Shown here: one piece after another, positions 1 to 64,000 of the stretch | Position numbering within the stretch: the first letter of the stretch is position 1 | How the letters are laid out: each line of letters starts with the position of its first letter | Program-made: the position numbers and the translations under genes | Notes under the pieces: model-generated | What the model saw: only the letters and a program-made list of their open reading frames with translations | Told to the model about the DNA's origin: nothing | The model's database searches: none | NCBI GenBank assembly: GCA_023266055.1 | Contig: JAHFRW010000009.1 | Location: 2,709-66,708, forward strand | Direction of reading: 5' to 3' | DNA: 64,000 nucleotides | DNA from: Gammaproteobacteria bacterium | Lineage (GTDB): Bacteria; Pseudomonadota; Gammaproteobacteria; Ga0077554; Ga007554

Positions 1-1329
1 AAGATAAGCCACCGGTGTTTGCACCGCCTGCGCTGCGCGCTTGCGCGTCAGGCATTCATCCATCCACGCCCCGCCCCGTTTGTGTGGGCGCGCATAAAGA
101 TCAAGATAAAATTGACCGCGCACAACCCCCAAATGATCCTTTATTTCGAAAAATCGCACGTCGGAATGCCAGGTTTCAATGCCCGTTATCTCCTGAATTT
201 CCAGGCCATACAATCGCTGCACCACTGCAAACATACCGGGTACTACACGGTGTTCCGGAAAATAAGGTTTGAGCTCTTCCTGTGATATGGCGTAGGTATG
301 CTCTCTCAGCTTTTCTGAATAATAGGGAATATCCCATGACTCCAGCTCATCGACACCATAATGACGGTGCGCAAAATCCCGTACCTCCTGCACATCGCGG
401 CGCGCAATTAACAACGAGCGCTGCGCCAGATCATGTAGAAAATCCAGCACTTGCCGGGTTGATGCAGCCATTTTGGTGGCAATCGAGCGTTCCGCATAAT
501 TGGCGAATCCCAATAACCGGGCAATTTCATGACGCAGTTCCAGAATTTTCTCCATAACCTCGGTGTTATTCCAGCGCCCCGCATTAGGACCCACATCGGA
601 AGCACGTGTCACATAGGCTTCATACATTTCACGGCGTAGCTCTCGACTATCCGCATACGTAATCACAGGATAGTACGACGGAAATTCCAGCGTGAATAAC
701 CAGCCGGTTTTCTCTGCTGCCACTGCCGACTGACGCGCCGCCGCTTTGGCAGACTCTGGCAACCCGGCAAGATCGGCTTCATCTCCAATAACCTTCTGCC
801 AGGCGTGGGTAGCATCCAGCAAATTCTCTTCGAACTTGCTGGTCAGTCCCGACAATTCCTGCATGATCGCTTTATAGCGATCCTTATCCTGCGTCGGTAA
901 CGCCACGCCCGACAAGCGAAAATCACGCAGTGCATTATCAATTATTTTCTTCTGTGCGGTATCCAGCCGGTTGTATTCAACACCGTCAGCAATAGATTGA
1001 TACGCCTGATACAGACGTTCATTCTGACCTACTTCCGAAGCATAATCGCTGAGCTTGGGCAAACAGGCGTTATACGCTGCGCGCAACGCATCGGAATTTA
1101 CGACAGAATTTATGTGACCAACGGGTGACCAGGCACGACTCAATCGTTCATTCAGTGCCTCCATAGGCTCTACCAGATTGGCCCAGGTATAGGGTCCGTT
1201 TGTAGCCAGCAATTGCTGAACCCCGGCACGATTTTCTGCCAGGATGACATCAATGGCAGGCTCAACATGTTCGGGATTAATCTGCGTAAAACGCGGCAGA
1301 CCCGTTGTTTCAAGCAAGGGATTATTCAT
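1..1329 (-). CDS. prlC: Oligopeptidase A (M3 family); gene start at 1329, 3' end (C-terminus) lies beyond the window edge
   Basis: Reverse translation from 1329 gives MNNPLLETTGLPRFTQINPEHVE..., a typical oligopeptidase A N-terminus. The open frame runs to position 1 with no stop. It is absent from the ORF track only because it is open-ended. Confidence 0.8.
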   Translation of the reverse strand, partial: MNNPLLETTGLPRFTQINPEHVEPAIDVILAENRAGVQQLLATNGPYTWANLVEPMEALNERLSRAWSPVGHINSVVNSDALRAAYNACLPKLSDYASEVGQNERLYQAYQSIADGVEYNRLDTAQKKIIDNALRDFRLSGVALPTQDKDRYKAIMQELSGLTSKFEENLLDATHAWQKVIGDEADLAGLPESAKAAARQSAVAAEKTGWLFTLEFPSYYPVITYADSRELRREMYEAYVTRASDVGPNAGRWNNTEVMEKILELRHEIARLLGFANYAERSIATKMAASTRQVLDFLHDLAQRSLLIARRDVQEVRDFAHRHYGVDELESWDIPYYSEKLREHTYAISQEELKPYFPEHRVVPGMFAVVQRLYGLEIQEITGIETWHSDVRFFEIKDHLGVVRGQFYLDLYARPHKRGGAWMDECLTRKRAAQAVQTPVAYL

Positions 1330-1454
1330 GGGTGATGTGCCTGCAAAATATCAAGTTGGGAAGATTCTAATGTAGCATAATTTCCGCCATCAATAGTATG
1401 ATACCGTGACACAGGAATACAAGACTTGATATTTATGCAAAATAATCGCACCAT

Positions 1455-1997
1455 TTGACCATGGCCATTAGAATCTACCAGAATATCATCCCCATTGTTC
1501 CTGCCAGCGCCTTTGTAGACGAGGCGGCGTTGGTTGTGGGTAATGTGACGCTGGGGGAAGACACATCCCTGTGGCCGATGAGCGTGGCGCGCGGTGATGT
1601 GCATCGCATCACGGTGGGTGCACGCAGCAACATTCAGGATGGCTCGGTATTACACGTTACCCAACCCAATCGTTTTACACCCGGCGGCCATCCCCTCATT
1701 ATCGGCAATGACGTGACGGTGGGCCACCGTGCTATCTTGCATGGCTGCACCGTGGAAGATTACGCATTGATTGGCATGGGTTCTACAGTGCTGGATGGCG
1801 CCATTGTTCATTCACGAGTACTGCTTGGTGCCGGGAGTCTGGTACCCCCCGGAAAAGAACTGGAAAGCGGTTATTTATGGTTGGGCAGCCCGGTGAGAAA
1901 AATCCGCCCATTGACGGAAAACGAACTCGCCTATTTTGCATACTCGGCTGCACATTATGTAACGTTAAAAAACAAGCATATGGAACAGCGCCGCTAA
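1455..1997 (+). CDS. Gamma-carbonic-anhydrase / YrdA-like left-handed beta-helix (hexapeptide) protein
   Basis: 180 aa; aligns along its full length with E. coli YrdA-type proteins (GDV..IG..NIQDGSVLHV...GH.LHGC). Confidence 0.85.
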   Translation: MTMAIRIYQNIIPIVPASAFVDEAALVVGNVTLGEDTSLWPMSVARGDVHRITVGARSNIQDGSVLHVTQPNRFTPGGHPLIIGNDVTVGHRAILHGCTVEDYALIGMGSTVLDGAIVHSRVLLGAGSLVPPGKELESGYLWLGSPVRKIRPLTENELAYFAYSAAHYVTLKNKHMEQRR

Positions 1998-2024
1998 AAA
2001 TTCACAAAATAAGCACCACATAAA

Positions 2025-3329
2025 TCATAAGCGACCACTGCGTTTTATGTCCAAATACCGGTTCACCATGGCTACCGGCAATCTGTCTGGCTCCACATCC
2101 AGACTAAAGACACCAGCATGTCTTACCCGTTCAAATGCCTTTTCGCGGGAATCCAGATAATAATGTGTTGCCGCCAGCGTCAGAGCATCGCTAAAGCTAG
2201 CTACGGGCTTGTTCAGCGTACTGCCAATAATCATTTCCCGCAGACTGGCTAAAAGCACTAGATGACGCTGCTTGAGCAGGTTCAATGCGGCCATTAACTC
2301 ATCACTGTCTTCATCACGCAAATTAGTCACCAAAACAACCAGGGAACGTTTTCTAAGTTTTTTCATTAAAGCGGTGACAGCATATACATAATCCGGCGTT
2401 TTTAACATGGGCTGCATGTCATATAAACGATTCATGAATTGATTTAATGTGGCACTTCCCTTTCCAGGTGGCAGATAACGCTCTTCACCCGCAAAACTCA
2501 TCATACCCACAGCATCTCCCTGACGCAGCGCCACATGGGCAAGCAGTAGCATGGCGTTAAGGGCATGGTCAAAATGTGAAAGCGTGCCATCCTGCGCCAG
2601 CATACGGCGCCCACCATCAAATAGAAATATAATTTGCTGATCTCGCTCATCCTGATATTCCCGAGAGATCAACTTATTCATTCGCGAGGTGGCTTTCCAG
2701 TCTACCTGACGCAGGGTGTCACCCTCACGATACTCACGCAACTGGTGAAATTCCAGCCCCAGACCACGTCGCCTGCGTTTACGTATTCCCATCTGGCTCA
2801 AGTGATGATCTGTTGCCAGCAGGGCATATTTTGAAACTGCGGCAAAATCGGGGTAGACACGCACTATCTGCGACTCTCCCAGCATCATGTTACGCTTCCA
2901 CAATCCCAGCGGGGATGACACAAGGACTTGTGTCATCCCAAACGTCTGATTACCACGTTGCATAAATCGTATCTGGTAATTTATTTCACCCCACGCGTCC
3001 GGCGCTATCACCATCTCCTGGGGTTGATGACGGCTTTCTGCCTGTACGGGATGATGATCATGGAGCGACAACACAACAGGTTTTTTATGGGCATTAACCA
3101 CGCGTATTTTGATGGTGCGCCACACATTGACGGGGTGAGAGCCTCGTAATTGACGCTGCACATAGGGAGCCTGCATGCGGTACAGAGAATAACCATCGAC
3201 AAATGCCATGACCGCAATCACCGCCCCTGTTACCTGCCATACCACGGAAAAGTCATCGAAAAAAGAGGCGGCTATCGCCATGACAAACCATAACCACAAC
3301 CACACAAAAAGATTTTTTGCAGCCTTCAT
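2025..3329 (-). CDS. DUF58 domain protein (vWA-like partner of MoxR) with N-terminal transmembrane segment
   Basis: 434 aa; N-terminal hydrophobic segment; sits immediately downstream of and overlaps the MoxR ATPase gene, the canonical MoxR-DUF58 pairing. Confidence 0.7.
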   Translation of the reverse strand: MKAAKNLFVWLWLWFVMAIAASFFDDFSVVWQVTGAVIAVMAFVDGYSLYRMQAPYVQRQLRGSHPVNVWRTIKIRVVNAHKKPVVLSLHDHHPVQAESRHQPQEMVIAPDAWGEINYQIRFMQRGNQTFGMTQVLVSSPLGLWKRNMMLGESQIVRVYPDFAAVSKYALLATDHHLSQMGIRKRRRRGLGLEFHQLREYREGDTLRQVDWKATSRMNKLISREYQDERDQQIIFLFDGGRRMLAQDGTLSHFDHALNAMLLLAHVALRQGDAVGMMSFAGEERYLPPGKGSATLNQFMNRLYDMQPMLKTPDYVYAVTALMKKLRKRSLVVLVTNLRDEDSDELMAALNLLKQRHLVLLASLREMIIGSTLNKPVASFSDALTLAATHYYLDSREKAFERVRHAGVFSLDVEPDRLPVAMVNRYLDIKRSGRL

Positions 3330-4321
3330 TGACGCGGCGAATCAACTTTATCAAGTAGCGCCTTTAATACATCATCACTATCATGACCTTCTATTTCGAG
3401 ATCAGGATCCAGTGTCAACCGATGCCGCAACGCGGCGGGAGCAATAACTTTCACATCATCCGGCGTCACAAAATCACGCCCCTGCAATAATGCAGCAGCA
3501 CGCGCCGCCCGAATCAAGGCAATCCCACCTCTGGGCCCGGCACCGACAGCAATACCTGGCCATTCGCGTGTAGCACGTACTATATCGAGAGCATAATCAC
3601 GCACCCTTTCATCCACACGCAATAACGAGACCAGGCGCTGCATTGCCTGAACGGTTGCAGGGCTCACGATGGTCGATACATTTTCAACATTAAGCGCATC
3701 ACCGATCCGGTCAGACGTTACCTGATTCAACATCAATCGTTCCTCATCACGGGAAGGATATCCGATTAAAACCTTCAACAAAAAACGATCAAGCTGCGCT
3801 TCAGGAAGAGGGTAAGTACCTTCCTGTTCAATAGGGTTTTGCGTGGCAAGCGTCATGAAAGGCAGACTCAACGCATAACCCTGCCCCTCAATGGTCACCT
3901 GATTCTCCTGCATTACTTCCAGCAAAGCAGCCTGGGTTTTCGCAGGCGCGCGATTGACTTCATCAGCCAGTAACAGATTGGTAAAAACCGGCCCTTTACG
4001 AACATGAAACTGCTCACTCTGAAGATTATACATGGCATGCCCGGTAATATCAGACGGCATCAAATCCGGGGTAAACTGAATACGTGAAAAATTGCCATTA
4101 AAGGTTTTGGCAATCGCCCGCACCAGCAAGGTTTTTCCCAAACCCGGCACACCTTCGATTAGCACATGTCCCGCCGCAAACAACGCAATCAGCACTTGAT
4201 CCACAATCTCAACCTGGCCAATAACCGCCTTGCCAATTTCGGCACGCATACGCTGCACAATGGTGTGGGCTTCCATTATTTTTTCCTGCGGAATTCCAGT
4301 GCTCACGAAGGGTTCACTCAC
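3326..4321 (-). CDS. MoxR-family AAA+ ATPase
   Basis: Walker A GVPGLGKT; Walker B LLADEVNRAP; length of about 330 aa typical of MoxR. The true start may be the internal MEAHT. Confidence 0.9.
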   Translation of the reverse strand: MSEPFVSTGIPQEKIMEAHTIVQRMRAEIGKAVIGQVEIVDQVLIALFAAGHVLIEGVPGLGKTLLVRAIAKTFNGNFSRIQFTPDLMPSDITGHAMYNLQSEQFHVRKGPVFTNLLLADEVNRAPAKTQAALLEVMQENQVTIEGQGYALSLPFMTLATQNPIEQEGTYPLPEAQLDRFLLKVLIGYPSRDEERLMLNQVTSDRIGDALNVENVSTIVSPATVQAMQRLVSLLRVDERVRDYALDIVRATREWPGIAVGAGPRGGIALIRAARAAALLQGRDFVTPDDVKVIAPAALRHRLTLDPDLEIEGHDSDDVLKALLDKVDSPRQ

Positions 4322-5448
4322 AACTTTCTCCTTATTATTTCCATGGTTTGGATAACGTGTGTAAAATGATACTGGTTCCCATAAACTGGTAGATCCAGCG
4401 CCTTCTCAATTTGCTGGACACTTAACCCACTGAGCACAGCCAATTCATGATACAACTGTTCATCAGACAGGCTTGCCCATCGTGGGTAGCGCAAAAATAC
4501 GGCTCGCTTCACCGAGGTGCGCATCCGCACCAACAGTGCCGACTCTCCGCCATGCCGCCATAAAAAATGGCCTGCGGCTGCAATATGTTCCAGTAGACTA
4601 CGCCGGGCCGTTCCGGGCGCGGGTAACAATACGCCAAAACGCCGACTTGCCGTCCACAACCCTAACATCAACAATAACGCGCCGCTCATCAACACCTGCC
4701 AGGCATACACAGTCAACCACTCCAGAAATGGTAACGCCTCTTCACTATAAACCAGCCATACATTGCTGTCCGGTTGAATCTGGAGAATATATGCCATGAG
4801 CACCGCGTTATCATATTTTCCAATGACATCGGAATACATAAAATCACCATTATTCAGGACCGTTACTTTTCCCTGGCCATGTTTGATCTGAACAATATAA
4901 GCACCCATATTATCTGCAACCTTCCAGGAAGGCACCTGTTTGCTTACCAGACGCGACCCGCTATTCAGATTAATTTTGAAAAAATCTCCGCGACCGGAGA
5001 TATCAAACTGAGGAGGGGGTGGCTCTGTTTCTGCCGTGCTGTCCGGATCATCAACATTAATCTCCGAAACCCCCAGGGTATCCAGTAAGGCGTCCTGCTT
5101 GTCTTGCGAGTAATATTGATTATGAGCAACCACAACCAGATGATTCCCCGTAGCGACCCAATGCAGTAATTTACCGGCAAGATCAGAGCTAAGTGTATGT
5201 CGCAGGGTAGGCATTACCAGAGTAACGCCTTGCGGTGGTATTTTTGGCATGCTGCGCATGGATTGCGCCTTGCCCTCCAGCGCAACAACCAGCCGCTGCA
5301 CTGCCAGTAACGGATTGGTTCTTGCCTCACCTTCATAACCACGGTAGGATTTTTCATTGACCCATTGATAGTTATTGTAAAACCAGAACCCCACCCATAC
5401 CGACAGGGAAATGATTGTCACACCCATAATCAATATGCGGGCGTTCAT
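4318..5448 (-). CDS. Membrane-anchored protein, DUF4350-like (assigned from conserved-operon position)
   Basis: 376 aa; N-terminal TM helix; lies between the DUF4129-like and MoxR genes with 4-nt start/stop overlaps on both sides. Confidence 0.5.
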   Translation of the reverse strand: MNARILIMGVTIISLSVWVGFWFYNNYQWVNEKSYRGYEGEARTNPLLAVQRLVVALEGKAQSMRSMPKIPPQGVTLVMPTLRHTLSSDLAGKLLHWVATGNHLVVVAHNQYYSQDKQDALLDTLGVSEINVDDPDSTAETEPPPPQFDISGRGDFFKINLNSGSRLVSKQVPSWKVADNMGAYIVQIKHGQGKVTVLNNGDFMYSDVIGKYDNAVLMAYILQIQPDSNVWLVYSEEALPFLEWLTVYAWQVLMSGALLLMLGLWTASRRFGVLLPAPGTARRSLLEHIAAAGHFLWRHGGESALLVRMRTSVKRAVFLRYPRWASLSDEQLYHELAVLSGLSVQQIEKALDLPVYGNQYHFTHVIQTMEIIRRKL

Positions 5449-6239
5449 CGCACCGCCTTTTCAGGTAATTTGACCCTTTGAAAGTGTTGATTGAATTCTT
5501 CACAGAGGGTTTTCACTACGCTGGACTCAGGAAGACGATGCGCATATACGGTAAATTGCCAAGCATGCGTCAACATACCAAAATATTTCACAAGTTCTGT
5601 CTGGTGAATGAGGCTAACACGCCGCAAACATTCACCTTCAGTGGCGCTGGCTGTAATGGCGACACCATGACGCACTATCAACATGGCTAATGCACCACGA
5701 TATAACAAACCCATCGCCTCAACAGGTTTGCCATGTGACCACAACGACATCGCTGCGGCTGGAATATCGTCAGGTAGGGATTCCTGCCGAACGTCCAGCC
5801 CAAACAAAGCTTCAGGCACTGTGAGTTTCGAAAATGATGGGCGCCTCGCAAACAGCCCCAGCCAGCGATCCCTGTAAACAATCACCACCAACACCATCAC
5901 AAAGACAAGCACCCACAACATGAATTCAAACAATGACGCAAGGTATTGTACGAACTCCATCAGTGAATGCCTCCACTCGTTCTTGCCGCCATCCGCTTTG
6001 CTGGCTTCTCCGATATAACGCAAATTTTTTTCATCTTTCTGCGTCTCGAACTCGGGTCTGGCGAGAATTTCGGTAATGGTTTTTTTTATTTCCGCAGAAA
6101 ATTCCGGTGGAATACGGGACGATGCATGCTCTAACGAAGTCGGCGCATCCTCTGCCAGCACCGGCGGGGCGATAAAAAAACAACATGCCACCATCACACA
6201 TGATATACGGCACAACAGGACATGGCATAAATTATTCAT
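5445..6239 (-). CDS. DUF4129-like protein with signal/TM segments
   Basis: 264 aa; N-terminal signal-like segment plus an internal TM helix; operon position upstream of the DUF4350-like and MoxR genes. Confidence 0.45.
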   Translation of the reverse strand: MNNLCHVLLCRISCVMVACCFFIAPPVLAEDAPTSLEHASSRIPPEFSAEIKKTITEILARPEFETQKDEKNLRYIGEASKADGGKNEWRHSLMEFVQYLASLFEFMLWVLVFVMVLVVIVYRDRWLGLFARRPSFSKLTVPEALFGLDVRQESLPDDIPAAAMSLWSHGKPVEAMGLLYRGALAMLIVRHGVAITASATEGECLRRVSLIHQTELVKYFGMLTHAWQFTVYAHRLPESSVVKTLCEEFNQHFQRVKLPEKAVR

Positions 6240-7114
6240 GCCGCTTCGCTTGCCTCAGAGGACCTTATATTGCCGGCAATATCGTGAAATACCAGCTCGA
6301 TATCCCATCCTTCAATCTGCGTACGTCGATTCAGATACAAGGCAAATCCTGCTGCCACATAAAAAGGCTCAACGATACTGATGGCCATAAAATAGAGCAT
6401 GTTGGTCAACAATCCAACCCATAAGGGCGCATTGTTATCAAGAAGCATTTCTCCAACCTGCTGCTGTACCGTATGGGGTGCCATCAGATAAACAATCGCA
6501 ATTAACGAAAACGCCAATATGCTTTCAAAGTGTATGCACGCTATCGCCAGCCATACTGCCTTGGGGCGCGTGTTTTTATTCAATATCTTTTGCCGTGCGC
6601 GCCGCGTTGCACCACGCAGGCCTTCGAGCTGAAAAATCGGAAGATTGAAAGATCGCGCAAGATCAATGCGTCGGTAAGTTAATGCGGCAATCAGCCCCGT
6701 ACGGAAAAATCCCGGTATTGCCCGCCAGGCGTCGCGTACCGTGGGCGTTTCACCAAATACCTGCCGACCATATACAAACAAGGCAACACGATCATATAAC
6801 GGTTTAAACCACCAGATTATCACCGCCACGATCCAGGCATTATATGCCTCCAGAAACTGCAGCAAGATAACAAGGGGTAACAGCAACGTAAACCAGATCA
6901 TGTACAATGATTTCCAGTAAGCCCGTGCCAGCATAAAACCCAGATCAATGGCCTCATGAGCATTACGAGGCCGCAGCGCCACCGCAAGTTGATTAATCTG
7001 CACGCTGCTTCCCCATGGCCGTAAAATAAAAAGCCACCAGGCACCAGAAAACACCACCAACAATATATTTGATATAAGCAGGAACCAGGGTACTGGATGA
7101 CCAGAATGCTTCAA
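6236..7114 (-). CDS. Polytopic membrane protein (hypothetical), member of the MoxR operon
   Basis: 292 aa with several hydrophobic helices. The 5' end overlaps the upstream ORF by about 120 nt, so the true start is probably an internal codon. Confidence 0.45.
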   Translation of the reverse strand: MKHSGHPVPWFLLISNILLVVFSGAWWLFILRPWGSSVQINQLAVALRPRNAHEAIDLGFMLARAYWKSLYMIWFTLLLPLVILLQFLEAYNAWIVAVIIWWFKPLYDRVALFVYGRQVFGETPTVRDAWRAIPGFFRTGLIAALTYRRIDLARSFNLPIFQLEGLRGATRRARQKILNKNTRPKAVWLAIACIHFESILAFSLIAIVYLMAPHTVQQQVGEMLLDNNAPLWVGLLTNMLYFMAISIVEPFYVAAGFALYLNRRTQIEGWDIELVFHDIAGNIRSSEASEAA

Positions 7115-8024
7115 TAAATGCGGCGATCAACAGCATAACCACCACACCATACATAATGCGCACACTAATCCCTGCTGCATGCAACAGCGCCTGTTGACGT
7201 GTCCGTTGTCCGGGGGCAAGCAGCGCCCACCCCAGCTTAAGACCCGCCATACCACTTAACACAATCGCGTTAAGTTCAAAGGCACCATGCCCCACCACAA
7301 AGGAATAGAATGTGTCAGTGTAACCAAACTGGGTAAGATGCCCGGCAATGGTACCCATGTATAATCCGTTAAAGACCAGATAAAACACGCTGCCCAGACC
7401 AAACATAATGCCACCTGCAAAGGTTTGGAAACCAATGCCGATGTTGTTGCGAATGTAATGCCCAAACATGAGAACATCACTGTCTGATCCACGTACTCTG
7501 CCAATATGCTCCACTGTTGGACGATACATCGCTTCCATTTCTACAGCATCGCCAGGACTGATCAGGGTATAAGCCATTTCGGGTACCAGATAGACGGCAA
7601 TACCCATCACCAATATGGGCACATACAGTAACAGCGCGGCCAACCAGAAAAATCGGACGTGCTGACGAACCAACGCAGGAAAATCAGCTGCGATAAAACG
7701 TACCATATTTGTCCACAACCCAGCGTGTGCGGCATAAAATACCTGGTGGCCACTTAACACCAATTGATTCAACCGCTCCACAACCCCGGCAGGATAATGA
7801 CGGTCACGCGCCAGCGCAAGGTGGTGGCATGCTTGACGATATAAACCGGGAAACTCTGAAAAATGGGGTTGGGATTGATCAGCAGGTAACTCCGTAACAA
7901 TCGAGGAATCTTCGGTAGCAGACGGTGTTTTTTTATTGCGCGATTCCTTGATTAAACGCCCCAGCAAATTTTCCAGACGCGTCCATTGCACCTCATGGCG
8001 GGCAACAAATTCTTGCGGGCTCAT
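6993..8024 (-). CDS. Stage II sporulation protein M-like (SpoIIM/DUF95-type) membrane protein
   Basis: 343 aa; soluble N-terminal segment followed by multiple TM helices; recurrent neighbour of RDD, DUF4129, DUF4350, MoxR and DUF58 genes. Confidence 0.5.
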   Translation of the reverse strand: MSPQEFVARHEVQWTRLENLLGRLIKESRNKKTPSATEDSSIVTELPADQSQPHFSEFPGLYRQACHHLALARDRHYPAGVVERLNQLVLSGHQVFYAAHAGLWTNMVRFIAADFPALVRQHVRFFWLAALLLYVPILVMGIAVYLVPEMAYTLISPGDAVEMEAMYRPTVEHIGRVRGSDSDVLMFGHYIRNNIGIGFQTFAGGIMFGLGSVFYLVFNGLYMGTIAGHLTQFGYTDTFYSFVVGHGAFELNAIVLSGMAGLKLGWALLAPGQRTRQQALLHAAGISVRIMYGVVVMLLIAAFIEAFWSSSTLVPAYIKYIVGGVFWCLVAFYFTAMGKQRAD

Positions 8025-8716
8025 CGTCTCCCTACCAGCCAGTTTGCTATTGCAAATAAACGCTTCACTGCCGTGTCATTGGTTGCCTGTGTCAAGGGTG
8101 CGGCGATGTTGGCCAGTTCGAGAGTACGCTCCGGTGTCAACATGCTGGCCCGCTCAGCAAACGCAATCACGGCACGCTGCTGCTCCAGCGTCAAAGGGTA
8201 AAGAGGCGGTAAGGGAGACTCCAGCGGTAGATCAGCATGCAATTCACTACCTTTATCAGGTGCAGAACGGTATACCACAATAGTGCCCGCCGCCAGATCG
8301 CCCAGGCGCTTGAAGTCACGATTAATCAGCATGGAGGCTATGCCAAAACCATAAAAGACTGGCAGAAAATCAGCAAAACGCAGCAAATTACGTGTCACGG
8401 ATGCAGACCAACCCACTGGCACACCATTGTCCTGAACAACAGCAATGCCCATAACACGTTTACCAGGCGTTGCGCCCCGATTAAAGACTTCAAACAGTAC
8501 TGGATAAAACCATTCCAGCATAAAAATGGCGATCAGGAAAATACCCAGGCCAAAGCGACCCATCAGATTGGGCAGGGACATGGCCAAAACCATATAGATG
8601 GCACCACGAATCAGAAAGTCGATATTCCAGGCAAAAAAACGCACCACCAGCCCGGCAATACGCACGTCCAGAGTGACGCCTTCCGGAACCTCAATGGCGC
8701 GGCGGGTATCGAGCAT
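8021..8716 (-). CDS. RDD family membrane protein
   Basis: 231 aa; R..D..D pattern flanking TM helices (AWNIDFLIRGAIYMV...); start/stop overlap with neighbouring genes. Confidence 0.65.
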   Translation of the reverse strand: MLDTRRAIEVPEGVTLDVRIAGLVVRFFAWNIDFLIRGAIYMVLAMSLPNLMGRFGLGIFLIAIFMLEWFYPVLFEVFNRGATPGKRVMGIAVVQDNGVPVGWSASVTRNLLRFADFLPVFYGFGIASMLINRDFKRLGDLAAGTIVVYRSAPDKGSELHADLPLESPLPPLYPLTLEQQRAVIAFAERASMLTPERTLELANIAAPLTQATNDTAVKRLFAIANWLVGRR

Positions 8717-9225
8717 CAGACCTTTACAACAACGGTATCGGCAATATTATCGTGCAGGCATTTACGGGAATCACGAAAGATCATCAAAGGGTCCACTACA
8801 CTAAATAGATTACCCGCAATGGGTATTACGCCGATCAACACGGGAATCATAACACGTAAAAAAAAGATGCGCCCTAATCCCGCACGGCTTCCGTCGGAAC
8901 GAATGATTTTAATCTTGAGAATACGTTTTCCGATGCTTTGGCCATAACGATGCCAAAAGACTAAATTCACGGCGAACACCGCAAGCATGACGATTGATGC
9001 AATGCCCATTATCCAAAGCATCCATGTCGCAGTGTCCCCACCTTGTGGGGTAATCAACATCATTAGTGGCATCACCACGGCAACAAAAGGCACCATGAAG
9101 ATAGCACCATCAATGAAAATCGCACCTACACGCGTGGATCGCTCCGCCAATACAAACGCCTGCAATTGCGTTGCAACATCATCTACCCGCGCCTGGGGTG
9201 CCTGATAGGGATTTACACTGGACAT
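8716..9225 (-). CDS. RDD family membrane protein (second paralog)
   Basis: 169 aa; RDD-like architecture (IFIDGAIFMVPF...KRILKIKIIRSDG). Confidence 0.6.
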   Translation of the reverse strand: MSSVNPYQAPQARVDDVATQLQAFVLAERSTRVGAIFIDGAIFMVPFVAVVMPLMMLITPQGGDTATWMLWIMGIASIVMLAVFAVNLVFWHRYGQSIGKRILKIKIIRSDGSRAGLGRIFFLRVMIPVLIGVIPIAGNLFSVVDPLMIFRDSRKCLHDNIADTVVVKV

Positions 9226-9482
9226 GCTGCAACCTTACAAAAATTATCACAAAAGCAGCACAATGCCTGCGGACACATGCCATAAATATCAACACAAAAC
9301 AATTGATCAAGAACAGACCAAAGGACTGCGTGATTGACTCCCGCCAACGCTTTTTGCGAAAACCCGTTTAATATCCCGTTTAATATATAGCGCCGTACTT
9401 TACCTATTCAAGCAGGGAATGTCACGGCAAGCGGAAAACGCCACCCAAACTGTCATTATACAGCCCGTGTGTGAATTACATC

Positions 9483-9632
9483 TCAAGGATGCAGAATGTC
9501 CTGCGCCTTTTGTTCCGCAACCGTCTCTGCGGCACTCTTCTTCCTGGCGTTAAGGCTTAGCGCCACTATGCCACCAATGATACCGCCCAACGTAAACGAA
9601 ATTACTGCTACTTCCATAAGAAAATCAGCCAT
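9483..9632 (-). CDS. Small membrane protein (49 aa, single TM helix); not in the ORF track because it is under 60 aa
   Basis: Hand translation gives MADFLMEVAVISFTLGGIIGGIVALSLNARKKSAAETVAEQKAQDILHP: a hydrophobic helix followed by a charged tail. Confidence 0.3.
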   Translation of the reverse strand: MADFLMEVAVISFTLGGIIGGIVALSLNARKKSAAETVAEQKAQDILHP

Positions 9633-9916
9633 GACACCACCATCCCGCTACACTCGTTACCCAACCGTTTATAAAGATTGCTGCCCCATTTAAGATGTTG
9701 TCGTCAATATGTGACAAACAACCTCTCCCGAGAAATTTATCGGCCAATAAATCCCAGGATTAACCCCGTTTTTAACGATTTTCACGATTTTTTTACAGTG
9801 AAACGGCTAAATTCACGGATTCCGGATATGTCCACAAACTCCTTGATCAAGCTGATGCAGAAATCGCGCCAGGATAGTCGCGCATTTTCAAACAAGATCC
9901 GGGTATACTGGCGCCT

Positions 9917-10879
9917 GTGAAACCAAATCCCTTTACAATCCATTCACTTTGGTCGAACACCACATTGCAACGGTGGGTAAGCATTGCCATTTTCATCGGG
10001 TTTGTAGTACTGGTGGAATACTATTTTGGCTGGGGCCGCCTGCTCGCCCCATGGCAAACACTGTCTGCCGGTCAAATATTCGCCGCCACAGGATTGACAT
10101 TCGTCAGTTATTGGACACGTGCCATGCGTTTATATGACTATTTTCGTCAGGACATGCACTGTGCATTTGGGCTATGCTTCAAGGTATCGCTGCAACATAA
10201 CCTGCTGAACAACCTGTTGCCCATGCGCACCGGCGAGATCAGCTTTCCCGTACTGATGACTCGCCACTTTGCCATACCCATGACGCGTTCAATACCCGCC
10301 CTGCTGTGGTTCCGATTGCTGGATTTGCACACTTTAGGTGCCTGCGCCCTGTTTGCCGTCTTCGGAGGAGCACTGGACACATGGCCAGGTATAATAACTA
10401 CCTTCACCCTGCTATCCGCATGGATGCTGCTGCCACTGCTGCTGTTCTGGGGACAGGGGCGCTGGCAACGTACCTTGCAGAAAAAACCGGCAACCCATCG
10501 ATTTCACGGGTTGTTGCAAAAAATTCTGAGCAGCCTGCCCCAAACCTCAGGTGACTTTTGGCGCGCCTGGGCGTGGACGGTGACCACCTGGGTCGTGAAA
10601 CTGGGAGTATTCGCCTGGATGTTTATGTTATTTGTGGATATCTCACCGACCGCCGCATTAATGGGCACCATCGCGGGTGATCTCACCAGCGTCCTGCCCA
10701 TCCATGGCGTGGCAGGCATGGGCACCTATGAAGCGGGCGTGGTTGCCGGCGTGTTGCCGTATGGCGTCACACCGCAAAATGCAGTACCCGCAGCCATTAA
10801 CCTGCATCTGTTTTTGCTGGCCTCAACCTTGATTGGCGGTGGTATCAGCCTGTTCCTTGGCGGGAAGAAAAAACCATGA
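9917..10879 (+). CDS. UPF0104 / lysylphosphatidylglycerol-synthase-TM-region-like ('flippase-like') membrane protein
   Basis: 320 aa polytopic membrane protein; first gene of a translationally coupled operon with a PAP2 phosphatase and two glycosyltransferases. Confidence 0.7.
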   Translation: MKPNPFTIHSLWSNTTLQRWVSIAIFIGFVVLVEYYFGWGRLLAPWQTLSAGQIFAATGLTFVSYWTRAMRLYDYFRQDMHCAFGLCFKVSLQHNLLNNLLPMRTGEISFPVLMTRHFAIPMTRSIPALLWFRLLDLHTLGACALFAVFGGALDTWPGIITTFTLLSAWMLLPLLLFWGQGRWQRTLQKKPATHRFHGLLQKILSSLPQTSGDFWRAWAWTVTTWVVKLGVFAWMFMLFVDISPTAALMGTIAGDLTSVLPIHGVAGMGTYEAGVVAGVLPYGVTPQNAVPAAINLHLFLLASTLIGGGISLFLGGKKKP

Positions 10880-11472
10880 ATGAAACCCTACTGCTATGGA
10901 TCAATCAGGGATGGGCACATCCCTGGCTCGACCTGTTTTTTGAGTGGATTTCGCAACGCGGCAGCTTCAGCTTTCCACTGCTGGGATTGTTACTGGTCTT
11001 TTATGGCTGGCGTTTCAAACAGGATGGCGCAAAACTGTGGCTGATGATGATACTAATCATCGGCATAGGCGACGGGCTGGGTAATATCATCAAACACAGC
11101 ACCGAACAATTACGCCCCTGCAATGCCCAACCCGAGCTGGTTCGCCAAATCGGCGCGCCGCCCAACACCCCGTGTGGCAGCGCCCCGAATGGCATGCCGT
11201 CCAATCACGCACTCAATTTTTTTGCGGTTGCCACCTTCCTGAGCATCATCCTGCGCTCACGGGCGTGGACAGCCAGTTTATTCATATTAGCGCTGCTGGT
11301 GAGCATCTCACGCATCTATTTAGGCAAGCATTATCCCCTGCAAGTGCTCGCAGGTGCTACGATTGGCACAATATTAGGCTTTCTTGCCGCCTGGATTGGG
11401 TTAAAATATATGGAATTTATACAACGTATCCAATCCCGGGCCATCTTACGGAACACAAAGCCTTACCCATGA
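10876..11472 (+). CDS. PAP2-family phosphatase (lipid phosphate phosphatase; LpxE/LpxF-like candidate)
   Basis: KHSTEQLRP...PSNHA motifs (PAP2 signature KxxxxxxRP / PSGH-like); 4-nt overlaps with both neighbouring genes. Confidence 0.8.
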   Translation: MNETLLLWINQGWAHPWLDLFFEWISQRGSFSFPLLGLLLVFYGWRFKQDGAKLWLMMILIIGIGDGLGNIIKHSTEQLRPCNAQPELVRQIGAPPNTPCGSAPNGMPSNHALNFFAVATFLSIILRSRAWTASLFILALLVSISRIYLGKHYPLQVLAGATIGTILGFLAAWIGLKYMEFIQRIQSRAILRNTKPYP

Positions 11473-12662
11473 CAACCATAGAACCCAAAATACGACCACC
11501 AGGGATGGTGGTCGCTCCCGGTGTCCTGCCTCCCGCGACACTTGTGCATCCGTGCACGGCGGAAGTGCCGGAAATGCACGATTCCATGGAAGGAGGAGGT
11601 AGAGCATTGCAAGGAACAAATGCTGAGGAGTCGCTTTCCGACCCGCCGCATACGCTACACCCCCCTTCCCCGCATCGGCTTTCGATTGTCATCCCGATGT
11701 ACAATGAAGAGTTGAGCGTTGCCCCAATGGTGGCACGTGTCCATGAAATACTTCAGGATTACACCTATCGATGGGAATTGATCCTGGTCAATGACGGTAG
11801 CGCCGATAATACCGAACACCAGATGAAACATGCTCAGCAGGAATATGGCGCGCATGTACGGGTTGTCAATTTACAACGTAACTTCGGCCAGACAGCCGCC
11901 ATGCAGGCAGGCATTGATACCGCCCGTGGCGACATCATTGCCATGCTCGACGGCGACCTGCAAAATGACCCGATCGACATCCCACGCATGGTAGAACGTC
12001 TGATCAACGAAGATCTTGATCTGGTATCAGGCTGGCGCAAAGACCGCAAGGATGGTTTGTGGCTGCGCAAAGTACCTTCCTGGCTCGCCAACCGGCTGAT
12101 TGGCCGCATCACCCAGGTACATTTGCACGACTACGGTTGTAGTCTCAAGGTATTCCGTGCCCATGTACTGAAAAGTGTGCGGCTCTACGGAGAAATGCAT
12201 CGTTTCATTCCGGCGTGGCTGGCATCCAGTACTTCACCGGCACGTATCAAGGAAGAAATTGTGACTCACCATGCACGCCAGTTCGGTGAATCCAAATACG
12301 GCATCTCGCGTGCATTCCGCGTCATTCTCGATTTGCTTTCAGTGTACTTTTTCATGCGCTACAAAAGCCGCCCCGGACACTTTTTTGGCAAAATCGGTTT
12401 CATCTTTGGCGCGCTGGGCACCGCCATCCTCGGCCACCTGTTTTTTGTAAAAGTGTTTCTGGGTGAAAACATCGGTGCGCGACCCTTGCTGATGATCGGC
12501 GTATTATTCATGGTCGTTGCAGTGCAGCTCTTTACCACCGGCGTACTCAGTGAAATGATGTCGCGCACTTACTTTGAATCAAGCAATACCCAATCCTATA
12601 TTGTACGTAACAAGGAAGCCGTGGCCAACGTCTCCGACGCGGACTGGAAACGGCCCGTGTGA
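11469..12662 (+). CDS. GT2 polyprenyl-phosphate glycosyltransferase (ArnC/GtrB/DPM1-like)
   Basis: LSIVIPMYNEE...VNDGSADNT...DGDLQNDP motifs with C-terminal TM helices, like ArnC. The true start is probably downstream (ATG 11574/11586, or TTG 11607 preceded by GGAGGAGG), because the first ~35 codons are the repeat element D. Confidence 0.85.
   Translation: MTTIEPKIRPPGMVVAPGVLPPATLVHPCTAEVPEMHDSMEGGGRALQGTNAEESLSDPPHTLHPPSPHRLSIVIPMYNEELSVAPMVARVHEILQDYTYRWELILVNDGSADNTEHQMKHAQQEYGAHVRVVNLQRNFGQTAAMQAGIDTARGDIIAMLDGDLQNDPIDIPRMVERLINEDLDLVSGWRKDRKDGLWLRKVPSWLANRLIGRITQVHLHDYGCSLKVFRAHVLKSVRLYGEMHRFIPAWLASSTSPARIKEEIVTHHARQFGESKYGISRAFRVILDLLSVYFFMRYKSRPGHFFGKIGFIFGALGTAILGHLFFVKVFLGENIGARPLLMIGVLFMVVAVQLFTTGVLSEMMSRTYFESSNTQSYIVRNKEAVANVSDADWKRPV
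11538..11632. repeat. Structured repeat element, copy D (partial), between the PAP2 gene and the ArnC-like gene; it supplies the GGAGGAGG Shine-Dalgarno
   Basis: cacttgtgcatccg ... aagtgccgg ... cacgattccatggaaggaggaggtagagca plus a stem-loop gcattg/caaatgc with a bulge in the same position as in A and C. Confidence 0.4.
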
Positions 12663-14140
12663 GCGGGTGGGCGGGCGGAAAGCTGCATCGACACGGCTGT
12701 GCAACGGATGCAGGTGCCTTAGCCCTGCTTATCCTCGCCCTGCTGGGCTTCAAGGCCTGGCTCACCCAGACGGCGGGTTTCGACCTGCATTACGACGAAG
12801 CCCAATACTGGGAATGGTCACAGCAGCTCGACTGGAGTTACTACTCCAAAGGCCCGTTACTCGCCTGGTTGATCGCACTCGCTGAAACCCTGTTCGGCCA
12901 TGGCGAATGGCAGGTACGCCTGTTTGGCTGGCTTGCCCATGGCATCCTGCTGGCACTGGTCTTTTTCTTTGCCCACGATGTATGGGGCAACCGCCGGGCC
13001 GCCTGGTGGGCCACGATCATCACCCTGTTCACGCCGCTGTATTTCACTCTCGGCATGGTGATGTCTACTGACATCTTCCTCTTCACCTGCTGGACCTGGG
13101 GATTATGGGCCATCTATCGTGCGCTCTTCAGGACTCAACCCTGGGCATGGTATGAAGCAGGGGCCGCCATCGGCATCGGCGCCCTGACCAAACTCAGCAT
13201 CGGCCTGCTGCCGTTCTTTGCGGGCCTGCTGATTATATTCACCCCCGCGCTACGTCATCACCTGAAAAACCCGCACGTATGGGGCGGCGTGGCGGTATTG
13301 TTGGCCCTCATGAGCCCGGTACTCTTCTGGAACGCCACGCACAACTGGGTAATGTTCCGCCACGAAATGGGGCATGTACAAGGCAGTGGCTCGAATCAAT
13401 ATCTGCATCTACTACCCGATTTCATCGCCGGACAATTCATGGCACTATCACCCGTGGTGGCGGCACTCGCCATCAGCGTGTTGTGGCGACGTCCGACGCT
13501 CCCGGACCAACGTTTTTTATGGTGGCTGGCACTGTGCTGGATCGGCTTTTTCGCCTTCAAGGCACTCAGCGCCAAGGTACAGATTAACTGGCCCGCACCC
13601 AGCTACATTGGCCTGCTGATACTGTTCGCCGGACACATCCCGGCGTTTTCCCACCTCAAACGGCGTCTGCTATACACGGGCATAGTACTGGCGACGGCAC
13701 TCATGGGCATCGCCTACTTCCCGCATAAATTTGGCCTGGGTGATCCTTTCAAAGACACCAAGGCATGGCAGCAGCCCATTACCGCGCTGGCCACACACAC
13801 CCCCGACAATGATTTTATTTTAACAGAATCCTACGCCATGGCCGGCGAACTGGCCTTTTACTGGCCACGTCGCGTACCCGTATATGTCACTGGCAACAGT
13901 GGCCGACGTTTTAATCAACACGATCTCTGGCCCAGCATCGACCGGGAAGCGGGTCGTAACGCCATTTTTGTCAGCAGCAACCCGCAACCCCCTCCACAAC
14001 TCACCCAAGCCTTTGACGAATGCACCGCCCTGCCCCCCATTGCAGCGCGCGCCGCCGATGGCCGGGTACTGCGCACCTTCTATGGAAGCACGTGCAAAAA
14101 TTACCGCCCGATTGCCTGGCCGGTGCCTGGGTCATATTAG
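12659..14140 (+). CDS. GT39-family glycosyltransferase (ArnT/PMT-like; transfers a sugar from undecaprenyl-phosphate carrier to lipid A or another periplasmic acceptor)
   Basis: 493 aa polytopic protein with an ArnT-like N-terminal region (YDEAQYWEWSQQLDWSYYSKGPLLAWLIA); GTG start overlaps the GT2 stop codon. Confidence 0.85.
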   Translation: MSGWAGGKLHRHGCATDAGALALLILALLGFKAWLTQTAGFDLHYDEAQYWEWSQQLDWSYYSKGPLLAWLIALAETLFGHGEWQVRLFGWLAHGILLALVFFFAHDVWGNRRAAWWATIITLFTPLYFTLGMVMSTDIFLFTCWTWGLWAIYRALFRTQPWAWYEAGAAIGIGALTKLSIGLLPFFAGLLIIFTPALRHHLKNPHVWGGVAVLLALMSPVLFWNATHNWVMFRHEMGHVQGSGSNQYLHLLPDFIAGQFMALSPVVAALAISVLWRRPTLPDQRFLWWLALCWIGFFAFKALSAKVQINWPAPSYIGLLILFAGHIPAFSHLKRRLLYTGIVLATALMGIAYFPHKFGLGDPFKDTKAWQQPITALATHTPDNDFILTESYAMAGELAFYWPRRVPVYVTGNSGRRFNQHDLWPSIDREAGRNAIFVSSNPQPPPQLTQAFDECTALPPIAARAADGRVLRTFYGSTCKNYRPIAWPVPGSY

Positions 14141-14497
14141 GATGCTTTGGCAGATGGAAAAAACCCCTGTCATTATTTGAGCATTATCCGCAAAACATTG
14201 ACTTCCACCTTTACCAGTGCCTAAACTTGCACTAAGCGCGTCATTAGAAAACTTGCCGCCACTCATTCATTGACCGTCGTTTTCTTCAACGCAGTTACAA
14301 CACAACAACCGCCTGAAACACACGGAGATACAGTACCGGGGTATTTTTCGTTTATGACTCATCACACCCTCACGCGCAGAAAACACCGGCCATCCATGAA
14401 CCATTACGGAGGAAATCTTGCCGTACGTTTTTAACATCGACACACATAACCCGTAAAACAGTCCACCCGATTCTCAACCATTAGGAAGGAACCCGAT

Positions 14498-15517
14498 ATG
14501 CAGATCAAGAAGGATATAAGAACCTATTCAACATCTCGATCCATGGCGTGCGTTCTCATGATATTCGGCGTACAGGACGCCATGGCAGATGCTAATGAAG
14601 TGACACCTGTACAAGTGATCGACGCCATTGAGGCGACGTTTGGTGTGACCCCCGGTGAGCGTCGTAATCACACCAAGGGAACGTGTGCCGTGGGTGAATT
14701 TGTTGGCACTAAAGACATCACCAGATTCAGTCGTTCCGCACTCTTCTCCGGCAAACAAATCCCGGTAATCGCACGTTTCTCATTGGCAGGCGGCAACCCC
14801 AAGGCACCGGACACCGCAAAGAGCGGGCGCGGCATGGCACTGGAATTCAAATTGCCTGACGGTACCCTGCATCACATGACCATGCTTAATACCCCGATGT
14901 TCGGCGCGGCACAACCACGCACTTTTTTGGATTTCATGGTAGCGATAAAACCGGATCCGGCAACGGGCAAACCGGACTCGGAACGTATCAAAGACTTCAA
15001 GGCCAGCCATCCAGACAGTAAGGCACAGGCCGATTTCATGTCTCACAATAACCCCCCCACCAGTTACGCCAACAGCGCGTATTTTGGCATTCACACCTTC
15101 AAGTTCATCAATCAGAAAGATCAAACCACATTGGTGCGTTGGCACTTTGTTCCACAGGACGGTGAAAAGCAACTGGACGAGGCCGCGCTCATGTCAGCAC
15201 CCGCGAATTTTCTTGAATCCGCACTCATCAAACGAACCGCACAAAGTGCCGCCAAATGGGACATGATAATAACGCTGGGTGAACCAGATGACGCGCAGGA
15301 TGACCCGACCATGACATGGCCCTCGACCCGCAAGCAAATCAAGGCGGGAACCCTGAGCATTACCGAAGCCATGCCACAAAAAGGCGCCAGTTGTGAAAAA
15401 ATCAACTTTGACCCCTTGGTGATAAGCGACGGTGTTGCAGCCACCCAGGACCCGATACTGTTGTTCCGCTCCCCGGCATACGCTATTTCATCTTCCAAAC
15501 GGCTCAGCGGCCAGTAA
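14498..15517 (+). CDS. Catalase-related peroxidase (catalase-like haem domain, SrpA-type), secreted
   Basis: 339 aa with a signal peptide; catalase-related core (RFSLAGGNPKAPDT..., HTFKFINQ). Confidence 0.75.
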   Translation: MQIKKDIRTYSTSRSMACVLMIFGVQDAMADANEVTPVQVIDAIEATFGVTPGERRNHTKGTCAVGEFVGTKDITRFSRSALFSGKQIPVIARFSLAGGNPKAPDTAKSGRGMALEFKLPDGTLHHMTMLNTPMFGAAQPRTFLDFMVAIKPDPATGKPDSERIKDFKASHPDSKAQADFMSHNNPPTSYANSAYFGIHTFKFINQKDQTTLVRWHFVPQDGEKQLDEAALMSAPANFLESALIKRTAQSAAKWDMIITLGEPDDAQDDPTMTWPSTRKQIKAGTLSITEAMPQKGASCEKINFDPLVISDGVAATQDPILLFRSPAYAISSSKRLSGQ

Positions 15518-15547
15518 AAACACCCCATAATGTCCCGCTCCACCCCA

Positions 15548-15580
15548 CCTCATCCCAGACCGCAATGTCTGGGATGAGGC
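15548..15580 (+). terminator. 13-bp perfect-stem hairpin downstream of the catalase-related gene (terminator-like, no T tract)
   Basis: cctcatcccagac-cgcaat-gtctgggatgagg seen directly. Confidence 0.3.
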
Positions 15581-15729
15581 ACCTGTGCAAACCCTACCGC
15601 TAACCGCTATTTATAACACCCTGCAAATATGGCAGAATGCTTGGTTGATCGCGGCAGAGCGGCCAAGGCTTGAACTTGCCGCTTTCGGCCCCATCTAAGC
15701 AATTGTGTGTTTAACCTGTGGAGTTTTGA

Positions 15730-16620
15730 ATGAAGCGCATCCTGTTATTTTTGGCAACCAACATTGCAGTACTGGTGATATTGAGCATTTCCATGCGACT
15801 GCTGGGCATCGAAGGCATCCTTGACAAACAAGGCGTTGATTTAAATATGAATTCTCTGTTGATTTATGCAGCCATCATCGGCATGAGTGGCTCATTTATT
15901 TCGCTGGCAATATCCAAATGGACCGCCAAACGCATGATGGGTGCGCGGGTCATTGAACAACCCGCCAATGCCACTGAAAAATGGCTGGTGGATACGGTAC
16001 GCCGTCAGGCAGAAAAAGCCGGCATCGGCATGCCCGAGGTTGCCATTTTCGACTCACCCGATGTCAACGCCTTTGCCACGGGCATGCGCCGTAATAACGC
16101 CCTGGTGGCCGTCAGCACCGGATTATTGCGCGCCATGGACCAGGATGAAGCCGAAGCGGTGCTGGCACATGAAGTGAGCCACATCGCCAATGGTGACATG
16201 ATTACCCTGGCCCTGATTCAGGGCGTGGTAAATACTTTTGTAATCGTACTATCTCGCGTAATTGGCCATTTTGTAGACCGCGTGATATTCAAAACCGAAC
16301 GGGGTCATGGCCCTGCTTTCTGGGTCACGGCCATTGTTGCGGAATTGGTGCTGGGAGTGCTAGCCAGCATCATCGTAATGTGGTTCAGCCGTCGCCGCGA
16401 ATTCCGTGCCGATGCAGGTGGCGCCAGCCTGGCCAGCCGTGACAAAATGATTGCGGCGCTTGAGCGTTTGAAACAGGGCGTAAACCAGCCTCATCTGCCC
16501 GATCAAATGGCCGCGCTTGGCATTTCGGGCGGCATTGGACATGGCCTCAAACGCCTGTTTATGACCCACCCGCCTCTGGAAGAGCGGATTGCCGCACTGC
16601 GTGCACAGCAACGCCGTTAA
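15730..16620 (+). CDS. htpX: Protease HtpX (M48 zinc metalloprotease)
   Basis: [10 protein letters not shown] zinc motif; four TM segments; 296 aa; strong N-terminal similarity to HtpX. Confidence 0.9.
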
Positions 16621-16721
16621 GGCGCCTAAAGAAACACTGTGTGCCGCCGATGACATCACAGGGAACTCGGCGTATACCGCGCTCATTTAATAACGCGGTG
16701 AATAACAAAAGGATGACACAC

Positions 16722-17291
16722 ATGGCGATGACAGACATTATTATCCGGCAGGAAACAACAGCTGACGCCGCTGCAATTAATATTGTAAACATCAGCGCCT
16801 TTGAAGGAGAGGCCGAGGCAAAACTGGTAACAGCACTGCGACAATCCAGGAGCTTCATCCCGGATTTGTCGTTAGTGGCTGACATTGATGGCCGTGTTGT
16901 TGGGCATATCCTGCTGTCCCGGATACACCTGAAGCATTCTGCAAATGAAACGGACGCCCTGGCACTGGCGCCCGTTGCCGTGGTTCCTTCCCAATCTCAC
17001 CGTGGCATTGGCTCAGCCTTGGTGCGCGCGGCAATTACCAAGGCAACAAGCCTGGGTGAAAGCGCCATCATCGTCGTGGGGCACCCCCCTTTCTATACCC
17101 GATTCAATTTTGACAGTGTGACCCGGTGGAAACTGCAGCACTCCTTACCCGTACCCACTGAAGCAATCCAGGCACTGGAATTACAAAAGGGTACGTTTAA
17201 TGGCGGCAGCACCATCCATTATTCCCATCCCCTGCTACAGTTTTTTCAGCACGGCGGCGGCGCAGGTTCGTTAAGCCGCAGCCCGGAATAA
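16722..17291 (+). CDS. GNAT family N-acetyltransferase
   Basis: Acetyl-CoA-binding region (RGIGSALVRAAITKA); start chosen at ATG 16722, which has an AAAGGA upstream. Confidence 0.75.
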   Translation: MAMTDIIIRQETTADAAAINIVNISAFEGEAEAKLVTALRQSRSFIPDLSLVADIDGRVVGHILLSRIHLKHSANETDALALAPVAVVPSQSHRGIGSALVRAAITKATSLGESAIIVVGHPPFYTRFNFDSVTRWKLQHSLPVPTEAIQALELQKGTFNGGSTIHYSHPLLQFFQHGGGAGSLSRSPE

Positions 17292-17691
17292 CCTCAGCAA
17301 TCACCTTTTTATAAAATTATAAAAAATTTAGCGGTCAAATGATAAAAGTGCCATCCATTCCAAACCAATCTCATCCCGTCATCGGGGATGGGAAAACTTG
17401 GTCGCATCCAAACCCACGTTCGGGGTAGCGTGCAACCCCTGAATATCCGTCAGGCCGCGCAAGAAAATATTCATACTGTAAGCCATTGGGGCATATTGAC
17501 AGTGAAATATCTTTTTGGGGTGCTTAATTGTCGGCACAATGTCGTACGGCTCTGGAAATTTGATTTTCGAAATAAGAGAAACTTTCTATCCAAACATCAA
17601 TTTCACTTCCTTCACTGCGCGGCCTTTTCGCGCAGCGTCTAACGACTGAAGGGAGCGAGGTTGAGCATAGTGTTAGCGCCCCACTCGCATA

Positions 17692-18630
17692 CTATTTGCA
17701 TTGGTTAATTTCCACCGTTACATGAACGATTTCTTCGTGGATGGAAAGCGCCGTTTTTACACGCTCAGGGGTGAGCGCCGGGTCATGCGTTACAACTACC
17801 AATGCCACAGAATATGCGCCCTTTCCAACTCTCCACACGTGCAGGTCAGACAATATAGAACCGTCATTATTAAAATCTTTCTCCATCACCTCCCGTATTT
17901 CTTCAACCACTCCATGATCCATTTCGCGGTCCAGCAAAACTTTTCCAGTTTCAACTATTAGGCCACGCGCCCAGACAATGATCAGTCCTGCACCGACGAT
18001 GCCCATAACAGGATCAAGCCAAGCCCAACCGTATAACCATCCACCGGCAAGGGCGACAATTGCCAGCACTGATGTTGCCGCATCAGCGATTACATGAAGA
18101 TAGGCTGATTTCAAATTAAGGTCATGATGGCCATGAGTGTGATCGTGGCTTTCGTGAGCGTGGTCATGGTGAGGATGTGCGCCACCTAGGATATATGCAC
18201 ATAAAAGGTTTACCGCCAAACCAATGACTGCAACAAACATTGCTTCTTGGTAGTGAATTGGTTTTGGTGATATGAGGCGATCAACGGAGCCAAACACCAT
18301 AACGGCGGCCACGCATAACAACAGAATGGCGCTGGTATAGCCGGCCAATATTTCAATTTTCCACGTGCCAAATGCAAAACATGGATCACGGGCATAGCGC
18401 CTAGCCGCAACGTACGCGAACGCACTTAAACCTAGAGCTAGCGCATGTGAACTCATGTGCCAACCGTCTGCCAGCAGCGCCATGGAGTTGTACCACCAGC
18501 CTCCAGCAATCTCGATCACCATCATGACCAAGGTGATCCACATCACGGCCTTAGCACCGCGTTCTGCCAAATGATTTCCCGTGTCAAACACATGATCGTG
18601 CTGCCACTTTGAAAGATCGTGGGTGTGCAT
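17692..18630 (-). CDS. Cation diffusion facilitator family metal exporter (CzcD/ZitB-like) with His-rich loop
   Basis: Six TM helices; HPHHDHAHESHDHTHGHHD loop; C-terminal CDF dimerisation domain; AT-rich relative to flanks. Confidence 0.9.
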   Translation of the reverse strand: MHTHDLSKWQHDHVFDTGNHLAERGAKAVMWITLVMMVIEIAGGWWYNSMALLADGWHMSSHALALGLSAFAYVAARRYARDPCFAFGTWKIEILAGYTSAILLLCVAAVMVFGSVDRLISPKPIHYQEAMFVAVIGLAVNLLCAYILGGAHPHHDHAHESHDHTHGHHDLNLKSAYLHVIADAATSVLAIVALAGGWLYGWAWLDPVMGIVGAGLIIVWARGLIVETGKVLLDREMDHGVVEEIREVMEKDFNNDGSILSDLHVWRVGKGAYSVALVVVTHDPALTPERVKTALSIHEEIVHVTVEINQCK

Positions 18631-18889
18631 GTTTATAAACTCCAGTCAGAAACTCAGGGTTGCGCATTCAATTCACGTCGAACTTGCTTTGGGCGCTAAC
18701 GTAACGAAATTGAGCGACGCTCGCAGCACATAATGCCAAGGAAGATATGAAAAGCTTCCTTTTCTGCATCCGACCTGCATGGGTGCAGAACCGCTACTCT
18801 GGCAGCAGGCCAGAGAGCGGCTATGCCCTCGTCGGCAACCGTTCTCTGCATCGCCCTACCTTCTCCATCCGTGGCGTCAGGCGAGGTTA

Positions 18890-19162
18890 TTATTTTGTTA
18901 AAATTAACTTTCCATTACTGGTCAATCGCAAACGATATTCTTCACCTGCATGCTCGATAATCAGCTCACGCAAGCCCTTGAGCAAATCACTGCTGGAAAC
19001 ACGCGGTAACACAGCAGGCATGCGCTCAACTTTACGCACTGGCGGCTCTTCCACTACCGTGCATTCACCGCGCCTCCTCGGCAACTGCTGCTCCGCGGCT
19101 CTTGCGTATTCCGTGCCCGGCGGATGTGTTCTTGTACCTGGATTTTGATCGTCTTCAGTCAT
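18890..19162 (-). CDS. hemP: Hemin uptake protein HemP/HmuP-like small protein
   Basis: C-terminus ...EYRLRLTSNGKLILTK matches the HemP signature (Y.LR.T..GKLILTK). RBS AAGGATGG lies upstream of ATG 19162. A Fur-box promoter sits immediately upstream. Confidence 0.6.
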   Translation of the reverse strand: MTEDDQNPGTRTHPPGTEYARAAEQQLPRRRGECTVVEEPPVRKVERMPAVLPRVSSSDLLKGLRELIIEHAGEEYRLRLTSNGKLILTK

Positions 19163-19183
19163 ATATAGCAAACACCATCCTTA

Positions 19184-19220
19184 TTGAGAATGATTATCAT
19201 TTACATATTTAACTTTGTCA
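19184..19220 (-). promoter_or_regulatory. Sigma70 promoter (TTGACA-N17-GATAAT) with overlapping Fur box (AATGATtATCATT); repeat copy X
   Basis: Minus-strand reading cTTGACAaagttaaatatgtaaatGATAATcattctc. The 6-1-6 palindrome AATGAT-T-ATCATT is the Fur box core. Confidence 0.55.
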
Positions 19221-19558
19221 AGAAAATTTTTAAGCGGGGATATTTATATTGTTTTACGATCTCGCGGAACCCCGGAACTGCTCCTGGCAATTCTTGTGCA
19301 TCCCAGCATGTAGCGGTGTGCTCCTGCATTGCCCCACCTTCCGCAGTGGTCGTCTTTGCTCCAGTGATATGCAAGGGGCCTCGTTCCGGCGTGCCGGGAT
19401 CGTGCTGCGCCAAGCGCATACCCGTCGAAATATCCCACAAGAAATAATCAGAATCACCATGCTTCGACGGGCATCTGACAAATTACGGTGAGATGGCCCT
19501 TTGGTTACAATAATTAGGACTCCTTTACATTCTCGCCGGGATCTGATACCGTTTCAAT

Positions 19559-20203
19559 ATGGAGCCATGGGATTCAATTACGCCAAAAATCGACACCCGG
19601 ATCGTTGCCGCGTTCGGAAAACTCTCGCTTGCGATGAGAATCTCCGCCAGGAAAACCGCAACCCGCGAGGATTTAACGCCCACACAAGCGGAAATCCTCG
19701 CGTTGCTTGACGTCAGGGTCGAATCTTTAAGACTCTCCACGGTGGCTGAGCAACTGGGAGTTACATCTGCGACTGCTAGTGAGGCGGTGGAAACGCTGGT
19801 GGCAAAGGGACTCATTACCAAGACGCCCGCCGCCGATGATCGCCGGGCGTTGGCCATTAAGTCGACCCGTAACGGAAAAAAAATAGCTAAACGAGCCGAT
19901 CACTCAAATGAATTTGTAATAAAGGCACTCAAAACCTTCAACGACTCCGAGCGAGAGATGCTTTTAACCATTTTATTGCGCCTGATTGGAGAGTTCCAGG
20001 CCCGTGGGGATCTGCCCGCGCTACGGATGTGTCTCACCTGTAAATATTTCGAACCCAATCGACACCCTGACAAAGACGTACCCTATCATTGTCATTTGGT
20101 CGGCCAACCACTCCCCGCCTCATTTATGAGGGTCGATTGCGCAGAACACGACGAGACTTCCTCATTAGAACAGCAAAAGAACCGGGCTGCTTTTGCGTTT
20201 TAA
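19559..20203 (+). CDS. MarR family transcriptional regulator with Cys/His-rich C-terminal extension
   Basis: Winged-helix MarR core (LTPTQAEILALL...LGVTSATASEAVETLVAKGLI...DRRA). The tail ...CLTCKYF...HCHL...DCAEHDE suggests metal or redox sensing. Confidence 0.85.
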   Translation: MEPWDSITPKIDTRIVAAFGKLSLAMRISARKTATREDLTPTQAEILALLDVRVESLRLSTVAEQLGVTSATASEAVETLVAKGLITKTPAADDRRALAIKSTRNGKKIAKRADHSNEFVIKALKTFNDSEREMLLTILLRLIGEFQARGDLPALRMCLTCKYFEPNRHPDKDVPYHCHLVGQPLPASFMRVDCAEHDETSSLEQQKNRAAFAF

Positions 20204-20240
20204 ATTTTCTTAATTTAGCCCTTTTATTTAGGAGTCCTAT

Positions 20241-20960
20241 ATGAATAGTAAAGCTTTTAATTTAGTCGGTCTAGCCTTGAGTGGTCTTTTCACTTCAGGT
20301 ATTGCGAACGCTGCCCCTGTCATCTCGCAGAAGCAGGTCACAGCAAAGCACGCGGCTTTCGACATTGTGAAAACCGATATCAAGGTAAACGAGAAAAATA
20401 ATTGGCTTGAATTCACAATGGAAGTAACGGGTACCGCAGGAGCCGTCAAGCCCAGGAAGACAGGCAAATTTGCGAACAGTGATGTCTTCTCATATGTATG
20501 GCCAACAAAGATTGATCCGGCTGAAGTGGGATTTAACAAAGGTGCTGGCATTCTCGCACTGGCAGTAACGATTCATCCAGACTTCGATGACACACCGTTA
20601 TTTTCTACCAAAGGCGCTGACTGGCACACCCACTGGGTTGTGCTTGGGCCAGACGATGCGTGTGGGAAAGATTCACTTAAAGTGCTGGATATCAAAGACG
20701 GTACAAAACCCAGGCTCCCCAAGACGTGGCCCGGCGTTCCCCTTCTCATCGATAGCCCCGGGTACGCCCCACACTTTCAAAGAAAAACGCTGACGGTACG
20801 GGTTCCTTTTGACAACCTGGATAGCGTCAAGGGCACCGCCTTTGATGGCGTGACAGCGGGCCTTAAGGTCAATGCGAGCACACACAACCCATTGTTGTGC
20901 GTCGCCAATATATTCGACGTTGCATCGGGAGATTTAACGCTCCCGGGCAAAGTGGAATAA
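20241..20960 (+). CDS. Secreted hypothetical protein (signal peptide)
   Basis: 239 aa; N-terminal signal peptide ...GIANA/AP; no recognised domain. Confidence 0.55.
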   Translation: MNSKAFNLVGLALSGLFTSGIANAAPVISQKQVTAKHAAFDIVKTDIKVNEKNNWLEFTMEVTGTAGAVKPRKTGKFANSDVFSYVWPTKIDPAEVGFNKGAGILALAVTIHPDFDDTPLFSTKGADWHTHWVVLGPDDACGKDSLKVLDIKDGTKPRLPKTWPGVPLLIDSPGYAPHFQRKTLTVRVPFDNLDSVKGTAFDGVTAGLKVNASTHNPLLCVANIFDVASGDLTLPGKVE

Positions 20961-21000
20961 CGGGTGTTTCAGCCCATTCACTCACTTAAGGAGAAAGATC

Positions 21001-21237
21001 ATGAATCAAAAAGCAGTTTTCTACCATGCAGGCTGTCCCGTCTGCGTTTCGGCCGAACAAGAAGTCGCTGCGGCATTAGATCGAAATCGCTACACCGTCG
21101 AAACGGTACATCTGGGTGAAACAAAAAACCGCCTGAGAGAAGCCGAAGAAGCGGGGGTCGTATCGGTGCCCGCGCTGGTGATTAACGGACAAGCGTATCA
21201 TATCAACTATGGTGCGCCACTGTCTGCTCTCAAATAA
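21001..21237 (+). CDS. Small thioredoxin-fold protein (CPxC; glutaredoxin-like)
   Basis: 78 aa; CPVC active-site-like motif near the N-terminus; VPALVING near the C-terminus (cis-Pro region of the thioredoxin fold). Confidence 0.7.
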   Translation: MNQKAVFYHAGCPVCVSAEQEVAAALDRNRYTVETVHLGETKNRLREAEEAGVVSVPALVINGQAYHINYGAPLSALK

Positions 21238-21246
21238 AATGAGATT

Positions 21247-21281
21247 TAATCTCGTCACGAAAGTCAACTTCGTGACGAGAT
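21247..21281 (+). terminator. Perfect 14-bp stem hairpin immediately after the thioredoxin-like gene
   Basis: aatctcgtcacgaa-agtcaac-ttcgtgacgagatt; no T tract, so it may be a protein-binding palindrome or a factor-dependent terminator. Confidence 0.35.
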
Positions 21282-21402
21282 TATCTGCAAGAGCGTCCTG
21301 AAAGAAATCGATATGCCTAACGTCCTACGACAGGCACTAAAATGAAGGCGATCGCATGGCGTCAATGTTGACGCTCTCCTAAAGATTGCCACACTGCAGG
21401 GA

Positions 21403-21743
21403 ATGGTCATCATGCTTCATGTTTTTAAAATACCCTGCTCGGGTTGCATTCGGTGCTTGAATATCATCAAGTGACGACGCCTGAACCCATGGCAGTATTT
21501 ATGGATGAACAGCGGCTTCCTTTTACAATTGAAATTGACACATACACTGATAAAAACGATATGCCATTAACCATGCAGGAATATCGCCTGCAGGTAACAT
21601 CAACGACAGTGTTGATCGATCAACGCGGACGAATCCGGTTACAGAAATTCGGTACGATTGACGACTTAACGCTCGGCGTACGCGCGGGAATCCTCATAGG
21701 CAAATATCAATCGGTCAATCCAAATGAAATCTCTAATACATAA
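21403..21743 (+). pseudogene. Decayed thioredoxin-fold (TlpA/ResA-like thiol-disulfide oxidoreductase) gene remnant with frameshift and internal deletion
   Basis: Frame 1 reads MVIMLHVFKIPCSGCIRC...* (CxxC). After a shift, frame 2 continues with TlpA-like C-terminal sequence (...TTVLIDQRGRIRLQKFGTIDDLTLGVRAGI). The N-terminal signal and beta1-alpha1 region are absent. Confidence 0.3.
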
Positions 21744-22428
21744 AAATTATGTCCTGAACGCACTTCTGACCGGGCGAGTGGTTCCGTTCGGCTCTAACGG
21801 GTCTTTTAGTGCAATCCATAAACAGCCCGCGAACCACGCTATACAAGTCACCTTCACAGGCTTAGCCGGTGACGCACAAGCAGACCGCATACACCATGGT
21901 GGTATAGAAAAGGCGCTGCACCATTATCCACTTGACCACTATCCCTATTGGTATGCGTATTTGCACGCGCCACCGACATCACTCCCAGTCGGTGCATTTG
22001 GAGAAAACTTGTCTACGTCTGGCTTGACCGAGGACGACGTGTGCATTGGTGATGTGTTTAAACTTGGCTCGAGCGTTATCCAAGTCACACAACCTCGACA
22101 ACCTTGCTGGAAATTGAATGCCCGCTTCAATCATGTCCATATCGCACGCCACATGCAGCGGATGGGGATGACAGGTTGGTATTATCGCGTAGTCAAGGAA
22201 GGTGATGCAGCACCACAAGAAGAACTGATTTTTTCATCCCGACCAAATCCGCAATGGAACATCGCGCGCGTTGTATCTTTGCTTTATAAACGCGAAGAAG
22301 ACCGACGCAGCATTGAGGAATTAGCCAATGCAGCAGGGATCGGCAAATCGCTTTCGGCTTTGCTACATAAGCGACTCCGTACTGGTCAGGTGGAAAGTTG
22401 GGCCGACAGGCTGGGCGGTTACTTCTAG
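21724..22428 (+). CDS. MOSC domain protein (YiiM-like; N-hydroxylated base-analogue/hydroxylamine reductase family)
   Basis: 234 aa; MOSC beta-barrel with a conserved Cys (QPRQPCWKL) and a C-terminal 3-alpha helical domain. Confidence 0.85.
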   Translation: MKSLIHKNYVLNALLTGRVVPFGSNGSFSAIHKQPANHAIQVTFTGLAGDAQADRIHHGGIEKALHHYPLDHYPYWYAYLHAPPTSLPVGAFGENLSTSGLTEDDVCIGDVFKLGSSVIQVTQPRQPCWKLNARFNHVHIARHMQRMGMTGWYYRVVKEGDAAPQEELIFSSRPNPQWNIARVVSLLYKREEDRRSIEELANAAGIGKSLSALLHKRLRTGQVESWADRLGGYF

Positions 22429-22506
22429 CCGTTACGACAGGATATGACAAACTGAAAAAAGCTATCAGAGCATGGTCACCGCTCCAACCCCGCGGGGTTC
22501 TTATGG

Positions 22507-23235
22507 CTACCCATGTGAAACGTCAACAGGCTCTAGTACATCTGCCAGCCATTCATTCCAGAAACAACTTGCTTGCGCGTGCAACCGGACTCCGAACTCC
22601 AGTGCATTCTTTCTGAGGTCATTGACCGAGACGTCTGGTGTCCCGGCGATCTCACACGCATGCCCGATGAGCCATCGCTCAAAGTCAGCAGGCAAAATCT
22701 CCGGATGGAATTGCAACCCGAGCGCCCGTTTCCCATATTTGAACGCCTGATTTCGATAACCGGATGTGGAGGCAAGCAGCGTAGCGCCCGTCGGTAAATC
22801 AAAGGTATCACCATGCCAATGCAACACTGATGTGGTACTACCGTCCAAATATCTAAAGGCTGGTAACTGGCGTATATTACTTAAGGACAGTGGGAACCAG
22901 CCGATTTCTTTGCCGGATCCAGGGTAGACCGCTGCCCCCAGTGCACGAGCCATCAGTTGTGCCCCCAGGCAAACCCCTAAAGTTGGTCTGTCCATTACCA
23001 GACGCGCCTGCAGAATTCGTACCTCTTCAATCAAAAATGGATAATTTTCCTCCTCATATGCGCCTAATGGTCCACCAAGAACAACCAATAGATCCGGCTC
23101 CAGAGGATCGAAGGCTTTGAGATTGGTAACGCCCGCCTCAAGATACTGGATCGTACCACCCAATTGCTCTATGGAAGCGGCTAGACTCCCAAGATCCTCA
23201 AACGCAACATGTCTTATCGCGACTACTTTCATCAC
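22507..23235 (-). CDS. Class I glutamine amidotransferase domain protein (stand-alone GATase1)
   Basis: 242 aa; catalytic Cys context LGVCLGAQL and an His/Glu region (FHPE) typical of triad GATases. Confidence 0.85.
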   Translation of the reverse strand: MMKVVAIRHVAFEDLGSLAASIEQLGGTIQYLEAGVTNLKAFDPLEPDLLVVLGGPLGAYEEENYPFLIEEVRILQARLVMDRPTLGVCLGAQLMARALGAAVYPGSGKEIGWFPLSLSNIRQLPAFRYLDGSTTSVLHWHGDTFDLPTGATLLASTSGYRNQAFKYGKRALGLQFHPEILPADFERWLIGHACEIAGTPDVSVNDLRKNALEFGVRLHAQASCFWNEWLADVLEPVDVSHG

Positions 23236-23251
23236 TGGGCTCCTGAAAAAT

Positions 23252-24253
23252 TCAGTTAATCATCAATCCACGATCAATAAAATTGCGGCGACACACTTCA
23301 TCGTCCAGCATCCCAACCTCACTGGCCAGCGCAGTAATACCGTTGAAATTCACCCGCTCAAGTCCCTGTTGATTGAGAAACCTGCAGTCCTTGATCATTT
23401 CCGCAACTCCATTGACGCGTAACTGAACAAGCATTCGATGCCAAACATCCAACTCAAGATCCGCAAACCAAAGAATGGGGCAAGGTAAAATTTTAGCGAA
23501 AAAACTCCTTTGTTCTTTGTTCATGGCGCCATAGAAACACTTGACCAATGACTTGAAAATCTGGCTATGTGCCAGTTCGTCGTGACGATGCGCTGCCACG
23601 GTCTCTCGATTGAGAGGTTGAATTGTTTTATCTTCAGAAAGTAAATGAAGATAATCACTGACAAATATCTCCGATACGACGCATGTTGCCAGCTGAACGA
23701 GCTGCCTTTTCCATATTTCGGCATGTTTAGCCTTTTCGGCTTCCATGAAATGGACAAGATTAAATGTTGGAATGTGGACGTATTGCAGGCCGCGTTGTTC
23801 ACGAGTCACGCGATTGGCGTTTTTCACGAGCAAAATATGGTAAGCCTCATCAACCAGCGTCTCACAGATAATCTGCTTTGTGGTTTCATTTTTCAGACCC
23901 GGAATCTTTTCATCAAGGATATCAATACACGCTGGGCTCACGATAGATGTTTCAATTGCAACCGTCTTTTCGTTGTATGCCAACCAGCCGCAAGAAAGAA
24001 TTTGCCTTTGCGTCTCATCTGCCAACCCCAAGTAAATGGGGTGATTCTTAAAGGGTAAGAGGTCTGCCCGAAAGTCGACACATTCCGCATCGTAGCGCAA
24101 CTCCAACTCGTCTTGCTTCACTTGTGCGCGGCTGTGCCAGCCACCCGCAATGCGATCTAAAAGATCCCTGACTTTCGAGAGATTCTCTGGGTGGCTGTTG
24201 TGTTGTTGATGGGCACCGGAAGAGTATGATGTTTTTGAAGTGGCTATATACAT
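23252..24253 (-). CDS. AurF-like ferritin-fold di-iron oxygenase (p-aminobenzoate N-oxygenase family candidate)
   Basis: Two ExxH motifs about 90 residues apart (ETLVDEAYH and HRHDELAH) plus additional conserved Glu/His, with the length and spacing of AurF/CmlI. Start set at ATG 24253, which has AAGGAG 7 nt upstream. Confidence 0.6.
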   Translation of the reverse strand: MYIATSKTSYSSGAHQQHNSHPENLSKVRDLLDRIAGGWHSRAQVKQDELELRYDAECVDFRADLLPFKNHPIYLGLADETQRQILSCGWLAYNEKTVAIETSIVSPACIDILDEKIPGLKNETTKQIICETLVDEAYHILLVKNANRVTREQRGLQYVHIPTFNLVHFMEAEKAKHAEIWKRQLVQLATCVVSEIFVSDYLHLLSEDKTIQPLNRETVAAHRHDELAHSQIFKSLVKCFYGAMNKEQRSFFAKILPCPILWFADLELDVWHRMLVQLRVNGVAEMIKDCRFLNQQGLERVNFNGITALASEVGMLDDEVCRRNFIDRGLMIN

Positions 24254-24319
24254 AAATCGCTCCTTGAACTTAATGGCTGGACAACCATGCACCCAGTTGA
24301 TTGCATAGTCTTGCGCGCC

Positions 24320-25592
24320 TTATTGATAACGACCAGATATGAATTCACCGTGAGGCATATCCAGGCCGTTTTGCATATTCCACACTTTTACAACTTCATC
24401 AGTGGCGGGGTCGATTTTGACGATGTGATTACTGACAAAACTGCTCACAATTACCGCCGTCTGATCCGGCGTGGAAAGGCTCGTGTGTGCGTTGACAAAA
24501 TCGCTGGGTAATTCGTAGCCCGGACGCATGCGTTTGATGAATACCGGATAATTGATATCTGAAATATCAAAAATCGAGATGTAACCCTCTTGGCCGAATG
24601 TAAGATCCATAGAATCTTCCTCAGCCACATACATCTTATCGTGAGCAATTGAAACAGAGGAAGCTGAACGGTAAATACCGGGGGCATCCACACTGTTAGC
24701 CGTGCCTACGATCATTTTTGACGTCGATGAGCCAGACGCTTGGCCCAATTACCGAACCATTCTCCGGCGTGAGCGAAGTTGGCCCGAGTTGCATCGTACC
24801 GACAACTGCATAACGGTTATCGATCCAGGTTGTGTAGTGTGCGAACGCCGCATAAACTTCCTTGGTGCCGAGAGAAATGGAACGTTTCCAATTGACAGCC
24901 CCCGTCGTTTTATTCGGCACAAAAACTTCTATGGTACCCTGATCAAGATGATAGCCCGCCACAATGCCAAAAGTGCCAGAAAGATTAAAATTGACCCCAT
25001 GTTTCTGGGCACTTTTGCTACCAAAACTTCTGGTACTGACAACGGTCGTTTGTCCGCTCGCACTGGTCTTGAAACTGCGGATGCGATTATCTGTCCAACC
25101 CGTGGTGAAGCTAAATTTCGTGCCTGGCAGCATCGTGGGTGCATGAATCTGTGAAGCCGTCGGAAACCACCAGGGTGGAATGGGCTGGGTGCCGCTTGTT
25201 TGTGTAACGACAGGAAAATTGGACTTTGTGCCCGGCTTGTCGACCTCCAATACATGGGTGAGCCTAATATCTGCCCGACCCGCATCGAAATTGATGCCAT
25301 CAACCTTTAGTGTAACTATAGAGGCGCCGTAGGTCTCGTTAGTGTTTGTGCTGACATAGATTGTTTTTTCATTGGGTGTCACCCAGGTATGTTGGCAAAC
25401 CGCCTTAGGCATCCCGGGCAAACCAACCAACGGGTGTTTGATTAAGATATCTTTTTCAAGATCAATCAAAAGCAATTCACAAGACATCATGTTTACTGCC
25501 GTGTAAAGATTGTTTGCAAACGCCGGTGGCACAACCAAACCCAGGGAGGCTGAAAATAAAACCGTAGTGAGATTTTGAGTTAATTTGGACAT
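24320..25592 (-). CDS. Secreted beta-propeller-like protein, interrupted by a frameshift at an A5 run (~24715-24725)
   Basis: Signal peptide MSKLTQNLTTVLFSASLGLVVPPAFA with AAGAGGAG upstream. ORFs 24696..25787 and 24320..24748 are consecutive parts of one protein in different frames, joined at gtcAAAAAtga. Confidence 0.55.
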
Positions 25593-26423
25593 GTATTTCT
25601 CCTCTTTAAAAACATTTGATTGTCGAGCGCACCTTTGCATGGTCGGAAACAACAGACGGCCCACAAAGACGTTAAAGTGTGTCGCCGTACTCGTGATATA
25701 TTTTGGGACATCCCAGTCCCCAAAATGACTGCGCTCGGCGACAAGTATGCCTTCGGCGCCCGGACAGGCCTGCGTTCGCCACGACACGCGACTACGCAGC
25801 GCGTCATGGCGACCACAATGCCGCTACGCCTGTCGTTGTTTCCCCATGTTGTCTACACGGGGGTTATCGCACACATTCCGACAACACAGGGAAACCTCGG
25901 CTATCCGGGGGGTGCCCGCCACCGCTCGCTTTCGCGTCGCTCTCCCTGGCGGGCGCCGGAGTCCCCACCGAAACCGCTGAAAACATGATCATAACCGCAA
26001 TGCTTCGGCTCGTATGTTTGATAAATTACGGTGAAATTATTGAGGGACGGCTTCCTCTCCCCTGCTTAATTTATACCGGTGATCATGTGGCGGTGTATTG
26101 CACACTAGCAGCTATTTGTTACAATTAGCAGTACTAAATATGTGTTCCCATAAAAAAATAAAAGTAACGATCCAGCCTGTTGACTCAACTTCATCCACCT
26201 CCCTTTGTAGGGTACTCGACAACTTAAGCGATGATGCGTTACAACTCGGTTGCAAATGGAAAAGAATTAATTGGTGGCGGCATGACAATCAGTACAGGCA
26301 CCCACCACTGCCCATCCATCACCGCTACCGCCGTTGACATCTACCATAACATCGCCCACATAGAACTTGCGACACTACTGCAACCACCCGGTGCTTGATC
26401 ATGAAATATATCCGTCTCATGAA

Positions 26424-26460
26424 TAAGAATAATTACATTTACATATTTAATTTTGTCAAG
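26424..26460 (-). promoter_or_regulatory. Second copy (Y) of the ~38-bp promoter module (TTGACA-N17/18-GTAATT, degenerate Fur box) firing leftward into a long leader upstream of the beta-propeller/AurF-like/GATase operon
   Basis: atttacatatttaa(t/c)tttgtcaag shared with copy X at 19198-19220. Confidence 0.45.
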
Positions 26461-26505
26461 TGGATTGATAGCGTTAAATTCAAGAAGCATGCGCTTTTCG
26501 TTGCG

Positions 26506-27186
26506 TCACACGTCTGCCCACATCCGTAACAGGTTGTGATAACAGCCCGTGAGATCCACCGCCGCTTCCGTGTCACCCTGAGTTTCACGTACCCGCAGAA
26601 TTGCCATATCCAGATCAAACAGCAGACGCCGCCGCTCATCCTCGCGCACCATGCTTTCAATCCAGAAGAAAGAGGCGAGACGGGTGCCATGCGTGACGGG
26701 TTCGACCCGATGCACACTGGTACCCGGATACAAAATCAGATCTCCAGCGGGTAATTTGACCCGCTGCTCACCGAAGGTGTCTTCGATCACCAGCGCGCCG
26801 CCGTCATAGGACTCGGGGTCAGCCAGAAATAGCGTGGCCGAGAGATCGGTGCGCACGCGTGATCCACTGGTGGCGATGCGGCGGATTGCGTTGTCGACGT
26901 GATTGCCGAAACTCATGCCGCCCTCGTAGCGGTTAAAGAGCGGCGGAAAGATCTGCCTGGGCAACGCCGCTGTGAAAAACAGGGCACTACGTTCGAGCGC
27001 CGCCAGCACGATGCGGCCAGCCATACGCGTGGCTTCGCAGTCTTCGGGCAATTGCAGGTTGTGCTTGGCCTGGGCCGACTGGGTGCCAGCGGTGATGCCG
27101 CCATCGGCCCACGGCGCAGATACGAGCACGGTGCGTATCTGCGCAAGCTCATCGGTTGTCAGAATTTCTGGAACGTGGAGTAGCAT
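26506..27186 (-). CDS. piuC: PKHD-type Fe(II)/2-oxoglutarate-dependent hydroxylase PiuC
   Basis: 226 aa; HxD...H 2OG-oxygenase core (FGNHVDNA...H); classic partner of a Fiu/PiuA-type catecholate receptor, which lies immediately upstream. Confidence 0.85.
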
Positions 27187-27203
27187 GAAATCTCCTGATA
27201 CGA

Positions 27204-27233
27204 AAATAAAAATCCCCGCAGCTTACTGCGGGG
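27204..27233 (-). terminator. Rho-independent terminator between the TonB-dependent receptor gene and piuC
   Basis: Minus-strand ccccgcagtaagctgcgggg followed by atttttatttt, about 20 nt before the piuC RBS. Confidence 0.5.
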
Positions 27234-27242
27234 TATTTCTAT

Positions 27243-27384
27243 GTCATTCCGAGCACGGCGAGGAATCTTCAGCAAGATCCCCTCGCTACGTTCGGGATGA
27301 CGGTATAAAAATTCGGAATAACAATAAACGCAGCACCAAAAGCAGGCGCCTCCAGGCGAGCTGCGGGGAAAGCGTAGCGAGAGG
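27243..27384. repeat. REP/BIME-like cluster: an imperfect 21-bp inverted repeat plus a third related arm
   Basis: gtcattccgagcacggcgagg (27243-63) pairs with cctcgctacgttcgggatgac (27281-301); a related gcgtagcgagagg lies at 27372-84. Confidence 0.4.
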
Positions 27385-27402
27385 CTCACAAACCCCAAGA
27401 GA

Positions 27403-29799
27403 TTAAAACTTCGCTCCAAAGGTAAGCTGCACGGCGCGCTTGGTTCCCGGTATGGAATGCCCCGCGTACACGCCTTCATAGTAGTCTTTGTCCAGGAGAT
27501 TCAGAACGTTCAGCTTTACCGAGTACTTGTCCCAACCATATTGAGCCATCGCATCCCATCGCCAGTAACTCGGCACGGCGTTGATATTGGTATTGTTGGC
27601 ATAGCGCCGCCCCGCGCCTTCTACACCGCCGCCAATCTTCCAGCCACCGCCCAGCTTATACGTATTCCACAGATTAGCCGTGTACTTGGGCGTATTAAGC
27701 GGCGTGTTGCCGCGTGTGTTGGCTTGCTGCGCGGCGGCAACATCAATCTCCGCTGTCATCAATGCTAGCGCGCCAAAAACGTCCCAGTCGGGAGTGATGC
27801 GCCCCACACTTTCGAACTCGATGCCATCCGTGTGGCGTTTTCCCGAAAGCAGATATTGGGTGCTGGCCAGATCTGTATTGCGCTCATTGGTTTTTTCAGA
27901 GCGGAAGATGGCGGTGCGCAACGACAGATTCCCGTCGATCAAATCCCATTTCGCGCCCACCTCAATGTTGCGATTTTTCTCTGGCGGCGTGTTGGCAGAA
28001 CGGTCATCAAGCTGATAAAGCTCCGCCGAGGGGTTGAACGAGGTGCCGTAAGAAACATAATACGTGGTCAGATCAGGCTGGTACATCACGCCAGCACGAT
28101 AGCTCCACACGTTATCGGTGCGCGACAGGTCACCGGCCGGGGCGGGACGGGCATAATCCGCCTTGAGTTGATCATGGCGCGCGCCCAGCACCAGTTTCCA
28201 CATAGTTGCCAGATCCATGACATCCTGCGCGTAAAGTCCAATGGTATGCGCCTTGTAGGTAACATCATCGGTGGGGGTTCTGTCCAGAAATCCGGAGGCG
28301 AGCGGTGGATTCGGATCGGGATTGCCGACGGTGGTGGGTGGATTGATGCCCGTGTTGACGTAGTTCCAGCGATGCGCTTTTTCCTGCATCAACTCCAGGC
28401 CGGCCAGCAATTGATGCTTGATTCCGCCCGTGTTCAGCTTCGTGGTGAAGTCGGTCTGGCTGGTGATGGTGTCTTCTTCACCGCCGCGCGCCTGGCGACC
28501 ACGACAAACAATCGTGCTCCCGGTGATAATTGTTGGGGCAGCGGTAACGCACCCTGTCCCTGTCAGCCGTGGCGCTACAACCCGCAAATCACGTTCGTAG
28601 TCAGCCACGCGCAGCACAGTGCGAACTGAGGTATCGGGATTAAACCGGTGGATGTAACTTGCCGTAGCAATACTAGTTTGGTTGCGCTCATAATCAGCAT
28701 TGGCCATGCCATAAAACCGTGTGACTGGCACGTCGAGAGGCCGACCCTGGAAATAAGGCACGCCGTAATCCGGAATATTGTCTTCTTTTAGATAGTAGTA
28801 AGACAGCGCAAATTCGTTGCGGGTACCTATCCCCCACCGCACTGAAGGTGCAATGCCCCAGCGCTCTTGATTCACCGCATCGCGAAAACTGTCGGTATCG
28901 GTCTTCATGAGATTGACGCGCACTGCGGCATCCTGGCCCACCATCTTATTCAAATCGGCAGTAAGGCGCTTATAGTCGAACGAACCCAGCGTGAGCGTCG
29001 CTTCGTTGCGATCAGCCAGAGAAGGTTGCTTGCTGACCTGATTGATAATGCCGCCCGTCGAACCGCGGCCAAACAGCATCGACGCGGAGCCGCGCAGAAC
29101 ATCAAGCTGCTGGAGGTTAAAAACTTCGCGGTTGTACTGGGCGACATCGCGCATGCCGTCTAGATAAAGATCACCTGCCGCCGAGTAACCGCGTATCGTG
29201 ATATTGTCGCCAATGCGTCCGCCCTCGCCAGCGTTGAAGGTAAGACCAGCGACATTGCGTAGCGCCTCTCTAAACGTGGTGGCGTTGCGATCCTTCATCA
29301 ACTGCTCGGTAACGACAGTGACCGATTGCGGAATATCGCGTGGTAATTGTTGCAGCTTGCCAACGCTGGTCGTGTCGCCCTGGTATCCCTTCGCTTCACT
29401 ATCGCGTTCCGCCTTGACTTTCACTTCGGGGAGGCTTTCCTCTTTCGACTGTGCGGCGGCTTGACCAGCATCGGGTTCAGGCTGTGCAAACGCCGGATTT
29501 GCGACCAGAATCAAGGCTAGGGTTCCGGCACTGACGGCCCCCAAAGGCAATAGTCTGCCAATTTTTAATGGATGGCGTTTGCTTGTCAGACAGTTCTTGC
29601 TGAATCCTTCGCTTTCGCTCTTCCCTGCGCTCACCGCACTTGTGCATCCGCCGTGCAGGGATGCACAAGTGCCGCCAGAGGCACGACTGCATGGATGCAG
29701 GAGGTAGAGCAACGCCGGGAGCGGTTGCCGAGGATGCCGAAAGCGGCCTGCCTGGCGAATGTTTTTTTCTGAAGGTGTCACGAGTCGCATGTGTTTCAT
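27403..29799 (-). CDS. TonB-dependent outer-membrane siderophore receptor (Fiu/PiuA-like). The called ORF includes ~80 upstream codons that are probably 5' leader; the signal peptide begins near 29565
   Basis: Plug and 22-strand barrel features; C-terminal ...TFGAKF. Signal peptide KIGRLLPLGAVSAGTLALILVANPAFA/QPE is about 80 aa inside the ORF, and the upstream part coincides with repeat element A. Confidence 0.9.
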   Translation of the reverse strand: MKHMRLVTPSEKNIRQAGRFRHPRQPLPALLYLLHPCSRASGGTCASLHGGCTSAVSAGKSESEGFSKNCLTSKRHPLKIGRLLPLGAVSAGTLALILVANPAFAQPEPDAGQAAAQSKEESLPEVKVKAERDSEAKGYQGDTTSVGKLQQLPRDIPQSVTVVTEQLMKDRNATTFREALRNVAGLTFNAGEGGRIGDNITIRGYSAAGDLYLDGMRDVAQYNREVFNLQQLDVLRGSASMLFGRGSTGGIINQVSKQPSLADRNEATLTLGSFDYKRLTADLNKMVGQDAAVRVNLMKTDTDSFRDAVNQERWGIAPSVRWGIGTRNEFALSYYYLKEDNIPDYGVPYFQGRPLDVPVTRFYGMANADYERNQTSIATASYIHRFNPDTSVRTVLRVADYERDLRVVAPRLTGTGCVTAAPTIITGSTIVCRGRQARGGEEDTITSQTDFTTKLNTGGIKHQLLAGLELMQEKAHRWNYVNTGINPPTTVGNPDPNPPLASGFLDRTPTDDVTYKAHTIGLYAQDVMDLATMWKLVLGARHDQLKADYARPAPAGDLSRTDNVWSYRAGVMYQPDLTTYYVSYGTSFNPSAELYQLDDRSANTPPEKNRNIEVGAKWDLIDGNLSLRTAIFRSEKTNERNTDLASTQYLLSGKRHTDGIEFESVGRITPDWDVFGALALMTAEIDVAAAQQANTRGNTPLNTPKYTANLWNTYKLGGGWKIGGGVEGAGRRYANNTNINAVPSYWRWDAMAQYGWDKYSVKLNVLNLLDKDYYEGVYAGHSIPGTKRAVQLTFGAKF
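29606..29762. repeat. Structured repeat element, copy A (5' leader region of the TonB-dependent receptor gene)
   Basis: Contains a perfect 14-bp hairpin gcacttgtgcatcc/ggatgcacaagtgc, the ggaggtagagca box, a bulged stem-loop and a gccGAAAgcggc hairpin; about 85% identical to copies B and C. Confidence 0.5.
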
Positions 29800-29815
29800 T
29801 ATCAGGTATTCTCCA
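29791..29815 (-). promoter_or_regulatory. Fur-box-like sequence upstream of the TonB-dependent receptor leader
   Basis: Minus-strand cctGATAATGAaacacat matches GATAATGATAATCATT in about 12 of 16 positions. Confidence 0.3.
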
Positions 29816-29923
29816 TTGCTGTTATCAATGTTGGATGGCTGGCTGGAGAATCCTGAGCAGGTCAGATGGATCTTTGGCTGGCGGTTAGTACTTTACTAAA
29901 TATTGTTTTTCACTATTCCGTTG

Positions 29924-30469
29924 TCATCTCGACCGTAGGGACGACTGCATGGCCACTTCTTCCGGCATCCTGCCTCTTGCGGCACTTGTGCGTCCATGCA
30001 CATCGGATGCAGGAGGTAGAGCAACGCCGGGAGCGGTTGCCGAGAGATCTTTCTCCGGCTCACTCACAAACCCAATCTTTGAAAGACCAACCTTGGCTGC
30101 CTCCGCCATTACGTCGGCCAGCACCTGGTAGCGCGTATTCCTGTCAGCGCGCAGGTGCAGCTCCGGCTGTGGCGTTTTGCGGGCTTCGCTGGCAAAGCGT
30201 GCCATGACAGCGGCCTTGTCGATGGCCTCGCCATTCCAATAGAACGCGCCACCAGCGTCGATCGCAAGTTCGATCTTGTCTGGCTTGGTCAGGGTGGGCG
30301 ACGACGAGGCTTTGGGCAGGTCAATCTTGACCGCATGCGTGAGTAACGGCGCAGTCACGATAAAGATCACCAGCAGCACCAACATCACGTCGATCAGCGG
30401 TACCATGTTGATTTCGGCTATCGGCTGCGGGCCACCGGATTTGCTGAACCCACCGAAAGCCATGGTCAA
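29924..30469 (-). CDS. exbD: Biopolymer transport protein ExbD, with an unusually long C-terminus that reads into repeat copy B
   Basis: MAFGGFSKSGG..INMVPLIDVMLVLLVIFIV is canonical ExbD/TolR; the 181-aa length compares with the usual ~140. Confidence 0.85.
   Translation of the reverse strand: MTMAFGGFSKSGGPQPIAEINMVPLIDVMLVLLVIFIVTAPLLTHAVKIDLPKASSSPTLTKPDKIELAIDAGGAFYWNGEAIDKAAVMARFASEARKTPQPELHLRADRNTRYQVLADVMAEAAKVGLSKIGFVSEPEKDLSATAPGVALPPASDVHGRTSAARGRMPEEVAMQSSLRSR
29941..30044. repeat. Structured repeat element, copy B (rearranged or partial), overlapping the exbD 3' end
   Basis: Shares acgactgcatgg ... gcacttgtgcgtcc ... ggatgcaggaggtagagcaacgccgggagcggttgccgag with copy A. Confidence 0.45.
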
Positions 30470-31263
30470 CCCCCTGCCTGTACCGCCGCAACCGGCGCTT
30501 TTGTTTTGTCGGTGACAAGTTTGATCTCACCTCTGGTATGGGTAACCGCCATGCGGTTGCCGGTGGACATGAAGCCAAACACGTCGTGCGCAAAGCCATC
30601 GAGTTGCGCCAGCACCACACGGTTCTGGCGGGTGAAAGCGTTATAGGCAAGCACCGCAGGCACCGCGACCGCCAGACCCAGCGCCGTCATGATGAGCGCT
30701 TCGCCGACCGGACCGGCAACTTTGTCCAGGGTACCTTGGCCGCTGATGCCTATCGCCAGCAGGGCGTGATAAATGCCCCACACCGTGCCGAACAAACCGA
30801 TGAACGGGGCGGCGGAACCGACCGATGCCAGAAATGTGAGGCCGTTTTCGCGGCGTGCGGTTTCCTGTTCATAGGCCTGGCGCAAACTGCGGGTGAGAAA
30901 CTCATCGGCGTTGCTGGAATCAACCATGCGGCTGCCATCTTTTCTGGCGAACTGCTCGATAGCCCTGAAACCGTGATGCGTCATGTGACTGAAAGGCTCA
31001 TGCACACCCGCAGTTTTCACCTGCGTCTGAATCGCGGCAAGGCTGGGCGCCTCCCAGAAAAAGCGCAGGAAGCGCGCGCTGTGGCGGCGCTCCATGAAGC
31101 GCCGCAGGCTTTTCATCGCAATGATGGTCCAGCTCACGATGGACATAAACACCAGGATGACAAGAACAGCCTTGGCCACCCCATCCGCCTGCGCAATAAA
31201 GTGGGCAAAGCCCAGGGTTTGAGATGCAATCTGAGATTCCATAATTACTCCTGTGTGTGTCAC
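30466..31263 (-). CDS. exbB: MotA/TolQ/ExbB proton-channel protein ExbB
   Basis: 265 aa; three TM helices; conserved C-terminal region (GLFGTVWGI). Confidence 0.9.
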   Translation of the reverse strand: MTHTGVIMESQIASQTLGFAHFIAQADGVAKAVLVILVFMSIVSWTIIAMKSLRRFMERRHSARFLRFFWEAPSLAAIQTQVKTAGVHEPFSHMTHHGFRAIEQFARKDGSRMVDSSNADEFLTRSLRQAYEQETARRENGLTFLASVGSAAPFIGLFGTVWGIYHALLAIGISGQGTLDKVAGPVGEALIMTALGLAVAVPAVLAYNAFTRQNRVVLAQLDGFAHDVFGFMSTGNRMAVTHTRGEIKLVTDKTKAPVAAVQAGG

Positions 31264-32159
31264 TGTGTTAGTTCAAAGGTGATGGGAATGAGGGCATACA
31301 CATGCAACGCAACGCCATTCTCGGTATGGGGTTTGAAAAGCGCGGCGAGCGCGGAATTGATAGCCGCCTGGTCCAGGCGCGCGAATCCCGACGAAACCTG
31401 AACCAGCGCCTGCTCCGGCCTGCCCTGGGGATTTATCAACACGCGCACGATAACTCTGCCCGCTTCATTCATACGGCGCGAGAGCGATGGATACTCGGGT
31501 TGAGGTGACCGCACATATTCCACACCCGAAACCAGTTTGGGTTGCGGCGCAGGCGGTGGTGTTTTCGGTTCAGGGAGTACAGGTGGCGTTATCATTGCTG
31601 CAGCAGCGACAACGGGTTCTTCCACAACAGGAGCCACCGCAAGCGGAGTCGCCTCGACAGTCGCTGGCGCCTCGTCAGGTGTCAGAGTTGCGGTAAGGAG
31701 CAGCGGCGCTTTCTGTTCAGGCAGTGCAACTACTTTGGGTAACATTACGGATGGCGCGGGCGACGCAACGGCGGGGCGGATGAGATCCACGAAAAGCGGC
31801 GCGGCTTCCTGCACCACCTGACGAACTGCTTCGACTTGTAACAGCGCATAAACAGCGGCCACATGCAACGCCACGACAGTGAGTACGCTCGCGAGTCGCA
31901 GACGCAGGCCGGGCAGGCCGTTAGCGTCACTGGTGCCGTGCGGGGGATTATGCTGCCGGAAATTAAAAGGCTCCAAGCGATTCCTACGGAACCCCTTCTC
32001 GCTTTCTCTCTTCCCTGCGACGTGCATGGAAGCATTAGTGTCGCGGGAGGCACGAACCCAAGGATGGGCGAAGGTAGAACAATGCAGGAGCCATTGTCGA
32101 AGATGCCGAAAGCGGCCTGCCCGGTGAATATCTGCCGTTGTCATCGCTAACCGTTCCAA
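31260..32159 (-). CDS. tonB: Energy transducer TonB (start probably internal; the first ~60 codons coincide with repeat copy C)
   Basis: TM helix, Pro-rich spacer (PVLPEPKTPPPAPQP) and C-terminal TonB domain (...GRVIVRVLINPQGRPEQALVQVSSG...). Confidence 0.8.
   Translation of the reverse strand: MERLAMTTADIHRAGRFRHLRQWLLHCSTFAHPWVRASRDTNASMHVAGKRESEKGFRRNRLEPFNFRQHNPPHGTSDANGLPGLRLRLASVLTVVALHVAAVYALLQVEAVRQVVQEAAPLFVDLIRPAVASPAPSVMLPKVVALPEQKAPLLLTATLTPDEAPATVEATPLAVAPVVEEPVVAAAAMITPPVLPEPKTPPPAPQPKLVSGVEYVRSPQPEYPSLSRRMNEAGRVIVRVLINPQGRPEQALVQVSSGFARLDQAAINSALAALFKPHTENGVALHVYALIPITFELTQ
31994..32128. repeat. Structured repeat element, copy C (5' leader region of tonB)
   Basis: ccttctcgctttctctcttccctgcg ... 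gaaggtagaacaatgcaggagccattgtcgaagatgccgaaagcggcctgcccggtgaat; the stem-loop carries a compensatory change relative to copy A. Confidence 0.5.
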
Positions 32160-32295
32160 AAATCATGACTCTCGCACCGAAAGATGGATTCAGGCCGAGG
32201 GTCAAAATATGATTGGCTGGCTAAGAGGCAGACACATCTGGCTGGCTATAGAAGGCGCGACCTCCAAACGGCCCGCGCCAAAATAGTTCTAAATA

Positions 32296-32316
32296 AGAAT
32301 CATTATCAATGATAGC
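32296..32316 (-). promoter_or_regulatory. Fur-box-like AT-rich hexamer array upstream of the tonB leader
   Basis: aagAATCATTATCAATGATag seen directly. Confidence 0.35.
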
Positions 32317-32453
32317 GCGGGACACCCCCCCTGTCAAGGAATACGCAGTACATGTGCGCACCATACAGACTCCCGGCCACAGCACGATAACCCGGAACAC
32401 ACCAACGTAGCGGGCACAGGATATACAGATGAAAAATCATCCGCTTGACCTGA

Positions 32454-33218
32454 TCAGAAGCGCCTTAACTCATCCTCCGTCAACGGACGACTCTGCCCCT
32501 TGGGTAACGTCCCCAGCATCACGGAGCCGATTGCCACCCGGATCAGGCGTAGCACATCAGCATCCAGCACGGCAAGCATGCGGCGAATCTGGCGGTTGAT
32601 TCCTTGCTGCAACACTATTTCCAGCCAGCAATTCTTTTGACCACTGCGCAGCACCTGCACCTGGGCGGCACGCGCAAAAACCCCATCATCCGCCAATATC
32701 ACGCCGTGCTGTAACCTCGCTACATCGTCGTCATTCAATAGCCGGTTAACCTGCACATGATAGGTTTTAGGCAGATGGCGGGCGGGATCAAGAATACGTT
32801 GCGCCCATGCGGTATCATTGGTAAAAAAAATCAGACCTTCACTGGCCTTGTCCAGACGACCCACCGGCGCCAGCCAGGCATGCCGGTCATCTTCACCCAG
32901 ACACGTGTACACCGTTTCACGGCCCTGTTCATCACGGGCGGTCGTCACCAGACCACGCGGCTTGTTGACAGCAACATAACATTTCGGCACCTCGCTGAGC
33001 GTGGCGTTGTCCAGTGCCACACGATCCCGCACCATGTTAATGCGGGCTTCAGGATTGCGCAGCACCTGCCCATTCACACTCACCCGCCCCGCTTCAATCA
33101 AGGTGGCGGCGACCGTGCGCGAGGCAATGCCCATTTTAGACAAGACACGGGCAAGGCTCACCCCCGCCTGCCCGGTGTGCGTGGAACTCGCCTGCCTTCC
33201 GTCCATATTCTTTTTCAT
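32454..33218 (-). CDS. Pseudouridine synthase, RsuA/RluB/RluE family (S4 domain + catalytic domain)
   Basis: S4-like N-terminus (RLDKVLSKMGIASR) and catalytic Asp context AVNKPRGLVTT...GRLDKASEGLIFFTND. Confidence 0.8.
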   Translation of the reverse strand: MKKNMDGRQASSTHTGQAGVSLARVLSKMGIASRTVAATLIEAGRVSVNGQVLRNPEARINMVRDRVALDNATLSEVPKCYVAVNKPRGLVTTARDEQGRETVYTCLGEDDRHAWLAPVGRLDKASEGLIFFTNDTAWAQRILDPARHLPKTYHVQVNRLLNDDDVARLQHGVILADDGVFARAAQVQVLRSGQKNCWLEIVLQQGINRQIRRMLAVLDADVLRLIRVAIGSVMLGTLPKGQSRPLTEDELRRF

Positions 33219-33399
33219 TTCACGGCCCAAAATGGTTGTCCAGCAGATTTCCATAAAACACAAAATTGTAGCATAAAAACATAATAATCAATAATTTGAA
33301 GAATGTTAGACGCCTGTCTTACCGGCCTGTATCTCCCTATCAATGATCCACACACCCTTCATCTGCACTGGAGGCATCGACTTCTGTTAAAATCCCGGC

Positions 33400-35619
33400 A
33401 TGGACGTTTCCTACATTCTCGATGACCTCAATGATGCCCAGCGTGACGCTGTAAGCGCACCCCCCGGCCACCTGCTGATACTGGCCGGGGCGGGTAGCGG
33501 TAAAACACGGGTACTGGTTCATCGCATCGCCTGGCTGGTCAGAGTAGAAGGTGCGTCACCACACAATGTGCTGGCCGTTACCTTTACCAATAAGGCCGCG
33601 GCTGAAATGCGTGGTCGCATCCAGCACCTGCTCGACATGCCCACTGCCAGTATGTGGGTCGGCACGTTTCATGGCCTGGCACACCGTTTGTTGCGTATTC
33701 ACTGGCGCGAAGCGGGATTGCCGCAGGCGTTCCAGATTCTCGATTCCGACGACCAATACCGCGTCATCCGTCGGGTACTCAAATCACTGGAACTGGACGA
33801 GGCACGCTGGCCACCGAAACAGGCACAATGGTTCATCAATGCCCGTAAAGATGAAGGCATGCGTGCGCACGCCCTGCACCACCCTGGCCAGAACAACAGT
33901 GATCCCCATACCCGGCAAATGATGCGTATTTACCAAACTTATGAAGATACCTGCCAGCGCAGCGGCATGGTGGATTTTGCAGAATTACTGTTACGCGCCC
34001 AGGAATTATGGCAAAAACATCCTGACATACTCGCGCATTACCAGCAACGCTTTAGCCATATTCTGGTGGATGAATTTCAGGACACAAATGCCATCCAGTA
34101 TTCCTGGATACGCCTGCTGGCAGGCAATACCGGCAATGCACAGGGAACCGCCAAATTATTCGTTGTGGGTGATGATGATCAATCCATTTATGGCTGGCGC
34201 GGCGCACGCGTAGAAAACATTCGACAAATTGAACGCGAATTTTTCGGCATGCGTGTCTTGCGCATGGAACAGAATTACCGTTCCACGGGCACCATTCTAA
34301 AGGCTGCCAATGCCGTCATTGCCAACAATCAAGGTCGCCTTGGCAAAAACCTGTGGACTGCGGGCGAGCAAGGCGAACCCATTGTGCTGTACACGGCATT
34401 CAGCGATCTGGACGAAGCTCGCTTCATTGTCGAACGCATCAAGCAATGGGTAGAGCAAGGCCATCTACGTCGTGACACCGCAATACTGTACCGCTCCAAC
34501 GCCCAGTCACGTGTGCTGGAAGATGCATTGCTGAATGCCAGCATGCCTTACCGTGTCTACGGTGGCCTGCGCTTCTTTGAGCGTGCTGAAATCAAGGATG
34601 CATTGGCCTATCTGCGCCTGATTGAAAATCGTGATGATGATGCTTCTTTTGAGCGGGTAGTCAATACACCCACGCGCGGCATTGGTGAACGCAGCCTGGA
34701 CATTCTGCGTAGTCATGCCCGCCAGCACAGTTTATCGCTGTGGCAGGCAACACGCGCCATTACCGACAGCCGGGCGCTGGTTGCACTGACGGTATTCACC
34801 CACCTGATTGAAAAACTGGCCGCTGACATCGCCGCATTCAATCTTGCCGAACAGGTCGACCACATGCTCACGCACACTTGCCTGCTGGATCATTACCGCA
34901 AGGAAAAAGGCGACAAAGGCCAGGCACGCATTGAAAATCTCGAAGAACTGGTAAGCGCTGCACGCCAGTTCGAATATACCATTCTGGAATCCGGCGGCGC
35001 CGAACTGACAGAAGACATGAGCCTGCTACAGGCATTTCTTTCACATGCCGCCCTGGAATCCGGCGAAGGCCAGGGCAACGCGTGGGATGACTGTGTGCAG
35101 CTCATGACCCTGCATACCGCCAAAGGCCTGGAATTTCCGCTGGTATTTTTGTGCGGCATGGAAGAAGGACTGTTCCCGCATAAAATGTCCACCCAGGAAC
35201 CGGAGCGTCTCGAAGAAGAACGCCGCCTGTGCTACGTCGGCATCACCCGCGCCCGCCAGCAACTGTTCATTACCGGCGCTGAACGACGCAGACTGTATGG
35301 CACAGAAACCTATGCTGTACCCTCACGATTCATCAACGAAATCCCTACTGAACTGATACACGAAGTACGCCCACGTGCCTCGGTAACGCGCCCCATGACG
35401 ACCACACACCATCATTTCGCTGACGACATCTACAATGACAGTGAGGGCGACTCCATTATCCGCCCACGTTTAGGCCAGCGCGTACATCACGGCAAGTTTG
35501 GTGATGGCGTGATCCTGAGCTATGAAGGTGAAGGGGATCGTGCCCGCGTACAGGTGAACTTTAAAACCAATGGCAGCAAATGGCTGGTCATGGCCTATGC
35601 CAATTTACAAATGGTGTAA
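33400..35619 (+). CDS. uvrD: DNA helicase II UvrD
   Basis: 739 aa; N-terminus LNDAQRDAVSAPPGHLLILAGAGSGKTRVLVHRIAWL and the other SF1 helicase motifs. Confidence 0.9.
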   Translation: MDVSYILDDLNDAQRDAVSAPPGHLLILAGAGSGKTRVLVHRIAWLVRVEGASPHNVLAVTFTNKAAAEMRGRIQHLLDMPTASMWVGTFHGLAHRLLRIHWREAGLPQAFQILDSDDQYRVIRRVLKSLELDEARWPPKQAQWFINARKDEGMRAHALHHPGQNNSDPHTRQMMRIYQTYEDTCQRSGMVDFAELLLRAQELWQKHPDILAHYQQRFSHILVDEFQDTNAIQYSWIRLLAGNTGNAQGTAKLFVVGDDDQSIYGWRGARVENIRQIEREFFGMRVLRMEQNYRSTGTILKAANAVIANNQGRLGKNLWTAGEQGEPIVLYTAFSDLDEARFIVERIKQWVEQGHLRRDTAILYRSNAQSRVLEDALLNASMPYRVYGGLRFFERAEIKDALAYLRLIENRDDDASFERVVNTPTRGIGERSLDILRSHARQHSLSLWQATRAITDSRALVALTVFTHLIEKLAADIAAFNLAEQVDHMLTHTCLLDHYRKEKGDKGQARIENLEELVSAARQFEYTILESGGAELTEDMSLLQAFLSHAALESGEGQGNAWDDCVQLMTLHTAKGLEFPLVFLCGMEEGLFPHKMSTQEPERLEEERRLCYVGITRARQQLFITGAERRRLYGTETYAVPSRFINEIPTELIHEVRPRASVTRPMTTTHHHFADDIYNDSEGDSIIRPRLGQRVHHGKFGDGVILSYEGEGDRARVQVNFKTNGSKWLVMAYANLQMV

Positions 35620-35649
35620 CCCAGGCTTGACCAGGATTACGAATACACC

Positions 35650-36363
35650 ATGATTCCGTTGCATGACGACAATCCCACCCATATCAATCCCGTCATTACG
35701 ATTATAATCATTGTGATGTGCGTACTGGTATTCCTGTGGCAGCAATTTCTGGAACCCGATGCCCAGCAGCGCCTGGTATATAGCTTCGGCGTCATCCCGG
35801 CGACGCTGCTGGGAGGACAAGTGCTGCCCCCTGATCTGGTGCGGATACCTGCATGGGCTACATTGTTGACTTCAATGTTTCTGCATGGCGGGTGGATGCA
35901 CCTGATTGGCAATATGTTGTACCTGTGGATATTTGGTAACAACATAGAAGATGTCATGGGACACAAACGCTTTATCGTCTTTTATCTCACCTGTGGGTTC
36001 GGAGCAGCACTGGCACAGGCTCTACCTAATGTTGATTCAAGCATTCCCATGATCGGTGCAAGCGGCGCAATTTCCGGTGTGCTGGGCGCGTATCTGTTGC
36101 TATACCCTCGTGCACGGGTACTGGTGCTGATTCCTCTCGGAATTTTCACACGTATACTTTACCTGCCCGCCATGGCAGTATTAGGCTTCTGGTTCGTCTT
36201 GCAGATTTTCAGTTCACTGGTGATCGAAGATGATCAGGGTGGCGTCGCATGGGGCGCGCATATTGGCGGATTTCTGACAGGCATGGTATTGATTCCGTTT
36301 TTCAAGAATCATCATATCCCATTCTTTAATCCGGGGCATCACAAGGATCCTCCCCAGCGTTAA
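35650..36363 (+). CDS. Rhomboid family intramembrane serine protease
   Basis: GxSG (GASGAISGV) and downstream catalytic His within TM helices; six TM helices. Confidence 0.85.
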   Translation: MIPLHDDNPTHINPVITIIIIVMCVLVFLWQQFLEPDAQQRLVYSFGVIPATLLGGQVLPPDLVRIPAWATLLTSMFLHGGWMHLIGNMLYLWIFGNNIEDVMGHKRFIVFYLTCGFGAALAQALPNVDSSIPMIGASGAISGVLGAYLLLYPRARVLVLIPLGIFTRILYLPAMAVLGFWFVLQIFSSLVIEDDQGGVAWGAHIGGFLTGMVLIPFFKNHHIPFFNPGHHKDPPQR

Positions 36364-36393
36364 ATCCATGCACACCAACCAGAAATCATGGCA

Positions 36394-38676
36394 CTATGAA
36401 ATCACAAGATCCTCACGCACTCCCGCAATATATCCCGGCACCCGAAGAACGGGGGCGGGACGCCCCACATGATACCCTTGCACAAAATCTACACCATATT
36501 GTTTCAACAAATCAAGCGTCTGCTGGTTCTCAACAAACTCTGCAATTGTAATTTTACCCAAGGCATGCGCCACCTGATTCATGGATTGCACCATGGCCTG
36601 ATCCACCAGACCATCCACCAAACCCTGCACAAATGAACCGTCAATCTTGAGCTTGTCGACGGGCAAATGTTTCAAATAAATAAATGAACTGAACCCTGCA
36701 CCAAAATCATCAAGTGCAAAATGACAGCCAATATCCTTTAACTCGCTGATAAAATGTATCGCCGCCGCAAGATTGGCAATAGCAGCGGTCTCCGTAATTT
36801 CAAAAGTAATTCGTGCTGGATTCAATGCAGTGTCGCGCAAAAGATCCCTGACCAGTGGTAACAGCGTGGCATCCTCAAAAGCACGGCCTGACAGGTTAAT
36901 GGAAAAGCCCACCTTGCACCCTGTCTCATGGAGTCGCGCCAACTCCATTATCGCCTTCGACACAACCCAACGATCCACGCTGTTAATTAAACCAAAACGC
37001 TCGGCTGCCGGCAAAAAACCACCAGGCAAAACAATATGTCCATCATCACAGCGCATGCGTACCAGCACTTCATAATCATGTGATTGGTCATCAGCCAGCG
37101 ACATGATGGGTTGATACATAAAGTGAAAGCGATCCTGCTCCAGGGTTTGTCGCACCCGTGCTGCCCACCCCATATCAGCGGCCATGCCCGCTTTACCACC
37201 ATCCAGAGGATTGTGCAGATAAGCCTGGTTACGCCCACGTGATTTGGCAACATTGGCCGCCATATCAGCCTGTACCATGCATTCATCCGCTGTCAGAATA
37301 TTATTATCAATCATTGCAATACCCAGACTGGCCGTGACAGTGTAGACGCTGCCCGCATCAAAAAACTTATAGGCTTCAAGCAACGAACGCAGATATTCTG
37401 CAACACGCAGGGTATTATCCATATCCACGTTATACAGCAACACGGTGAATTCATCACCACCAAAACGTGCGCATAAATCCCCTTCGCGCAAATGTGACTG
37501 CAACAAACGTGAAACCTCGACCAGCAATCTATCGCCTGCCGCATGCCCCAGTGTATCGTTAATATATTTGAACTGATCAAGATCAATATAAAACAGCGCA
37601 CAGCTTGCGCCACTGCGTGCAACACGCGCCACCAGCCGTTCCAGTTCCTGCTGGAAATAACGGCGATTAAACAACCCTGTTAAGGAATCATGCTCTGCCT
37701 GATAGGCGAGCTGATGTTCAAAGGCTTTTTGCTTGGTAATATCACGCGCTGTGCCGCTGATACGCACGACCTTGCCATCTGCATCCAGATGAGGCTTGGC
37801 ATTAAAACTCAGATTATGTAATTTTCCATTACGATCAACATGCACAGTTTCATAGTGCTGCAACTCCTTGCCATCAAGCAACTCGGCAAAGGCCGCCGCA
37901 TCCTGCACCACATAGCCGGGAGATTGTGTTTCTTTCATCAGACAACCGAGCATTTCTTCGGGGTCGTAGCCGTAAATAGTTCTCGCTGCCTTGTTAAGAT
38001 ATATCCAGCGCCCCTGTGTATCGATACTCCATACCAGATCATGGGCAGTCTCGACCAGATCACGATAACGTGCTTCAGCATTCATCAGCTTTTCTGCGGC
38101 CGCCTTACGTTCCGATATATCTGCCACCAGGCAGGTATACATCATCCTGGCGTTCAACTGCATCAGGCTCACACGCACCGACATGGGAATAACACAACCA
38201 TTCGCATGAACCCCCTCCACCTCCTGCTCACCACGCATCACCTGCGGCACACCCTGAGCAGTGATGATCGACGGCAATAATAAGATTAAAGATTGACCAT
38301 AAATCTCCTGCGCGGTATAACCAAACAGAAGCTCGGCGGCAGGATTAAAGGTATCAATACAACCTTGTTCATTCACCACGATAATGCCTTCCACCGCTGT
38401 ATCAACAATGGCGCGCACTTGCGAATTCTGATCACCCAGATGCTGAAAAACTGTGCTTAACGTCTGTCTCAGATAGCTCACTTCATCCAGTTCCCGAGAA
38501 CCTGCCTGAATCAAATCTGAAGATGCAGAATATAAATCAGGAACGTGAGGCGTGTTGCGCGACGCGCTTGTTTGCACGTATTCCGCACGGCGTAGCAAAC
38601 TACGTATAAACAACACTACCAAGGCTGCCGTCAGTAACCCGGGCACAACCCACAGAAACAAGGGCTCAGACAACAT
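36394..38676 (-). CDS. Membrane-anchored PAS/PAC-GGDEF-EAL c-di-GMP signalling protein
   Basis: 760 aa; GGDEF motif (RFGGDEFTVLL) and EAL domain (EVLVRMR...), preceded by tandem PAS domains and an N-terminal TM region. Confidence 0.9.
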   Translation of the reverse strand: MLSEPLFLWVVPGLLTAALVVLFIRSLLRRAEYVQTSASRNTPHVPDLYSASSDLIQAGSRELDEVSYLRQTLSTVFQHLGDQNSQVRAIVDTAVEGIIVVNEQGCIDTFNPAAELLFGYTAQEIYGQSLILLLPSIITAQGVPQVMRGEQEVEGVHANGCVIPMSVRVSLMQLNARMMYTCLVADISERKAAAEKLMNAEARYRDLVETAHDLVWSIDTQGRWIYLNKAARTIYGYDPEEMLGCLMKETQSPGYVVQDAAAFAELLDGKELQHYETVHVDRNGKLHNLSFNAKPHLDADGKVVRISGTARDITKQKAFEHQLAYQAEHDSLTGLFNRRYFQQELERLVARVARSGASCALFYIDLDQFKYINDTLGHAAGDRLLVEVSRLLQSHLREGDLCARFGGDEFTVLLYNVDMDNTLRVAEYLRSLLEAYKFFDAGSVYTVTASLGIAMIDNNILTADECMVQADMAANVAKSRGRNQAYLHNPLDGGKAGMAADMGWAARVRQTLEQDRFHFMYQPIMSLADDQSHDYEVLVRMRCDDGHIVLPGGFLPAAERFGLINSVDRWVVSKAIMELARLHETGCKVGFSINLSGRAFEDATLLPLVRDLLRDTALNPARITFEITETAAIANLAAAIHFISELKDIGCHFALDDFGAGFSSFIYLKHLPVDKLKIDGSFVQGLVDGLVDQAMVQSMNQVAHALGKITIAEFVENQQTLDLLKQYGVDFVQGYHVGRPAPVLRVPGYIAGVREDLVIS

Positions 38677-38948
38677 TATTCAATGCTCCCGGTACAGGAT
38701 AGTTTGACAGGATGGATGGGGCGACCAAGATTAAAAACTGGGTCTATAATCATGACAGAAACACAACCTCCCTGCCAAGAAGAAAATAAATGGCTGAGTT
38801 GCTTAACTATTGCCTGCCAGCATCTGGCCCGACAAAAAATAACATCCCTTAAAATATTCCATAAAAATAATCGATTCCAGAACGTAACCGTTTTTTGTTG
38901 CGCAAACAACCTGCTCAGAACTGAACACCGGCTAACTATCGATCCAGG

Positions 38949-39839
38949 CTAAAATTCAAGCACCCTGCGACTTGCAAAATACCGTCTCTGCCCTGTGTAC
39001 GGATCCTTAAAACAAATCGAGCGTGCCAGCAGCTGCAATGGCTGTAAAAAATCATCGATCTTCTCGGGAAGCAGCTCAGGATAAAATCTATCGTTAACAA
39101 TAGGAATGCCAAGCGCAGCAAGATGTACACGCAGTTGGTGTTTTTTTCCCGTCACCGGACGTAATTGATACAACACGGCATCACCACGATGTTTCAACAC
39201 CTCAATATGAGTTTCGGCATTAGACTCACCGCACACCTCCTGCATGCGGAAAAAAGGCTCCCCTGCCACTAAACGACTGCGATAGGTGAAAGGGAACGGA
39301 CGGCCGGGTAACGTTGCGGCGAGCGCCTCGTAGACCTTGCTGATTTCACGCTGGTGAAACAATGACTGATAATCACCACGACTGGCCAGATTCGATGAAA
39401 ACAGAATCACTCCAGCAGTTTCCCGATCCAGCCGATGAATCGGCGTCAGATGCTCAAGATGAAATTTTCGCTTCAGGCGCACCAGTAAAGTTTCGTGCAG
39501 ATATCGACCGGAGGGAACAACCGGCAGAAAATGTGGCTTATCCACCACCAGTAAATGCTCGTCCTGAAAAAGAATCGTCTCCTCAAAGGGAATGGGTGTT
39601 TCTCCTTCCAGCTCCCGGTAGTAATAAATCCTCGCGCCTGCACGATAGGCATGGTCGGGCATGAGACACAACCCCTCCTCGTCAACCACTTCGCCCTTGT
39701 GCATGCGCGCAACCCAGGTTGCCGCATCCACCTCCGGATAAAATTGCTGCAGGAACGCCAGCATCGAACACCAGAGACCGACCGGCAGATACTGCTGGCT
39801 CGGGGACACGCCATCACGCATGGGTAACGGTGATTTCAT
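38949..39839 (-). CDS. RluA-family pseudouridine synthase
   Basis: HRLDRETAGVILFS catalytic motif; about 300 aa. Confidence 0.8.
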   Translation of the reverse strand: MKSPLPMRDGVSPSQQYLPVGLWCSMLAFLQQFYPEVDAATWVARMHKGEVVDEEGLCLMPDHAYRAGARIYYYRELEGETPIPFEETILFQDEHLLVVDKPHFLPVVPSGRYLHETLLVRLKRKFHLEHLTPIHRLDRETAGVILFSSNLASRGDYQSLFHQREISKVYEALAATLPGRPFPFTYRSRLVAGEPFFRMQEVCGESNAETHIEVLKHRGDAVLYQLRPVTGKKHQLRVHLAALGIPIVNDRFYPELLPEKIDDFLQPLQLLARSICFKDPYTGQRRYFASRRVLEF

Positions 39840-39941
39840 CCTCCTTGAATACCTGTTCGCCACTGCTCAGGAGAGAGTAGCCTTAAATGGGAATGTAGCG
39901 TTGCCCTGTCGGGGTACCCGGAAACGATACATAACAGCACG

Positions 39942-40439
39942 TCAACCATCAGGGCTTGCCGGGTTATTGGCGATTTTTTGTAATTGCTCTGCACTGAGGG
40001 TATAAGCACGCGCAAAACCGCCTACATAACGAACCCCCAGAGGTTTCAACCGGAACAATACAAAATCGTTAAACCCAAATAATAACTCCGCCGCAGGTAA
40101 GCGATGGATATAAGCGGCGCGTGCTGCGGAAAATTCCTCACCTTCACGATCCAGCACACTCACCCGACCTTGAATACTGACCCGCGCCAATGTTTGTGGA
40201 TCACCCTCACCTGTATCAGGCTGGGTAATTAACAATGATGCACGTGCGTCATTCAACAAATGGCGCGTATGCGCGGCAAGATGACTAAGGTGTAACAAGA
40301 AACCGCTACAGCCAGGTTCAGGAACATAGGCCACCATTGATGCCGATGGCCCCTCTTCAGATAACGTAGCCAACGCCGCCCAGCGTTGACCCGCGATCAA
40401 GTGCAGCAAATGATGTGTCTCCGGGCCGGTGATCGTCAC
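39942..40439 (-). CDS. Pyridoxamine 5'-phosphate oxidase-like FMN-binding split-barrel protein
   Basis: 165 aa; pattern ..WAALATLSEEG.P.ASMV... typical of the PNPOx-like family. Confidence 0.65.
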   Translation of the reverse strand: MTITGPETHHLLHLIAGQRWAALATLSEEGPSASMVAYVPEPGCSGFLLHLSHLAAHTRHLLNDARASLLITQPDTGEGDPQTLARVSIQGRVSVLDREGEEFSAARAAYIHRLPAAELLFGFNDFVLFRLKPLGVRYVGGFARAYTLSAEQLQKIANNPASPDG

Positions 40440-40578
40440 GACATCACAGCAGGCAAAGTATGGCTATGTCTTTTCCGCATGCTCAGCATCCATTTTAAAA
40501 GGTAATCCTTACTGTCCGATGGATAATATACCTTAATTTCACAGACACGCCACAACCTGATTGTTGCAGACGTTCAGA

Positions 40579-41418
40579 CTAGGCTGTCAGGCATACACCT
40601 TCAGGAAGGGCTAGCTCAAGGGAGATGGGCAAGTGATCAGATACGATCTGATTCAGGACTTGCACATTGCTGATTTTGAGTGAAGGGGTTACTAAAATAT
40701 GGTCGATATTGCGGTAAGGCCGCCAACTGGGAAAGGTATGCAATGCCTCCAGTGGCTCACACAAGTGTGTGTTTTCAAGCAGTACATCCATTTCTTCGCT
40801 TTGCGGTTGACAGTTCAAATCACCCATCAATACTACATGCTGGTAATCATTAACAATCTCGCCAATAAATGCGAGCTGTTGCATACGGGCCCGTTTGCTC
40901 AGCGCCAGATGCGCCAGCAATACCACCAAAGGATGCTCGCCGTCTCCATACCGCGCCATCATCAAGCCACGCCCGGGAATTAATCCTGGCAACTTGTACT
41001 CAACTACCTCATGTGGCTGGATTTTGCTTAACATGCCATTACTGTGCTGGGCAAACTTCCCGAGGTCACGGTTAGTCTGGTGATACCAGAAAGGAAAGCG
41101 TCCACGCCTTGCCAGATATTCGACCTGGTTAATAAAATAGCTCCGCATGCTGCCAGCGTCTACTTCCTGCAACGCCACCACATCATGATCACTGACAAGG
41201 TGTGCGATACGATCCAGGTTCTCAAAGCTGCGCGGATGCGGGAAGACATGCTTCCAGCCTTGCGTCACATAGTGGTGGGCACGTGTCGAGGCAATGCCCG
41301 CCTGAATATTATAACTTAACAAGCGTAAGTGTGTTCTGGGATGGCCGGTGGTAACAGGCACACGATGTGACGCATAGCCAGAATGCAAATCCTGGGAAAC
41401 AGGGGCTGGTACACTCAT
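40579..41418 (-). CDS. Endonuclease/exonuclease/phosphatase (EEP) family protein
   Basis: LRLLSYNIQ...ALQEVD...GDLN...SDHLPI catalytic motifs of the EEP fold. Confidence 0.8.
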   Translation of the reverse strand: MSVPAPVSQDLHSGYASHRVPVTTGHPRTHLRLLSYNIQAGIASTRAHHYVTQGWKHVFPHPRSFENLDRIAHLVSDHDVVALQEVDAGSMRSYFINQVEYLARRGRFPFWYHQTNRDLGKFAQHSNGMLSKIQPHEVVEYKLPGLIPGRGLMMARYGDGEHPLVVLLAHLALSKRARMQQLAFIGEIVNDYQHVVLMGDLNCQPQSEEMDVLLENTHLCEPLEALHTFPSWRPYRNIDHILVTPSLKISNVQVLNQIVSDHLPISLELALPEGVCLTA

Positions 41419-43061
41419 AGCTGGAAAATCATGCTCCCAAGCTTCTCGGTCAACTTGAGATTTTCCCGGTAATCAACCGGGCAATCAATGATGCTGACCG
41501 TGTCATCTGCCAATGCCGTTTTCAGAATAGGCAATAAATCCTCGGCACGTTCCACACGATACCCCTTGGCACCAAACGAATCGGCATATTTGACAAAATC
41601 CGGGTTAGTGAACTGGACGTTGGTATGCCGTCCATAGATATTCATTTGCTTCCATTCAATCAAACCATAGCTACAGTCATTCCAGATCAGAATGACAATC
41701 GGCACTTTCATGCGCATGGCCGTTTCAATTTCCTGGGAATTCATCAGAAAACCTGCATCACCTGTCACGGCTACGACTTTACGTTGTGGATAGGCCAGGC
41801 GCGCTGCAATGGCGCCCGGCACGGCAATGCCCATGCTGGCAAAACCATTGGAGATAATACAGGTGTTGGGGTGTTCACAACGAAACATACGCGCCATCCA
41901 CATCTTGTGTGCACCAACATCACAGATGACAATGTCTTCCAGGCCCATGGCCGTACGCAAATCCCAGATGATTTTTTGTGGCTTGATGGGGAAACCCTGA
42001 TCAGCACGATGCATGTCCATTTCCGCAATCAAGGCATCACGCAAGGGGCGCAAACGATGGCCCTGATGCGGTGTCGCCAGATCTGCAATGCGATCCAGAC
42101 TGTAACGAATATCTCCCAGCACACCTACTTCAACAACATAATACGCATCCACTTCTGCGGGAGACATATCGATATGGATAATCTTGCGATCACGGGTGGG
42201 ATGCCATAAATACGGGTGGTATTCAACCAGATCGTAACCGACACAAATAATGACATCGGCCTGATCAAAACCAAAATTGGCGTAGTCATGTGCCTGTAAA
42301 CCCGCACTGCCTAATGCCATCGGATGTTTGAAAGGCACCACTCCCTTCGCCATAAAGGTATTGGTCACCGGAATATTCAGACGTTGCGCAAAGGCCGCCA
42401 GCTGCTGCCAGGCCTGCGCACGAATCACGCCATTACCCGCCAGAATGATGGGATTACGTGCACCGGAAATAATCTCGGCGGCACGCAATACCCGCTCGGA
42501 AGAAGGTTCCGGCGGTGTGGGTTGCTGTGCGCGCAACGGTACATCGTCAATCGGCATTTCAGCCAGATTTTCGGGAAATTCAATAAATGCTGCGCCGGTC
42601 TTTTCCATCTGCGCCTGCTTGAATGCCTTGCGCACCACTTCCGGAATGGTGTTGGGCGTCAACAGACGCGTGGAATACTTGGTGATGGGTTCAAAGATAT
42701 TCTGCAGATCCAATACCTGATGTGATTCCTTGTGCAAACGGTTGGTGCCCGCCTGCCCGGCAATTGCCACGACAGGCGCATGATCCATATTGGCATCGGC
42801 AACACCGGTGACCAGATTGGTTGCACCTGGCCCGAGCGTTGACAAACAGACGCCGGCACGACGTGTTAAGCGTCCATACACATCCGCCATAAAAGCAGCG
42901 CCTTGTTCATGGCGTGTCGTCACAAATTTGATGGGAGACCCCAGCAATGCATCCATGACCGCCAGGTTTTCTTCACCCGGAATACCGAAGATATATTCTA
43001 CCCCTTCGTTTTCCAGACACTTTACAAACAGTTCCGCCGCTTTCATAGTCTGACCTTGCAT
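41415..43061 (-). CDS. Acetolactate synthase large-subunit-like thiamine-pyrophosphate enzyme
   Basis: N-terminal GVEYIFGIPGEENL...; TPP-binding region GDAGFLMNSQEIETA...; about 545 aa. Confidence 0.8.
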   Translation of the reverse strand: MQGQTMKAAELFVKCLENEGVEYIFGIPGEENLAVMDALLGSPIKFVTTRHEQGAAFMADVYGRLTRRAGVCLSTLGPGATNLVTGVADANMDHAPVVAIAGQAGTNRLHKESHQVLDLQNIFEPITKYSTRLLTPNTIPEVVRKAFKQAQMEKTGAAFIEFPENLAEMPIDDVPLRAQQPTPPEPSSERVLRAAEIISGARNPIILAGNGVIRAQAWQQLAAFAQRLNIPVTNTFMAKGVVPFKHPMALGSAGLQAHDYANFGFDQADVIICVGYDLVEYHPYLWHPTRDRKIIHIDMSPAEVDAYYVVEVGVLGDIRYSLDRIADLATPHQGHRLRPLRDALIAEMDMHRADQGFPIKPQKIIWDLRTAMGLEDIVICDVGAHKMWMARMFRCEHPNTCIISNGFASMGIAVPGAIAARLAYPQRKVVAVTGDAGFLMNSQEIETAMRMKVPIVILIWNDCSYGLIEWKQMNIYGRHTNVQFTNPDFVKYADSFGAKGYRVERAEDLLPILKTALADDTVSIIDCPVDYRENLKLTEKLGSMIFQL

Positions 43062-43218
43062 TGTATTATTTATACTTGAAAAAACTGAAACCTTAAAACT
43101 CGGAACACGCATCTAGGCGCGTCAGTCTCTCTGTCAAAATAGCGGCATGGCGCACTAATTCTTAACCTGGATGATTGATGCATCCACGCAATAATCATAT
43201 GAACGTCAATCCTGACGC

Positions 43219-43845
43219 TCAGGGCTGGCTGACCAGAAAATCGACGACCTGCAGCAGCCGTTCATTGGTGCCGCCTGCCATCTGACCATCAACCCGGTAT
43301 TTACCATTCACGACGATGGAAGGCGTGGAATTAATCCCATAACGCTTGGTTAACTCACGGGCACGACGTACTTTACTGTCCACCGCAAATGAATTGAACA
43401 CCTTCTTGAAATCCGCATTGCTGACACCCTGTTCTGCAAACACCGCCATGACAGCCGCTTCACTGTCCATTTTGCGCTTTTGCGCATGAATGGCATTAAA
43501 CAGGGGATTATGAACCTTTTCTACAACGCCCAGCGCTTCGGCGGCATAATACGCCTTGGCCAGCACCGCCCATTCCTCACGGAAAATAACCGGCAAGCGT
43601 ACAAAAGTGACATTCTCAGCCTTGTTTTTCAACCAACGCTCAATATATGGCTCAAAGCGATGGCAATGTGAACACCCATAGGAAAACAATTCCAGCACCT
43701 CGATCTTTGCCCCGCTCACTGTGGGCTGTTCAGGGGTAATCACCTGATAATGTACACCCTCCTCAAAGGCAGGCGAAAAAAGGGCTGCCGACGCCGTAAA
43801 TGGCAACAACACCATAAGAAAGATCATATTTGCTACATACTTCAT
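43219..43845 (-). CDS. dsbA: Thiol:disulfide interchange protein DsbA
   Basis: Signal peptide; CSHC active site (FSYGCSHCHRFEP); 208 aa. Confidence 0.85.
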   Translation of the reverse strand: MKYVANMIFLMVLLPFTASAALFSPAFEEGVHYQVITPEQPTVSGAKIEVLELFSYGCSHCHRFEPYIERWLKNKAENVTFVRLPVIFREEWAVLAKAYYAAEALGVVEKVHNPLFNAIHAQKRKMDSEAAVMAVFAEQGVSNADFKKVFNSFAVDSKVRRARELTKRYGINSTPSIVVNGKYRVDGQMAGGTNERLLQVVDFLVSQP

Positions 43846-43970
43846 GTACTTACTCCCTCTATACTGATTAAGAACTTACCCTAGCCTATGCAACTTATCA
43901 CACTAACGCAATAGGTGATCCCCTAATATATTTGCTATGCTATGGACAACTTAAGCTAAGGAGTGTTGCC

Positions 43971-44459
43971 ATGACATCAAAAGAAATTAATCTGACCCAG
44001 TTTCTCAGCCACCACCACCTGTGCGCGTCATTGACTGTTCAGGAAGTGGAAACCCTGCTTAAGTATCTCGAATTTGTCGAATATAAAAAAGATAATGTTA
44101 TTGCCAACATCGGTGATGTGGGCGATGCCCTGTATTTTGTAGTAAAAGGTGAAGCGGCCCTGATACACGATGATGGCAGTCAGGTCATTGAAGTCGGACG
44201 CATGAAAGAAGGCGAACTAATGGGCGAAATGTCGTTTTTTGACCGCAAACCACGGATGCTACGCATGGTCGCCACCACCGATAAAACCCAGCTTTTGAAA
44301 CTGTCACGCGCCATGTATCAGCGTCTGCGTGTAGAGCGCCCTTATGTGGCGGTCAATCTGTTGGAACACGCCATTATCAGCCTCGACCGTCTGGTACGCC
44401 ATGTGAGTGAAGCAGAAGCCAGCCTGACGCGTTATATTTTTGGCCCGGGCAAGCGTTAA
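43971..44459 (+). CDS. Cyclic-nucleotide-binding domain protein
   Basis: cNMP-binding beta-roll (GDVGDALYFVVKGEAAL...GEMSFF). Confidence 0.7.
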   Translation: MTSKEINLTQFLSHHHLCASLTVQEVETLLKYLEFVEYKKDNVIANIGDVGDALYFVVKGEAALIHDDGSQVIEVGRMKEGELMGEMSFFDRKPRMLRMVATTDKTQLLKLSRAMYQRLRVERPYVAVNLLEHAIISLDRLVRHVSEAEASLTRYIFGPGKR

Positions 44460-44537
44460 CCCTCACCACCCTTTACTTTATATGGATAATTGTCAGACGG
44501 CTTATGCGCTCTGATCCACACGCTTTTTTGGTACACC

Positions 44538-45191
44538 ATGCTCAATCCCCTTTACCGACGTGCCATCTTTACAACAGGCGCCCCCACAGTGGCCTGTTTA
44601 CCCCTCGACAGCGGCTATGAAGTCGCTTTTGCCGGTCGTTCAAATGCCGGAAAATCCAGCGCTATCAATAGTATAACAAACCAGAAAACATTGGCGCGTG
44701 TCAGCAAGACCCCCGGCCGCACCCAACATATCAATTTCTTTGAGCTGGATCCCGAGCGCCGCCTGGTAGATCTGCCGGGTTACGGCTACGCCAAAGTGGC
44801 GCATAGCGTCAAGGAACAGTGGCAGCAAACCTTAACCGTCTACCTCGATACCCGCCAATCACTGCGCGGGCTGGTGATCGTCATGGATAGTCGGCACCCA
44901 CTGACATCTTTCGACCAGCACATGCTGGATGCCTGCCAGCACGCACGCTTACCAACCCATATTTTACTGACCAAAGCTGACAAACTCAGCAAAGGTGCGG
45001 CAGGTGCCGTTCTGCAACAGGTCCGACGCGCCCTCGCTGAGCGTTACCGTGCGGAGGACGCCCCTCTACCCACAGTGCAACTGTTTTCAGCATTACGCAA
45101 CATCGGCATTGAAGACGCGCACCACACACTGGATCAGTGGTTCAATCTGAAGACAACCATGGGCCCTGACACCGAACATCCACAAAAGTGA
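44538..45191 (+). CDS. engB: Ribosome biogenesis GTPase EngB/YihA
   Basis: [17 protein letters not shown] (G1), DLPGYGYA (G3) and TKADK (G4) motifs. Confidence 0.85.
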
Positions 45192-45200
45192 TTGATTTAA

Positions 45201-45312
45201 AATAAAAAAGCCCGGCATCCAAAAGGGGGAAGGATGCCGGGTTATAAGATACCCGGCTTGGGGAAACCGGGTATTAGGGTTTCTGCCCCCGGGAGGGAGA
45301 AGGGGCAGAACA
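45201..45312 (-). ncRNA. Candidate small RNA or structured terminator element, copy 1: three hairpins with C-rich loops ending in an intrinsic terminator
   Basis: Minus strand: ctgcccc[UCUCCCUCCC]ggggcag; tacccgg[UUUCCCCAA]gccgggta; gcccggcatcc[UUCCCCCUUUU]ggatgccgggc followed by UUUUUUAUUUU. Confidence 0.4.
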
Positions 45313-45426
45313 GCGCGAAAACATCGCAGCATACACTTAAGACGCTACGCTTCCCGAAAAGTTCACCGAATATTTCAACGCTTTTTCTGCCAGGGCCAAC
45401 CCGCTTCAATCAGTCCACGATAGGCA

Positions 45427-45540
45427 TAAAAAAACCCCGACATCCGAAAAGGGGGAAGGAGGTCGGGGAAAGAGTACCCGGCTTGGGGAAACCGGGTACA
45501 TAGGGGTTTCCGTCCCGGGAGGGAGTGGGACGGACAAGTG
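45427..45540 (-). ncRNA. Candidate small RNA or structured terminator element, copy 2 (tandem paralog with compensatory stem changes)
   Basis: Same three-hairpin architecture. Hairpin 1 and hairpin 3 stems differ from copy 1 at paired positions (ccgtccc/gggacgg versus ctgcccc/ggggcag). Hairpin 2 is identical. Confidence 0.4.
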
Positions 45541-45804
45541 TGAAAACCACACTCTCCCTACTTAGTGGGGATGACACAGATAAAGTTCAAGGGCTTGGCA
45601 GTAAAACCTGCGTCCTGCTCCAGCCCGAAAAGAGCACCATGCCTGATCAACCATGGTAAAATAAGGTGAAACTTCCACCAAACGGGCACCGTGACCTCGT
45701 GAATACCCCGGCGGGTGTCGCCACTCCTGCAAAACCCTGCCAGACAATGTCAGGGCAAATGTGCCTGAATTATATCCAGAAGCTCAACACGCCTGCAGCC
45801 ATGG

Positions 45805-46206
45805 CTAGAGATTTTCGTTCCAGAAAGTGGCCTCTATCTTGTTACCATCCAGATCACGGATAAAACACCCATAATAAGGTTCACCATACTGTGGTCTTGG
45901 CCCGGGCGCGCCATCATCCACACCTCCTGCACTCAAGGCCACTTCATAAAATGCATGCACTAATGCCTTGGAACTCACAACAAAACCAATATGGGCCCCA
46001 TTTCCGACCGTGGCAGGCTTTCCATCTATCGGCGCTTGCACCCAGAACTCGGGGAAATTCCGGCCATAAGCAACCGCCCCGGGGTGTTGCATAATCTGCC
46101 TGCAACCCAGAACGGGAAGTACCTTGTCGTAGAAAGCAACGGCACGCTCAAAGTTATTGGTGCCGATCGAAATATGAGAAACAATACTCGGGTTTTCGTT
46201 TGCCAT
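45805..46206 (-). CDS. VOC (glyoxalase/bleomycin-resistance/dioxygenase) family protein
   Basis: 133 aa; paired beta-alpha-beta-beta-beta modules (HISIGTNNFERAVAFYDKVL). Confidence 0.8.
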   Translation of the reverse strand: MANENPSIVSHISIGTNNFERAVAFYDKVLPVLGCRQIMQHPGAVAYGRNFPEFWVQAPIDGKPATVGNGAHIGFVVSSKALVHAFYEVALSAGGVDDGAPGPRPQYGEPYYGCFIRDLDGNKIEATFWNENL

Positions 46207-46293
46207 TTTCTTTCTCCTATCAATGCATCGGGAGGCTTAATCGTACACCCATGCTACTGACAACACTATGTCAGGAGTGATTCCGGCATCTGA

Positions 46294-47493
46294 TCACTCC
46301 ACCGCATACACCTGCCGTGCTGCCGCCTGCGCAACCCCGGTGTTAATGTGCGCACCTGTCGCCGCAAGCACTTCTTCAAGTGCGCGCAGGCACAGCAAAA
46401 CATTTTCTGAACGGCTGCTATAACCCATCAAACCAATACGCCAGATTTTACCGGCCATTTCACCCAGTCCGGCACCAATTTCGAGGTTATAATCCGCCAG
46501 CAAACGCCGCCGTACCTCGGCATCATCAGCCCCTTGCGGGAGAGTGACGGCATTTAATTGTGGCAGGCGCTGTGTTTCGCTCACAAAGAAACTCAACCCC
46601 ATCGCTTCGATACCGGCCTTGAGGGCACGATGGTTGAGCGCGTGCCTGGCCCACGCATTTTCCAGACCTTCTTCTTTTAGCATCACCAAGGCCTCATGCA
46701 AGCCATATAACGGATTGATGGGGGCTGTGTGGTGATACGTGCGCTTGTTGGCATTCCAGTAACCCAATACCAGGTTCAAATCCATAAACCAGCTTTGACA
46801 AGGTGTTTTACGGCGTTTGATAGCGTCTACAACACGTTCACCAAAACTCACCGGGGACAATCCCGGCGTGCAACCCAGACACTTTTGACTCCCCGAATAC
46901 ACGGCATCGACATCCCACTCGTCAATCTTCAAAGGTGTGCCCCCTAACGATGTCACCGCATCAACAATAGCAAGCGCATCATAACGGTGAGCAATATCCA
47001 CCAGTGCCTTAACATCGGATTGCGCACCCGTAGACGTTTCGGCATGCACAAAAGCAAGAATTCGGGCATCGGGATTGGACTTGAATGCCTCCTCTACCTT
47101 GCCCGGATCCACTGCTGTACCCCAAGCATCGTCGACCACTACCGCCACACCACCACAACGCTTCACATTCTCGATCATACGGCTGCCAAACACACCATTA
47201 CGGCACACTATCACTTTATCACCCGGCTCCACGAGATTCACAAAGCAGGTTTCCATGCCCACCGAACCTGGCCCGGACACGGGGAAAGTCAGCGCATTTT
47301 CGGTTTGAAACGCGTAGCGTAACAGGGTTTTCAGTTCTTCCATCATGCCCACAAAAGCAGGATCAAGATGGCCGATGGTGGGGCGCGCCATCGCAGCCAG
47401 CAGGCGTGGATGAACATCTGACGGCCCCGGCCCCATCAACGTACGAGCAGGCGGCAAAAAAGAAACGATGCTTTTACAGGTTGATATGTCCAT
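46294..47493 (-). CDS. Class V aminotransferase (serine-glyoxylate / alanine-glyoxylate aminotransferase type)
   Basis: PLP-lysine context [12 protein letters not shown]; about 400 aa; strong similarity to SGAT/AGXT enzymes. Confidence 0.85.
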
Positions 47494-47698
47494 GCATTTC
47501 CCCATGTTTTTTAATGATAAGCCGTATAGAAAATATCCTGGCAGGCTCAAGTTTTTGTGGCGGCAACCGACATACAGATGATATGGGCTCTCCTGCCGAC
47601 ACCGGTTAATCCCCCAAAACTACAGACACCAGAACATGATCTGTCAGCAACAATCGCCATGCGGTAACATACGAACGAAATCCAGCGTGTTACATCGT

Positions 47699-48493
47699 AT
47701 GGGCAGTCTGGTAGTGGGTACCTCGCTGCTGCTAACAAGCCATGCCCTGTTGGCAGACACGCCCGAAGCGATCGCTACTGATCGACCGGATTTCGTTGAA
47801 TCCAACGCTACCGTAGGCAAGGGTCACTTCCAGATTGAAACCAGCATTGCCTACGATACCAAAAAATCAGGAGCACTGAAAGAAGACTCTTATACTACAC
47901 CCACGCTATTACGTTACGGTTTTGCCGATGCATGGGAAGCTCGCCTGGAAACGGATGGCGCCATTCACTATAAAACCCGTGAAACAAATACGAACATTTC
48001 GATTCTGGAACGCGGTGCTACGGATCTATCTCTTGGTGTGAAGTGGCATACCCAGGACGAAACAGAAACAGGCATACGCCCCGCCATGGCCTGGCTATTC
48101 CATGTAGATATACCATCAGGATCAGACCGCTTTCACGGGAATGGCCTGCGCCCTTCGATACGCATGACCATGGAATGGGAATTTTCAGAGGTTTATTCCC
48201 TGGGCATCATGCCAGGCATCATCCATGACAAAGAGGTCACAGGCGAGCGATTCACCGCCGGTCTTCTGGGGGCTGTCGTGGGCAGGGCATGGACAGACAA
48301 ATTCCGCACATTCATGGAAGTTGCCGCGTCACAAATAGCAGGGCAGAAATACGGCGGCGCAGTCGTTACCTACGATGTGGGTGGATCCTGTCTGATTACC
48401 AACATGATACAAGCAGACATGGCCATGTCCTGGGGTGCCACCCATGCCGCGCCCGATTTTAGCTGGACCATGGGGTTGTCTGTAAAACTCTGA
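47699..48493 (+). CDS. Outer-membrane beta-barrel protein of the MetA-pathway/transporter family (hypothetical)
   Basis: Signal peptide ...SHALLA/DT followed by an amphipathic beta-strand pattern; about 265 aa. Confidence 0.55.
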   Translation: MGSLVVGTSLLLTSHALLADTPEAIATDRPDFVESNATVGKGHFQIETSIAYDTKKSGALKEDSYTTPTLLRYGFADAWEARLETDGAIHYKTRETNTNISILERGATDLSLGVKWHTQDETETGIRPAMAWLFHVDIPSGSDRFHGNGLRPSIRMTMEWEFSEVYSLGIMPGIIHDKEVTGERFTAGLLGAVVGRAWTDKFRTFMEVAASQIAGQKYGGAVVTYDVGGSCLITNMIQADMAMSWGATHAAPDFSWTMGLSVKL

Positions 48494-48781
48494 CACGGGA
48501 ATACATTGTTCATGTTATTGAAAAAAACCAAAAGACAGTTTCTGAACACTGCCACTGCAACATATGGCGGAAATGGCGGCAACCATGGAACAGAATATGC
48601 ATACTTTCAAGGTTGTCGACAATACGGCAGATTCACTGAAAGAACATGCCCGAACATTGTTTCATCTCATTGATAAATTCAGCGCACATACAGAACAAGA
48701 CGACAAAACACATGGACGTTGATGAAGTATTTCAATGCCATCCAGCGATGTGAAATTGGTATAGATCTCAAGGACCATATC

Positions 48782-49531
48782 ATGAAAACGAAATATCGGC
48801 TTACACTATTAATGTTATTGGTGCCCGCACTCTTTACCGGCACTGCCCTGGCCAGCGACAAAGAGGCCATTATCGCCACCGTCATGTCACTGACGCCACA
48901 AGACGTGGCTATCATTGAACAACACGCCCAATCCGGTGATGCAAAGGCACAAACAGTACTGGGAATGACCTATGCGCTGGGAAAAGCCACGTCCCAAAAC
49001 GATGCCGAAGCAGCCAAATGGTATCGCAAGGCAGCCGAAAAGGGGTTTACCGTGGCGCAGTACGAATTGGGTATTGCATACGATAACGGCAAGGGGTTAA
49101 AGAAAAACTACGTTGAAGCCGTGAAATGGTATCGCAAAGCCGCCGAGCAAGGCTTTATAGAAGCCCAGACCAATTTGGGTTACGCCTATGAAAAAGGCCA
49201 GGGCGTTAAACAGAATTACGCGGAATCCATCAAGTGGTACCAGAAAGCCGCTGAAAAAGGCTCACTTGATGCCCAGTTCAATCTGGGGCTCCTTTATATC
49301 AATGGCAAGGGAATGACGCCTGATATCGCCACGGCCTATATGTGGTTTAGCCTGGTAGCATCGGACGGTGACCCGCAAGCCATGAAAAATGTTGCGCAAC
49401 TCAAGCAACGCATGACACCTGGTCAGCTCGCACAGGCACGCGATAAAATCGCAGAATGGCAACAGAAAAATCCCAAGCCGGTGGCACCTCCACTGCAACC
49501 GGAAGAAGGTGGCCCAACCATTTTTCTGTAG
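48782..49531 (+). CDS. Sel1-repeat (TPR-like) periplasmic protein
   Basis: Signal peptide plus six tandem Sel1 repeats (AKWYRKAAEKGF.VAQYELG...). Confidence 0.85.
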   Translation: MKTKYRLTLLMLLVPALFTGTALASDKEAIIATVMSLTPQDVAIIEQHAQSGDAKAQTVLGMTYALGKATSQNDAEAAKWYRKAAEKGFTVAQYELGIAYDNGKGLKKNYVEAVKWYRKAAEQGFIEAQTNLGYAYEKGQGVKQNYAESIKWYQKAAEKGSLDAQFNLGLLYINGKGMTPDIATAYMWFSLVASDGDPQAMKNVAQLKQRMTPGQLAQARDKIAEWQQKNPKPVAPPLQPEEGGPTIFL

Positions 49532-49553
49532 CCTGTTCCCGATAAGAACCCAT

Positions 49554-50660
49554 TCACAGGACATGCACAACATCCGTATACGGCAGACTCAAACTTTCAG
49601 CCACGGCACGATAGGTTAATTTTCCCTGATGCGTATTCAGACCATTCTGTAACGCCGAGCTGGCACGCACCGCTTCCAGTCCGTGATCAGCCAGATCAAG
49701 CGTGTAGGACAAGGTCTGATTCCCCAGCGCAAAGGTACTGGTGCGCGGCACAGCGCCCGGCATGTTGGCCACACAATAATGCACGATATTATCCACCACA
49801 TAAGTGGGATTATGATGCGTGGTGGGACGACTGGTTTCGACGCAACCCCCCTGATCAACTGCAACATCTACAATCACACTGCCCGATCGCATGCGTGGCA
49901 ACAGGTCACGCGTCACCAGCCACGGCGCACGTCGCCCGGCAATTAACACCGCGCCAATCACCAGGTCGGCATGCAATACCGCCTCTTCAATATTGGCTTC
50001 ATTGCTGGCACGGGTCTGCAAACGCCCCGCAAAAATATCGTCCAGATATTGCAGGCGCTCGTGACGGGTATCCAGAATCACAACCTGTGCACCCATCCCC
50101 AATGCAATCTTGGCGGCATTCAATCCCACAATACCCCCTCCCAGAATCGTGACCTGCCCTGGCGCCACCCCCGGCACCCCGCCCAATAACACACCCCGTC
50201 CTCCACGATGTTTCTCCAGACAGGTCGCGCCCACTTGTGTTGCCATGCGCCCTGCCACTTCGCTCATGGGCGCGAGTAACGGTAATTGCCCTTGCGCACC
50301 GGTCACTGTTTCATAGGCAATCGCGGTAGTGCCGGAAGACAGCAGGCGTTCGGTAAGTGGTTTGTTGGCCGCAAGGTGCAGGTAGGTAAACAGCAATAAA
50401 TCAGAGCGCAGGAAAGCATATTCGGAAGCAATGGGTTCCTTGACTTTTACCACCATTTCAGCAGACCACGCCGACGCCGCATCCGCGACCAGTGTAGCGC
50501 CCACGGCCTGATATTCAGCATCAGTGATGCCACTGCCTGATCCCGCGCTACTTTGCACCAGCACCTGATGACCACGGCGTATCAGTGCCTGCACTGCGCC
50601 AGGAGTCATGCCTACACGATTTTCGTCATCCTTAATTTCCCTTGGTACACCAATTAACAT
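49554..50660 (-). CDS. ald: Alanine dehydrogenase
   Basis: MLIGVPREIKDDENRVGMTP N-terminus and NAD-binding GGGIVG; 368 aa. Confidence 0.9.
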   Translation of the reverse strand: MLIGVPREIKDDENRVGMTPGAVQALIRRGHQVLVQSSAGSGSGITDAEYQAVGATLVADAASAWSAEMVVKVKEPIASEYAFLRSDLLLFTYLHLAANKPLTERLLSSGTTAIAYETVTGAQGQLPLLAPMSEVAGRMATQVGATCLEKHRGGRGVLLGGVPGVAPGQVTILGGGIVGLNAAKIALGMGAQVVILDTRHERLQYLDDIFAGRLQTRASNEANIEEAVLHADLVIGAVLIAGRRAPWLVTRDLLPRMRSGSVIVDVAVDQGGCVETSRPTTHHNPTYVVDNIVHYCVANMPGAVPRTSTFALGNQTLSYTLDLADHGLEAVRASSALQNGLNTHQGKLTYRAVAESLSLPYTDVVHVL

Positions 50661-50682
50661 GGCTCAGTCTCCAGTAGATTTT

Positions 50683-52491
50683 CTAGACAATATGTTCGAC
50701 AACCAATTGCACGCTACGCTGACCTTTGTATTCATTAACATCCAGTTTATACGCCACATGCACGCTGGCGGCTTCCTGAAGCGCAGAACAGGCGGGCACA
50801 TTAAACGCAATGGCATCAAATACCGGCGCATTCATCCCTTCATTCTGAACACTCTTCGGCAAAGGACGCAGCAGCATTTTCAGATGTTTTTCACCGACAA
50901 CACGCTGATTGACGATCTGAAACCGGCCATCAAACACGGGCTCGGCAAACGCCTGCCCCCAGGGGCCGCCGTTGCGTAATGCTTCTGCCAGCTCCATGCT
51001 GAGATCCGTGGTGGTTAACTCACCATCGCTCAACACAATGCCACACAATTCATCATCACCCAATAAACGGCGAACTTCTTCATCGAAGGCGGTACTAAAT
51101 GCCGTGAAATCTTCACGCTTGAGCGTCAAGCCAGCTGCCATCGCGTGCCCACCAAACTTGACCAGCAAACCAGGATAACGGGTGGCGATGGTATCAAGTA
51201 CATCCCGAATATGTACACCACTCACGGAACGTGCCGAACCCTTGATTTCAGTGTCGGATGCGAGAGCAAACGCAATCACGGGGCGATGCCACCGATCCTT
51301 GATACGTGACGCAAGAATACCGATAACTCCCTGATGCCATTCCGCATCAAACAAGCACAGTCCATACGGCAGGGTGGCGGTTGCCTCGAAACAGGTTGAT
51401 TCCAAACGGGCAAGCGCCGCAAGCGCCTGCGCCTGCATATGTCCTTCAATGGTACGACGCTCCCGATTCAGTTGATCAAGCTGCGTCGCCATCTCGCGTG
51501 CCTGCGACAAATCATCGGTGAGCAAACAGCCAATGCCCAACGCCATATCATCCAGCCGCCCGGCGGCATTCAGGCGCGGCCCAACAGTGAACCCCAGATC
51601 ACTGGCCGCGATGCGTTGCTGCGACCTGCCCGCGACTTCCAGCAGGGCACGAATACCTGCACAACACGCGCCACTGCGAATCCGTGCCAAACCCTGCGAC
51701 ACGAGAATGCGATTGACATGATCCAGCGGCACCACATCGGCCACTGTACCCAACGCAACCAGGTCCAGCAATTGTGCCAGATTGGGTACTGGCAAGTGCC
51801 TGCTTTCAAACCAGTTCATCTCGCGCAATTTTGCACGCAATGCCAGCATCACGTAGAAAATGACACCGACACCTGCCAGCGCCTTACTGGGAAACTCATC
51901 ACCGGGTTGATTGGGATTAACGATCGCATCGGCATCGGGCAGTACCGAACCAGGCAAGTGATGATCCGTAATCAATACTTGTATACCGCGTTGTTTGGCG
52001 GCTGCCACACCTTCTACACTGGAAATACCGTTATCTACGGTAATCAGCAGATCCGGTTGATGCTCACTGGCGACTGCCACAATTTCAGGCGTCAAGCCAT
52101 AACCAAACTTGAAGCGATCCGGCACCACAAAACGCACATCGTTGGCGCCCATCATGCGCAAGGCACGCACTGCCAGAGCACAGCTTGTGGCGCCATCCGC
52201 GTCATAATCTGCGACAATGACTATACATTTTTTATGGAGTAACGCGCTATAGAGCACGTCAGCAGCAGCGTCAATACCCAGCAAGGCTGATATGGGCGGC
52301 AAGCATTCCAGAGAGCGTTCCAGCTCGCGCGCCGATGCGACATTACGCGCCGTATAGACACGACGCAATACAGGATGCAAATCTGCCGGCAACGCAGCGG
52401 CTCCCTCATCGGTGGAAGCTCGCACTTCTACGGCGTCTTGCGCGACACTTTTCTTTTCATCACTACGTCTTATAATCCGTTTTGTTGTCAC
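50683..52491 (-). CDS. recJ: Single-stranded-DNA-specific exonuclease RecJ
   Basis: DHH (VADYDADGATS, ITVDNGISS, ITDHH) and DHHA1 (GGHAMAAG) motifs; colinear with E. coli RecJ. Confidence 0.9.
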   Translation of the reverse strand: MTTKRIIRRSDEKKSVAQDAVEVRASTDEGAAALPADLHPVLRRVYTARNVASARELERSLECLPPISALLGIDAAADVLYSALLHKKCIVIVADYDADGATSCALAVRALRMMGANDVRFVVPDRFKFGYGLTPEIVAVASEHQPDLLITVDNGISSVEGVAAAKQRGIQVLITDHHLPGSVLPDADAIVNPNQPGDEFPSKALAGVGVIFYVMLALRAKLREMNWFESRHLPVPNLAQLLDLVALGTVADVVPLDHVNRILVSQGLARIRSGACCAGIRALLEVAGRSQQRIAASDLGFTVGPRLNAAGRLDDMALGIGCLLTDDLSQAREMATQLDQLNRERRTIEGHMQAQALAALARLESTCFEATATLPYGLCLFDAEWHQGVIGILASRIKDRWHRPVIAFALASDTEIKGSARSVSGVHIRDVLDTIATRYPGLLVKFGGHAMAAGLTLKREDFTAFSTAFDEEVRRLLGDDELCGIVLSDGELTTTDLSMELAEALRNGGPWGQAFAEPVFDGRFQIVNQRVVGEKHLKMLLRPLPKSVQNEGMNAPVFDAIAFNVPACSALQEAASVHVAYKLDVNEYKGQRSVQLVVEHIV

Positions 52492-53573
52492 ACATAGGTT
52501 TCCAGAGAATGCCGCCTTTTCCAGAAGCGGCGCAACAATGTCGGAGTAATACGGAACATCCGTCCGTCTGCCGGGCAGATGGACACACTATCGAGTTGAC
52601 GATTTTTTAACGCCTCAAGCAATGGTGCAAACCACTGGTCAGCCCTGCGCATCATGACGGCGCCCCACCCACTTGCATCGCCATACAACGCGTCACGGTA
52701 TCCCTCATCCAATACTATCAGGTGCGAATCAGTGGAAATATGTGCCTGCGATATGCGGGAATTCGCACGTGCCGCAGATTCAGCCGCAGCTAACCAGCTA
52801 CTCATCGAATCCGGCGCACTTGCATGCGGAATACCCGCCAGACGCGCCAGCCCACAGGCCACAGGCTCGTTACTCCATACCATGCTCCAGACGGGCGCGG
52901 GCGCCACCTGTGGCAAACACCCCCCACCCCATAACCATACGCTATTGATGGGTGCTACGCCACGCATTAAACGCGCATGATTCACCGGACTGGAATGAAA
53001 CAGCATTTGAATTTCATTAAGCACCGTATGCCAGCGTTTCCCCTGCGCACCGCTTGGCAGGAAGCCATCAATGTGTCGCCCCAGCACTTCTGTGACATCA
53101 TACGTGCGTATGTGTGGATTTTGCGGTAAACGCAAATACCAGCGCTGTGGATGCAACACCTCCAGGCACACGCCGTCGTCCGCAAAAAAAGTATTGAATT
53201 GCACAGCCATCGCATCGGCTTCTTCGCGCGTGATGGACAACATATGGCTGTCCATCAAAACCAGCCTGGCCTGATCGGCCCGCAGATGTATGGGATCGGC
53301 ACGTATCCACCAGCCATCACCGGGGCCACCCTCTCCATCCACGAGTCGCGTTACCGCTGCAATCGGTAAATCCTGCGTAGCATCACGTGACACGCCCATC
53401 AGATTAAACAACGAGGCGTCAAGACCTTTGGCCGGCACTGCCTCAAGCACGGCGCGCGATAATAATAATTCCAGCGCTGCACAATTCAACATGGAAAAAT
53501 CGGCGGCGCGCAATCCGGGAGGGCCTAACAATCCGGGGACAACAAGGGTGAGATTACGTGATGAGGAGGTCAT
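52488..53573 (-). CDS. Hypothetical protein (conserved-looking, about 360 aa); function unknown
   Basis: Long ORF with a 4-nt overlap with recJ; no motif recognised with confidence. Start set at ATG 53573; a GTG at 53630 is also possible. Confidence 0.5.
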   Translation of the reverse strand: MTSSSRNLTLVVPGLLGPPGLRAADFSMLNCAALELLLSRAVLEAVPAKGLDASLFNLMGVSRDATQDLPIAAVTRLVDGEGGPGDGWWIRADPIHLRADQARLVLMDSHMLSITREEADAMAVQFNTFFADDGVCLEVLHPQRWYLRLPQNPHIRTYDVTEVLGRHIDGFLPSGAQGKRWHTVLNEIQMLFHSSPVNHARLMRGVAPINSVWLWGGGCLPQVAPAPVWSMVWSNEPVACGLARLAGIPHASAPDSMSSWLAAAESAARANSRISQAHISTDSHLIVLDEGYRDALYGDASGWGAVMMRRADQWFAPLLEALKNRQLDSVSICPADGRMFRITPTLLRRFWKRRHSLETYV

Positions 53574-53765
53574 AAGGGATATTATAGGGCATAACGTGTT
53601 AAACCATGGCAATATAAACGTGGCACCCACCCTGGTTTTGGGGTTGAACTGTAGGCATATTGCCTCAGTAATGCTGATATGATTTCTAATCCGGGGTGCT
53701 ATAATCCCATGCCCTCAAGAATAACATATCAGAGCGCTCGTACAACGTACATTACTACCTGATTC

Positions 53766-54344
53766 ATGGCATCAAGCCCTCCCATTACCGCTAACAACCA
53801 AGCGATCTGCATGCCATTGCACCGACCCAGGTTAATGTATTCGGCATTCTCTCCCTGGTCTTCTGGGTGCTCACCCTGATAGTCTCCATCACATACGCAG
53901 CATTCATCCTGCGCGCCGATAATCGATAATAAGGGTGCGGGCGGCTCATGGCACTCATTGCACTGAGGCACCCGCCAGGCCATTCAGCTCGGCTACGCAC
54001 CCCACATGGAAACACTGCACACCTCCGATAAAGCTGCAGGTCAGATTTATATTCCCTTCATCAACTGGAGCTTGCTGGCAGGTATTATTGCACTGGTCAT
54101 CGGCATCTTCACCCTGCAGGCCATCTGGAAACACGAACGTGAAATACTTATGACACGCATCAGCTATGCTCGAAACCTCGTTCTTTCCCAGCCGCGAAAT
54201 GCTCATCGCCATCCACATGCCCGGCATGGCACAATGGCGTGAAAAATTTTTTATCGGCATGGCGCGCAACGCTTCAAGTGCCATGGGGTTTTTAAAACAC
54301 CCACCAACAGGGTAATTGAACTGGGCGCACAGGTAGAATTGTGA
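53766..54344 (+). pseudogene. kup: Potassium transporter Kup remnant: three fragments of a ~620-aa protein compressed into ~580 bp
   Basis: Fragment 1 ...VFGILSLVFWVLTLIVSITYAAFILRADNR* (Kup residues ~50-85). Fragment 2 [30 protein letters not shown] (Kup ~300-420, with a gap). Fragment 3 ...PTNRVIELGAQVEL* (Kup extreme C-terminus). The fragments lie in different frames. Confidence 0.6.
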
Positions 54345-54347
54345 TAT

Positions 54348-54971
54348 TCAGAGAGCGCCACGCTCCTTCATCAAACCTGCCACTGCTTCCGCCAGCTTGC
54401 GATAACCTTGCGCATTAGGATGTACAGTATCTGACTTGAGTGTGCGACTCTTCAGAATCTCACTGAGCGCTGCTGACTCATACGGAATATTAAATTCCTG
54501 CGCAATTTTCTGGTAAAACTCCGGAGGTGACAACAACATCCCCACCTTGGGCACGCCTACCAGCACAACATCCACACCTTGTGCTCTCGCCAGGGTGATC
54601 ATGGCACGAATATTCGCGGCCGCCTGCTTTTCACCCAGGTTACGCAGGAAATCATTCCCACCATGGCACAGAATCAACAACTTTGGCGCATGTTCATTCA
54701 ACGCCCCCGGCAAACGCGCCAGCCCCGCCGATGTCACCTCACCCGGCACACCCGCCTTGATCACGGTACGCGAAATAAGCCCCTGCAATACCACCGGATA
54801 ACTATCTTTTGCCTCGACACCGGTACCATACGTCAGGCTATCGCCAAACGCCAATACCACAGCGTCCTGTGGCAGGCGTGCCAACGTTGGATCATTCGTG
54901 CTGCATGCCGTAAGCCATACCACCAGCAGCGCGGCAATACCATATTTCAATTTAAAAACGATAGGTAGCAC
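54348..54971 (-). CDS. SGNH/GDSL hydrolase (TesA-like arylesterase/lysophospholipase) lipoprotein
   Basis: Lipobox LTAC; GDSLT block (AFGDSLTYGTG); GGND block; about 200 aa. Confidence 0.8.
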   Translation of the reverse strand: MLPIVFKLKYGIAALLVVWLTACSTNDPTLARLPQDAVVLAFGDSLTYGTGVEAKDSYPVVLQGLISRTVIKAGVPGEVTSAGLARLPGALNEHAPKLLILCHGGNDFLRNLGEKQAAANIRAMITLARAQGVDVVLVGVPKVGMLLSPPEFYQKIAQEFNIPYESAALSEILKSRTLKSDTVHPNAQGYRKLAEAVAGLMKERGAL

Positions 54972-55509
54972 TGAGAAAGCTTACATTTTCTTCAATGAGC
55001 GTATATTCAACTTCAAGGCTGCTGCCGGCCGGGTTTGCGCCAAAATTAAACCCACCGCCCAGACCCACAACGGCACGCACGTCCGACGTATTCACCCGCG
55101 AGACATGTGCGCGGGCGATGCGCAGCTTTTCATTAAGCACACCCGCCCTGGCCTTTAAATAAAAGGTGCCCGGACTACGATAAGCGCCGTACATTGCCCA
55201 GGTTTGCACCGCAACCGTGCCATCAGCACCTTGCAGTGAATAATTGCCACGCAAGGCGGTTTCAGTGAACTCACCCTCGATGGCAAGCGAACCGATACGG
55301 GTCACACCCAACAAATAGCCTCCCATCACGCCGATATTGATTGCCGGATCCGGCGATGCCACGGCACCACCGCCAACATTCATATCTTCCTTGAGCAACA
55401 TCATGCCACCCGTGATACCGACATACCATGGACTTTCTTCAGCATGCGCCGATGCAACGAGACCTGCCATCAATACCAGCGTCATAACGCCCTGCTTGAG
55501 TTTCATCAC
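54952..55509 (-). CDS. Small outer-membrane beta-barrel protein (OmpW/OmpA-like barrel family)
   Basis: Signal peptide ...ASAHA/EE; alternating beta-strand pattern; C-terminal ...SATYRF (terminal aromatic residue). Confidence 0.6.
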   Translation of the reverse strand: MMKLKQGVMTLVLMAGLVASAHAEESPWYVGITGGMMLLKEDMNVGGGAVASPDPAINIGVMGGYLLGVTRIGSLAIEGEFTETALRGNYSLQGADGTVAVQTWAMYGAYRSPGTFYLKARAGVLNEKLRIARAHVSRVNTSDVRAVVGLGGGFNFGANPAGSSLEVEYTLIEENVSFLSATYRF

Positions 55510-55556
55510 TCCCCCTACGTTGCTCGAAAAACCTGTCTGAATAGTATCACGATGCC

Positions 55557-57230
55557 TTAATTTTTTTGCCTGGCAATACCCAGCACTTTCCTGTCCAGCA
55601 CCAGATTCAGCGTGAATCGCACACCAAAACCGCTAACATCCGTAGGAATGTGCGCCAACCCCCCCTTGTGATTACCTGCCGCAAGGTCAATATGCAACCA
55701 GGGCACACTTTCCTGCACAAAACGGCTCAGAAAACGCGCGGCGAGAATATGATCGGCTTCACCTGCCAGCACACATTGTTTGACGTCAGCAATCTCACTT
55801 TCAAGTTCCTTGTCGTAATCACTGTCGGTGGGAAACGGCCACACCCGTTCACCGCTATTACGTCCCGCTTCGATAACATCAAACACCAGCGCGTCGCGAT
55901 TGGTAAAGGCACCACTGTAACGCGTACCCAACGCATAGACGCACGTACCCGTTAGCGTGGCATAGTCAACTATCAAATCAGGACGCTCGGCACTGGCCAT
56001 CACCAGCGTATCAGCAAGCACCATGCGACCTTCCGCGTCGGTATGCACAATCTCGATGGTCACGCCATTGCTGGCCGTCACCACATCATTTTGTTTGTAG
56101 GCCTTGGGGCCAATGTGATTTTGCGCCAGCGCCAACCAGCAGTGAACGGAAAAATCCACCTTGAGGCGCGTCAATGCCAGCAACGTCCCCAGCGCCACGG
56201 CACTGCCTTCCATATCTTCGTGCATACCAAACATGCTTTTGGCAGGCTTGAGATTGTTACCTCCGGTATCGTAGCAAATACCCTTGCCCACTAAACTGAG
56301 ACGCCGCTTGGTCACTGCCTTGGCCGCAACGCGCGCTTTGGGCGGGTGATAGCACAACTGCACAATACCGGCGTCGTCATCTGCACTGCCCTGCGCCACG
56401 GCAAGAAACGCGCCTGCCTTTTGCCGCCGCAACGCCTTGCTGTCAAAAAAATGCATGTTCCAGCCATGCTGTTCCGCCAGCTCGGCAATCCGCTGACGAT
56501 ACAGGGCCGGGGTCAACTCGTTGGGCGGCAGGCTGGTGAGATAACGCGCCAGATTATTACCTTCAGCTTCGGCAAAAGTACGTTCCAGGTCTACCCCGAC
56601 AACGCCATACACGTGAAGCGCCGCCAGTCGTTTGGGCTTGGGCGGCTTGCTTTTGAAGCTGGGCATGGCAAATATCCCTGCCATTAATGCGGCCACTATG
56701 GCCTCCATGATACGCGACGTTGTCACCCCCTCGGGAACCTTGTCCAACCCAGGCAGTAACAGCATGATTTCAGAGGGATTATAGCTAAGATGTGCGCTGC
56801 ACAGCTTGCGCGCCAGACTGAGCAAATCAAAGGCCGAAATGTCCGGCTTGACGCATGCCAGCGTCACATGACTGCCACTCGCATTGGGTAAATCGGTGAT
56901 CAGGGGCGTCAGATCATCCTTGTCTTTCTGCTGCTTCCAACGCTGTTTGAGCACGTCGGCATAGGGCCATGCATTGTCGGGCGCGGGCCAGCTGACACCT
57001 GTTGCTGTTTCGAGCAAAATAATGATTATATGCCCCTGAGCATCCATAAGTGCCGCTTTGGGAAGGGTTGAATATTGTTTTACCTTGAATTTCGTCACCT
57101 GATTACCCTCTGAAAAGTATGGTTTACCTTGACCTATTTCTCTAAAAAACAGATCATATTCGCTTTGAGGCATCCGGGAAACCGCCGCAAGGGGGGTTTT
57201 TGGATCGAAAAGGCCATGCAGGATCGGCAC
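55557..57230 (-). CDS. M17 family leucyl aminopeptidase-like protein (long form)
   Basis: NTDAEGR signature present as HTDAEGRMVLADTL; metal-binding Lys/Asp/Glu context; 557 aa. Confidence 0.8.
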   Translation of the reverse strand: MPILHGLFDPKTPLAAVSRMPQSEYDLFFREIGQGKPYFSEGNQVTKFKVKQYSTLPKAALMDAQGHIIIILLETATGVSWPAPDNAWPYADVLKQRWKQQKDKDDLTPLITDLPNASGSHVTLACVKPDISAFDLLSLARKLCSAHLSYNPSEIMLLLPGLDKVPEGVTTSRIMEAIVAALMAGIFAMPSFKSKPPKPKRLAALHVYGVVGVDLERTFAEAEGNNLARYLTSLPPNELTPALYRQRIAELAEQHGWNMHFFDSKALRRQKAGAFLAVAQGSADDDAGIVQLCYHPPKARVAAKAVTKRRLSLVGKGICYDTGGNNLKPAKSMFGMHEDMEGSAVALGTLLALTRLKVDFSVHCWLALAQNHIGPKAYKQNDVVTASNGVTIEIVHTDAEGRMVLADTLVMASAERPDLIVDYATLTGTCVYALGTRYSGAFTNRDALVFDVIEAGRNSGERVWPFPTDSDYDKELESEIADVKQCVLAGEADHILAARFLSRFVQESVPWLHIDLAAGNHKGGLAHIPTDVSGFGVRFTLNLVLDRKVLGIARQKN

Positions 57231-57354
57231 TTTTCTTTAAAAACAGCGCATCATATGCACCTGGTTTTTTAATGATTTAACCAAAAATATTATGCTGCAA
57301 GACCGCGAAGCCTTGTTTATTCACTTTATTCAGGTACCACACATGAGGAGTCCC

Positions 57355-58359
57355 ATGAAGCCCGCCGACAAAAAACGGGTGTTGCGCGAAATGCTGTTTG
57401 CGCGGCGCTTTGAAGAGCGCTGCTATGAAGCTTACGTAGAGCGCAAGATCGGTGGATTTCTCCACCTTTACCCAGGCCAGGAGGCCTGTGCACAAGGCGT
57501 CATGGAAGCCGCACGCCCAGGACACGACTATGTTATCACGGGTTACCGTGATCATATCCACGCAATCAAGTGTGGCGCTGATCCCAAGGCCGTCATGGCC
57601 GAACTGTATGGCAAGGAAACCGGCTCCAGCAAGGGGCGTGGCGGTTCGATGCACATCTTTGATGTGGAACACCACATGATGGGTGGTTACGCTCTAGTGG
57701 GTGGCCCGTTCCCGCTCGCCGCCGGCATCGCCAAAGGCTTGAAGATGAAAGGCTCGGATGCGATTTCGATCTGCTTCCTCGGTGACGCCGCCAACAATCA
57801 GGGCACCTTCCATGAAACCATGAACATGGCCAAATTGTGGAATCTGCCAGTACTGTTCGTCTGCGAAAACAATCTGTACGGTATTGGTACACGCATTGAC
57901 CGCTCAACGGCAGTCATCGAGCAATACAAACGCGTCAGTGGTTACGGTATTCCTGCAGCGCAGGTTGATGGTCAGGACGTAGAAATTGTCTATGATGCCG
58001 CCAAAATTGCCGTGGATCATGTACGCTCCGGCAAAGGCCCCTACTTTCTGGAGCTGATGACCTACCGTTATCGCGGCCATTCGATGTCTGACTCCAATGC
58101 CTATCGTGCCAAGGATGAAGAGCGCATGTGGAGCAAGCGCGACCCGATTATTCTGTTACGCGACCGCCTGATTAAAGCCGGTACAATTACGCTGGACGAT
58201 TACAAAACCATGGACACCGAAATCCTCGACCAGATCGAAAACCAGATTATTAAATTTGCTGAAGACTCACCCGAGCCTGTGGTCACAGAACTGGAAAAAT
58301 ATGTACTCGCCGAAAATGACCCTTATGTGCATCCTCATAGCAGCAGAGGTACACACTAA
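57355..58359 (+). CDS. pdhA: Pyruvate/2-oxoacid dehydrogenase E1 component alpha subunit (TPP-dependent)
   Basis: YRYRGHSMSD phosphorylation-loop motif and TPP-binding GDAANNQG..N; start at ATG 57355, 5 nt after AGGAG. Confidence 0.85.
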   Translation: MKPADKKRVLREMLFARRFEERCYEAYVERKIGGFLHLYPGQEACAQGVMEAARPGHDYVITGYRDHIHAIKCGADPKAVMAELYGKETGSSKGRGGSMHIFDVEHHMMGGYALVGGPFPLAAGIAKGLKMKGSDAISICFLGDAANNQGTFHETMNMAKLWNLPVLFVCENNLYGIGTRIDRSTAVIEQYKRVSGYGIPAAQVDGQDVEIVYDAAKIAVDHVRSGKGPYFLELMTYRYRGHSMSDSNAYRAKDEERMWSKRDPIILLRDRLIKAGTITLDDYKTMDTEILDQIENQIIKFAEDSPEPVVTELEKYVLAENDPYVHPHSSRGTH

Positions 58360-59393
58360 TGGCGACCATGATGTATTGGGAAGCACTGCAACGTGCCCAT
58401 GATGAAGAGTTGGCGCGTGACCCCTTGGTGATCGTCATGGGCGAAGACATTGGCGTAGCAGGTGGCACATACAAGGCCACCAAGGGCCTGTACGACAAAT
58501 ACGGCCCCGAACGGATTATGGACACACCCATTTCCGAAAACGGTTTTACGGGCCTGGGCATCGGCGCGTCATTTATTGGCATACGGCCCATCATTGAATT
58601 GATGTCGGTCAACTTTGCCTGGCTGGCAATGGATCAGATCTTCAACTCCGCCGCCAAAGTACGCTACATGTCAGGCGGCCAGCTCACGGCACCGGTGGTG
58701 ATTCGCTCCCCGGGCGGCACCGCGCACCAGCTGGGTGCACAGCACTCGGCACGCATGGAAAAGGTATTCATGGGCGTCGCGGGCTTACGCGTCGTCACAC
58801 CATCCAATGCACGGCAAGCCTATGGCCTGCTGAAATCAGCCGTACGCTGCGATGACCCGGTGTTCATCTACGAACACGAGCTCATGTACAACATGAAGAG
58901 TGACGTACCCGACGGTGAATACTTTCATCCGCTGGAAGGCTCTGAAATTGCGCGCGCGGGCCGTGACATTACCTTGTTCGGCTATAACATTTCCGTGCAT
59001 TGGTGCCTGCAGGCCGCCGAGATTCTCGCCGCACAGCATGGCATTGACTGTGAAGTGGTAGACCTGTTCTCGCTGAGCCCGCTGGATCGTGCCGGTATCA
59101 AGGCATCCGTCAGCAAAACCCACCGCGCCCTGATTGCTGAAGAAGCTGAAGCCGCGGTGGGTGTTGGCTCGGAAGTCATGGCCATCATCAACGAAGAATG
59201 TTTCTTTGAACTGGATGCGGCACCGGTGCGTGTGTCTGCGAAAAACGTCCCCATCCCCTATAACCACACCCTGGAAAAAGCCGCCGTGCCAAGCTCGAAA
59301 GATATCGTGCACGCTGTGTTAAAGATGCTTGATCACTCCCAGCATCCTACCTCCCGCGACACCAGTACATCCCTGCACGTTGGAAAATCATAA
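58359..59393 (+). CDS. pdhB: Pyruvate/2-oxoacid dehydrogenase E1 component beta subunit
   Basis: Transketolase-like pyrimidine-binding and C-terminal domains; ATG overlaps the E1-alpha stop (TAATG). Confidence 0.9.
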   Translation: MATMMYWEALQRAHDEELARDPLVIVMGEDIGVAGGTYKATKGLYDKYGPERIMDTPISENGFTGLGIGASFIGIRPIIELMSVNFAWLAMDQIFNSAAKVRYMSGGQLTAPVVIRSPGGTAHQLGAQHSARMEKVFMGVAGLRVVTPSNARQAYGLLKSAVRCDDPVFIYEHELMYNMKSDVPDGEYFHPLEGSEIARAGRDITLFGYNISVHWCLQAAEILAAQHGIDCEVVDLFSLSPLDRAGIKASVSKTHRALIAEEAEAAVGVGSEVMAIINEECFFELDAAPVRVSAKNVPIPYNHTLEKAAVPSSKDIVHAVLKMLDHSQHPTSRDTSTSLHVGKS

Positions 59394-62300
59394 TGGCCGA
59401 ACCCTATGCAGTAAAGATGCCCCAGCTTTCCGACACCATGACCGAAGGCGTGATCGTCAGCTGGGAAAAAAAGATTGGCGATAAAATCGAGCGCGGCGAC
59501 ATTGTCGCTACCGTTGAAACCGACAAGGCCATTATGGACGTGGAAGTATTCCGCGACGGTTATTTGTCAGGCCCGCTGATTGCCCCGGACAACATCGTGC
59601 CGGTGGGTGGAGCCATGGCCTATATCGTTGCCAGCGCCGCTGATGTCGTCACCGGCACGGCCGCCGCATCGGCACCTCGTGCAACGCCGGTCGCCGCCGC
59701 ATCACCTGCCACACCGCAACCTGCCACCGCCACTGAACCGGCAGGCGCACTTCACACCATCAAGATGCCGCAGCTTTCCGACACCATGACCGAAGGCGTC
59801 ATGGTGAGCTGGAGCAAAAAACCGGGCGATAAAATCGAACGTGGCGACATTGTGGCACAGGTTGAAACCGACAAGGCCATCATGGATGTCGAAGTGTTCC
59901 GTGATGGTTATTTGTCTGGCCCGATGGCCGCTGTGGACAGCGTTGTCGCCGTAGGTGGTGCACTCGCGTATCTGGTAGAAAAATCGGAACAGGTCGTTAC
60001 CGAAACCAGCCTCACCAGCAGCACGCAACCCACACACCCTACCGCCAGCTCCACCGCGACAGGCACCACACCACCACTCACCTTGCATCATCACAACACC
60101 GGCACAGTGCACATGGATGCACAAGCGCCGTCATCACGGCCCGACAATAAACACGCCACACCTTACGCACGTAAACTGGCAGGCGCATTACACGTTAATC
60201 TCAACAACCTGCGCGGCAGCGGGCCTGCCGGTGTTATCGTTGGCCAGGATGTGTTGCACGCCCAACCCATCGACCGACCGACCGAAATCGCACGTCAGCC
60301 TGCGGCACATGCCATGCCGGAAATTCAGGTGCCCGGTCATGGTCGCGCCATGAATGCCATGGAGCGTGCGGTCAGCCACTCCATGACCGCCTCATTGACC
60401 ATGCCGACATTCCACGTGACTGTCAACGCCAAACCCGACACCTTAATCAAGGCATCAAAGAAAAAAGGCGTGTCACTCACCGTTGCCATCGCCAAGGCCT
60501 GCGCCCTGTCCATGAAAAAACACCCCACCCTCAACTGGGCCTACCAACCAGTGGATAAACTGGTGGAACGCAATGTGGTGGACATCGGCATGGCTGTCTC
60601 TGCCGAGGGCGGTGGATTGGTCGTACCGGTGCTGCGTCATTGCGAATCACGCAGTCTGGAAGAGCTGGATGCGTCGTGGAAAGATCTGGTCGCGCGCGCC
60701 CGCGTGCGTCGCCTCAAACCCGAAGAATATGCCAACCCAACCTTCATGGTATCCAACATGGGCATGCTGGGCGTGAGTTACTTTGACGCCATTCCCACAC
60801 CGGGCACGGCCGCGATTCTGGCCATTTCTTCGGCGGGCGCACAGGGCATGCCGCTCACCATCACGGCCGATCATCGGGTCGCCAACGGCGCCGAGGTTGC
60901 GATGTATCTCAATACCCTGAAGCAGCATATCGAAAACCCGGAGGAATGGATGGGGCCCACTGGACCGGCTATCCCCGAAGGCAAATGGGACTATGACGTC
61001 GTCGTGATCGGTGGCGGCCCGGGGGGCGAAGATTGCGCCCGCGAACTGGCCGAACACGGCATCAAGGTCGCCATGATCAACGACTCGCCGTTACCCGGCG
61101 GCGAATGCCTGTGGCGCGGCTGCATCCCTTCCAAAGCCTGGCGTGCCGCCGCTGACCGCATGCGCGACCGCGCCCACGACGCCCATCTGGGCGTGGAAGG
61201 CACCACCCAAGCCAAACTTAACTGGGATGCGCTGGAAAAAACCCGCCGCCATATCCTCGAAACCCGTGGCGAGATGGCGTTAAAAACGGATACCGGCGTG
61301 AAAATCAAGGTGATCCAGGGATTTGCCTGGTTTGAAAGCGACCACCGCATTTTTGTCGACACCTCCGGCAACAGCACAGATCCACATGCACGTGCCCTGT
61401 TAGGCGACTCCTCAAAAGGCGAACATATCAGCTTCGGCTGTGCCGTGATTGCCACGGGCGCCCCACCCTTTGTACCACCGATTCCAGGTGCAGATACCGG
61501 ACTGAAGAGTGGCGGCGTCCTGACCTCCGACACCGTCTGGAGCCTCGCCAAAACCCCCAAGCGCCTTGGCATCATTGGCGGTGGCGCCATTGGCCTGGAA
61601 ATGGCACAGATCTTTCAGGACTTCGGCACCGAAGTGGTGTTGCTGGAAGGTCGTGACCGCATCCTTGCCGAAGTCGAACCCGAGATCGCCAAAAATCTCA
61701 CCACCCTTCTGGGCAATGATCCGCGCCTGACCATCTACACCTCCGTCAAAATCCAGCAGATCAAGGGCAAGGCGGGTGACATGACCATCACCTATCACGA
61801 TACGCAGGGCGCCGCACAGACCTTTAACTGCGATTACGTGCTCATGGCGACCGGCAAGCGCCCCGCCCTCGCTCCGCTGAAACTGGAAGCCGCAGGCGTG
61901 GTCGTTGCGGATCACGTCATCAAGGCCGATACGCGTGGCCGTAGCAGCGTACCGCACATCTTCGCCGTGGGCGACGTGGTGGGCGGCTACATGCTGGCGC
62001 ATACCGCCGGCCAGCAGGGCCGTGTCGCGGCATCCACCATACTGGGTGAAGATGCAAAGTACGATCAGGACAAGGATTGCGGCGTGATCTTCACCCGCCC
62101 CCAGGCCGCGTTTGTCGGCCTGTCGGTGGATCAGGCCAAGGCACGCGGCATTGACGCCGCTGAAGTAAAAATGCCCATGAGCATCGACGCCAAGGCCATG
62201 ATCACCGCCGAAACTCAGGGCCTGATCAAAATCGTCGCCGACAAGGCCAGCCGCCGCATCATCGGCGTGCACTTCCTCGCCGACCATGCTGACACCCTGA

Positions 62301-62455
62301 TTGGCGAAGCCGTCATGATGGTCTCCGGCAACATGACCCTGTCGCAGGTGGCGCACGCCATTCACCCACACCCGACCCAGACCGAAATGTTTGGCGAAAT
62401 GGCACGGCGGCTGTTGTCACGGTTACGACGCAGCCAGAAAGTGGCGGGCAAATAG
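59393..62455 (+). CDS. Fused dihydrolipoamide acyltransferase (E2: two lipoyl domains, subunit-binding domain, catalytic domain) and dihydrolipoyl dehydrogenase (E3)
   Basis: Two lipoyl domains (ETDKAIMDV twice); catalytic DHRVANG. After ...ENPEEWM a 12-aa linker runs with no stop into a complete E3 (DYDVVVIGGGPGGE...GGECLWRGCIPSK...HAHPT). A GGAGGA precedes the internal in-frame ATG at 60948. Confidence 0.8.
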   Translation: MAEPYAVKMPQLSDTMTEGVIVSWEKKIGDKIERGDIVATVETDKAIMDVEVFRDGYLSGPLIAPDNIVPVGGAMAYIVASAADVVTGTAAASAPRATPVAAASPATPQPATATEPAGALHTIKMPQLSDTMTEGVMVSWSKKPGDKIERGDIVAQVETDKAIMDVEVFRDGYLSGPMAAVDSVVAVGGALAYLVEKSEQVVTETSLTSSTQPTHPTASSTATGTTPPLTLHHHNTGTVHMDAQAPSSRPDNKHATPYARKLAGALHVNLNNLRGSGPAGVIVGQDVLHAQPIDRPTEIARQPAAHAMPEIQVPGHGRAMNAMERAVSHSMTASLTMPTFHVTVNAKPDTLIKASKKKGVSLTVAIAKACALSMKKHPTLNWAYQPVDKLVERNVVDIGMAVSAEGGGLVVPVLRHCESRSLEELDASWKDLVARARVRRLKPEEYANPTFMVSNMGMLGVSYFDAIPTPGTAAILAISSAGAQGMPLTITADHRVANGAEVAMYLNTLKQHIENPEEWMGPTGPAIPEGKWDYDVVVIGGGPGGEDCARELAEHGIKVAMINDSPLPGGECLWRGCIPSKAWRAAADRMRDRAHDAHLGVEGTTQAKLNWDALEKTRRHILETRGEMALKTDTGVKIKVIQGFAWFESDHRIFVDTSGNSTDPHARALLGDSSKGEHISFGCAVIATGAPPFVPPIPGADTGLKSGGVLTSDTVWSLAKTPKRLGIIGGGAIGLEMAQIFQDFGTEVVLLEGRDRILAEVEPEIAKNLTTLLGNDPRLTIYTSVKIQQIKGKAGDMTITYHDTQGAAQTFNCDYVLMATGKRPALAPLKLEAAGVVVADHVIKADTRGRSSVPHIFAVGDVVGGYMLAHTAGQQGRVAASTILGEDAKYDQDKDCGVIFTRPQAAFVGLSVDQAKARGIDAAEVKMPMSIDAKAMITAETQGLIKIVADKASRRIIGVHFLADHADTLIGEAVMMVSGNMTLSQVAHAIHPHPTQTEMFGEMARRLLSRLRRSQKVAGK

Positions 62456-62460
62456 CAACC

Positions 62461-62490
62461 CCAGGTAGCGACAACACGCGTGTCGCTACC
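62461..62490 (+). terminator. 12-bp perfect-stem hairpin just after the E2-E3 stop
   Basis: caggtagcgaca-acacgcg-tgtcgctacctg; no T tract. Confidence 0.35.
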
Positions 62491-62598
62491 TGAGCACCGC
62501 TTGATGCAGCGCTGAAACTCAAGGTCTTCTGCCCGTATGCCGACATAAAACCGGACGCTCTGTTTTTCATGGGCCCGGCCAACTCATTGAGGTACCCC

Positions 62599-62823
62599 AT
62601 GCATGCACGTTGCTGTCCACGGATTCTTTTGTCCGTCCTGCTGGTCGCCTTGGCCACCGGCTGTGCCAGCACAGAAAAAAGATCAGAACCCGTTGACACC
62701 TTTATCAAAAACTCCCAGAAAGCCGGCACTACCCTCAAGGAAGGCGCGGCAACCGCCGTAGAACGCATTAAAGAAGGTGCGGCTTCAGCATCCGAAAGCA
62801 TCTCAAAAACATTGAAAAAATAA
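62599..62823 (+). CDS. Small lipoprotein (hypothetical)
   Basis: Lipobox LATGC; low-complexity A/K/E-rich mature part; 74 aa. Confidence 0.5.
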   Translation: MHARCCPRILLSVLLVALATGCASTEKRSEPVDTFIKNSQKAGTTLKEGAATAVERIKEGAASASESISKTLKK

Positions 62824-62932
62824 CCGCTGCTGGCCAGGGTTCATTAACCAGACCCCAATAATGTGATACCGTTCACATTATTCATGGTAAATATGCGGTA
62901 TAAAAGGGTTAGGAGCAAAACGGGAATCCGGT

Positions 62933-63553
62933 ATGAACATGAAGTCCATCACCTTGTTTGTCATGATGCTGACCAGCCTGTGGGCGGTGTCGGCACAGGC
63001 GGACCTTTATGCCTATACCGATGAGCACGGCATTCTGAACATCACCAACGTACCCAGCACCGATGCGCGCTACAAACTGCTGCGCAAGGAATCCAATGGC
63101 CGCATCTGGAAAAATTCCGTCAAAACATCAAGCTCGGGCACACGGCGCTCCTATAAAAAAACGGCCGGCCTTGACAGCATCGTGCAACAGGCCGCGCAAG
63201 CCAACAAGGTAGATGCCGCGCTGGTACACGCCGTCATCCACGTTGAATCCGGTTTTAATCCCCATGCAGTATCCCCCAAAGGCGCCTCCGGCCTGATGCA
63301 GCTCATGCCCGCAACGGCACGCCGCTATGGCGTGCAGGACATCTTCGACCCCGAAGAAAACATCGGTGCCGGTGTGCGTTACCTGAAAGACCTGCTGAAA
63401 ATGTTCAACAACAACCAGCGCCTTGCCCTGGCCGCGTACAATGCCGGCGAAAACTCCGTGCTGCGCTTCGGTGGCATTCCACCCTACCCCGAAACCACCC
63501 AATACGTCACCAAGGTATTAAGCATGCACACCCGCTACCGTAAAAGTGGTTAG
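62933..63553 (+). CDS. Lytic transglycosylase (SLT domain) with signal peptide
   Basis: ESGFNPHAVSPKGASGLMQLMP is the SLT active-site block; signal peptide ...SAQA/D. Confidence 0.8.
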   Translation: MNMKSITLFVMMLTSLWAVSAQADLYAYTDEHGILNITNVPSTDARYKLLRKESNGRIWKNSVKTSSSGTRRSYKKTAGLDSIVQQAAQANKVDAALVHAVIHVESGFNPHAVSPKGASGLMQLMPATARRYGVQDIFDPEENIGAGVRYLKDLLKMFNNNQRLALAAYNAGENSVLRFGGIPPYPETTQYVTKVLSMHTRYRKSG

Positions 63554-63555
63554 CA

Positions 63556-64000
63556 CTATACCTCATCCAACCCATAACTGACACTCACCACCTCGTACAT
63601 GACCGAACCCTGGGGCGTCTCCACCACCACCTCCTCGTCCACACCCTTTTTCAACAATGCACGCGCCAATGGTGAATCAACACTGATACAACCCTTATGT
63701 AAATCCAGCTCATCTGCACCGACAATGCGATACGCCACCTCCGTGCCCTGCACATCCGCCAGACGCACCCATGCACCGAAAAAAATACGCGACTGATCAT
63801 GCGGCGACTCGCGCACCACCTGCAGATCGGGCAAACGTTTTTGTAAATACCGCACACGCCGGTCAATCTCCCGCAACTCTTTTTTGCGATAAATATATTC
63901 CGCGTTCTCCGAACGATCCCCCTCTGCTGCTGCCGCTGACAACGCGGTTACAACCTCGGCACGCCTTTTCCATAACCCCGCCAGCTCATCCTGTAACCGC
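63556..64000 (-). CDS. greB: Transcription elongation factor GreB (3' part; N-terminus lies beyond the window end)
   Basis: [26 protein letters not shown]...FFGAWV...RIVG.DE...[10 protein letters not shown] matches the GreB coiled-coil and FKBP-like domains. The frame is open to the window end. Confidence 0.8.

Follow-up and report, generated by a model that had tools for sequence, protein, structure and literature searches.

A partly decayed copy of a widely conserved AurF-family oxygenase and glutamine amidotransferase module inside a gammaproteobacterial TonB/heme-uptake locus

A gene for an AurF-like oxygenase that adjoins genes for a glutamine amidotransferase, a MOSC protein, and secreted proteins in a gammaproteobacterial genome raises the question of whether these genes form an iron-regulated accessory island with an undescribed pathway, as an initial annotation proposed, or a module shared with other organisms. 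The genes lie in a 64-kb window, which is the whole stretch of DNA analyzed here (Table 1). Recomputing the gene map returned the gene order, the strands, and the 27-nt and 16-nt gaps previously described, and the MarR, MOSC, class I glutamine amidotransferase, AurF, and thioredoxin-fold (Thioredoxin_3) assignments were all matched in Pfam or NCBIfam. On the plus strand the order of the genes was as annotated, but the supposed TlpA-like remnant is an AhpC/TSA-family pseudogene; on the minus strand the gene set and gaps stood, but the propeller gene, which had been read as whole, is broken by a deletion. These two pseudogenes had been overlooked, hemP was absent from the gene list, and it had also escaped notice that the propeller-oxygenase-amidotransferase block is inverted relative to that of the intact relative L001. 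The flanks, which are also unlike those of the L001 locus, encode GNAT and HtpX on the left and PiuC, a TonB-dependent receptor, ExbD, ExbB, and TonB on the right. What the region contains is a widely conserved module, shared across phyla, in a copy that has partly decayed. It sits within a Fur-controlled TonB/heme-uptake locus, with a copy of a hemP promoter on either side.

Table 1. Features of the region, with positions counted from the first nucleotide of the 64-kb window
Feature	Position	Strand	Evidence
hemP, hemin uptake protein (flank gene outside the module)	18890..19162	-	Pfam PF10636, 67.5 bits
Promoter module copy 1	19187..19222	-	TTGACA-17-GATAAT and Fur box at 19186-19204
MarR-family regulator	19559..20203	+	Pfam MarR_2, 43 bits
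Secreted 239-aa protein	20241..20960	+	No Pfam or NCBIfam match
78-aa thioredoxin-like protein, CPVC motif	21001..21237	+	Pfam Thioredoxin_3, 33 bits
AhpC/TSA-family thiol-oxidoreductase pseudogene	21313..21743	+	Two-frame match and lesions relative to the L001 ortholog
YiiM-type MOSC protein	21724..22428	+	Pfam MOSC, 117 bits; YiiM_3-alpha, 24 bits
Terminator-like hairpin, 3' of the amidotransferase gene, between the convergent gene sets	22464..22488	-	Pattern scan alone
DnfC-family class I glutamine amidotransferase	22507..23235	-	NCBIfam NF005458/PRK07053, 306.5 bits
AurF-family di-iron oxygenase, 333 aa, clade P	23252..24253	-	PF11583, 167.6 bits
Seven-bladed beta-propeller gene, signal peptide, broken	24320..25595	-	14-nt deletion near 24717
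Noncoding spacer of ~830 nt (earlier called a leader) at the inversion breakpoint	25596..26425	-	No credible ORF or Rfam match
Promoter module copy 2, degenerate	26426..26460	-	Repeat of copy 1

Judged from its sequence, the 333-residue protein is a true AurF-family di-iron oxygenase that belongs to an uncharacterized clade, here called clade P. Its PF11583 match lies above the gathering score of 29.6 and covers positions 5 to 282 of the 282 in the profile, and seven di-iron ligands (E101, E136, H139, E195, H222, E226, and H229) are invariant in 27 homologs. These four carboxylates and three histidines, which include the extra histidine of the HxxxExxH motif, align with the motifs of CmlI and AurF, so that the earlier AurF-like assignment survives with every di-iron ligand in place. 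The oxygenase shares 33% identity with CmlI, 29% with AurF, 28% with DnfA, and 25% with a TsnB7 homolog, and it fell in a clade of its own in a neighbor-joining tree that carries no bootstrap values. The best matches among solved structures were PDB 5hyg (158 bits), which we take to be CmlI, and 3chh (113 bits). Two narrower identities were rejected: the model for AurF proper (4-aminobenzoate N-oxygenase, NF045603) gave 124.8 bits against a cutoff of 620, and orthology to DnfA is contradicted by the low identity (143 bits to the homolog from Alcaligenes sp. SDU_A2) and the separate branch in the tree.

The amidotransferase gene lies 16 nt from the oxygenase gene on the same strand, which is the neighborhood of a DnfC-type gene. 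Its product scored above the NF005458/PRK07053 cutoff of 250 bits, the same equivalog that recovers the Alcaligenes DnfC homolog at 335 bits, and it is 48% identical (214 bits) to the DnfC homolog of Alcaligenes sp. SDU_A2. TIGR00566 returned 26 bits against a cutoff of 121, which marks the protein as DnfC type and not PabA/TrpG type. It also matched PDB 9xfs with 219 bits, the relatives of which come from genera reported to carry dnfABC. With its GxCxG and HPE motifs, the protein is possibly a gamma-glutamyl amidase. Because a PRK07053 amidotransferase is also found without an AurF-like gene, in a Vreelandella locus (L089), the amidotransferase alone is no proof of the pathway.

Linkage of these genes was surveyed in 80 genomes or loci carrying a clade-P oxygenase; the module is found in the Burkholderiales, the Nitrosomonadales, filamentous cyanobacteria, Streptomyces, and Actinoplanes. 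An amidotransferase gene stood just downstream of the oxygenase gene in 50 of the 80, on the same strand within 400 nt in 34 and at 400 to 1,500 nt in 16; in those loci of the latter class that were examined, a gene for a DnfB-like FNR+Fer2 reductase or a rubredoxin lay in between. Altogether, the FNR+Fer2 reductase was encoded in 21 relative loci and rubredoxin in 13. In total, the amidotransferase was present in 55/80 and the propeller in 26/80 (just upstream of the oxygenase in 24), and many loci with the oxygenase and amidotransferase had no propeller. A further subclade (13/80) has instead an asparagine-synthase-type partner, the enzyme class of TsnB9; the two kinds of partner are alike in being glutamine-amide enzymes. 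The oxygenase, amidotransferase, and propeller are thus kept together in other genomes, and the MOSC, thioredoxin-like, AhpC/TSA, MarR, and 239-aa genes are likewise linked there. A MOSC gene was nearby in 13 of the 80 loci, all 13 of which have the amidotransferase, which fits the suggested linkage of an N-oxygenase to an N-hydroxy reductase. The 239-aa gene was nearby in 11 (10 of them with the propeller), and the thioredoxin-like gene was found in seven related loci. Three full modules (L009, L074, and L041) add genes for AhpD-like, AhpC/TSA, and MarR proteins, and in L009 a flavohemoglobin and a NirB-type reductase adjoin the module. Genes for MocR, SHMT, and an aminotransferase, which the dnf cluster also has, are present in Tistrella and gammaproteobacterial members, and a SARP-type BTAD/NB-ARC/TPR regulator comes next after the Streptomyces members.

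Several of the accessory proteins have conserved features of their own. The C-terminal extension of the MarR protein contains four cysteines (C158, C161, C178, and C194) that are invariant in six cluster-linked homologs from Betaproteobacteria and a cyanobacterium. The 239-aa protein has conserved motifs (HPDFDDTPL and WHxHWVVL), its homologs show signal peptides, and its sequence profile found no match in the PDB. The predicted fold of the propeller, which has six invariant histidines and is periplasmic in Proteobacteria, matches solved seven-bladed propellers (YVTN/lactonase-like); the matches are generic and so assign no function. The MOSC protein contains both the MOSC and YiiM_3-alpha domains, the same MOSC plus YiiM three-helix architecture as the YiiM/YcbX-type reductases of E. 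coli, and its 183.8 bits against the NCBIfam 6-hydroxyaminopurine reductase model, below the equivalog cutoff of 294, suggest that it is not an ortholog of E. coli YiiM. YiiM, YcbX, and mARC reduce N-hydroxylated compounds. The window protein is a putative Moco-dependent reductase of such compounds, an activity that would suit a hydroxylamine-forming neighbor.

The survey also bears on the proposal of an accessory island. The region is more AT rich, as had been noted, with a GC content of 0.489 against 0.522 for the 64-kb window, which places it in the bottom 3% of windows of 7.2 kb (Mann-Whitney P of ~0.007 by gene), but it is not distinctive, since the intervals at 2 to 9 kb and 36 to 44 kb are equally low. 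A direct repeat of 36 nt borders the 7.2-kb segment, and the ORFs scanned against Pfam included no integrase or transposase. The island proposal has a weak GC signal behind it. The module is conserved in many genomes and is not a private island of this one.

The bordering repeat is the promoter module, the two copies of which (92% identity over 36 nt) do bracket the region. Both are oriented on the minus strand, however, and copy 1 reads into hemP. Copy 1 matches the promoter consensus at 11 of 12 positions, with its -10 hexamer 24 nt upstream of the hemP start codon, and its Fur box (16 of 19 consensus positions) is the sole match in the 64 kb at up to three mismatches, where none is expected by chance. 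From this arrangement, copy 1 evidently drives hemP and not the MarR operon. Copy 2 carries a 1-nt deletion in the -10/Fur-box region, matched nothing in the promoter and Fur-box scans, and resembles the hemP promoter, 5' untranslated region, and start codon of a metagenome locus (L087); this resemblance marks it as the degenerate remains of a hemP-type promoter with its 5' end. The spacer beside it contains no credible ORF, has no Rfam match even at an E value of ≤1, and has no similarity to relatives L001 to L085 apart from the same sequence in L005. Of the leader proposed here, the ~830-nt length and noncoding nature hold, and a working iron promoter upstream is not supported. The good Fur box belongs to hemP, copy 2 has degenerated, and the scan of the intact relative L001 gave no consensus Fur box at up to three mismatches; the proposed iron regulation is not supported, and the module is not clearly iron regulated.

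We consider it somewhat probable that the genes represent a Dnf-like module, here inverted and decaying, in which nitrogen derived from glutamine is N-hydroxylated and set free as hydroxylamine, with protective and regulatory genes alongside. The family memberships, the metal ligands, the linkage of the genes, the lesions, and the orientation of the promoters are observed directly; we infer the substrate, the product, and what the accessory genes do. The mechanism is modeled on DnfA/B/C in Alcaligenes and TsnB7/TsnB9 in Streptomyces. Electrons would reach the oxygenase through a rubredoxin system or via an FNR/2Fe-2S reductase, and the enzyme would N-hydroxylate glutamine, or a gamma-glutamyl compound closely related to it, at the amide nitrogen; the amidotransferase would then hydrolyze the gamma-glutamyl hydroxamate and release hydroxylamine. 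The propeller may be a metalloenzyme whose substrate is the diffusible product, and the MOSC, thioredoxin-like, AhpC/TSA, and four-cysteine MarR proteins may guard against N-hydroxylated and reactive nitrogen species or detect them.

Other functions can be read from the same genes. The module might be a small biosynthetic cassette for a specialized N-oxygenated metabolite (nitro, nitroso, azoxy, or hydroxamate), in which the oxygenase, like AurF and CmlI, has an aryl- or alkyl-amine as its substrate and the amino group comes from the amidotransferase. Such a role would agree with 5hyg as the closest solved homolog of the oxygenase, with the regulator in Streptomyces, which is of a type typical of secondary-metabolite clusters, and with the subclade that has an asparagine-synthase-type partner, as in hydroxamate formation by TsnB9 (PMC13418202). 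We think it improbable, given that the neighbor clusters include no PabB/ADC synthase, NRPS, PKS, or ligase, that the amidotransferase is DnfC type by its TIGR00566 score, and that the conserved neighbors are redox, protective, and regulatory genes. Defense against hydroxylamine or nitrosative stress has a similarly low probability. Here the di-iron enzyme would oxidize free hydroxylamine, an activity first described for DnfA; N-hydroxylated and reactive nitrogen species would be cleared by the MOSC, AhpC/TSA, thioredoxin-like, and propeller proteins; and the four-cysteine MarR protein would be the sensor. The many protective genes, the flavohemoglobin and NirB genes adjoining L009, and the closest genome, which is assigned to the Nitrosomonadales, are consistent with this. 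Some members of that order form hydroxylamine as an intermediate of their metabolism. In vitro, DnfA was able to bind hydroxylamine and turn it into N2 (PMC9478400), but that activity required very high enzyme concentrations and has been credited by others to abiotic chemistry (PMC11160463), dnfABC causes E. coli to produce hydroxylamine (PMC11440038), and a defensive role does not account for the close coupling to a glutamine-amide enzyme that is seen across phyla.

Whatever the intact module does elsewhere, the region may in this organism be a nonfunctional remnant that is being lost, which we regard as possible but doubtful. The propeller gene is split into ORFs at 24696-25595 and 24320-24748 by the 14-nt deletion, as judged against an 84%-identical ortholog, and the same lesion is present in the Logan assembly of run SRR14366785. 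The AhpC/TSA ortholog in L001 is intact (168 aa, PF00578), whereas the pseudogene has several independent lesions, namely, small indels, a stop codon in frame, and the loss of 76 nt, which takes away part of the CxxC motif. With the inversion, the native upstream region was lost, and the one promoter left is degenerate and lies 830 nt away. A tblastn search of the 64-kb window found no DnfB-like, rubredoxin, or rubredoxin reductase gene, and MocR, SHMT, and pyridoxal-kinase-like genes are also absent from the window; the reductase genes that neighbored the block are gone along with the native upstream region. The two pseudogenes and the lost upstream region cast doubt on whether the module works in this organism. 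However, the remaining genes are full length with intact catalytic residues, dN/dS relative to L001 is 0.05 to 0.11 in all eight gene segments, the reductase may be encoded elsewhere in the genome, and many of the surveyed loci have the oxygenase and amidotransferase without the propeller.

Extending the Dnf-like reading beyond this locus, we tentatively raise the rather unlikely possibility that the intact module constitutes a second lineage, previously undescribed and of broad phylogenetic range, in which hydroxylamine or reactive nitrogen is produced from glutamine, with the propeller as a new metalloenzyme whose substrate is hydroxylamine or its N-hydroxy precursor and the four-cysteine MarR protein as a dedicated sensor.

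Among known systems, AurF and CmlI share the Pfam family and the seven-ligand site with the window oxygenase, but their genomic partners differ, and no aminobenzoate or aminophenyl precursor genes are near the window oxygenase. In the TsnB6/TsnB7/TsnB9 system (trichostatin A and benzohydroxamic acid), a di-iron "amidooxygenase" converts glutamine to a gamma-glutamyl hydroxamate, the N-hydroxy group of which is then processed by a glutamine-amide enzyme; the principle is the same. A TsnB7/TsnB9 cassette was rejected: the region has a class I amidotransferase and no asparagine-synthase gene, the TsnB7 homolog SaAmOx matches the oxygenase with 66 bits, no TsnB6-like accessory subunit was identified, and the acyl acceptor pathway is absent from the window. 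The Dnf ("dirammox") system of Alcaligenes (dnfT1RT2ABCD) likewise has an AurF-family oxygenase adjoining a PRK07053-type amidotransferase, and it shares the DnfB-like FNR+2Fe-2S reductase, MocR, SHMT, and aminotransferase genes with relatives of the window oxygenase. The ligands of DnfA (E88, E123, H126, E182, H209, E213, and H216; PMC9478400) have the same spacing (35-3-56-27-4-3) as those of the window oxygenase. As far as PMC11160463 relays a 2023 ACS Catal study, DnfAB hydroxylates glutamine and DnfC hydrolyzes the hydroxamate; glnA is essential for dnfABC activity, and direct action of DnfA on glutamine is disputed (PMC11440038). The two systems differ in that the window oxygenase belongs to a separate clade and is no closer to DnfA than to the arylamine oxygenase CmlI, and in that DnfB is encoded in the Dnf cluster, whereas the window lacks it and many clade-P members use rubredoxin and rubredoxin reductase. 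The Alcaligenes locus retrieved here (L086) lacks the propeller, 239-aa, MOSC, AhpC/TSA, thioredoxin-like, and four-cysteine MarR genes. To call the pathway undescribed was nevertheless too strong, as the pairing of an oxygenase with a class I amidotransferase matches the DnfA/DnfC principle of Alcaligenes, described since 2020 to 2022 (PMC9478400, PMC11160463, PMC11440038).

The 333-aa oxygenase encoded in the window belongs to the AurF family of di-iron oxygenases, as the initial annotation had proposed, and it shares its full set of seven AurF-type ligands with every homologue compared (n=27). The solved structures that match it best are 5hyg (158 bits), which we take to be CmlI, and AurF 3chh (113 bits). 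It falls within a coherent clade, here called clade P, with members in Proteobacteria, cyanobacteria, Actinobacteria, Planctomycetota, and Myxococcota that share 40% identity or more; no characterised protein was found among them. The window's oxygenase is 33% identical to CmlI, 29% to AurF, 28% to the homolog of DnfA from Alcaligenes, and 25% to SaAmOx, a homolog of the Streptomyces hydroxamate-forming enzyme TsnB7 (sequence from the supplement of PMC13418202). Orthology with DnfA and with TsnB7 was rejected at these last two values.

The genes surrounding this oxygenase were mapped by ORF listing and HMM scans, which confirmed the gene map of the initial annotation, including the intergenic gaps of 27 and 16 nt in the minus-strand genes; taken as a whole, its observation was partly confirmed and its interpretation partly supported. 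The module is flanked on the left by genes for HtpX, GNAT, and a DmeF-type CDF exporter and on the right by genes for PiuC, a TonB-dependent receptor, ExbD, ExbB, and TonB.

Positions, strands, and supporting evidence for features in the window
Feature	Position	Strand	Evidence
hemP	18890-19162		PF10636
Consensus Fur box	19186-19204		
MarR-family regulator	19559-20203	+	ORF listing and HMM scans
Secreted 239-aa protein	20241-20960	+	No family match in HMM scans
78-aa Thioredoxin_3 protein with CPVC	21001-21237	+	HMM scans
Hairpin	21247-21283		
AhpC/TSA-family gene remnant	21313-21743	+	
MOSC plus YiiM_3-alpha protein	21724-22428	+	HMM scans
Class-I glutamine amidotransferase (GATase)	22507-23235	-	HMM scans
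AurF-family protein	23252-24253	-	PF11583 at 167.6 bits
Propeller gene (broken)	24320-25595	-	
31-aa ORF	26325-26420	-	
ORF upstream of E2-E3 ORF	57292-58359		
ORF upstream of E2-E3 ORF	58359-59393		
1020-aa E2-E3 ORF	59393-62455	+	

Across 80 genome loci around clade P oxygenases, a DnfC-like GATase gene is found on the same strand within 400 nt downstream in 34, 400 to 1500 nt downstream in 16 (with a reductase or rubredoxin gene between the two in the loci examined), and elsewhere within 10 kb in 5. An asparagine-synthase-type enzyme takes the place of the GATase in another 13/80. The case for a glutamine-amide or gamma-glutamyl substrate rests chiefly on the fact that both of these alternative oxygenase partners are glutamine-amide enzymes. 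The propeller gene lies immediately upstream of the oxygenase at 24 of the 80 loci, and a GATase is present in 26/26 propeller loci and 13/13 MOSC loci; the co-occurrence of propeller, AurF-like, and GATase genes, for which the initial annotation had suggested looking, thus holds in other genomes. Also found near the oxygenase are an FNR plus Fer2 (DnfB-like) reductase (21/80), rubredoxin (13/80), MOSC (13/80), the secreted 239-aa protein (11/80), MocR (10/80), and SHMT (8/80). In Burkholderiales and Paraherbaspirillum the complete set lies on a single strand together with an AhpD-like CMD protein, DUF2024, and MarR, and because of this single-strand arrangement the two operons that had been described in the window are seen to be one module elsewhere. 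In one Burkholderiales metagenome-assembled genome (MAG), L009, genes for a flavohemoglobin (globin, FAD, and NAD domains) and a NirB-type nitrite reductase, at 3630-4874 and 13596-16265, flank an intact module, which points to reactive-nitrogen metabolism.

The window's GATase scores 306.5 bits against the NCBIfam equivalog PRK07053, above its cut-off of 250, and a PabA-like role was rejected at 26 bits against the TIGR00566 cut-off of 121. Its best solved match is PDB 9xfs (219 bits), with relatives in Alcaligenes, Delftia, Verminephrobacter, Andreprevotia, Jeongeupia, Pseudomonas, and Burkholderia, which are the genera listed with dnfABC (PMC11440038). DnfA, DnfB, and DnfC have been assigned in published work to converting glutamine-derived nitrogen to hydroxylamine, the direct substrate of DnfA being disputed (PMC9478400, PMC11160463, PMC11440038). 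The locus of Alcaligenes sp. SDU_A2 reproduces the published dnf layout in the order SHMT, aminotransferase, MocR, SHMT, AurF-family DnfA, FNR/Fer2 DnfB, GATase DnfC, and a pyridoxal-kinase-like gene. The window's GATase is 48% identical to the DnfC homolog of this locus, a value that falls inside the 44-58% range seen with GATases adjoining clade P oxygenases in other phyla. A locus of Vreelandella nigrificans (L089, 769-6693) encodes a DnfC-family (PRK07053) GATase with MocR, a YggS-like protein, a class-III aminotransferase, and SHMT and has no AurF-family oxygenase. The amidotransferase and its PLP-enzyme companions are therefore not tied to N-oxygenation, which calls for caution over the Dnf-type link.

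The copy in this genome is degraded. In the closest genome, the MAG "Nitrosomonadales bacterium GL97" (L001, identical to L006), a single strand carries genes for MarR, the 239-aa protein, thioredoxin, AhpC/TSA, MOSC, propeller, AurF-like oxygenase, GATase, rubredoxin reductase, and a second GATase; tblastn also gave rubredoxin-like matches there. The propeller there is a single 428-aa ORF; the window's gene, which had been taken as intact, lacks 14 nt (AGAATGGCACATCC) and is consequently split into two overlapping ORFs. Homopolymer slippage was rejected as the cause of the frameshift, since the deletion is flanked by short AA(G/A)AATG repeats; the same deletion is present in the Logan assembly of run SRR14366785, possibly from the same reads. 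The remnant described earlier as TlpA-like is indeed decayed but is of the AhpC/TSA family; it carries small indels and an in-frame stop and has lost 76 nt across the CxxC motif. The propeller-AurF-GATase block is inverted relative to L001, with 14 nt of the native upstream region left, and no rubredoxin, rubredoxin reductase, or DnfB-like gene was found in the window's 64 kb. With this inversion, the loss of reductase neighbors, and two pseudogenes, the window taken by itself is of less interest than the wider finding. The dN/dS against L001 is 0.05-0.11 for each gene segment, both propeller halves included, and on this basis the decay is probably recent. A perfect hairpin with a 16-bp stem between the thioredoxin-like and AhpC/TSA genes is conserved in L001 (~7135-7175) despite a dS of ~1 and may be a regulatory or terminator element.

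The promoter module said to bracket the segment does occur twice, as a 36-nt direct repeat (92% identical, 7.2 kb apart, both copies reading the minus strand), but it does not support the iron regulation read from it, with copy 1 leading to hemP and copy 2 degenerate. Copy 1 matches sigma-70 at 11/12 positions, overlaps the window's only consensus Fur box (none is expected by chance), and leads directly into hemP, a gene missing from the earlier list. Copy 2 has lost 1 base in its -10/Fur-box region and was found by neither the promoter nor the Fur scan. Because its damaged box is followed by sequence resembling the 5' UTR and start codon of hemP in L087, a metagenome contig with the same promoter and an intact box, copy 2 is most readily explained as a hemP promoter relic. 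A 31-aa cysteine-rich ORF (MRRIYFMIKHRVVAVVSQVLCGRCYGRCQRR) 3' of copy 2 is probably likewise a relic and not a gene, as its start resembles that of the L087 hemP (MAKHTQ). At up to 3 mismatches, no consensus Fur box was found in the intact relative L001, which leaves iron control of the module unsupported. For the MarR operon, a divergent plus-strand promoter that overlaps the Fur box is possible, judging only by 9/12 pattern matches. From the order TonB-ExbB-ExbD-receptor-PiuC-[relic promoter]-7.2 kb-[promoter]-hemP, the segment seems to lie within a Fur-controlled uptake locus. An empty insertion site was not found; a metagenome scan with the promoter motif returned one contig, L087, which was rejected as such a site because its organism is too distant but which shows the ancestral promoter-hemP arrangement. 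The 830-nt leader yielded no Rfam match (gathering thresholds, whole window; E up to 1, 25500-26520), no credible ORF, and no similarity to relatives.

The segment does have the lower GC attributed to it (0.489 versus 0.522 for the window; mean GC3 of island genes, 0.507 versus 0.569; Mann-Whitney p ~0.006), but it is matched by regions at 2-9 kb and 36-44 kb, and GC is a weak signal of an island. Stronger evidence for movement of the module comes from its flanks, which differ in L001. A short, GC-rich palindromic element with core TGCAGGGATGCACAAGTGCCGCC, which looks REP-like, occurs at intergenic positions in the window (11525-11561, 29646-29683, and 29969-30001, also 18829-18878 and 19279-19308) and in L087 (2703-2742 and 7347-7386). 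A distant 1020-aa ORF, preceded by two others, encodes a complete E2 acyltransferase (lipoyl, E3-binding, 2-oxoacid_dh) and a complete E3 dihydrolipoamide dehydrogenase (Pyr_redox_2, Pyr_redox_dim); an unusual E2-E3 fusion or the loss of a stop codon would account for it.

The propeller was modeled confidently on an 84%-identical ortholog (pLDDT 87.6), and a metal site may lie in its central channel. Among 30 homologues drawn from three phyla, six of its histidines and an EED triplet do not vary. Proteobacterial propellers have Sec-type signal peptides and are exported and those of actinobacteria have none, a difference that fits a small diffusible substrate; those of cyanobacteria have an N-terminal extension of ~200 aa. 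The actinobacterial proteins start directly at a conserved MHILTGVNMM, their gene lying immediately 5' of the oxygenase gene (L026, L029-L033, L085, and other loci). The cluster-linked MarR proteins of the window, L001 (5449-6102), L041 (13957-14610), and L036 (13408-13902) all have a C-terminal extension in which four cysteines (CxxC...C...C) are invariant, possibly a domain for Fe-S or zinc sensing. A single-sequence AlphaFold model of the secreted 239-aa protein was unusable (pLDDT 39), and a profile of eight homologues had no PDB match.

The route by which heterotrophic bacteria form hydroxylamine is still debated, and the published work that we found concerns Alcaligenes-type dnfABC genes; nothing was found there linking a propeller, MOSC, or the module's other extra partners to dnf-type genes. 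If the intact module forms hydroxylamine, a wider set of organisms would feed reactive nitrogen into the environment, and new candidate enzymes for hydroxylamine handling would be available. By sequence, the core of the module resembles the known Dnf-type system and has the same amidotransferase partner, but its oxygenase belongs to a distinct clade. Members of this clade are spread over at least three phyla and keep that partner; the propeller, secreted protein, MOSC reductase, and cysteine-rich MarR that accompany them are conserved yet missing from the Alcaligenes locus examined here.

Follow-up and report, generated by a model that had tools for sequence, protein, structure and literature searches.

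A duplicated hemP promoter is probably a scar of foreign gene insertion in an uncultured gammaproteobacterium

A 64,000-nucleotide stretch of gammaproteobacterial DNA (the window) carries two copies of one promoter module, X and Y. We propose that this duplication is the scar of recombining about 7 kb of foreign genes into a hemP promoter, with X the live copy and Y a relic, and assign this reading a probability of about 0.6. It is supported by relatives in which piuC, the promoter and hemP follow each other without interruption, and by the structure of X and Y themselves, each a chimera of two hemP promoter types and the reciprocal of the other. A sequence-only reading of the window had offered a recombination footprint as one explanation of the duplication, and the comparison with relatives favors that part of it. 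The features of the region are the following.

18890 to 19162, minus strand: type-1 hemP, 90 amino acids from the ATG at 19162 (PF10636, E = 8.7e-19; protein alignment)
19184 to 19221, minus strand: copy X, an intact promoter of hemP, as judged from its sequence and from the conserved module in relatives
19222 to 19445, minus strand: region U, the upstream flank of X, common to the type-2 hemP loci L001, L017 and partly L013/L014
19557 to 22428, plus strand: left half of the insert, with genes for MarR, a 239-aa secreted protein, a 78-aa thioredoxin-like protein, a disrupted AhpC-like protein (21313-21740) and MOSC/YiiM
22507 to 25606, minus strand: right half of the insert, with p428 (frameshift at 24714-24730), an AurF-like diiron oxygenase and a class-I glutamine amidotransferase (GATase)
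25607 to 26200, minus strand: remnant of a MOSC 3' end and the old MOSC-p428 spacer
26201 to 26385, no strand assigned: 185 nt of orphan DNA with no detectable homologue, which is not a decayed hemP body
26386 to 26423, minus strand: type-2 hemP stub, in which the 5'UTR with the ribosome-binding region (GACGGATATATTTC) leads to a start codon (ATG, 26402-26400) and roughly four codons (M-I-K-H)
26424 to 26460, minus strand: copy Y, the relic promoter, with -35 and spacer intact and -10 and Fur box damaged
26461 to 26505, minus strand: spacer a, from the piuC stop to the -35 of Y, whose orthologue in L008, L018 and L019 separates piuC from hemP
26506 to 27186, minus strand: piuC-like Fe(II)/2-oxoglutarate oxygenase gene, after which hemP sits in close relatives

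Both copies are located on the minus strand in direct orientation, 7238 nt apart. X reads CTTGACAAAGTTAAATATGTAAATGATAATCATTCT (19221 to 19186) and Y reads CTTGACAAAATTAAATATGTAAATG-TAATTATTCT (26460 to 26426). Of 36 aligned positions 33 are identical, one gap of 1 nt being present, and a looser alignment gives 46 matches over 59 columns. Allowing up to three mismatches, the 24-nt core is found in the 64-kb window at these two sites only. It did not occur in 100 dinucleotide-preserving shuffles, and self-BLAST of the window returned the X/Y pair at E = 1.3e-5, so the repeat is real and not a chance match. The duplicated minus-strand module described in the sequence-only reading is thus confirmed, with no other copy in the window. 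The 17-nt spacer within the module is identical at 16 positions between X and Y. Among the orthologues L008, L010 and L017 this spacer varies at a few positions, which indicates that its similarity in X and Y reflects recent common descent and not constraint alone.

Copy X has the features of a near-consensus housekeeping promoter. Its -35 element is an exact TTGACA (19221-19216), followed by a 17-nt spacer and a -10 element GATAAT (19198-19193). It matches the sigma-70 consensus at 11 of 12 positions and is the top match of our promoter scan between 18.5 and 27.5 kb. The palindrome AATGAT-t-ATCATT occupies 19189-19201. Fur boxes were scored against the 19-bp consensus GATAATGATAATCATTATC; the 19-mer GTAAATGATAATCATTCTC (19186-19204) matches it at 16 of 19 positions, the highest score in the whole window. 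This 19-mer spans the -10 at 19193-19198, placing the operator over the core promoter. The gene downstream, previously called hemP-like, belongs to PF10636. These data support X as a sigma-70 promoter with an overlapping predicted Fur operator in front of hemP, as had been read from the letters, and the promoter is conserved across relatives. Two other Fur-box-like sites are found in the window, one of 14/19 at 32289-32307 upstream of tonB and one of 15/19 at 11043-11061, about 110 nt upstream of an ORF starting at 11172. Both are unlike the hemP module outside the consensus.

The predicted transcription start of X is near 19185, about 24 nt before the hemP ATG. An alternative hemP start, a TTG at 19171, has better Shine-Dalgarno spacing. 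An exact look-up of the hemP product gave no match, though the protein is present in the homology database. A cation-diffusion-facilitator gene (18630-17692) is next after hemP along the minus strand. In Stenotrophomonas maltophilia, a hemP-led operon is repressed by Fur and has a Fur box in its promoter (PMC9241770). Together with the consensus match and seven conserved copies of the promoter, this published control of a hemP operon suggests that X most likely works as a classical Fur/iron switch. When iron is sufficient, Fur-Fe2+ would occupy the operator over the -10 and block RNA polymerase. When iron is limited, X would be derepressed and hemP transcribed from about 19185.

Eight copies of the module were aligned: X, Y and those of L001, L008, L010, L013, L014 and L017. 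TTGACA-N17-GATAAT is present in seven of them, each directly before an intact hemP. X and the five relative copies that were scored match the Fur consensus at 16 to 17 of 19 positions. Y is the sole aligned copy with a lesion, and the sole one with no hemP after it. Its -35 is an exact TTGACA (26459-26454). A 1-nt deletion converts GATAAT to G-TAAT, and neither the Fur palindrome nor a canonical -10 is intact. The best Fur match in 26381-26480 is 11/19, a background level. A Fur box had been described in both copies; it is present in X and lost from Y. Y also fails the promoter scan. None of the hexamers spaced 16-18 nt from the -35 combines A2 with T6: TGTAAT (16 nt) is missing A2, and GTAATT (17 nt) and TAATTA (18 nt) are poor matches. 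Read from the sequence, it retains an extended -10-like element, TGTAATTAT (TGT-AATTAT), at 19-nt spacing. Y is probably a relic, likely a weak promoter or none, and free of Fur control. Residual activity is conceivable, as the -35 is perfect and this element is kept.

The DNA downstream of Y identifies what it once served. Y is followed by a hemP 5'UTR, a start codon and the first codons, so that it represents a gene stub and not a free promoter. No hemP body was found behind Y beyond these codons by tblastn with both hemP types, by an nhmmer profile or by shuffle-controlled local alignments. The orphan DNA comes next, and then an inverted 42-nt copy of the 3' end of the MOSC gene (26200-26159, matching 22388-22427). 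The motif TATTTAGTACTGCTAATTGTAA is located at 26140-26119 in the old MOSC-p428 spacer, and 20 of its 22 positions are found in the spacer between the MOSC and 428-aa genes of GCA_043779595.1 (L005, 8429-8450). This motif may be the native promoter/operator of the 428-aa protein, AurF and GATase genes, and possibly a target of the cluster's own MarR. About 830 nt separate Y from the first gene, p428, with no credible gene between. On the minus strand, no consensus promoter or terminator was predicted in 26420-25592, and no terminator between 26506 and 25592. A Pfam search of the small ORFs in this stretch and in region U gave no credible match, only one sub-threshold hit to a viral family (E = 0.015). 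Y had been said to point into the long leader of the AurF-like operon. Its orientation is as described; the leader is instead composed of the stub, orphan DNA, MOSC remnant and old spacer.

The closest relatives reveal the arrangement that preceded the duplication. In the window, the order upstream on the minus strand is tonB-exbB-exbD (32159-29924), a TonB-dependent receptor (29799-27403), piuC and Y. Protein-guided look-ups recovered the contigs L008/L009, L010/L011, L018 and L019, whose piuC is 92-96% identical in protein and 86-93% in DNA. Five relative contigs have piuC, promoter and hemP in uninterrupted order. In these contigs, hemP is located immediately downstream of piuC on the same strand, and a single intact module lies within the piuC-hemP spacer of 95-170 nt. 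Positions 1-3060 of L008 correspond to window 29494-26400 and positions 2997-3288 to window 19222-18890. The two matches overlap, and 64 nt of L008 match both X and Y. The window therefore has the L008 arrangement with about 7.2 kb placed between. The relatives are short metagenome contigs, and assemblies may break or misjoin at repeats. Independent Logan contigs from the same sample are in agreement with the window: L004, equivalent to window 29699-25928, confirms the junction of piuC, Y and the leader, and L007 confirms the insert to 19287, stopping 65 nt short of X. These comparisons show an ancestral order of tonB-exbBD, TonB-dependent receptor and piuC, followed by spacer a, the core, a type-1 5'UTR and type-1 hemP.

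The lineage contains two types of hemP that share one promoter core. Type 1 (M-x-E-D/H ... RVSSSDLLK) is found in the window, L008, L010 and L018/L019, and type 2 (M-x-K-H ... RILSxALLNG) in L001, L013/L014 and L017. The 5'UTR is specific to the type, D1 for type 1 and D2 for type 2. In relatives, type 1 is always preceded by spacer a and type 2 by region U, with the same core of about 40 bp. The window copies break this rule. Y consists of spacer a, the core, D2, the ATG and the type-2 codons M-I-K-H, and X consists of region U, the core, D1 and type-1 hemP. The flank identities are as follows.

40 nt upstream of the core, Y and L008: 36/40
40 nt upstream of the core, X and L001: 32/38
60 nt downstream of the core, X and L008: 42/59
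60 nt downstream of the core, Y and L001: 36/50

The downstream match of Y and L001 contains GACGGATATATTTCATG at 17/17. All four combinations of flanks thus exist, and the window holds two reciprocal recombinants in cis and in direct orientation. Such reciprocal chimeras of two promoter types point to a single crossover inside the conserved core. Region U lies in the 338-nt spacer between the insert and X and is not shared with the piuC-adjacent loci. An origin of U as a diverged piuC 3' end was rejected, the alignment score being 31 against a shuffle maximum of 32.

Type-2 hemP is found in several contexts. L001 belongs to the MAG ‘Gammaproteobacteria bacterium Ga0077554’ and, from exbD through the receptor to piuC, shares 92% DNA identity with the window. 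After piuC it carries genes for a 238-aa protein and alkaline phosphatase, then one module copy and hemP. A 3.1-kb block composed of the 238-aa secreted protein, alkaline phosphatase, U and type-2 hemP is 85% identical in L001 (3638-6764), L013 (3447-6566) and L014 (3096-6219). It follows piuC in L001 and PepSY_TM in L013 and L014, indicating that the block has moved between contexts. In L017 (1071-11304), type-2 hemP and the same module follow an rluA-like gene with 79% identity to window 32465-33157. This hemP is in turn followed by an IucA/IucC siderophore synthetase cluster together with the receptor.

The DNA between X and Y has a different ancestry. At the DNA level its genes share 78% identity with a cluster of nine co-directional genes in L005, where the order is MarR, 239 aa, thioredoxin-like, AhpC, MOSC, 428 aa, AurF and GATase. 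The same cluster is present in the Logan contig L006, and the genomic context of L005 and L006 differs from that of the window. The p428-AurF-GATase genes of the window (25592-22507) form a block that is inverted relative to L005. Apart from the one short motif, homology to L005 reaches no further upstream than 14 nt from the p428 ATG. In 21 kb of L005, we found neither the module nor a Fur box of at least 14/19. Two genes of the insert are damaged. The p428 frameshift adjoins an A5 run, and in the AhpC/TSA-like gene residues 1-47 and 68-168 are in different frames with about 20 residues missing; both genes are intact in L005. Either these are genuine pseudogenes, or the lesions stem from sequencing errors in homopolymers. 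Pfam analysis of the scanned ORFs (MarR, MOSC, GATase and AurF) revealed no recombinase, integrase or transposase inside the insert; the thioredoxin-like and AhpC-like ORFs, outside the Pfam scan, were identified through their L005 homology. Rfam at gathering threshold gave no match in the whole window. The 6.9-kb insert, used as query against a plasmid collection, gave weak gene-level matches only and no plasmid counterpart.

X and Y had been said to bracket an island, and this is correct in that the segment between them is absent from the closest relatives. It is missing at the locus in L008, L010, L018 and L019, where piuC and hemP are adjacent, and L001 has different content there. Its composition is only mildly distinct: the GC content is 0.489, compared with 0.520 ± 0.021, which is the 4th percentile of 7.2-kb windows and a weak contrast. 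No AurF homologue of 83% to 100% identity was found in the protein collection, consistent with the absence of the cluster from the 92%-identical MAG.

A crossover between two promoters could account for this arrangement. The partners would be the resident piuC-hemP1 locus and DNA in which a type-2 hemP promoter was linked to the MarR...AurF cluster. Their product would read a-core-D2, the insert, and U-core-D1-hemP1, which is the order seen in the window. In the simplest scenario, a circular molecule would have integrated by a Campbell-type event, and the inserted DNA would later have undergone deletion and inversion. Y, at the ancestral piuC-adjacent site but cut off from hemP, would then have decayed. 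This path takes several steps: no trace of the type-2 hemP body is left, and an additional inversion has to be assumed. Among the recovered contigs, none was found to be the donor, with a type-2 hemP promoter beside the MarR...AurF cluster. Inversion between inverted promoter copies is ruled out by the direct orientation of X and Y. Unequal sister-chromatid exchange alone cannot put both reciprocal junctions on one chromosome.

Other origins of the two copies were weighed against recombination into the hemP promoter. The sequence-only reading had also raised a mobile promoter cassette, a module of about 38 bp that moves alone and installs iron-regulated transcription before new genes. Near-identical segments do precede different genes in one genome here, and promoter reuse is described in the literature (PMC3575422). 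However, a search for further copies revealed no dispersed family. In an exact-pattern scan of 185,579 species representatives (one genome per species) with the 23-24-nt core, the core was found in one further genome only, the L001 MAG, at one copy in the assembly. In the JGI metagenome set, it occurred only in that MAG's own contig (L003) and at one unrelated site in L002. Neither scan returned the window's own contig, and the copy number for its own genome refers to the 64 kb. The L002 site (5738-5760, TTGACAAATTTAAATATGTAAATATAAT), upstream of an ArsR-type regulator in a low-GC contig, matches the 23-nt pattern exactly but was judged a chance hit, and nothing else in L002 matched the window (BLASTN, E ≤ 1e-5). 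Every copy in the relatives precedes hemP, and Y itself holds the hemP 5'UTR and coding bases, with an upstream flank orthologous to the piuC-hemP spacer. Terminal inverted repeats and target duplications are absent around the module, and the best 50-column window of X and Y has 41 matches, below the 46/50 used for putative mobile promoters (PMC3575422). A mobile cassette is therefore very unlikely. Convergence is more improbable still, and already contradicted. Unrelated iron-regulated promoters could resemble each other through shared -35, -10 and Fur consensus, which make up most of the module, and the DNA is AT-rich. However, the X/Y spacer is alike where orthologues vary, the shuffles gave no matches, Y resembles relatives on into the non-consensus 5'UTR and first codons, and the module is unlike the other Fur-like sites of the window.

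Y could also have been captured to drive p428, AurF and GATase, giving them new and possibly Fur-free regulation. It is directed toward the operon and combines a perfect -35 with TGTAATTAT, which looks like an extended -10. The stretch between Y and p428 is free of predicted consensus promoters and terminators, and the L005 homology stops just before p428, bar the one motif. Against this, Y alone of the eight copies has a lesion, which takes away the critical A from a normally spaced -10. The path to the first gene crosses the stub ORF, orphan DNA, MOSC remnant and native spacer motif, the first gene is frameshifted, and where the cluster occurs elsewhere it lacks a Fur box. These features argue that Y was not designed for the AurF operon, and we consider its capture unlikely. 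It is more likely, as far as the sequence allows, that p428-AurF-GATase is served by its own old spacer or by read-through from piuC. A quite unlikely proposal is that the core of about 40 bp is a recurrent recombination hotspot, in which the promoter acts as an attachment site for swapping hemP paralogues and adjacent gene cassettes among loci and genomes. If so, the 2x2 flank combinations and the differing cargo next to hemP would record repeated events and not a single accident, and incoming clusters such as MarR...AurF would land beside iron-uptake genes and gain or escape Fur control. Distinctly unlikely is an origin from old tandem paralogues, with type-2 hemP after piuC and type 1 beyond, followed by loss of type 2 and an independent insertion. 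The lineage does have two hemP types on one core, and every relative shows variation downstream of piuC. However, this leaves unexplained the flank of Y, which accompanies type 1 in L008, L018 and L019, and the flank U of X, which accompanies type 2 in L001, L017 and partly L013/L014; no contig has both types in tandem.

Recombination of the insert into the hemP promoter can be compared with known systems. The locus resembles the Fur-repressed hemP/hmuP operons, such as Yersinia hemPRSTUV and S. maltophilia hemP-hemA (PMC9241770, PMC6158557), in having a small PF10636 gene behind a sigma-70 promoter with a Fur-overlapped -10 and in its TonB/ExbBD/TonB-dependent receptor neighborhood. Unlike in those operons, hemP of the window follows a piuC-type oxygenase and does not precede a haem receptor. 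Its promoter is present twice, each time in recombinant form and once broken, and we infer its regulation here. Putative mobile promoters (Nijveen, Matus-Garcia and van Passel) are sequences conserved at 46 or more of 50 bp upstream of non-homologous genes (PMC3575422). The window is similar in that highly similar upstream sequences stand before different genes in one genome. It differs in that Y keeps the start of its original gene at the ancestral site, the match is 41/50, and the module has no sign of independent mobility. The insert resembles islands left by Campbell-type or site-specific integration in being a foreign block absent from the closest relatives, flanked by direct repeats, here of 36-60 bp, that represent crossover halves. 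Unlike such islands, the locus has no integrase, tRNA or att site, and its insert later underwent inversion and partial decay. Paralogous genes have the repeat in common as their promoter/operator, which makes general homologous recombination the likely agent.

No new regulatory mechanism is described here; the locus is a new instance of known phenomena. It provides a probable example of the short conserved promoter/operator of paralogues serving as the crossover site for insertion of a gene cluster, and it records variability in the segment that follows piuC in an uncultured gammaproteobacterial lineage. For annotation, it would be a mistake to treat Y as a Fur-regulated promoter driving the AurF-like operon.

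Several other repeats are found in the window. Dispersed, hairpin-rich REP- or MITE-like repeats are located at 11509-11629, 29589-29757, 29935-30041, 32018-32129 and 59330-59385, with a weak copy at 19278-19308. An example of this family is the 14-bp perfect inverted repeat GCACTTGTGCATCC...GGATGCACAAGTGC, and related pieces occur in L003. Two of the copies, at 29589-29757 and 29935-30041, have no counterpart in the 92%-identical MAG locus, indicating recent insertions around exbD and the receptor start. Three further repeats are tandem or near-tandem. A 241-nt repeat (59414-59654 and 59762-60002, 76-84% identity) is located inside a 1020-aa ORF (59393-62455) that likely encodes repeated lipoyl domains. 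A repeat with a 108-nt period is present at 48996-49287, and a 122-nt repeat pair at 45204-45547.

Follow-up and report, generated by a model that had tools for sequence, protein, structure and literature searches.

The 64,000-nt stretch of gammaproteobacterial DNA analysed here, referred to as the window, contains structured repeats in the 5' and 3' regions of iron-uptake genes and of an ArnC-like GT2 gene. A first-pass annotation described four copies (A to D), read them as a REP/MITE-like mobile repeat with RNA-level structure and kept open a role as cis-regulatory RNA or antisense small RNA in the Fur-controlled TonB system. The locus raises the question of whether such repeats are mobile DNA, regulatory RNA or a local feature of the TonB genes.

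A covariance model (R1) was built from the 50-nt core of the repeat, and a second model (R2) was used for the H module, which is paralogous to the core. In the negative control for R1, 363 kb of unrelated exbD loci, the best match was no better than E=0.16. In the window, R1 detected five clear cores (A, B, C, D and E) and one degenerate core (G); in addition, three core-less H copies are present, all on the minus strand. The four copies described at first are real, with their reported positions and shared blocks (R1 scores of 47.1 to 77.7 bits), but that list missed cores E and G and the three core-less H copies.

Composite copy A (29606-29762, plus strand; R1, R2 and folding) starts with a head (29606-29649) that is an inverted partial H module. 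This is followed by the 5' arm of an H module (29650-29682) with the hairpin P0 (GTGCA-GGGA-TGCAC), core A (29683-29732, plus strand; R1 77.7 bits, E=4e-25) and the H 3' arm (29731-29760). Core A consists of a 48-nt unit, ACGAC...TTGCCG, and the flanking AG. The 14-bp perfect hairpin noted earlier in copy A is present (29636-29649/29659-29672), and so is the C/T-rich head, which corresponds to the purine-rich tail in reverse complement and thus to the inverted partial H. For the tail hairpin gccGAAAgcggc of the first description, a better reading is that it provides the 3' side of a long-range stem closing around the core: the resulting four-helix composite is 97.5% paired over ten sequences, compared with at most 50% in slid controls, and six pairs are changed on both sides.

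Composite copy B (29941-30044, plus strand; R1 match 29990-30044, 47.1 bits) forms the 3' end of the exbD ORF. Its core is split into two pieces (29941-29952 and 30005-30044) by a core-less H of 54 nt, which is nested in reverse orientation in the loop of the first hairpin, P2 (29952-30004, minus strand; R2 63.3 bits, E=1.5e-12). Without this insert, core B is 100% identical to core A, from which it is separated by 312 nt, and both share a rare variant of the second hairpin, P3. The identity of the two cores, with B later gaining its H insert, points to recent activity in the window. Composite copy C (31994-32128, plus strand; R1 55.2 bits, R2 33.1 bits) is built from a head, an H 5' arm (32019-32051), a divergent core (32052-32101) and an H 3' arm, and is located between a Fur box (32292-32310) and the tonB start. 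Copies A, B and C are antisense to their genes.

The remaining copies are more dispersed. Core D (11578-11627, plus strand; R1 60.6 bits) has a closing stem, CGGAAA/TTTCCG, at about 11568-11573 and 11635-11640, and a core-less H lies directly upstream of copy D (11508-11560, minus strand; R2 72.3 bits, E=1.6e-14). Core E (18831-18880, minus strand; R1 46.3 bits, E=4.5e-14) is located directly 3' of the hemP stop codon and is oriented as hemP; more palindromes are found beyond it (18764-18830). The degenerate core G (19283-19353, minus strand), a weak call by R1 (11.1 bits, E=0.1) and repeat search, lies upstream of hemP between its promoter and a MarR-like gene; it contains a 35-nt H-like insert in the P3 loop, and GTGG replaces GTAG. 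The third core-less H, module F, is found at 59329-59381 (minus strand; R2 61.3 bits).

The core is 47 or 48 nt long and comprises ACGA, the hairpin P2 (CTGCA-NGGA-TGCAG), GAGGTAGA, the hairpin P3 (GCAAYGC-A(N)GGA-GC-bulge-RTTGC) and a terminal CG. The H module of about 54 nt follows the same plan, with P0 and its NGGA loop, AAGTG and a second hairpin with an AGGA loop. The stems covary: P2 occurs as CTGCA/TGCAG, CTCCA/TGGAG, CTACA/TGTAG, CGGCA/TGCCG and CCCCA/TGGGG, while in P3 a C-G pair is changed to T-A in many copies and the whole stem is replaced in some (ATTTCAT/ATGAAAT; ACAATGC/GCcATTGT). The compensatory changes reported for the bulged stem-loop of copies A, C and D were recovered with R1. 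In contrast to the stems, ACGA, the GGA loops, GGTAGA and CGAG are fixed, and GGTAGA with the bulged P3 is found in all clear copies, including C, E and a nested copy in L076, which were identified independently of the seed described below.

The first description also proposed structure at the RNA level, for which the data give no specific support. The folding energy is alike on both strands (-71 versus -69.9 kcal/mol), G·T pairs are no more frequent than A·C pairs (5 versus 8-20), and the orientation relative to genes is near random, with 26 sense and 19 antisense copies in intergenic regions and 12 versus 13 in ORFs. These observations are accounted for equally by a DNA palindrome and by an RNA. 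A three-way junction at the RNA level that requires a stem P1 was also considered and dropped, as a closing stem surrounds only a minority of cores; an adjacent stem of at least 6 bp, reflecting flank complementarity, is present in 7.5% of the copies versus 0.7% in controls. A terminal inverted repeat was likewise rejected: ACGACTGC and GCAGTTGC are able to pair, yet this pairing does not covary, and the unit ends ACGACTGC and GCAGTTGCCG pair in part only, again without covariation.

Genome loci were collected with a 19-nt seed pattern, which yields a sample biased to near-consensus copies. At least 120 genome loci carry the seed, nearly all of them score 70-81 bits with R1, a range also seen in Pseudoalteromonas chromids and in six of ten IMG/VR contigs, and the 31 core bases outside the seed constraint are almost invariant. 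Near-identical cores are found at more than 100 loci in Methylococcales, Shewanella, Pseudoalteromonas, Cellvibrionales, Lysobacterales, Mariprofundaceae and some IMG/VR contigs; the core also occurs in Arenicellales and others, and Alteromonadales are represented. The family extends over orders of Gammaproteobacteria and into Zetaproteobacteria, and the search for further copies, proposed as a check on the first reading, argues against mere local duplication. The copy number looks low: an assembly has 2-5 seed matches, and a Pseudoalteromonas chromid of 0.8 Mb has 1-5; among plasmids, the full core is found only in these chromids. In E. coli, no element was detected except for a 37-nt partial, hybrid copy within the BREX gene pglX, and this partial match is also present in pglX on one Moellerella and one Salmonella plasmid. 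Rfam contains nothing relevant to the window or to 14 loci at the gathering threshold, nor to positions 29500-30150 at E<=10. A full-text literature search for the core sequence retrieved no paper, and no description of the element was found in the literature on REPs, MITEs and CsrA.

The presence of the same 50 bases in distant orders indicates either a widely shared enzyme or a constraint by host function. Selection on a host function is possible, given that the sequence is the same at low copy number.

Evidence for mobility comes from the comparison of occupied and empty sites. Contig L089 contains an H without a core (...GGGAGGCAGGATGCC...) and another that is filled (...GGGAGGC[48 nt]AGGATGCC...); the two differ by exactly the 48-nt unit and are otherwise identical, and the target-site duplication that was looked for is not seen at these sites. 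In the alignment of a squalene-hopene cyclase (SHC) (L036) with PDB entry 1gsz, a 16-residue gap coincides exactly with the core, and further in-frame copies are located in CobN-, CobK- and RsmB-like ORFs. All six in-gene copies have the 48-nt form and none the 47-nt form. Nested copies are found in L005 (three-deep), in L076 and in copy B of the window, and 47-nt tandem arrays are present in Shewanella and Methylobacter. The mobile-repeat part of the first description is supported by these features, together with the copies in distant genomes. For copies A, B and C themselves, metagenomes offer no exbD relative above 71% identity, too distant for a fine-scale empty-site comparison.

On the GTAG strand, the unit boundaries are S^ACGA and GCCG^AGR: successive bases of the 3' flank are A (96% of the copies), G (87%) and R (87%), and the base preceding the unit is G or C in 72%. 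A new copy integrates immediately 5' of AGR, most often AGGA, without target duplication, and some copies occupy loops of existing hairpins, among them the modules' own A(N)GGA loops. Twenty-six copies are located between convergent and eight between divergent genes. The GC skew on the core strand is positive at 47 and negative at 53 of 100 loci (p=0.6), a comparison of noisy 8-kb skews that excludes a strong bias only.

We consider it probable, at roughly 0.7, that the repeats are assembled from two kinds of miniature, non-autonomous mobile DNA module that are paralogous to each other. Copies A and C have a core in the AGGA loop of H, and copy B has H in the P2 loop of a core; nested composites and tandem arrays arise by this insertion into module loops. 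Integration would presumably take place on folded single-stranded DNA. If this description holds, the element is among the smallest mobile units seen in bacteria, with a defined unit of 47/48 nt and a one-sided target (S^AGR), and its targeting of its own loops explains how mosaic structured repeats are built.

As for the enzyme, we tentatively propose that a hairpin-recognising nick-and-join activity of the HUH/Y1 type, similar to RAYT or IS200/IS605, might act in trans. When the ORFs of all loci (1.8 Mb) were scanned for Y1/RAYT motifs, a single one matched (L026), located 3.7 kb from a core and without a flanking module. No Y1 transposase family is found among the 25 commonest Pfam families of 149 neighbour ORFs, and a search for a split arrangement of left hairpin, gene and right hairpin found none; in L105, two inverted cores 3.3 kb apart enclose housekeeping genes only. 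The lack of a skew bias argues against strict IS608-like lagging-strand targeting. On the GTAG strand, RAYTs cut at CT (PMC8266576); the element has AG there and CT on the opposite strand, and does not fit a simple RAYT model in its details. The junction sequences fit neither an integron attC model nor one with an IS110-type core dinucleotide. The enzyme option can be tested with the unit and target defined here, while CsrA binding is the obvious candidate for a host function.

Among known systems, REP/REPIN-RAYT elements share with the present repeats a short imperfect bulged palindrome after an invariant GTAG (here GGTAGA and P3), covarying stems with a fixed tag, an enrichment between convergent and co-directional genes, inverted dimers (as in copy A) and the lack of terminal inverted repeats and target duplication. 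In contrast to REPINs, which are lineage-specific and vertically inherited, the sequence of the element is the same across several orders; its copy number looks low, whereas REPs occur in hundreds, and it has two hairpins, a second conserved tag (ACGA) and frequent genic copies. In addition, no element-flanked RAYT gene was found in the 8-kb genome pieces. PATEs of the IS200/IS605 group also have a hairpin near each end (P2 and P3 in the element), neither terminal inverted repeats nor target duplication, single-stranded loops as targets and a short conserved flank at only one end of the insertion (for the element, AGR on the 3' side in about 87-96%, with a weakly constrained 5' flank). The element is far smaller than PATEs, however, no cognate TnpA or TnpB was found for it, it lacks the GC-skew orientation bias of IS608-type elements, and the distance from guide to cleavage site departs from the IS608 model.

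In their behaviour, the repeats resemble Rickettsia palindromic elements (RPEs) and genic MITEs, as they occur in-frame in conserved housekeeping genes with the ORF kept open (SHC, CobN, CobK, RsmB and the ExbD and E1-beta tails) and, like RPEs, are free of stops in most reading frames. Their sequence is unrelated to RPEs, their length is about a third of that of RPEs, and they are found in free-living Gammaproteobacteria and Zetaproteobacteria instead of Rickettsia. Pneumococcal BOX, E. coli BIMEs and Neisseria Correia elements similarly consist of short modules in variable order and orientation, which are located in UTRs and can supply expression signals. Different from these, the modules described here nest in each other's hairpin loops at AGR and are not confined to one genus; they also lack the terminal inverted repeats and TA duplication of Correia elements, just as they lack the terminal inverted repeats and direct target-site duplication of classical (DDE-type) MITEs.

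The alternative that survives best is that the modules act mainly as RNA, which would be compatible with DNA mobility. Their hairpin loops present A(N)GGA, the recognition motif of CsrA/RsmA. Once transcribed, copies would bind CsrA dimers, and the element would either place the host mRNA under CsrA control, as in copy D, or collectively titrate CsrA, like a dispersed CsrB/RsmZ or TwoAYGGAY-type RNA. Several features are in line with this. The P3 loop, which is outside the seed constraint, is A(N)GGA in 70 of 91 distinct copies, with both AGGA and ANGGA lengths; the P0 loop of H has GGA in nine of ten copies and the second H loop is AGGA; GGAGG is present between the hairpins; and P2 reads A-N-GGA-Y in window copies that were detected by the model and not by the seed. 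Like TwoAYGGAY (RF01731) and Csr/Rsm sponge RNAs, the element occurs in Gammaproteobacteria and has at least two short hairpins with a GGA (often AYGGAY) loop. At its base, ACGA might pair with CGAG through tandem G·A pairs, as reported for TwoAYGGAY, for which CsrA binding is predicted (PMC4333381). In copy D, GGAGGAGG (11592-11599) is followed, after 7 nt, by the in-frame TTG (11607) of the GT2 gene, which would place Shine-Dalgarno sequence and start inside the element, and the conservation across orders at low copy number would also suit a host function. Nevertheless, neither a sense preference nor an excess of G·T pairs is observed, window copies A, B and C are antisense, and the element also lies within coding sequences. 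The unit has no promoter or terminator of its own and is therefore no free-standing RNA gene, and it gives no covariance-model match to TwoAYGGAY or the Csr/Rsm families, even at E<=10. Moreover, the GGA in P2 of the database copies is imposed by the search pattern, and AGGA is also the preferred insertion target, which alone would explain the persistence of A(N)GGA loops. Overall, we regard a role mainly as RNA as unlikely.

A combination of both ideas, in which the unit is a hitherto undescribed, pan-gammaproteobacterial 'portable CsrA site', a mobile double hairpin that nests in itself and whose A(N)GGA loops are at once integration target and binding site of the global regulator CsrA/RsmA, and whose near-invariance reflects host function, appears quite doubtful. 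If it were true, the spread of the element would rewire post-transcriptional control, e.g., through a CsrA-gated Shine-Dalgarno sequence and start as in copy D.

That the repeats are leaders acting in cis, or antisense small RNAs, which specifically serve the Fur-controlled TonB/haem uptake system is highly improbable. Fur-box matches are present upstream of hemP (19186-19204, 3 mismatches, none expected by chance) and, at the position given above, upstream of tonB, in agreement with the local context first described. Copies A, B, C and E are located in leaders, spacers or 3' regions of iron-uptake genes, and one Pseudoalteromonas copy has an iron ABC transporter on one side and a TonB-dependent receptor on the other. 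On the other hand, 80 homologous exbD loci (363 kb) contain no copy, the window also has copies at the GT2 gene and inside the E1-beta ORF, and elsewhere the element adjoins or sits inside trpS, SHC, cobN, rsmB and pglX. The 149 neighbour ORFs match 194 unrelated Pfam families, with no TonB, Plug, ExbD or other iron-uptake family among the 25 commonest. The absence from exbD loci and the unrelated neighbours leave the regulatory role suggested at first unsupported.

That the similarity is merely a recent local duplication or chance, or that the unit is a protein-coding peptide repeat, is hardly credible. In its favour, cores A and B are identical and close together, five of six core reading frames are open and several copies are translated within real ORFs. 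On the other side, there are over 100 copies in unrelated genomes, genic copies occur in both orientations and differing frames, a length of 47 nt is not divisible by 3, it is the nucleotide sequence that is conserved, with compensatory changes in the stems, and the encoded peptides have no Pfam match. A self-cleaving ribozyme was also rejected, as the element has no likeness to known classes and sense copies lie inside essential mRNAs.

For the genes in the window, the composite mobile modules favoured here would have effects that are side-effects of insertion. The reported overlaps with ORF ends were confirmed by domain boundaries: in the receptor ORF (798 aa) the Plug domain begins at residue 154, in the ExbD ORF (181 residues) the ExbD domain stops at 138, and in the GT2 ORF (496 residues) the GT2 domain begins at 171. 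The insertions add structure to the leaders of tonB and the receptor gene, and copy D probably supplies the Shine-Dalgarno sequence and the TTG start of the GT2 gene. Genome annotation is affected as well, since the elements would give false N-terminal extensions, real C-terminal tails (ExbD, E1-beta) and internal 16-aa inserts (SHC, CobN); they can also provide start signals, and R1 and R2 can be used for masking or flagging them. ExbD is predicted to carry an element-encoded tail of 40 aa, LSATAPGVALPPASDVHGRTSAARGRMPEEVAMQSSLRSR. Similarly, the E1-beta ORF ends in ~20 codons that lie within module F and specify the tail DHSQHPTSRDTSTSLHVGKS; two contigs with the same E1-beta protein represent one organism (99.8-100% identity).

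All four repeat copies, A to D, lie where the first-pass annotation had placed them and carry the blocks it described, and exact-seed repeat finding and blastn linked them to one another. The same searches of the window also linked 18764-18895, 19278-19341 and 59330-59385, which had not been listed. R1, a covariance model built on a 50-nt stretch present in all copies, detected a core on the plus strand in A (29683-29732, 77.7 bits), D (11578-11627, 60.6 bits), C (32052-32101, 55.2 bits) and B (29990-30044, 47.1 bits), and on the minus strand in the new copy E (18831-18880, 46.3 bits) and in the degenerate copy G (19283-19353, 11.1 bits, E=0.1). Because no R1 match in 363 kb of unrelated loci fell below E=0.16, the core family is far above chance level.

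The core is a 47- or 48-nt unit consisting of ACGA, hairpin P2 (CTGCA-NGGA-TGCAG), GAGGTAGA, hairpin P3 (GCAAYGC-A(N)GGA-GC, one bulged base, RTTGC) and CGAG. The first-pass annotation had proposed counting copies beyond the window; scanning the seed GGANGNAGGAGGTAGAGCA against one genome per species yielded at least 120 loci, compared with about 70 matches expected by chance for its 17 specified bases, and nearly all seed loci listed contain the whole core, including 31 bases outside the seed pattern. A Microbacterium match (L053) was a chance match to the seed. The hosts comprise Methylobacter and other Methylococcales, Shewanella, Cellvibrionaceae, Lysobacterales, Arenicellales, Ectothiorhodospiraceae, Acidiferrobacterales, Neptunomonas, Endozoicomonas and Mariprofundaceae; Pseudoalteromonas chromids carry one to five copies each, and the element is absent from E. 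coli. True cores were present in six of ten IMG/VR matches. These six contigs, classed as viral (L207-L212), score 71-80 bits, two of them with two copies, and would represent a possible horizontal route unless they include host flanks.

The unpaired motifs ACGA, GGA, GGTAGA and CGAG are constant, and the stem bases covary. P2 is found as CTGCA/TGCAG, CTCCA/TGGAG, CTACA/TGTAG, CGGCA/TGCCG or CCCCA/TGGGG, and many copies exchange C-G for T-A in P3. Window copy C (ACAATGC/GCcATTGT) and a nested copy at locus L076 (ATTTCAT/ATGAAAT) have an entirely different P3. The seed imposed GGA in P2 and GGTAGAGCA on the database copies; at these positions the independent evidence is that of the window and nested copies alone. 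In a recurrent variant (L002, L008, L039, L057, L061, L066, L118 and L041) an extra hairpin of ~22 nt (ccaaaagtaggcgctttaggcg) is located between AGAGCA and the remainder of P3, and resembles a further small module, always nested at this position.

We consider it highly probable (about 85%) that the core is a mobile, non-autonomous DNA module. In contig L089, an empty site (...GTGTCGCGGGAGGCAGGATGCCGGAAGCGACC...) and a filled site (...GTGTCGCGGGAGGC[48 nt]AGGATGCCGGAAGCGACC...) differ by precisely ACGAC...TTGCCG, no base being duplicated or lost. Alignment of the Methylobacter squalene-hopene cyclase with PDB 1gsz leaves a gap of 16 residues exactly at the core, and further in-frame cores, in either orientation, occupy CobN-, CobK- and RsmB-like ORFs, among others; the 48-nt form is found in all six in-gene cores, the 47-nt form in 37 of 103 copies overall. 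At L005, three 5' halves precede three 3' halves, the pattern that successive insertions at CAGG^AGGTAG would produce, and at L076 a divergent core is nested in the P3 loop, window copy B being a further case of nesting. The bases 3' of TTGCCG are A (96%), G (87%) and R (87%), and the base 5' of the unit is G or C in 72%; therefore, the target is S^AGR, mostly ^AGGA, a motif of the modules' own loops. Some cores are placed at the apex of other hairpin repeats, e.g. gtcattcccgcgc[core]gcgggaatcc, and others inside a palindromic MITE of ~190 nt, bounded by CTAGGAGYCTGTC terminal inverted repeats and common to five genomes. Head-to-tail arrays with a 47-nt period have AG after the last unit only.

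Such arrays comprise two to four copies in Shewanella metallivivens, Methylobacter MAGs and one Cellvibrionaceae MAG (L037, L040, L088, L117 and L010/L072). The MITE-core composite was seen at L016, L046, L071, L085 and L107 (and L014), in Sedimenticola, Lysobacteraceae, Neptunomonas and unclassified gammaproteobacterial MAGs.

In window copies A and C and at ten loci of other genomes, the core is enclosed by a second, paralogous module, H, with the plan P0 (GTGCA-NGGA-TGCAC), AAGTG and CCGC-NAGA-GGC-AGGA-TGCC-GRAA-GCGG. In ten sequences, the long-range stems P1a and P1b around the core are paired in 97.5% of cells, with six pairs changed on both sides; slid controls reached at most 50%. The local 'gccGAAAgcggc hairpin' of the first-pass annotation is less well borne out: at L030, GGC...GCC has become GCC...GGC, by which the long-range pair is kept and the local hairpin lost. 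Core-less H copies, detected by the covariance model R2, are located on the minus strand at 11508-11560 (72 bits), 29952-30004 (63 bits) and 59329-59381 (61 bits). R2 also detected many copies in other contigs (e.g. several each in L089 and L073); H is thus a repeat in its own right that shares the two-hairpin plan of the core.

Copy A is composed of an inverted partial H followed by an H bearing a core. Its C/T-rich head is a real block, to be read as the reverse complement of the tail, i.e., the inverted partial H, and its perfect 14-bp hairpin forms where the two inverted H arms meet. Copy B is a core with a 54-nt H in reverse orientation in the P2 loop, copy C an H enclosing a divergent core, and copy D a core-less H (minus strand) and, next to it, a core closed by a stem of its own, CGGAAA/TTTCCG. 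Without its insert, B equals the core of A base for base; the identical cores of A and B (29683-29732; 29941-30044) share a rare P3 variant, GCCGGGAGCGG, found elsewhere only in L004, which points to recent local copying with H probably inserted into B afterwards.

A single 1532-codon ORF of an uncultured gammaproteobacterium (L073, 585-4411, plus strand) holds at least six H modules and one core, all oriented alike. In BREX-1 pglX of E. coli ZF34 (L214, 150-205), an in-frame hybrid joins a core 5' part (ACGACTGCATGGATGCAGGAGGTAGAGCG) to an H-like 3' part (ACGCAGGATGCCAAAGCCGAC); pglX with this hybrid is also present on Moellerella and Salmonella plasmids (H7 and H8), the allele having travelled among enterobacterial hosts, and L014 contains a similar hybrid.

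Whether the modules act as RNA was considered as a rival, or an addition, to DNA mobility. They could be recognised by CsrA/RsmA: the P3 loop is A(N)GGA in 70 of 91 copies, free of seed constraint, P0 has a GGA loop in 9/10, and GGAGG is sited between hairpins, a combination that matches the CsrA/RsmA recognition pattern. The A(N)GGA loops also recall the TwoAYGGAY motif, a predicted CsrA binder with tandem G·A pairs (PMC4333381). However, neither strand is singled out by the data. Copy A folds with -71 kcal/mol, and with -69.9 on the other strand (z ~ -1.9 for both), and G·T pairs (5) do not outnumber A·C pairs (8, or 20 with the loop-closing pair). By ORF-based gene calls, copies between co-directional genes are sense in 26 cases and antisense in 19, while 26 copies lie between convergent and 8 between divergent genes; inside ORFs, 12 are sense and 13 antisense. 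Rfam gave no match for the element in the window, at 14 loci or in 29500-30150 at E<=10. Of the 'RNA-level structure' suggested previously, the covarying hairpins hold, but folding, pairs and orientation reveal no strand preference.

The repeats had also been linked to iron uptake, and locally the context is as described: the neighbourhood encodes a TonB-dependent receptor, exbD, exbB, tonB and hemP, with Fur-box matches at 19186-19204 (hemP; three mismatches to the 19-mer consensus, none expected by chance) and 32292-32310 (tonB). Copy C separates the start of tonB from the Fur box of that gene, A and B fall in the interval from exbD to the receptor gene, and E is directly 3' of hemP. The Fur box upstream of tonB suggests that tonB-exbB-exbD, perhaps with the receptor gene, constitute one iron-regulated operon; no comparable match lies directly upstream of the receptor gene. 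The general association fails, since the core is absent from 80 homologous exbD loci and the 149 ORFs flanking cores elsewhere represent 194 Pfam families, with iron uptake and transposition absent among the 25 commonest. Thus, the association is local to the window.

For the core as a mobile DNA module, the sequences document a defined unit, a one-sided target, insertion without duplication, use of hairpin loops and self-nesting. Integration would occur on folded single-stranded DNA, through a nick-and-join enzyme specific for hairpins and acting in trans. Formally, G^ACGA, the donor junction visible between units of tandem arrays, resembles the target S^AGGA, as if both were variants of a single site, S^ASGA. 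Among known enzymes, those of the HUH/Y1 class (RAYT, IS200/IS605) come closest; the core resembles their elements in combining GTAG with a bulged hairpin, in having subterminal hairpins and in lacking TIR or TSD. In contrast to the RAYT system, which cleaves at CT on the GTAG strand (PMC8266576), the core has CT on the opposite strand. This counts against HUH/Y1, as do the failure to find a cognate transposase gene by ORF motif scan, split-element search or among the 25 commonest neighbour Pfam families, and the unbiased orientation relative to GC skew (47 vs 53 loci); a mobilising enzyme of the HUH class is plausible, though less likely than not. L026 contains, at 5574-6297 on the reverse strand, a RAYT/IS200-like Y1 transposase ORF (HUH motif ...NHIHLL..., then ...YIELNPV...), 3.7 kb from a degenerate core and without REP-like repeats at its flanks. 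Small palindromic repeats of the REP/MITE-like kind are known; the two-hairpin unit, its cross-order conservation, the S^AGR target and self-nesting with a paralogous module were not found in Rfam or the searchable literature, although they may have been described elsewhere.

The insertions also shape window genes. As the exbD ORF has no stop before 29924, ExbD really ends in a 40-residue tail from copy B, and H encodes a 20-residue end tail of E1-beta. The 'extensions' at the N-terminus of the receptor, TonB and GT2 (ArnC-like) ORFs are optional readings; Pfam domains start at residue 154 (receptor) and 171 (GT2), and TonB_C covers residues 219-297. The ribosome-binding site attributed to copy D gains support from the sole canonical in-frame GT2 start near the domain, TTG 11607, 7 nt 3' of the element's GGAGGAGG; copy D thus probably supplies the start codon as well.

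A 1020-aa ORF (59393-62455, plus strand) fuses E2 to E3: judging from the Pfam domains of this gene on contig L122, it joins a pair of lipoyl domains, an E3-binding domain and the catalytic domain of a 2-oxoacid dehydrogenase (E2) to a full pyridine-nucleotide disulfide oxidoreductase (E3). The two lipoyl domains correspond to a 241-nt direct repeat (59414-59654 and 59762-60002), and a weak H match in the E2-E3 linker (60104-60143, plus strand; 17 bits, E=0.03) may be an old, decayed in-frame insertion.

Follow-up and report, generated by a model that had tools for sequence, protein, structure and literature searches.

Spot 42 (spf) of the Enterobacterales and Vibrionales is a small RNA (sRNA) of about 110 nt that ends in a terminator and occupies the slot between polA and yihA/engB. 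On the E. coli map it runs convergent with engB, like the elements described below. Its seeds are U-rich and single-stranded, and it is repressed by CRP-cAMP, not driven by stress sigma factors. ErsA of Pseudomonas aeruginosa lies in the same slot. It has a sigma-22/AlgU-dependent envelope-stress ECF promoter (PMC8395346), and its seed is reported to be the U-rich single-stranded domain between its SL1 and SL2, not its C-rich loops (PMC8575079). The sX13 report (PMC3771888) describes an Hfq-independent, single-copy sRNA, reported in Xanthomonadaceae only, whose repressive effect requires its own C-rich motifs as well as G-rich ones close to start codons. The authors liken the sX13 locus to those of Spot 42 and alpha-r7, and present the RNA as accumulating under stress yet constitutively expressed; no sigma-E or sigma-32 promoter is described. 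In B. cenocepacia, anti-hemB (ncS04; J2315 chromosome 1, 292949-293053) is an expressed sRNA of 105 nt (PMC5688073). Finally, CcsR1-4 of alpha-proteobacteria are tandem homologous sRNAs with anti-Shine-Dalgarno C-rich loops that are RpoHI/HII-dependent and induced by stress (PMC8034643).

We analyzed a 64-kb stretch of gammaproteobacterial DNA, hereafter the window, that contains a tandem pair of hairpin elements on the minus strand next to engB (Table 1). Both copies were recognized by R1, a covariance model built from eight sequences of other species, with the window sequences excluded. The match to copy A spans 45204-45331(-) (115.3 bits, E=4e-27) and the match to copy B spans 45430-45554(-) (117.7 bits, E=1e-27). 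These were exactly the two R1 matches in the 64 kb: no further match appeared at E<=10, and when the surroundings of the pair were searched with the filters off for one more, degenerate copy, nothing scored above 12.5 bits. The copies are 80% identical, as the first-pass annotation had estimated, and share without any difference the 24-nt middle hairpin TACCCGGTTTCCCCAAGCCGGGTA, which is absent elsewhere in the window and has a chance expectation of 0 matches. On the minus strand, copy A folds at -53.6 kcal/mol (z=-6.7) and copy B at -51.1 kcal/mol (z=-5.8), and for each copy none of 200 shuffles was as good. A tandem pair of this kind is far beyond chance. The first-pass annotation was right that a pair exists, but placed it at 45201-45545 as elements of ~110 nt; the units are ~125-130 nt each and copy B reaches ~45556.

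Table 1. Features of the engB-sRNA locus in the window. RNA ends and promoters are predicted.
Feature	Position	Strand	Description and basis
engB/yihA	44490..45191	+	ribosome-biogenesis GTPase; TIGR03598, 227.9 bits; convergent with the sRNAs
Copy A, predicted sRNA gene (downstream sibling, adjoins engB)	45199..45331	-	predicted start ~45331; U-run 45209-45199; R1 match and fold energy
Copy A SL0	~45313..45328	-	small 5' hairpin (UGCG...CGCG); covariance-model alignment; family helix 1
Copy A SL1	45281..45310	-	UUCUGCCCC / loop UUCUCCCUCCCG / GGGGCAGAA; C-rich, anti-Shine-Dalgarno-like loop; fold and covariance model
Copy A SL2	45250..45273	-	UACCCGGUUU-CCCC-AAGCCGGGUA; same in copy B
Copy A SL3, terminator	45199..45241	-	CCCGGCAUCC / loop UUCCCCCUUUU / GGAUGCCGGG + CUUUUUUAUUUU; fold and covariance model
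Copy A putative sigma-E (RpoE/AlgU)-type promoter	45338..45364	-	GAACTT (45364-45359), 16-nt spacer, TCTTA (45342-45338); regex
Copy B, predicted sRNA gene (upstream sibling)	45428..45556	-	R1 match and fold energy
Copy B SL0	45552-45538	-	
Copy B SL1	45534-45509	-	
Copy B SL2	45498-45475	-	
Copy B SL3	45468-45435	-	U-run 45434-45428
Copy B putative sigma-32 (RpoH)-type promoter	45563..45591	-	CTTGAA (45591-45586), 15-nt spacer, CCCCACTA (45570-45563); strict regex

Each unit is made of four hairpins: a small 5' hairpin (SL0), two hairpins with C-rich loops (SL1 and SL2) and an intrinsic terminator whose loop is also C-rich (SL3). Three of these had been seen before and are all recovered by the folds, while SL0 had been overlooked. 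The 5' C-rich hairpin shows the compensatory changes originally given (cugcccc/ggggcag versus ccguccc/gggacgg), the terminator stem of the second copy has the lone mismatch described, and the GC stems reported on the minus strand are indeed followed by the U-runs CUUUUUUAUUUU and UUUUUUUAUG. The loops of SL1, SL2 and SL3 read CUCCCUCCC, CCCC and UUCCCCCUUUU. SL3 has the form of a Rho-independent terminator, with stems of 10 bp and 11 bp followed by U6AU4 and U7. Neither terminator was listed by a consensus terminator scan, which we attribute to the loop limit of 8 nt in that scan, since the SL3 loops are 11-12 nt. In the predicted MFE fold, the CCCC of SL2 occupies a loop of 4 nt that weak U-A/U-G pairs close, and a loop modeled at this size is small for seed pairing.

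Relatives were gathered by the exact 18-nt core of SL2, and the family was found in at least 73 species plus many metagenome contigs. The carriers include Thiohalophilus, Thiohalobacter, Thiogranum, Ca. Tenderia, Woeseiaceae and unnamed MAGs, all of them Gammaproteobacteria. The species are mostly uncultured sulfur-oxidizing Gammaproteobacteria, and the family is abundant in sediment metagenomes. Relatives carry one to three copies, always at the engB locus; the cultured carrier Thiohalophilus thiocyanatoxydans DSM 16326, for example, has two (L124, 3573-3701 and 1945-2070). Orthologs of both the A and the B type occur in loci L138, L192 and L197, where EngB is 72-81% identical to that of the window, and lone B-type copies occur in L154, L195, L167, L171, L174 and L193. 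At gathering thresholds, Rfam 15 has no match in the whole window, nor in 20 related loci. The elements belong to a conserved gammaproteobacterial sRNA family that is not yet in Rfam.

We next looked at how the predicted structure is conserved. The structure was hand-written on the 8-sequence alignment and then realigned by Infernal, and an alignment of 101 sequences was fitted to the covariance model. In the latter, 92.0% of cells were paired, compared to 73.9% in shuffles (0 of 500 reached the observed value) and 32-51% in slid controls, and double-sided changes were found in 30 of the 33 pairs. SL0 (helix 1) was 92.4% paired with double changes in all five of its pairs, SL1 (helix 2) was 93.4% paired with 8/8 pairs covarying, and SL3 (helix 4) was 89.7% paired with 10/10 pairs covarying. 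The invariance of SL2 is partly an effect of ascertainment because its 18-mer was used in the search, and L138 and L197 have compensatory SL2 variants in their B copies. Aligned with MAFFT alone, the window's clade gave 91.4% paired cells versus 85.4%, and 13 covarying pairs versus 6.8. From a plain MAFFT alignment of 78 relatives, RNAalifold recovered SL2 and the base of SL3 alone, because MAFFT had set the arms of SL1 and SL3 in different registers.

These alignments also identify the strand. Read in minus-strand sense, the family alignment contains 273 G-U/U-G pairs versus 44 A-C/C-A pairs; the functional strand is therefore the minus strand. R1 scores 12.5 bits on the reverse (plus) strand versus 115-118 bits on the minus strand, and U-runs occur on the minus strand only. 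Across the 101 sequences, the SL2 loop is 99% C, while the loops of SL1 and SL3 are 52-53% C (SL1 53%) and at most 10% G.

On one side of the sRNA, the locus is anchored by engB. In 78 of 88 loci, 83 of which had enough flanking sequence for the test, the sRNA is directly followed by a convergent EngB homolog, at a median gap of 37.5 nt. In the window, the engB stop codon (45189-45191) is 8-19 nt away from SL3 of copy A; the gap from the sRNA is 8-13 nt to the stop and 16 nt to the end of the EngB alignment. On the other side, polA is upstream on the same strand as the sRNA in 63 of 72 related loci, including the closest relatives L138 and L192, while the upstream gene in L154 and L195 is apparently gyrB, as judged from the C-terminal translation alone. 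A tblastn search found no polA anywhere in the window, where VOC and aminotransferase genes stand on the polA side of the sRNA pair. The VOC gene encodes a 133-aa protein (PF00903) and lies 250 nt upstream of the sRNAs on the same strand. VOC homologs occur too widely to anchor the locus. The locus of the family is the polA-engB slot of ErsA and Spot 42, of which the window keeps the engB side, and sX13 shares the polA neighbor.

Each copy is preceded by its own promoter motif of an alternative-sigma type. The sigma-E-type motif of copy A ends 6 nt before the start of the RNA model, and L138, L192 and L197 have GAACTT-N16-GTCT[C/G/T]A equally far from the start of their A copies. The strict sigma-32 pattern occurs on both strands of the 64 kb only at copy B and at one further site, 31 nt upstream of htpX. 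In all nine scored B-type relatives we found CTTGA[A/G]-N14-15-CCC[C/G]AT, which ends 10 nt before the RNA start, with spacers that differ. The split between a sigma-E-type motif at A and a sigma-32-type motif at B is kept in L138, L192 and L197. Family-wide, a correctly placed sigma-E-type motif is present in 38 of 99 members (0.19% of random positions) and a correctly placed sigma-32-type motif in 9 of 99 (0.015% of random sites), while 54 of 99 match neither pattern. Some members, those of the L013 type, could be assigned to either sigma-E or sigma-32. A consensus scan of 44800-46300 found no sigma-70-like site. Judging by these motifs, copies A and B are most likely induced by stress through their own alternative-sigma promoters.

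How do the units compare with described sRNAs? The best sub-threshold Rfam matches are ar14, sX13, anti-hemB and ErsA, all of them C-rich-loop sRNAs. The highest score for copy A was to ar14 (RF02344; 33 bits, gathering threshold 58.8). The sX13 model (RF02232, Xanthomonadaceae) aligned over its full length and gave 29.1 and 25.0 bits for the window copies and 36.3 bits for the best relative, L021, versus a gathering threshold of 50. The window units have the three stems with apical C-rich (4C) loops of sX13, and the middle loop UCCCCAA is common to both. While sX13 is always next to polA, the window lacks this gene, which most related loci retain. Anti-hemB (RF02837, from Burkholderia and other beta-proteobacteria) gave 27.6 and 21.9 bits for the window copies versus a threshold of 49.5. 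No other Rfam model gives the family members such consistent scores, 26-52 bits, of which only that of L063 (52.1 bits) is above the threshold. Anti-hemB and the window units have in common a three-hairpin plan with a CCUCCC-type SL1 loop and a U-run terminator, and the anti-hemB SL1, CCCCGC-uUCuCCUCCCUG-GCGGG, is nearly the same as that of the window. The middle loop, however, is U-rich in anti-hemB and CCCC in the window. Moreover, anti-hemB is described upstream of hemB, whereas the window units are flanked by engB and the VOC gene, and their carriers are Gammaproteobacteria.

ErsA (RF01719, Pseudomon-1) scored 23.9 bits, over model positions 34-108 only, and 18.9 bits in the window copies, and 30.1 bits in the best relative, L042, versus a threshold of 50. 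The 3' half of its Rfam consensus consists of two C-rich-loop hairpins and a U-run and aligns to SL2 and SL3 of the window, whereas its 5' half has no alignment to the window copies. The AlgU promoter of ErsA resembles the GAACTT-N16-TCTTA of copy A and differs from the motif of copy B; ErsA is a single gene, whereas the window has two, one with a sigma-32-type promoter. CcsR1 (RF02791) scored 19.5 and 15.7 bits versus a threshold of 65.3. The CcsR RNAs resemble the window pair in their tandem array, their C-rich loops and a heat-shock-type promoter like the one predicted for copy B. They differ in having two hairpins, one common promoter and processing by RNase E out of a DUF1127 gene's 3' UTR, whereas each window unit has its own putative promoter and terminator, at another locus and with VOC as the upstream gene. 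CcsR/cuckoo RNAs also carry the exact loop motif CCUCCUCCC, in place of which the window has CUCCCUCCC. Spot 42 has no detectable similarity to the window copies in sequence or structure; the Rfam Spot_42 model does not match them even at E<=10, and only its locus is shared.

Considering these results together, we infer that copies A and B are sibling sRNA genes, each transcribed on its own from the minus strand, that are induced by stress and that use their C-rich loops to pair with ribosome-binding sites rich in G. We give this reading a probability of roughly 0.72. It agrees with the first-pass proposal of minus-strand regulatory sRNAs with anti-Shine-Dalgarno-like C-rich loops and their own terminators, which gains support from the covariation, the G-U asymmetry, the promoters and the Rfam look-alikes. 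Sigma-32 (heat shock) would read copy B and sigma-E (envelope stress) copy A, and one common seed repertoire would be switched on by two stress signals. Transcription would end at the intrinsic terminator SL3. The C-rich loops of SL1, SL2 and SL3 would then pair with Shine-Dalgarno-like G-rich sequences at the translation-initiation regions of target mRNAs, so that ribosomes would be kept from binding and less protein would be made. This mechanism is suggested by analogy with sX13, where it was shown experimentally, and with CcsR/cuckoo RNAs and CU-rich sRNAs of Burkholderia, where it was proposed. When the loops were scanned for duplexes with 54 start regions, called crudely in the window, these did no better than intragenic controls (p=0.63), a result that is uninformative on targets. 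Because the ErsA seed is reported to be a U-rich region and not its C-rich loops, the seed could also lie elsewhere, for example in the U-rich linker between SL2 and SL3.

The same RNAs might instead act mainly by binding a protein, which SL2 would titrate, or in cis, as antisense to the 3' end of the convergent engB mRNA by way of the terminator region they share. The stem and loop of SL2 are unusually conserved, being the same in both copies and present as an exact 18-mer in at least 73 species, which is more like a recognition element than a seed. This conservation is in part produced by the 18-mer search, however. The convergent abutment with engB, kept in 78 of 83 loci, and the fact that the known seed of ErsA is not in its C-rich loops also point in this direction. 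Yet conservation of the engB locus holds for Spot 42 and ErsA too, and we know of no reported link between either of these and engB. In addition, the loops of SL1 and SL3 are conserved while their stems covary, which is the pairing-seed signature of sX13-type RNAs. We regard a mainly protein-binding or cis-acting role as unlikely.

It is still less probable that the elements are not independent genes, for example that they derive from the VOC operon's 3' UTR, as the first-pass annotation had also considered. They share their strand with the VOC gene and follow it at 250 nt, the look-alike CcsR RNAs are 3'-UTR-derived, and a sigma-70-like promoter was not found. However, a conserved alternative-sigma motif precedes each unit at a fixed distance, and past the VOC gene there is a terminator-like hairpin (45679-45665). 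The upstream gene varies, being polA in most relatives, apparently gyrB in two and VOC in the window alone, whereas the units, their promoter motifs and engB are constant. Copy B also has its own terminator, and copy A would thus need its own start in any case.

Just as improbable is a structural role without any function in trans, either as tandem or bidirectional terminators that insulate engB from the VOC operon or as REP/MITE-like repeats. The units are tandem GC-rich hairpins, SL3 of copy A almost adjoins engB, and the sRNA 3' end overlaps engB in L195 and L154 (gaps of -20 and -6 nt), which suggests that the hairpin may also terminate engB. Against this, SL0, SL1 and SL2 all covary, which indicates selection well beyond a terminator, and conservation extends to the C-rich loop sequences and the promoter motifs. 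What follows the hairpin on the plus strand, UUAUAAG, makes a poor U-tract. The REP-like alternative raised in the first-pass annotation also fits poorly with two copies in 64 kb and a family that is not dispersed but tied to the engB locus in at least 73 species. Finally, a plus-strand GGA/G-rich RNA of the RsmZ/CsrB type that sequesters CsrA/RsmA, also suggested earlier, would have the loops GGGAGGGAG, GGGG and AAAAGGGGGAAGG and a strand that folds well (z=-5.7 and -4.2), but we consider it extremely improbable given that many pairs would break under the G-U asymmetry, R1 hardly scores this strand, it has no U-run or promoter motif, no Rfam CsrB or RsmX/Y/Z match appears even at E<=10, and the RNA would sit in the engB 3' UTR.

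Returning to the sibling sRNA genes, C-rich-loop sRNAs occupy the polA-engB slot in a broad range of Proteobacteria. A tentative idea, which we think somewhat more likely to be wrong than right, is that anti-hemB, sX13, ErsA and the window family descend from one ancient sRNA gene beside engB/polA, of which Spot 42 would be a highly diverged form or a replacement at the same site. In the window's lineage, the ancestral gene would have been duplicated and the copies subfunctionalized at the promoter, sigma-32 versus sigma-E, with two stress pathways converging on one anti-Shine-Dalgarno seed set. The near-universal abutment with engB might reflect a functional coupling, in which a terminator is shared or this ribosome-biogenesis GTPase comes under antisense control during stress.

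The family is new but of a known kind and reveals no new type of mechanism. It is well supported, with four covarying helices, is missed by current annotation, and bridges ErsA, sX13 and anti-hemB, which have so far been treated separately. It is informative on how sRNA genes stay at one locus and diverge there, and the split between sigma-32-type and sigma-E-type promoters on near-identical siblings predicts how sibling sRNAs would integrate stress signals.

The first-pass annotation had described, between engB and a VOC-family gene, a tandem pair of about 80% identical three-hairpin elements that could be sRNAs. We found this repeat at 45199-45556 and identified both flanking genes (engB by TIGR03598). 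Its two units, copy A next to engB and its upstream sibling copy B, align at 80% identity on the minus strand, where each forms three strong hairpins (-53.6 and -51.1 kcal/mol; z-scores of -6.7 and -5.8, with none of 200 shuffles as stable). The sequence bore out the description of the 5' C-rich hairpin with its compensatory differences, of the one mismatch in the terminator stem of the element numbered copy 2 there, and of the U-runs (CUUUUUUAUUUU and UUUUUUUAUG). The hairpin inventory held for these three elements, while a small 5' hairpin that covaries, SL0, had been overlooked; each unit therefore has four hairpins, SL0 to SL3 from 5' to 3', of which SL3 is the intrinsic terminator. Both copies share an identical 24-nt hairpin, TACCCGGTTTCCCCAAGCCGGGTA, which is not found again in the 64 kb when up to three mismatches are allowed (chance expectation 0).

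Features of the sRNA pair, its neighbours and htpX in the window
Feature	Position	Strand	Details
engB	44490-45191 (stop at 45191)	plus	TIGR03598, 228 bits; ORF as listed begins at TTG
sRNA copy A	45331-45199	minus	R1 match 45204-45331, 115.3 bits
24-nt hairpin, copy A	45273-45250	minus	TACCCGGTTTCCCCAAGCCGGGTA
Copy A promoter motif, sigma-E-type	45364-45338	minus	GAACTT-N16-TCTTA
Direct repeat, 15 nt	45353-45367	minus	GGTGAACTTTTCGGG
sRNA copy B	45556-45428	minus	R1 match 45430-45554, 117.7 bits
24-nt hairpin, copy B	45498-45475	minus	TACCCGGTTTCCCCAAGCCGGGTA
Copy B promoter motif, sigma-32-type	45591-45563	minus	CCCTTGAA-N15-CCCCACTA
Direct repeat, 15 nt	45624-45638	minus	GGTGCTCTTTTCGGG
Weak terminator-like hairpin	45665-45679	minus	GGTGGAAGTTTCACC then TTATTTTACC; 126 nt downstream of VOC stop
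VOC-family gene	46206-45805	minus	133 aa
htpX promoter motif, sigma-32-type	15669-15698	plus	CTTGAA-N14-CCCCATCTAA, 31 nt before htpX
htpX	15730-16620	plus	NF003965, 439 bits

An exact search of metagenome contigs with the 18-nt core of the middle hairpin matched at least 120 contigs, and roughly 60% of the matches listed shared the hairpin plan but had other stems. A more stringent pattern, CCTCC followed 2-32 nt later by the core, matched 77 species-representative genomes, among them Thiohalophilus, Thiohalobacter, Thiogranum, Ca. Tenderia, Thiohalomonadales, Woeseiaceae, Competibacterales and many gammaproteobacterial MAGs. Three of the 77 (Herbihabitans, Ciceribacter and Bryobacteraceae) were chance matches. 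Eight sequences, all from other species and none from the window, were combined with a four-helix structure written by hand to make a covariance model, R1. It matched the window exactly twice, at the two units, with no further match at E≤10, and the reverse strand gave only 12.5 bits with filters off. In the related loci retrieved (L-numbers) R1 made 168 matches at E<0.01 and recovered 74 of the 77 genome loci, including the borderline L144.

In a 101-sequence alignment fitted to the model, 92.0% of pair cells held standard pairs versus 73.9% after shuffling, a level reached by none of 500 shuffles. Both-sided changes occurred in 30 of 33 pairs, the covariation score was 0.463 versus 0.150, and pairing dropped to 32-51% when partners were slid by 1-3 columns. 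All four helices covaried, SL0 included. Since this alignment had been fitted to the model, the count was redone with the 13 closest sequences aligned by plain MAFFT, which gave 91.4% paired versus 85.4%, 13 covarying pairs versus 6.8, and 29-54% pairing in the slid controls. G-U/U-G pairs outnumbered A-C/C-A pairs by 273 to 44, indicating that the RNA is read from the minus strand of the window. The loops are C-rich, as had been claimed: those of SL1 and SL3 are 52-53% C with at most 10% G, and that of SL2 (CCCC) is 99% C, although SL2 invariance is partly by construction because relatives were retrieved through its core. Copies found only by the model carry pairing-preserving SL2 variants (CUGG/CCAG in L197; U-A for U-G in L138). 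The region holds two conserved RNA genes, structured and of defined strand, with covariation, promoter-like motifs and terminators. We put the probability that the two units are sRNA genes at about 0.9, and the earlier sRNA interpretation was largely right.

Copy number varies from one to three between lineages; where there are two or three, as in several lineages, the copies stand in tandem or are separated by a few kb. Three tandem copies lie in one intergenic region in L028 (4890-4998, 5134-5241, 5460-5566) and in L035 (4682-4790, 4929-5036, 5256-5362), and score between 53 and 28 bits. A third, divergent sRNA-like unit stands between the tandem pair and engB in L013 (8553-8661, minus) and L060 (4294-4411, plus), scoring 22-25 bits with R1, and sequence inspection alone found a similar unit downstream of the pair in L184. 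This unit has its own GAACTT-N16-TCATA motif and C-rich loops in its first and last hairpins, but not in the middle one. Short two-hairpin variants occur in L016 (139-219, minus; 45.2 bits with Rfam anti-hemB) and L034 (7847-7912, minus), where a U-run directly follows the CCGGUUUCCCCAAGCCGG hairpin, which thus serves as terminator. In the cultured Thiohalophilus thiocyanatoxydans DSM 16326 (L124:1303-3701), a 478-aa ORF with a CxxCH motif separates two family copies, one of which (1945-2070) begins one base past the engB stop (1944).

Of the 88 loci, 83 of which had sufficient flank for the test, 78 have a convergent EngB homologue (47-81% identical) directly downstream of the RNA; the gap has a median of 37.5 nt, and in some loci the two overlap. 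Among the 72 loci whose flank was long enough, 63 have the PolA C-terminus upstream of the RNA on its strand. This places the family in the polA -> sRNA <- engB slot, which also houses ersA (PMC8575079) and, according to the literature, spf/Spot 42. sX13 always adjoins polA, and its authors ask whether the polA locus elsewhere also encodes C-rich-loop sRNAs (PMC3771888). In the window, polA is absent across the whole 64 kb and the VOC gene and a class-V aminotransferase gene stand in its place, pointing to a local rearrangement; in L138 and L192, the closest relatives, polA is still present upstream of the sRNA. The weak hairpin downstream of the VOC gene may end the VOC/aminotransferase transcript ahead of the sRNA genes. 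Homologues of EngB align only from about residue 17-22 of the listed ORF, whose true start is probably further downstream.

The arrangement of the window pair recurs in L138, L192 and L197 (EngB 72-81% identical), with the two types in unchanged order: B type upstream (SL1 CCGUCCC...GGGACGG) and A type downstream (SL1 CUGUUCUG(C/U)CC...). The window pair is not a recent private duplication. A promoter scan found no sigma-70-like site near the pair. All B-type copies have CTTGA[A/G]-N14-15-CCC[C/G]AT ending 10 nt before the model start, which is the proteobacterial sigma-32 consensus; its hexamers are kept, while spacers are free to differ between species. The strict sigma-32 pattern matched both strands of the whole window only twice, at copy B and at htpX, a classic heat-shock gene. 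All A-type copies have GAACTT-N16-GTCT[C/G/T]A, the RpoE/AlgU consensus, with its end 6 nt ahead of the model start. The B promoters of L138 and L192 keep their sigma-32 elements but have a disrupted sigma-E -35 element (GAAGTT, GAATTT), which separates the two assignments. Correctly placed sigma-E-type motifs occur in 38 of 99 family members versus 0.19% of random sites, and sigma-32-type motifs in nine versus 0.015%, many other members being near-matches outside the patterns used or ambiguous (L013 type). The htpX motif overlaps a sigma-E-like pattern, GAACTT-N16-TCTAA. One copy of a 15-nt direct repeat includes the sigma-E -35 element of copy A and the other lies 33 nt upstream of the copy B promoter; the latter could be a decayed duplicate or chance, and the repeat was not seen in L138, L192 or L197.

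No Rfam family reached its gathering score on the window, which places the RNAs outside every curated family by the curators' own test. Sub-threshold matches (copy A/copy B, gathering score) were to ar14 (33 bits/none listed, 58.8), sX13 (29.1/25.0, 50), anti-hemB (27.6/21.9, 49.5), Pseudomon-1/ErsA (23.9/18.9, 50) and CcsR1 (15.7/19.5, 65.3), with weaker ones to Scr3202, 6C and others. Anti-hemB was the steadiest match across relatives (26-52 bits), one of which, L063, passed its gathering score at 52.1. Its consensus shares SL1 and the terminator with the family, but its middle loop is U-rich rather than CCCC. The window RNAs share their architecture with anti-hemB, sX13 and ErsA, their locus with ErsA, Spot 42 and, through polA, sX13, and their promoter class with ErsA and CcsR. 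A shared ancestry with these families is plausible. ErsA depends on AlgU/sigma-22 (PMC8395346) and the C-rich CcsR RNAs on RpoHI/HII (PMC8034643), so control by stress sigma factors is typical of C-rich-loop sRNAs.

By analogy with sX13, both sRNAs would be induced by stress and act in trans: pairing of their C-rich loops to G-rich stretches that resemble the Shine-Dalgarno sequence in start regions would repress translation of the targets. As copies A and B have the same loop sequences and different promoters, the simplest reading would be one target set with two inputs. In many members the SL1 loop or SL1-SL2 linker is (C)ACCUCCCU or AUUCCUCCAAC, which resembles the anti-Shine-Dalgarno end of 16S rRNA. 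Repression by sX13 depends both on its C-rich loop motifs and on G-rich motifs close to start codons (PMC3771888), CcsR loops are described as anti-Shine-Dalgarno (PMC8034643), and the CU-rich sRNAs of Burkholderia are predicted to mask ribosome-binding sites (PMC5688073). Weak points for pairing are that the SL2 CCCC is a tight tetraloop in the MFE fold, that the known ErsA seed is U-rich (PMC8575079) and that no targets were found, a local duplex scan being uninformative. Taken jointly, we regard the pairing mechanism and the sigma assignments as rather probable. The family is new, widespread and Rfam-negative, and belongs to a kind already known, the C-rich-loop base-pairing sRNAs at the polA-engB slot; in the window it takes the form of two conserved siblings, one with a sigma-32-type promoter and the other with a sigma-E-type promoter.
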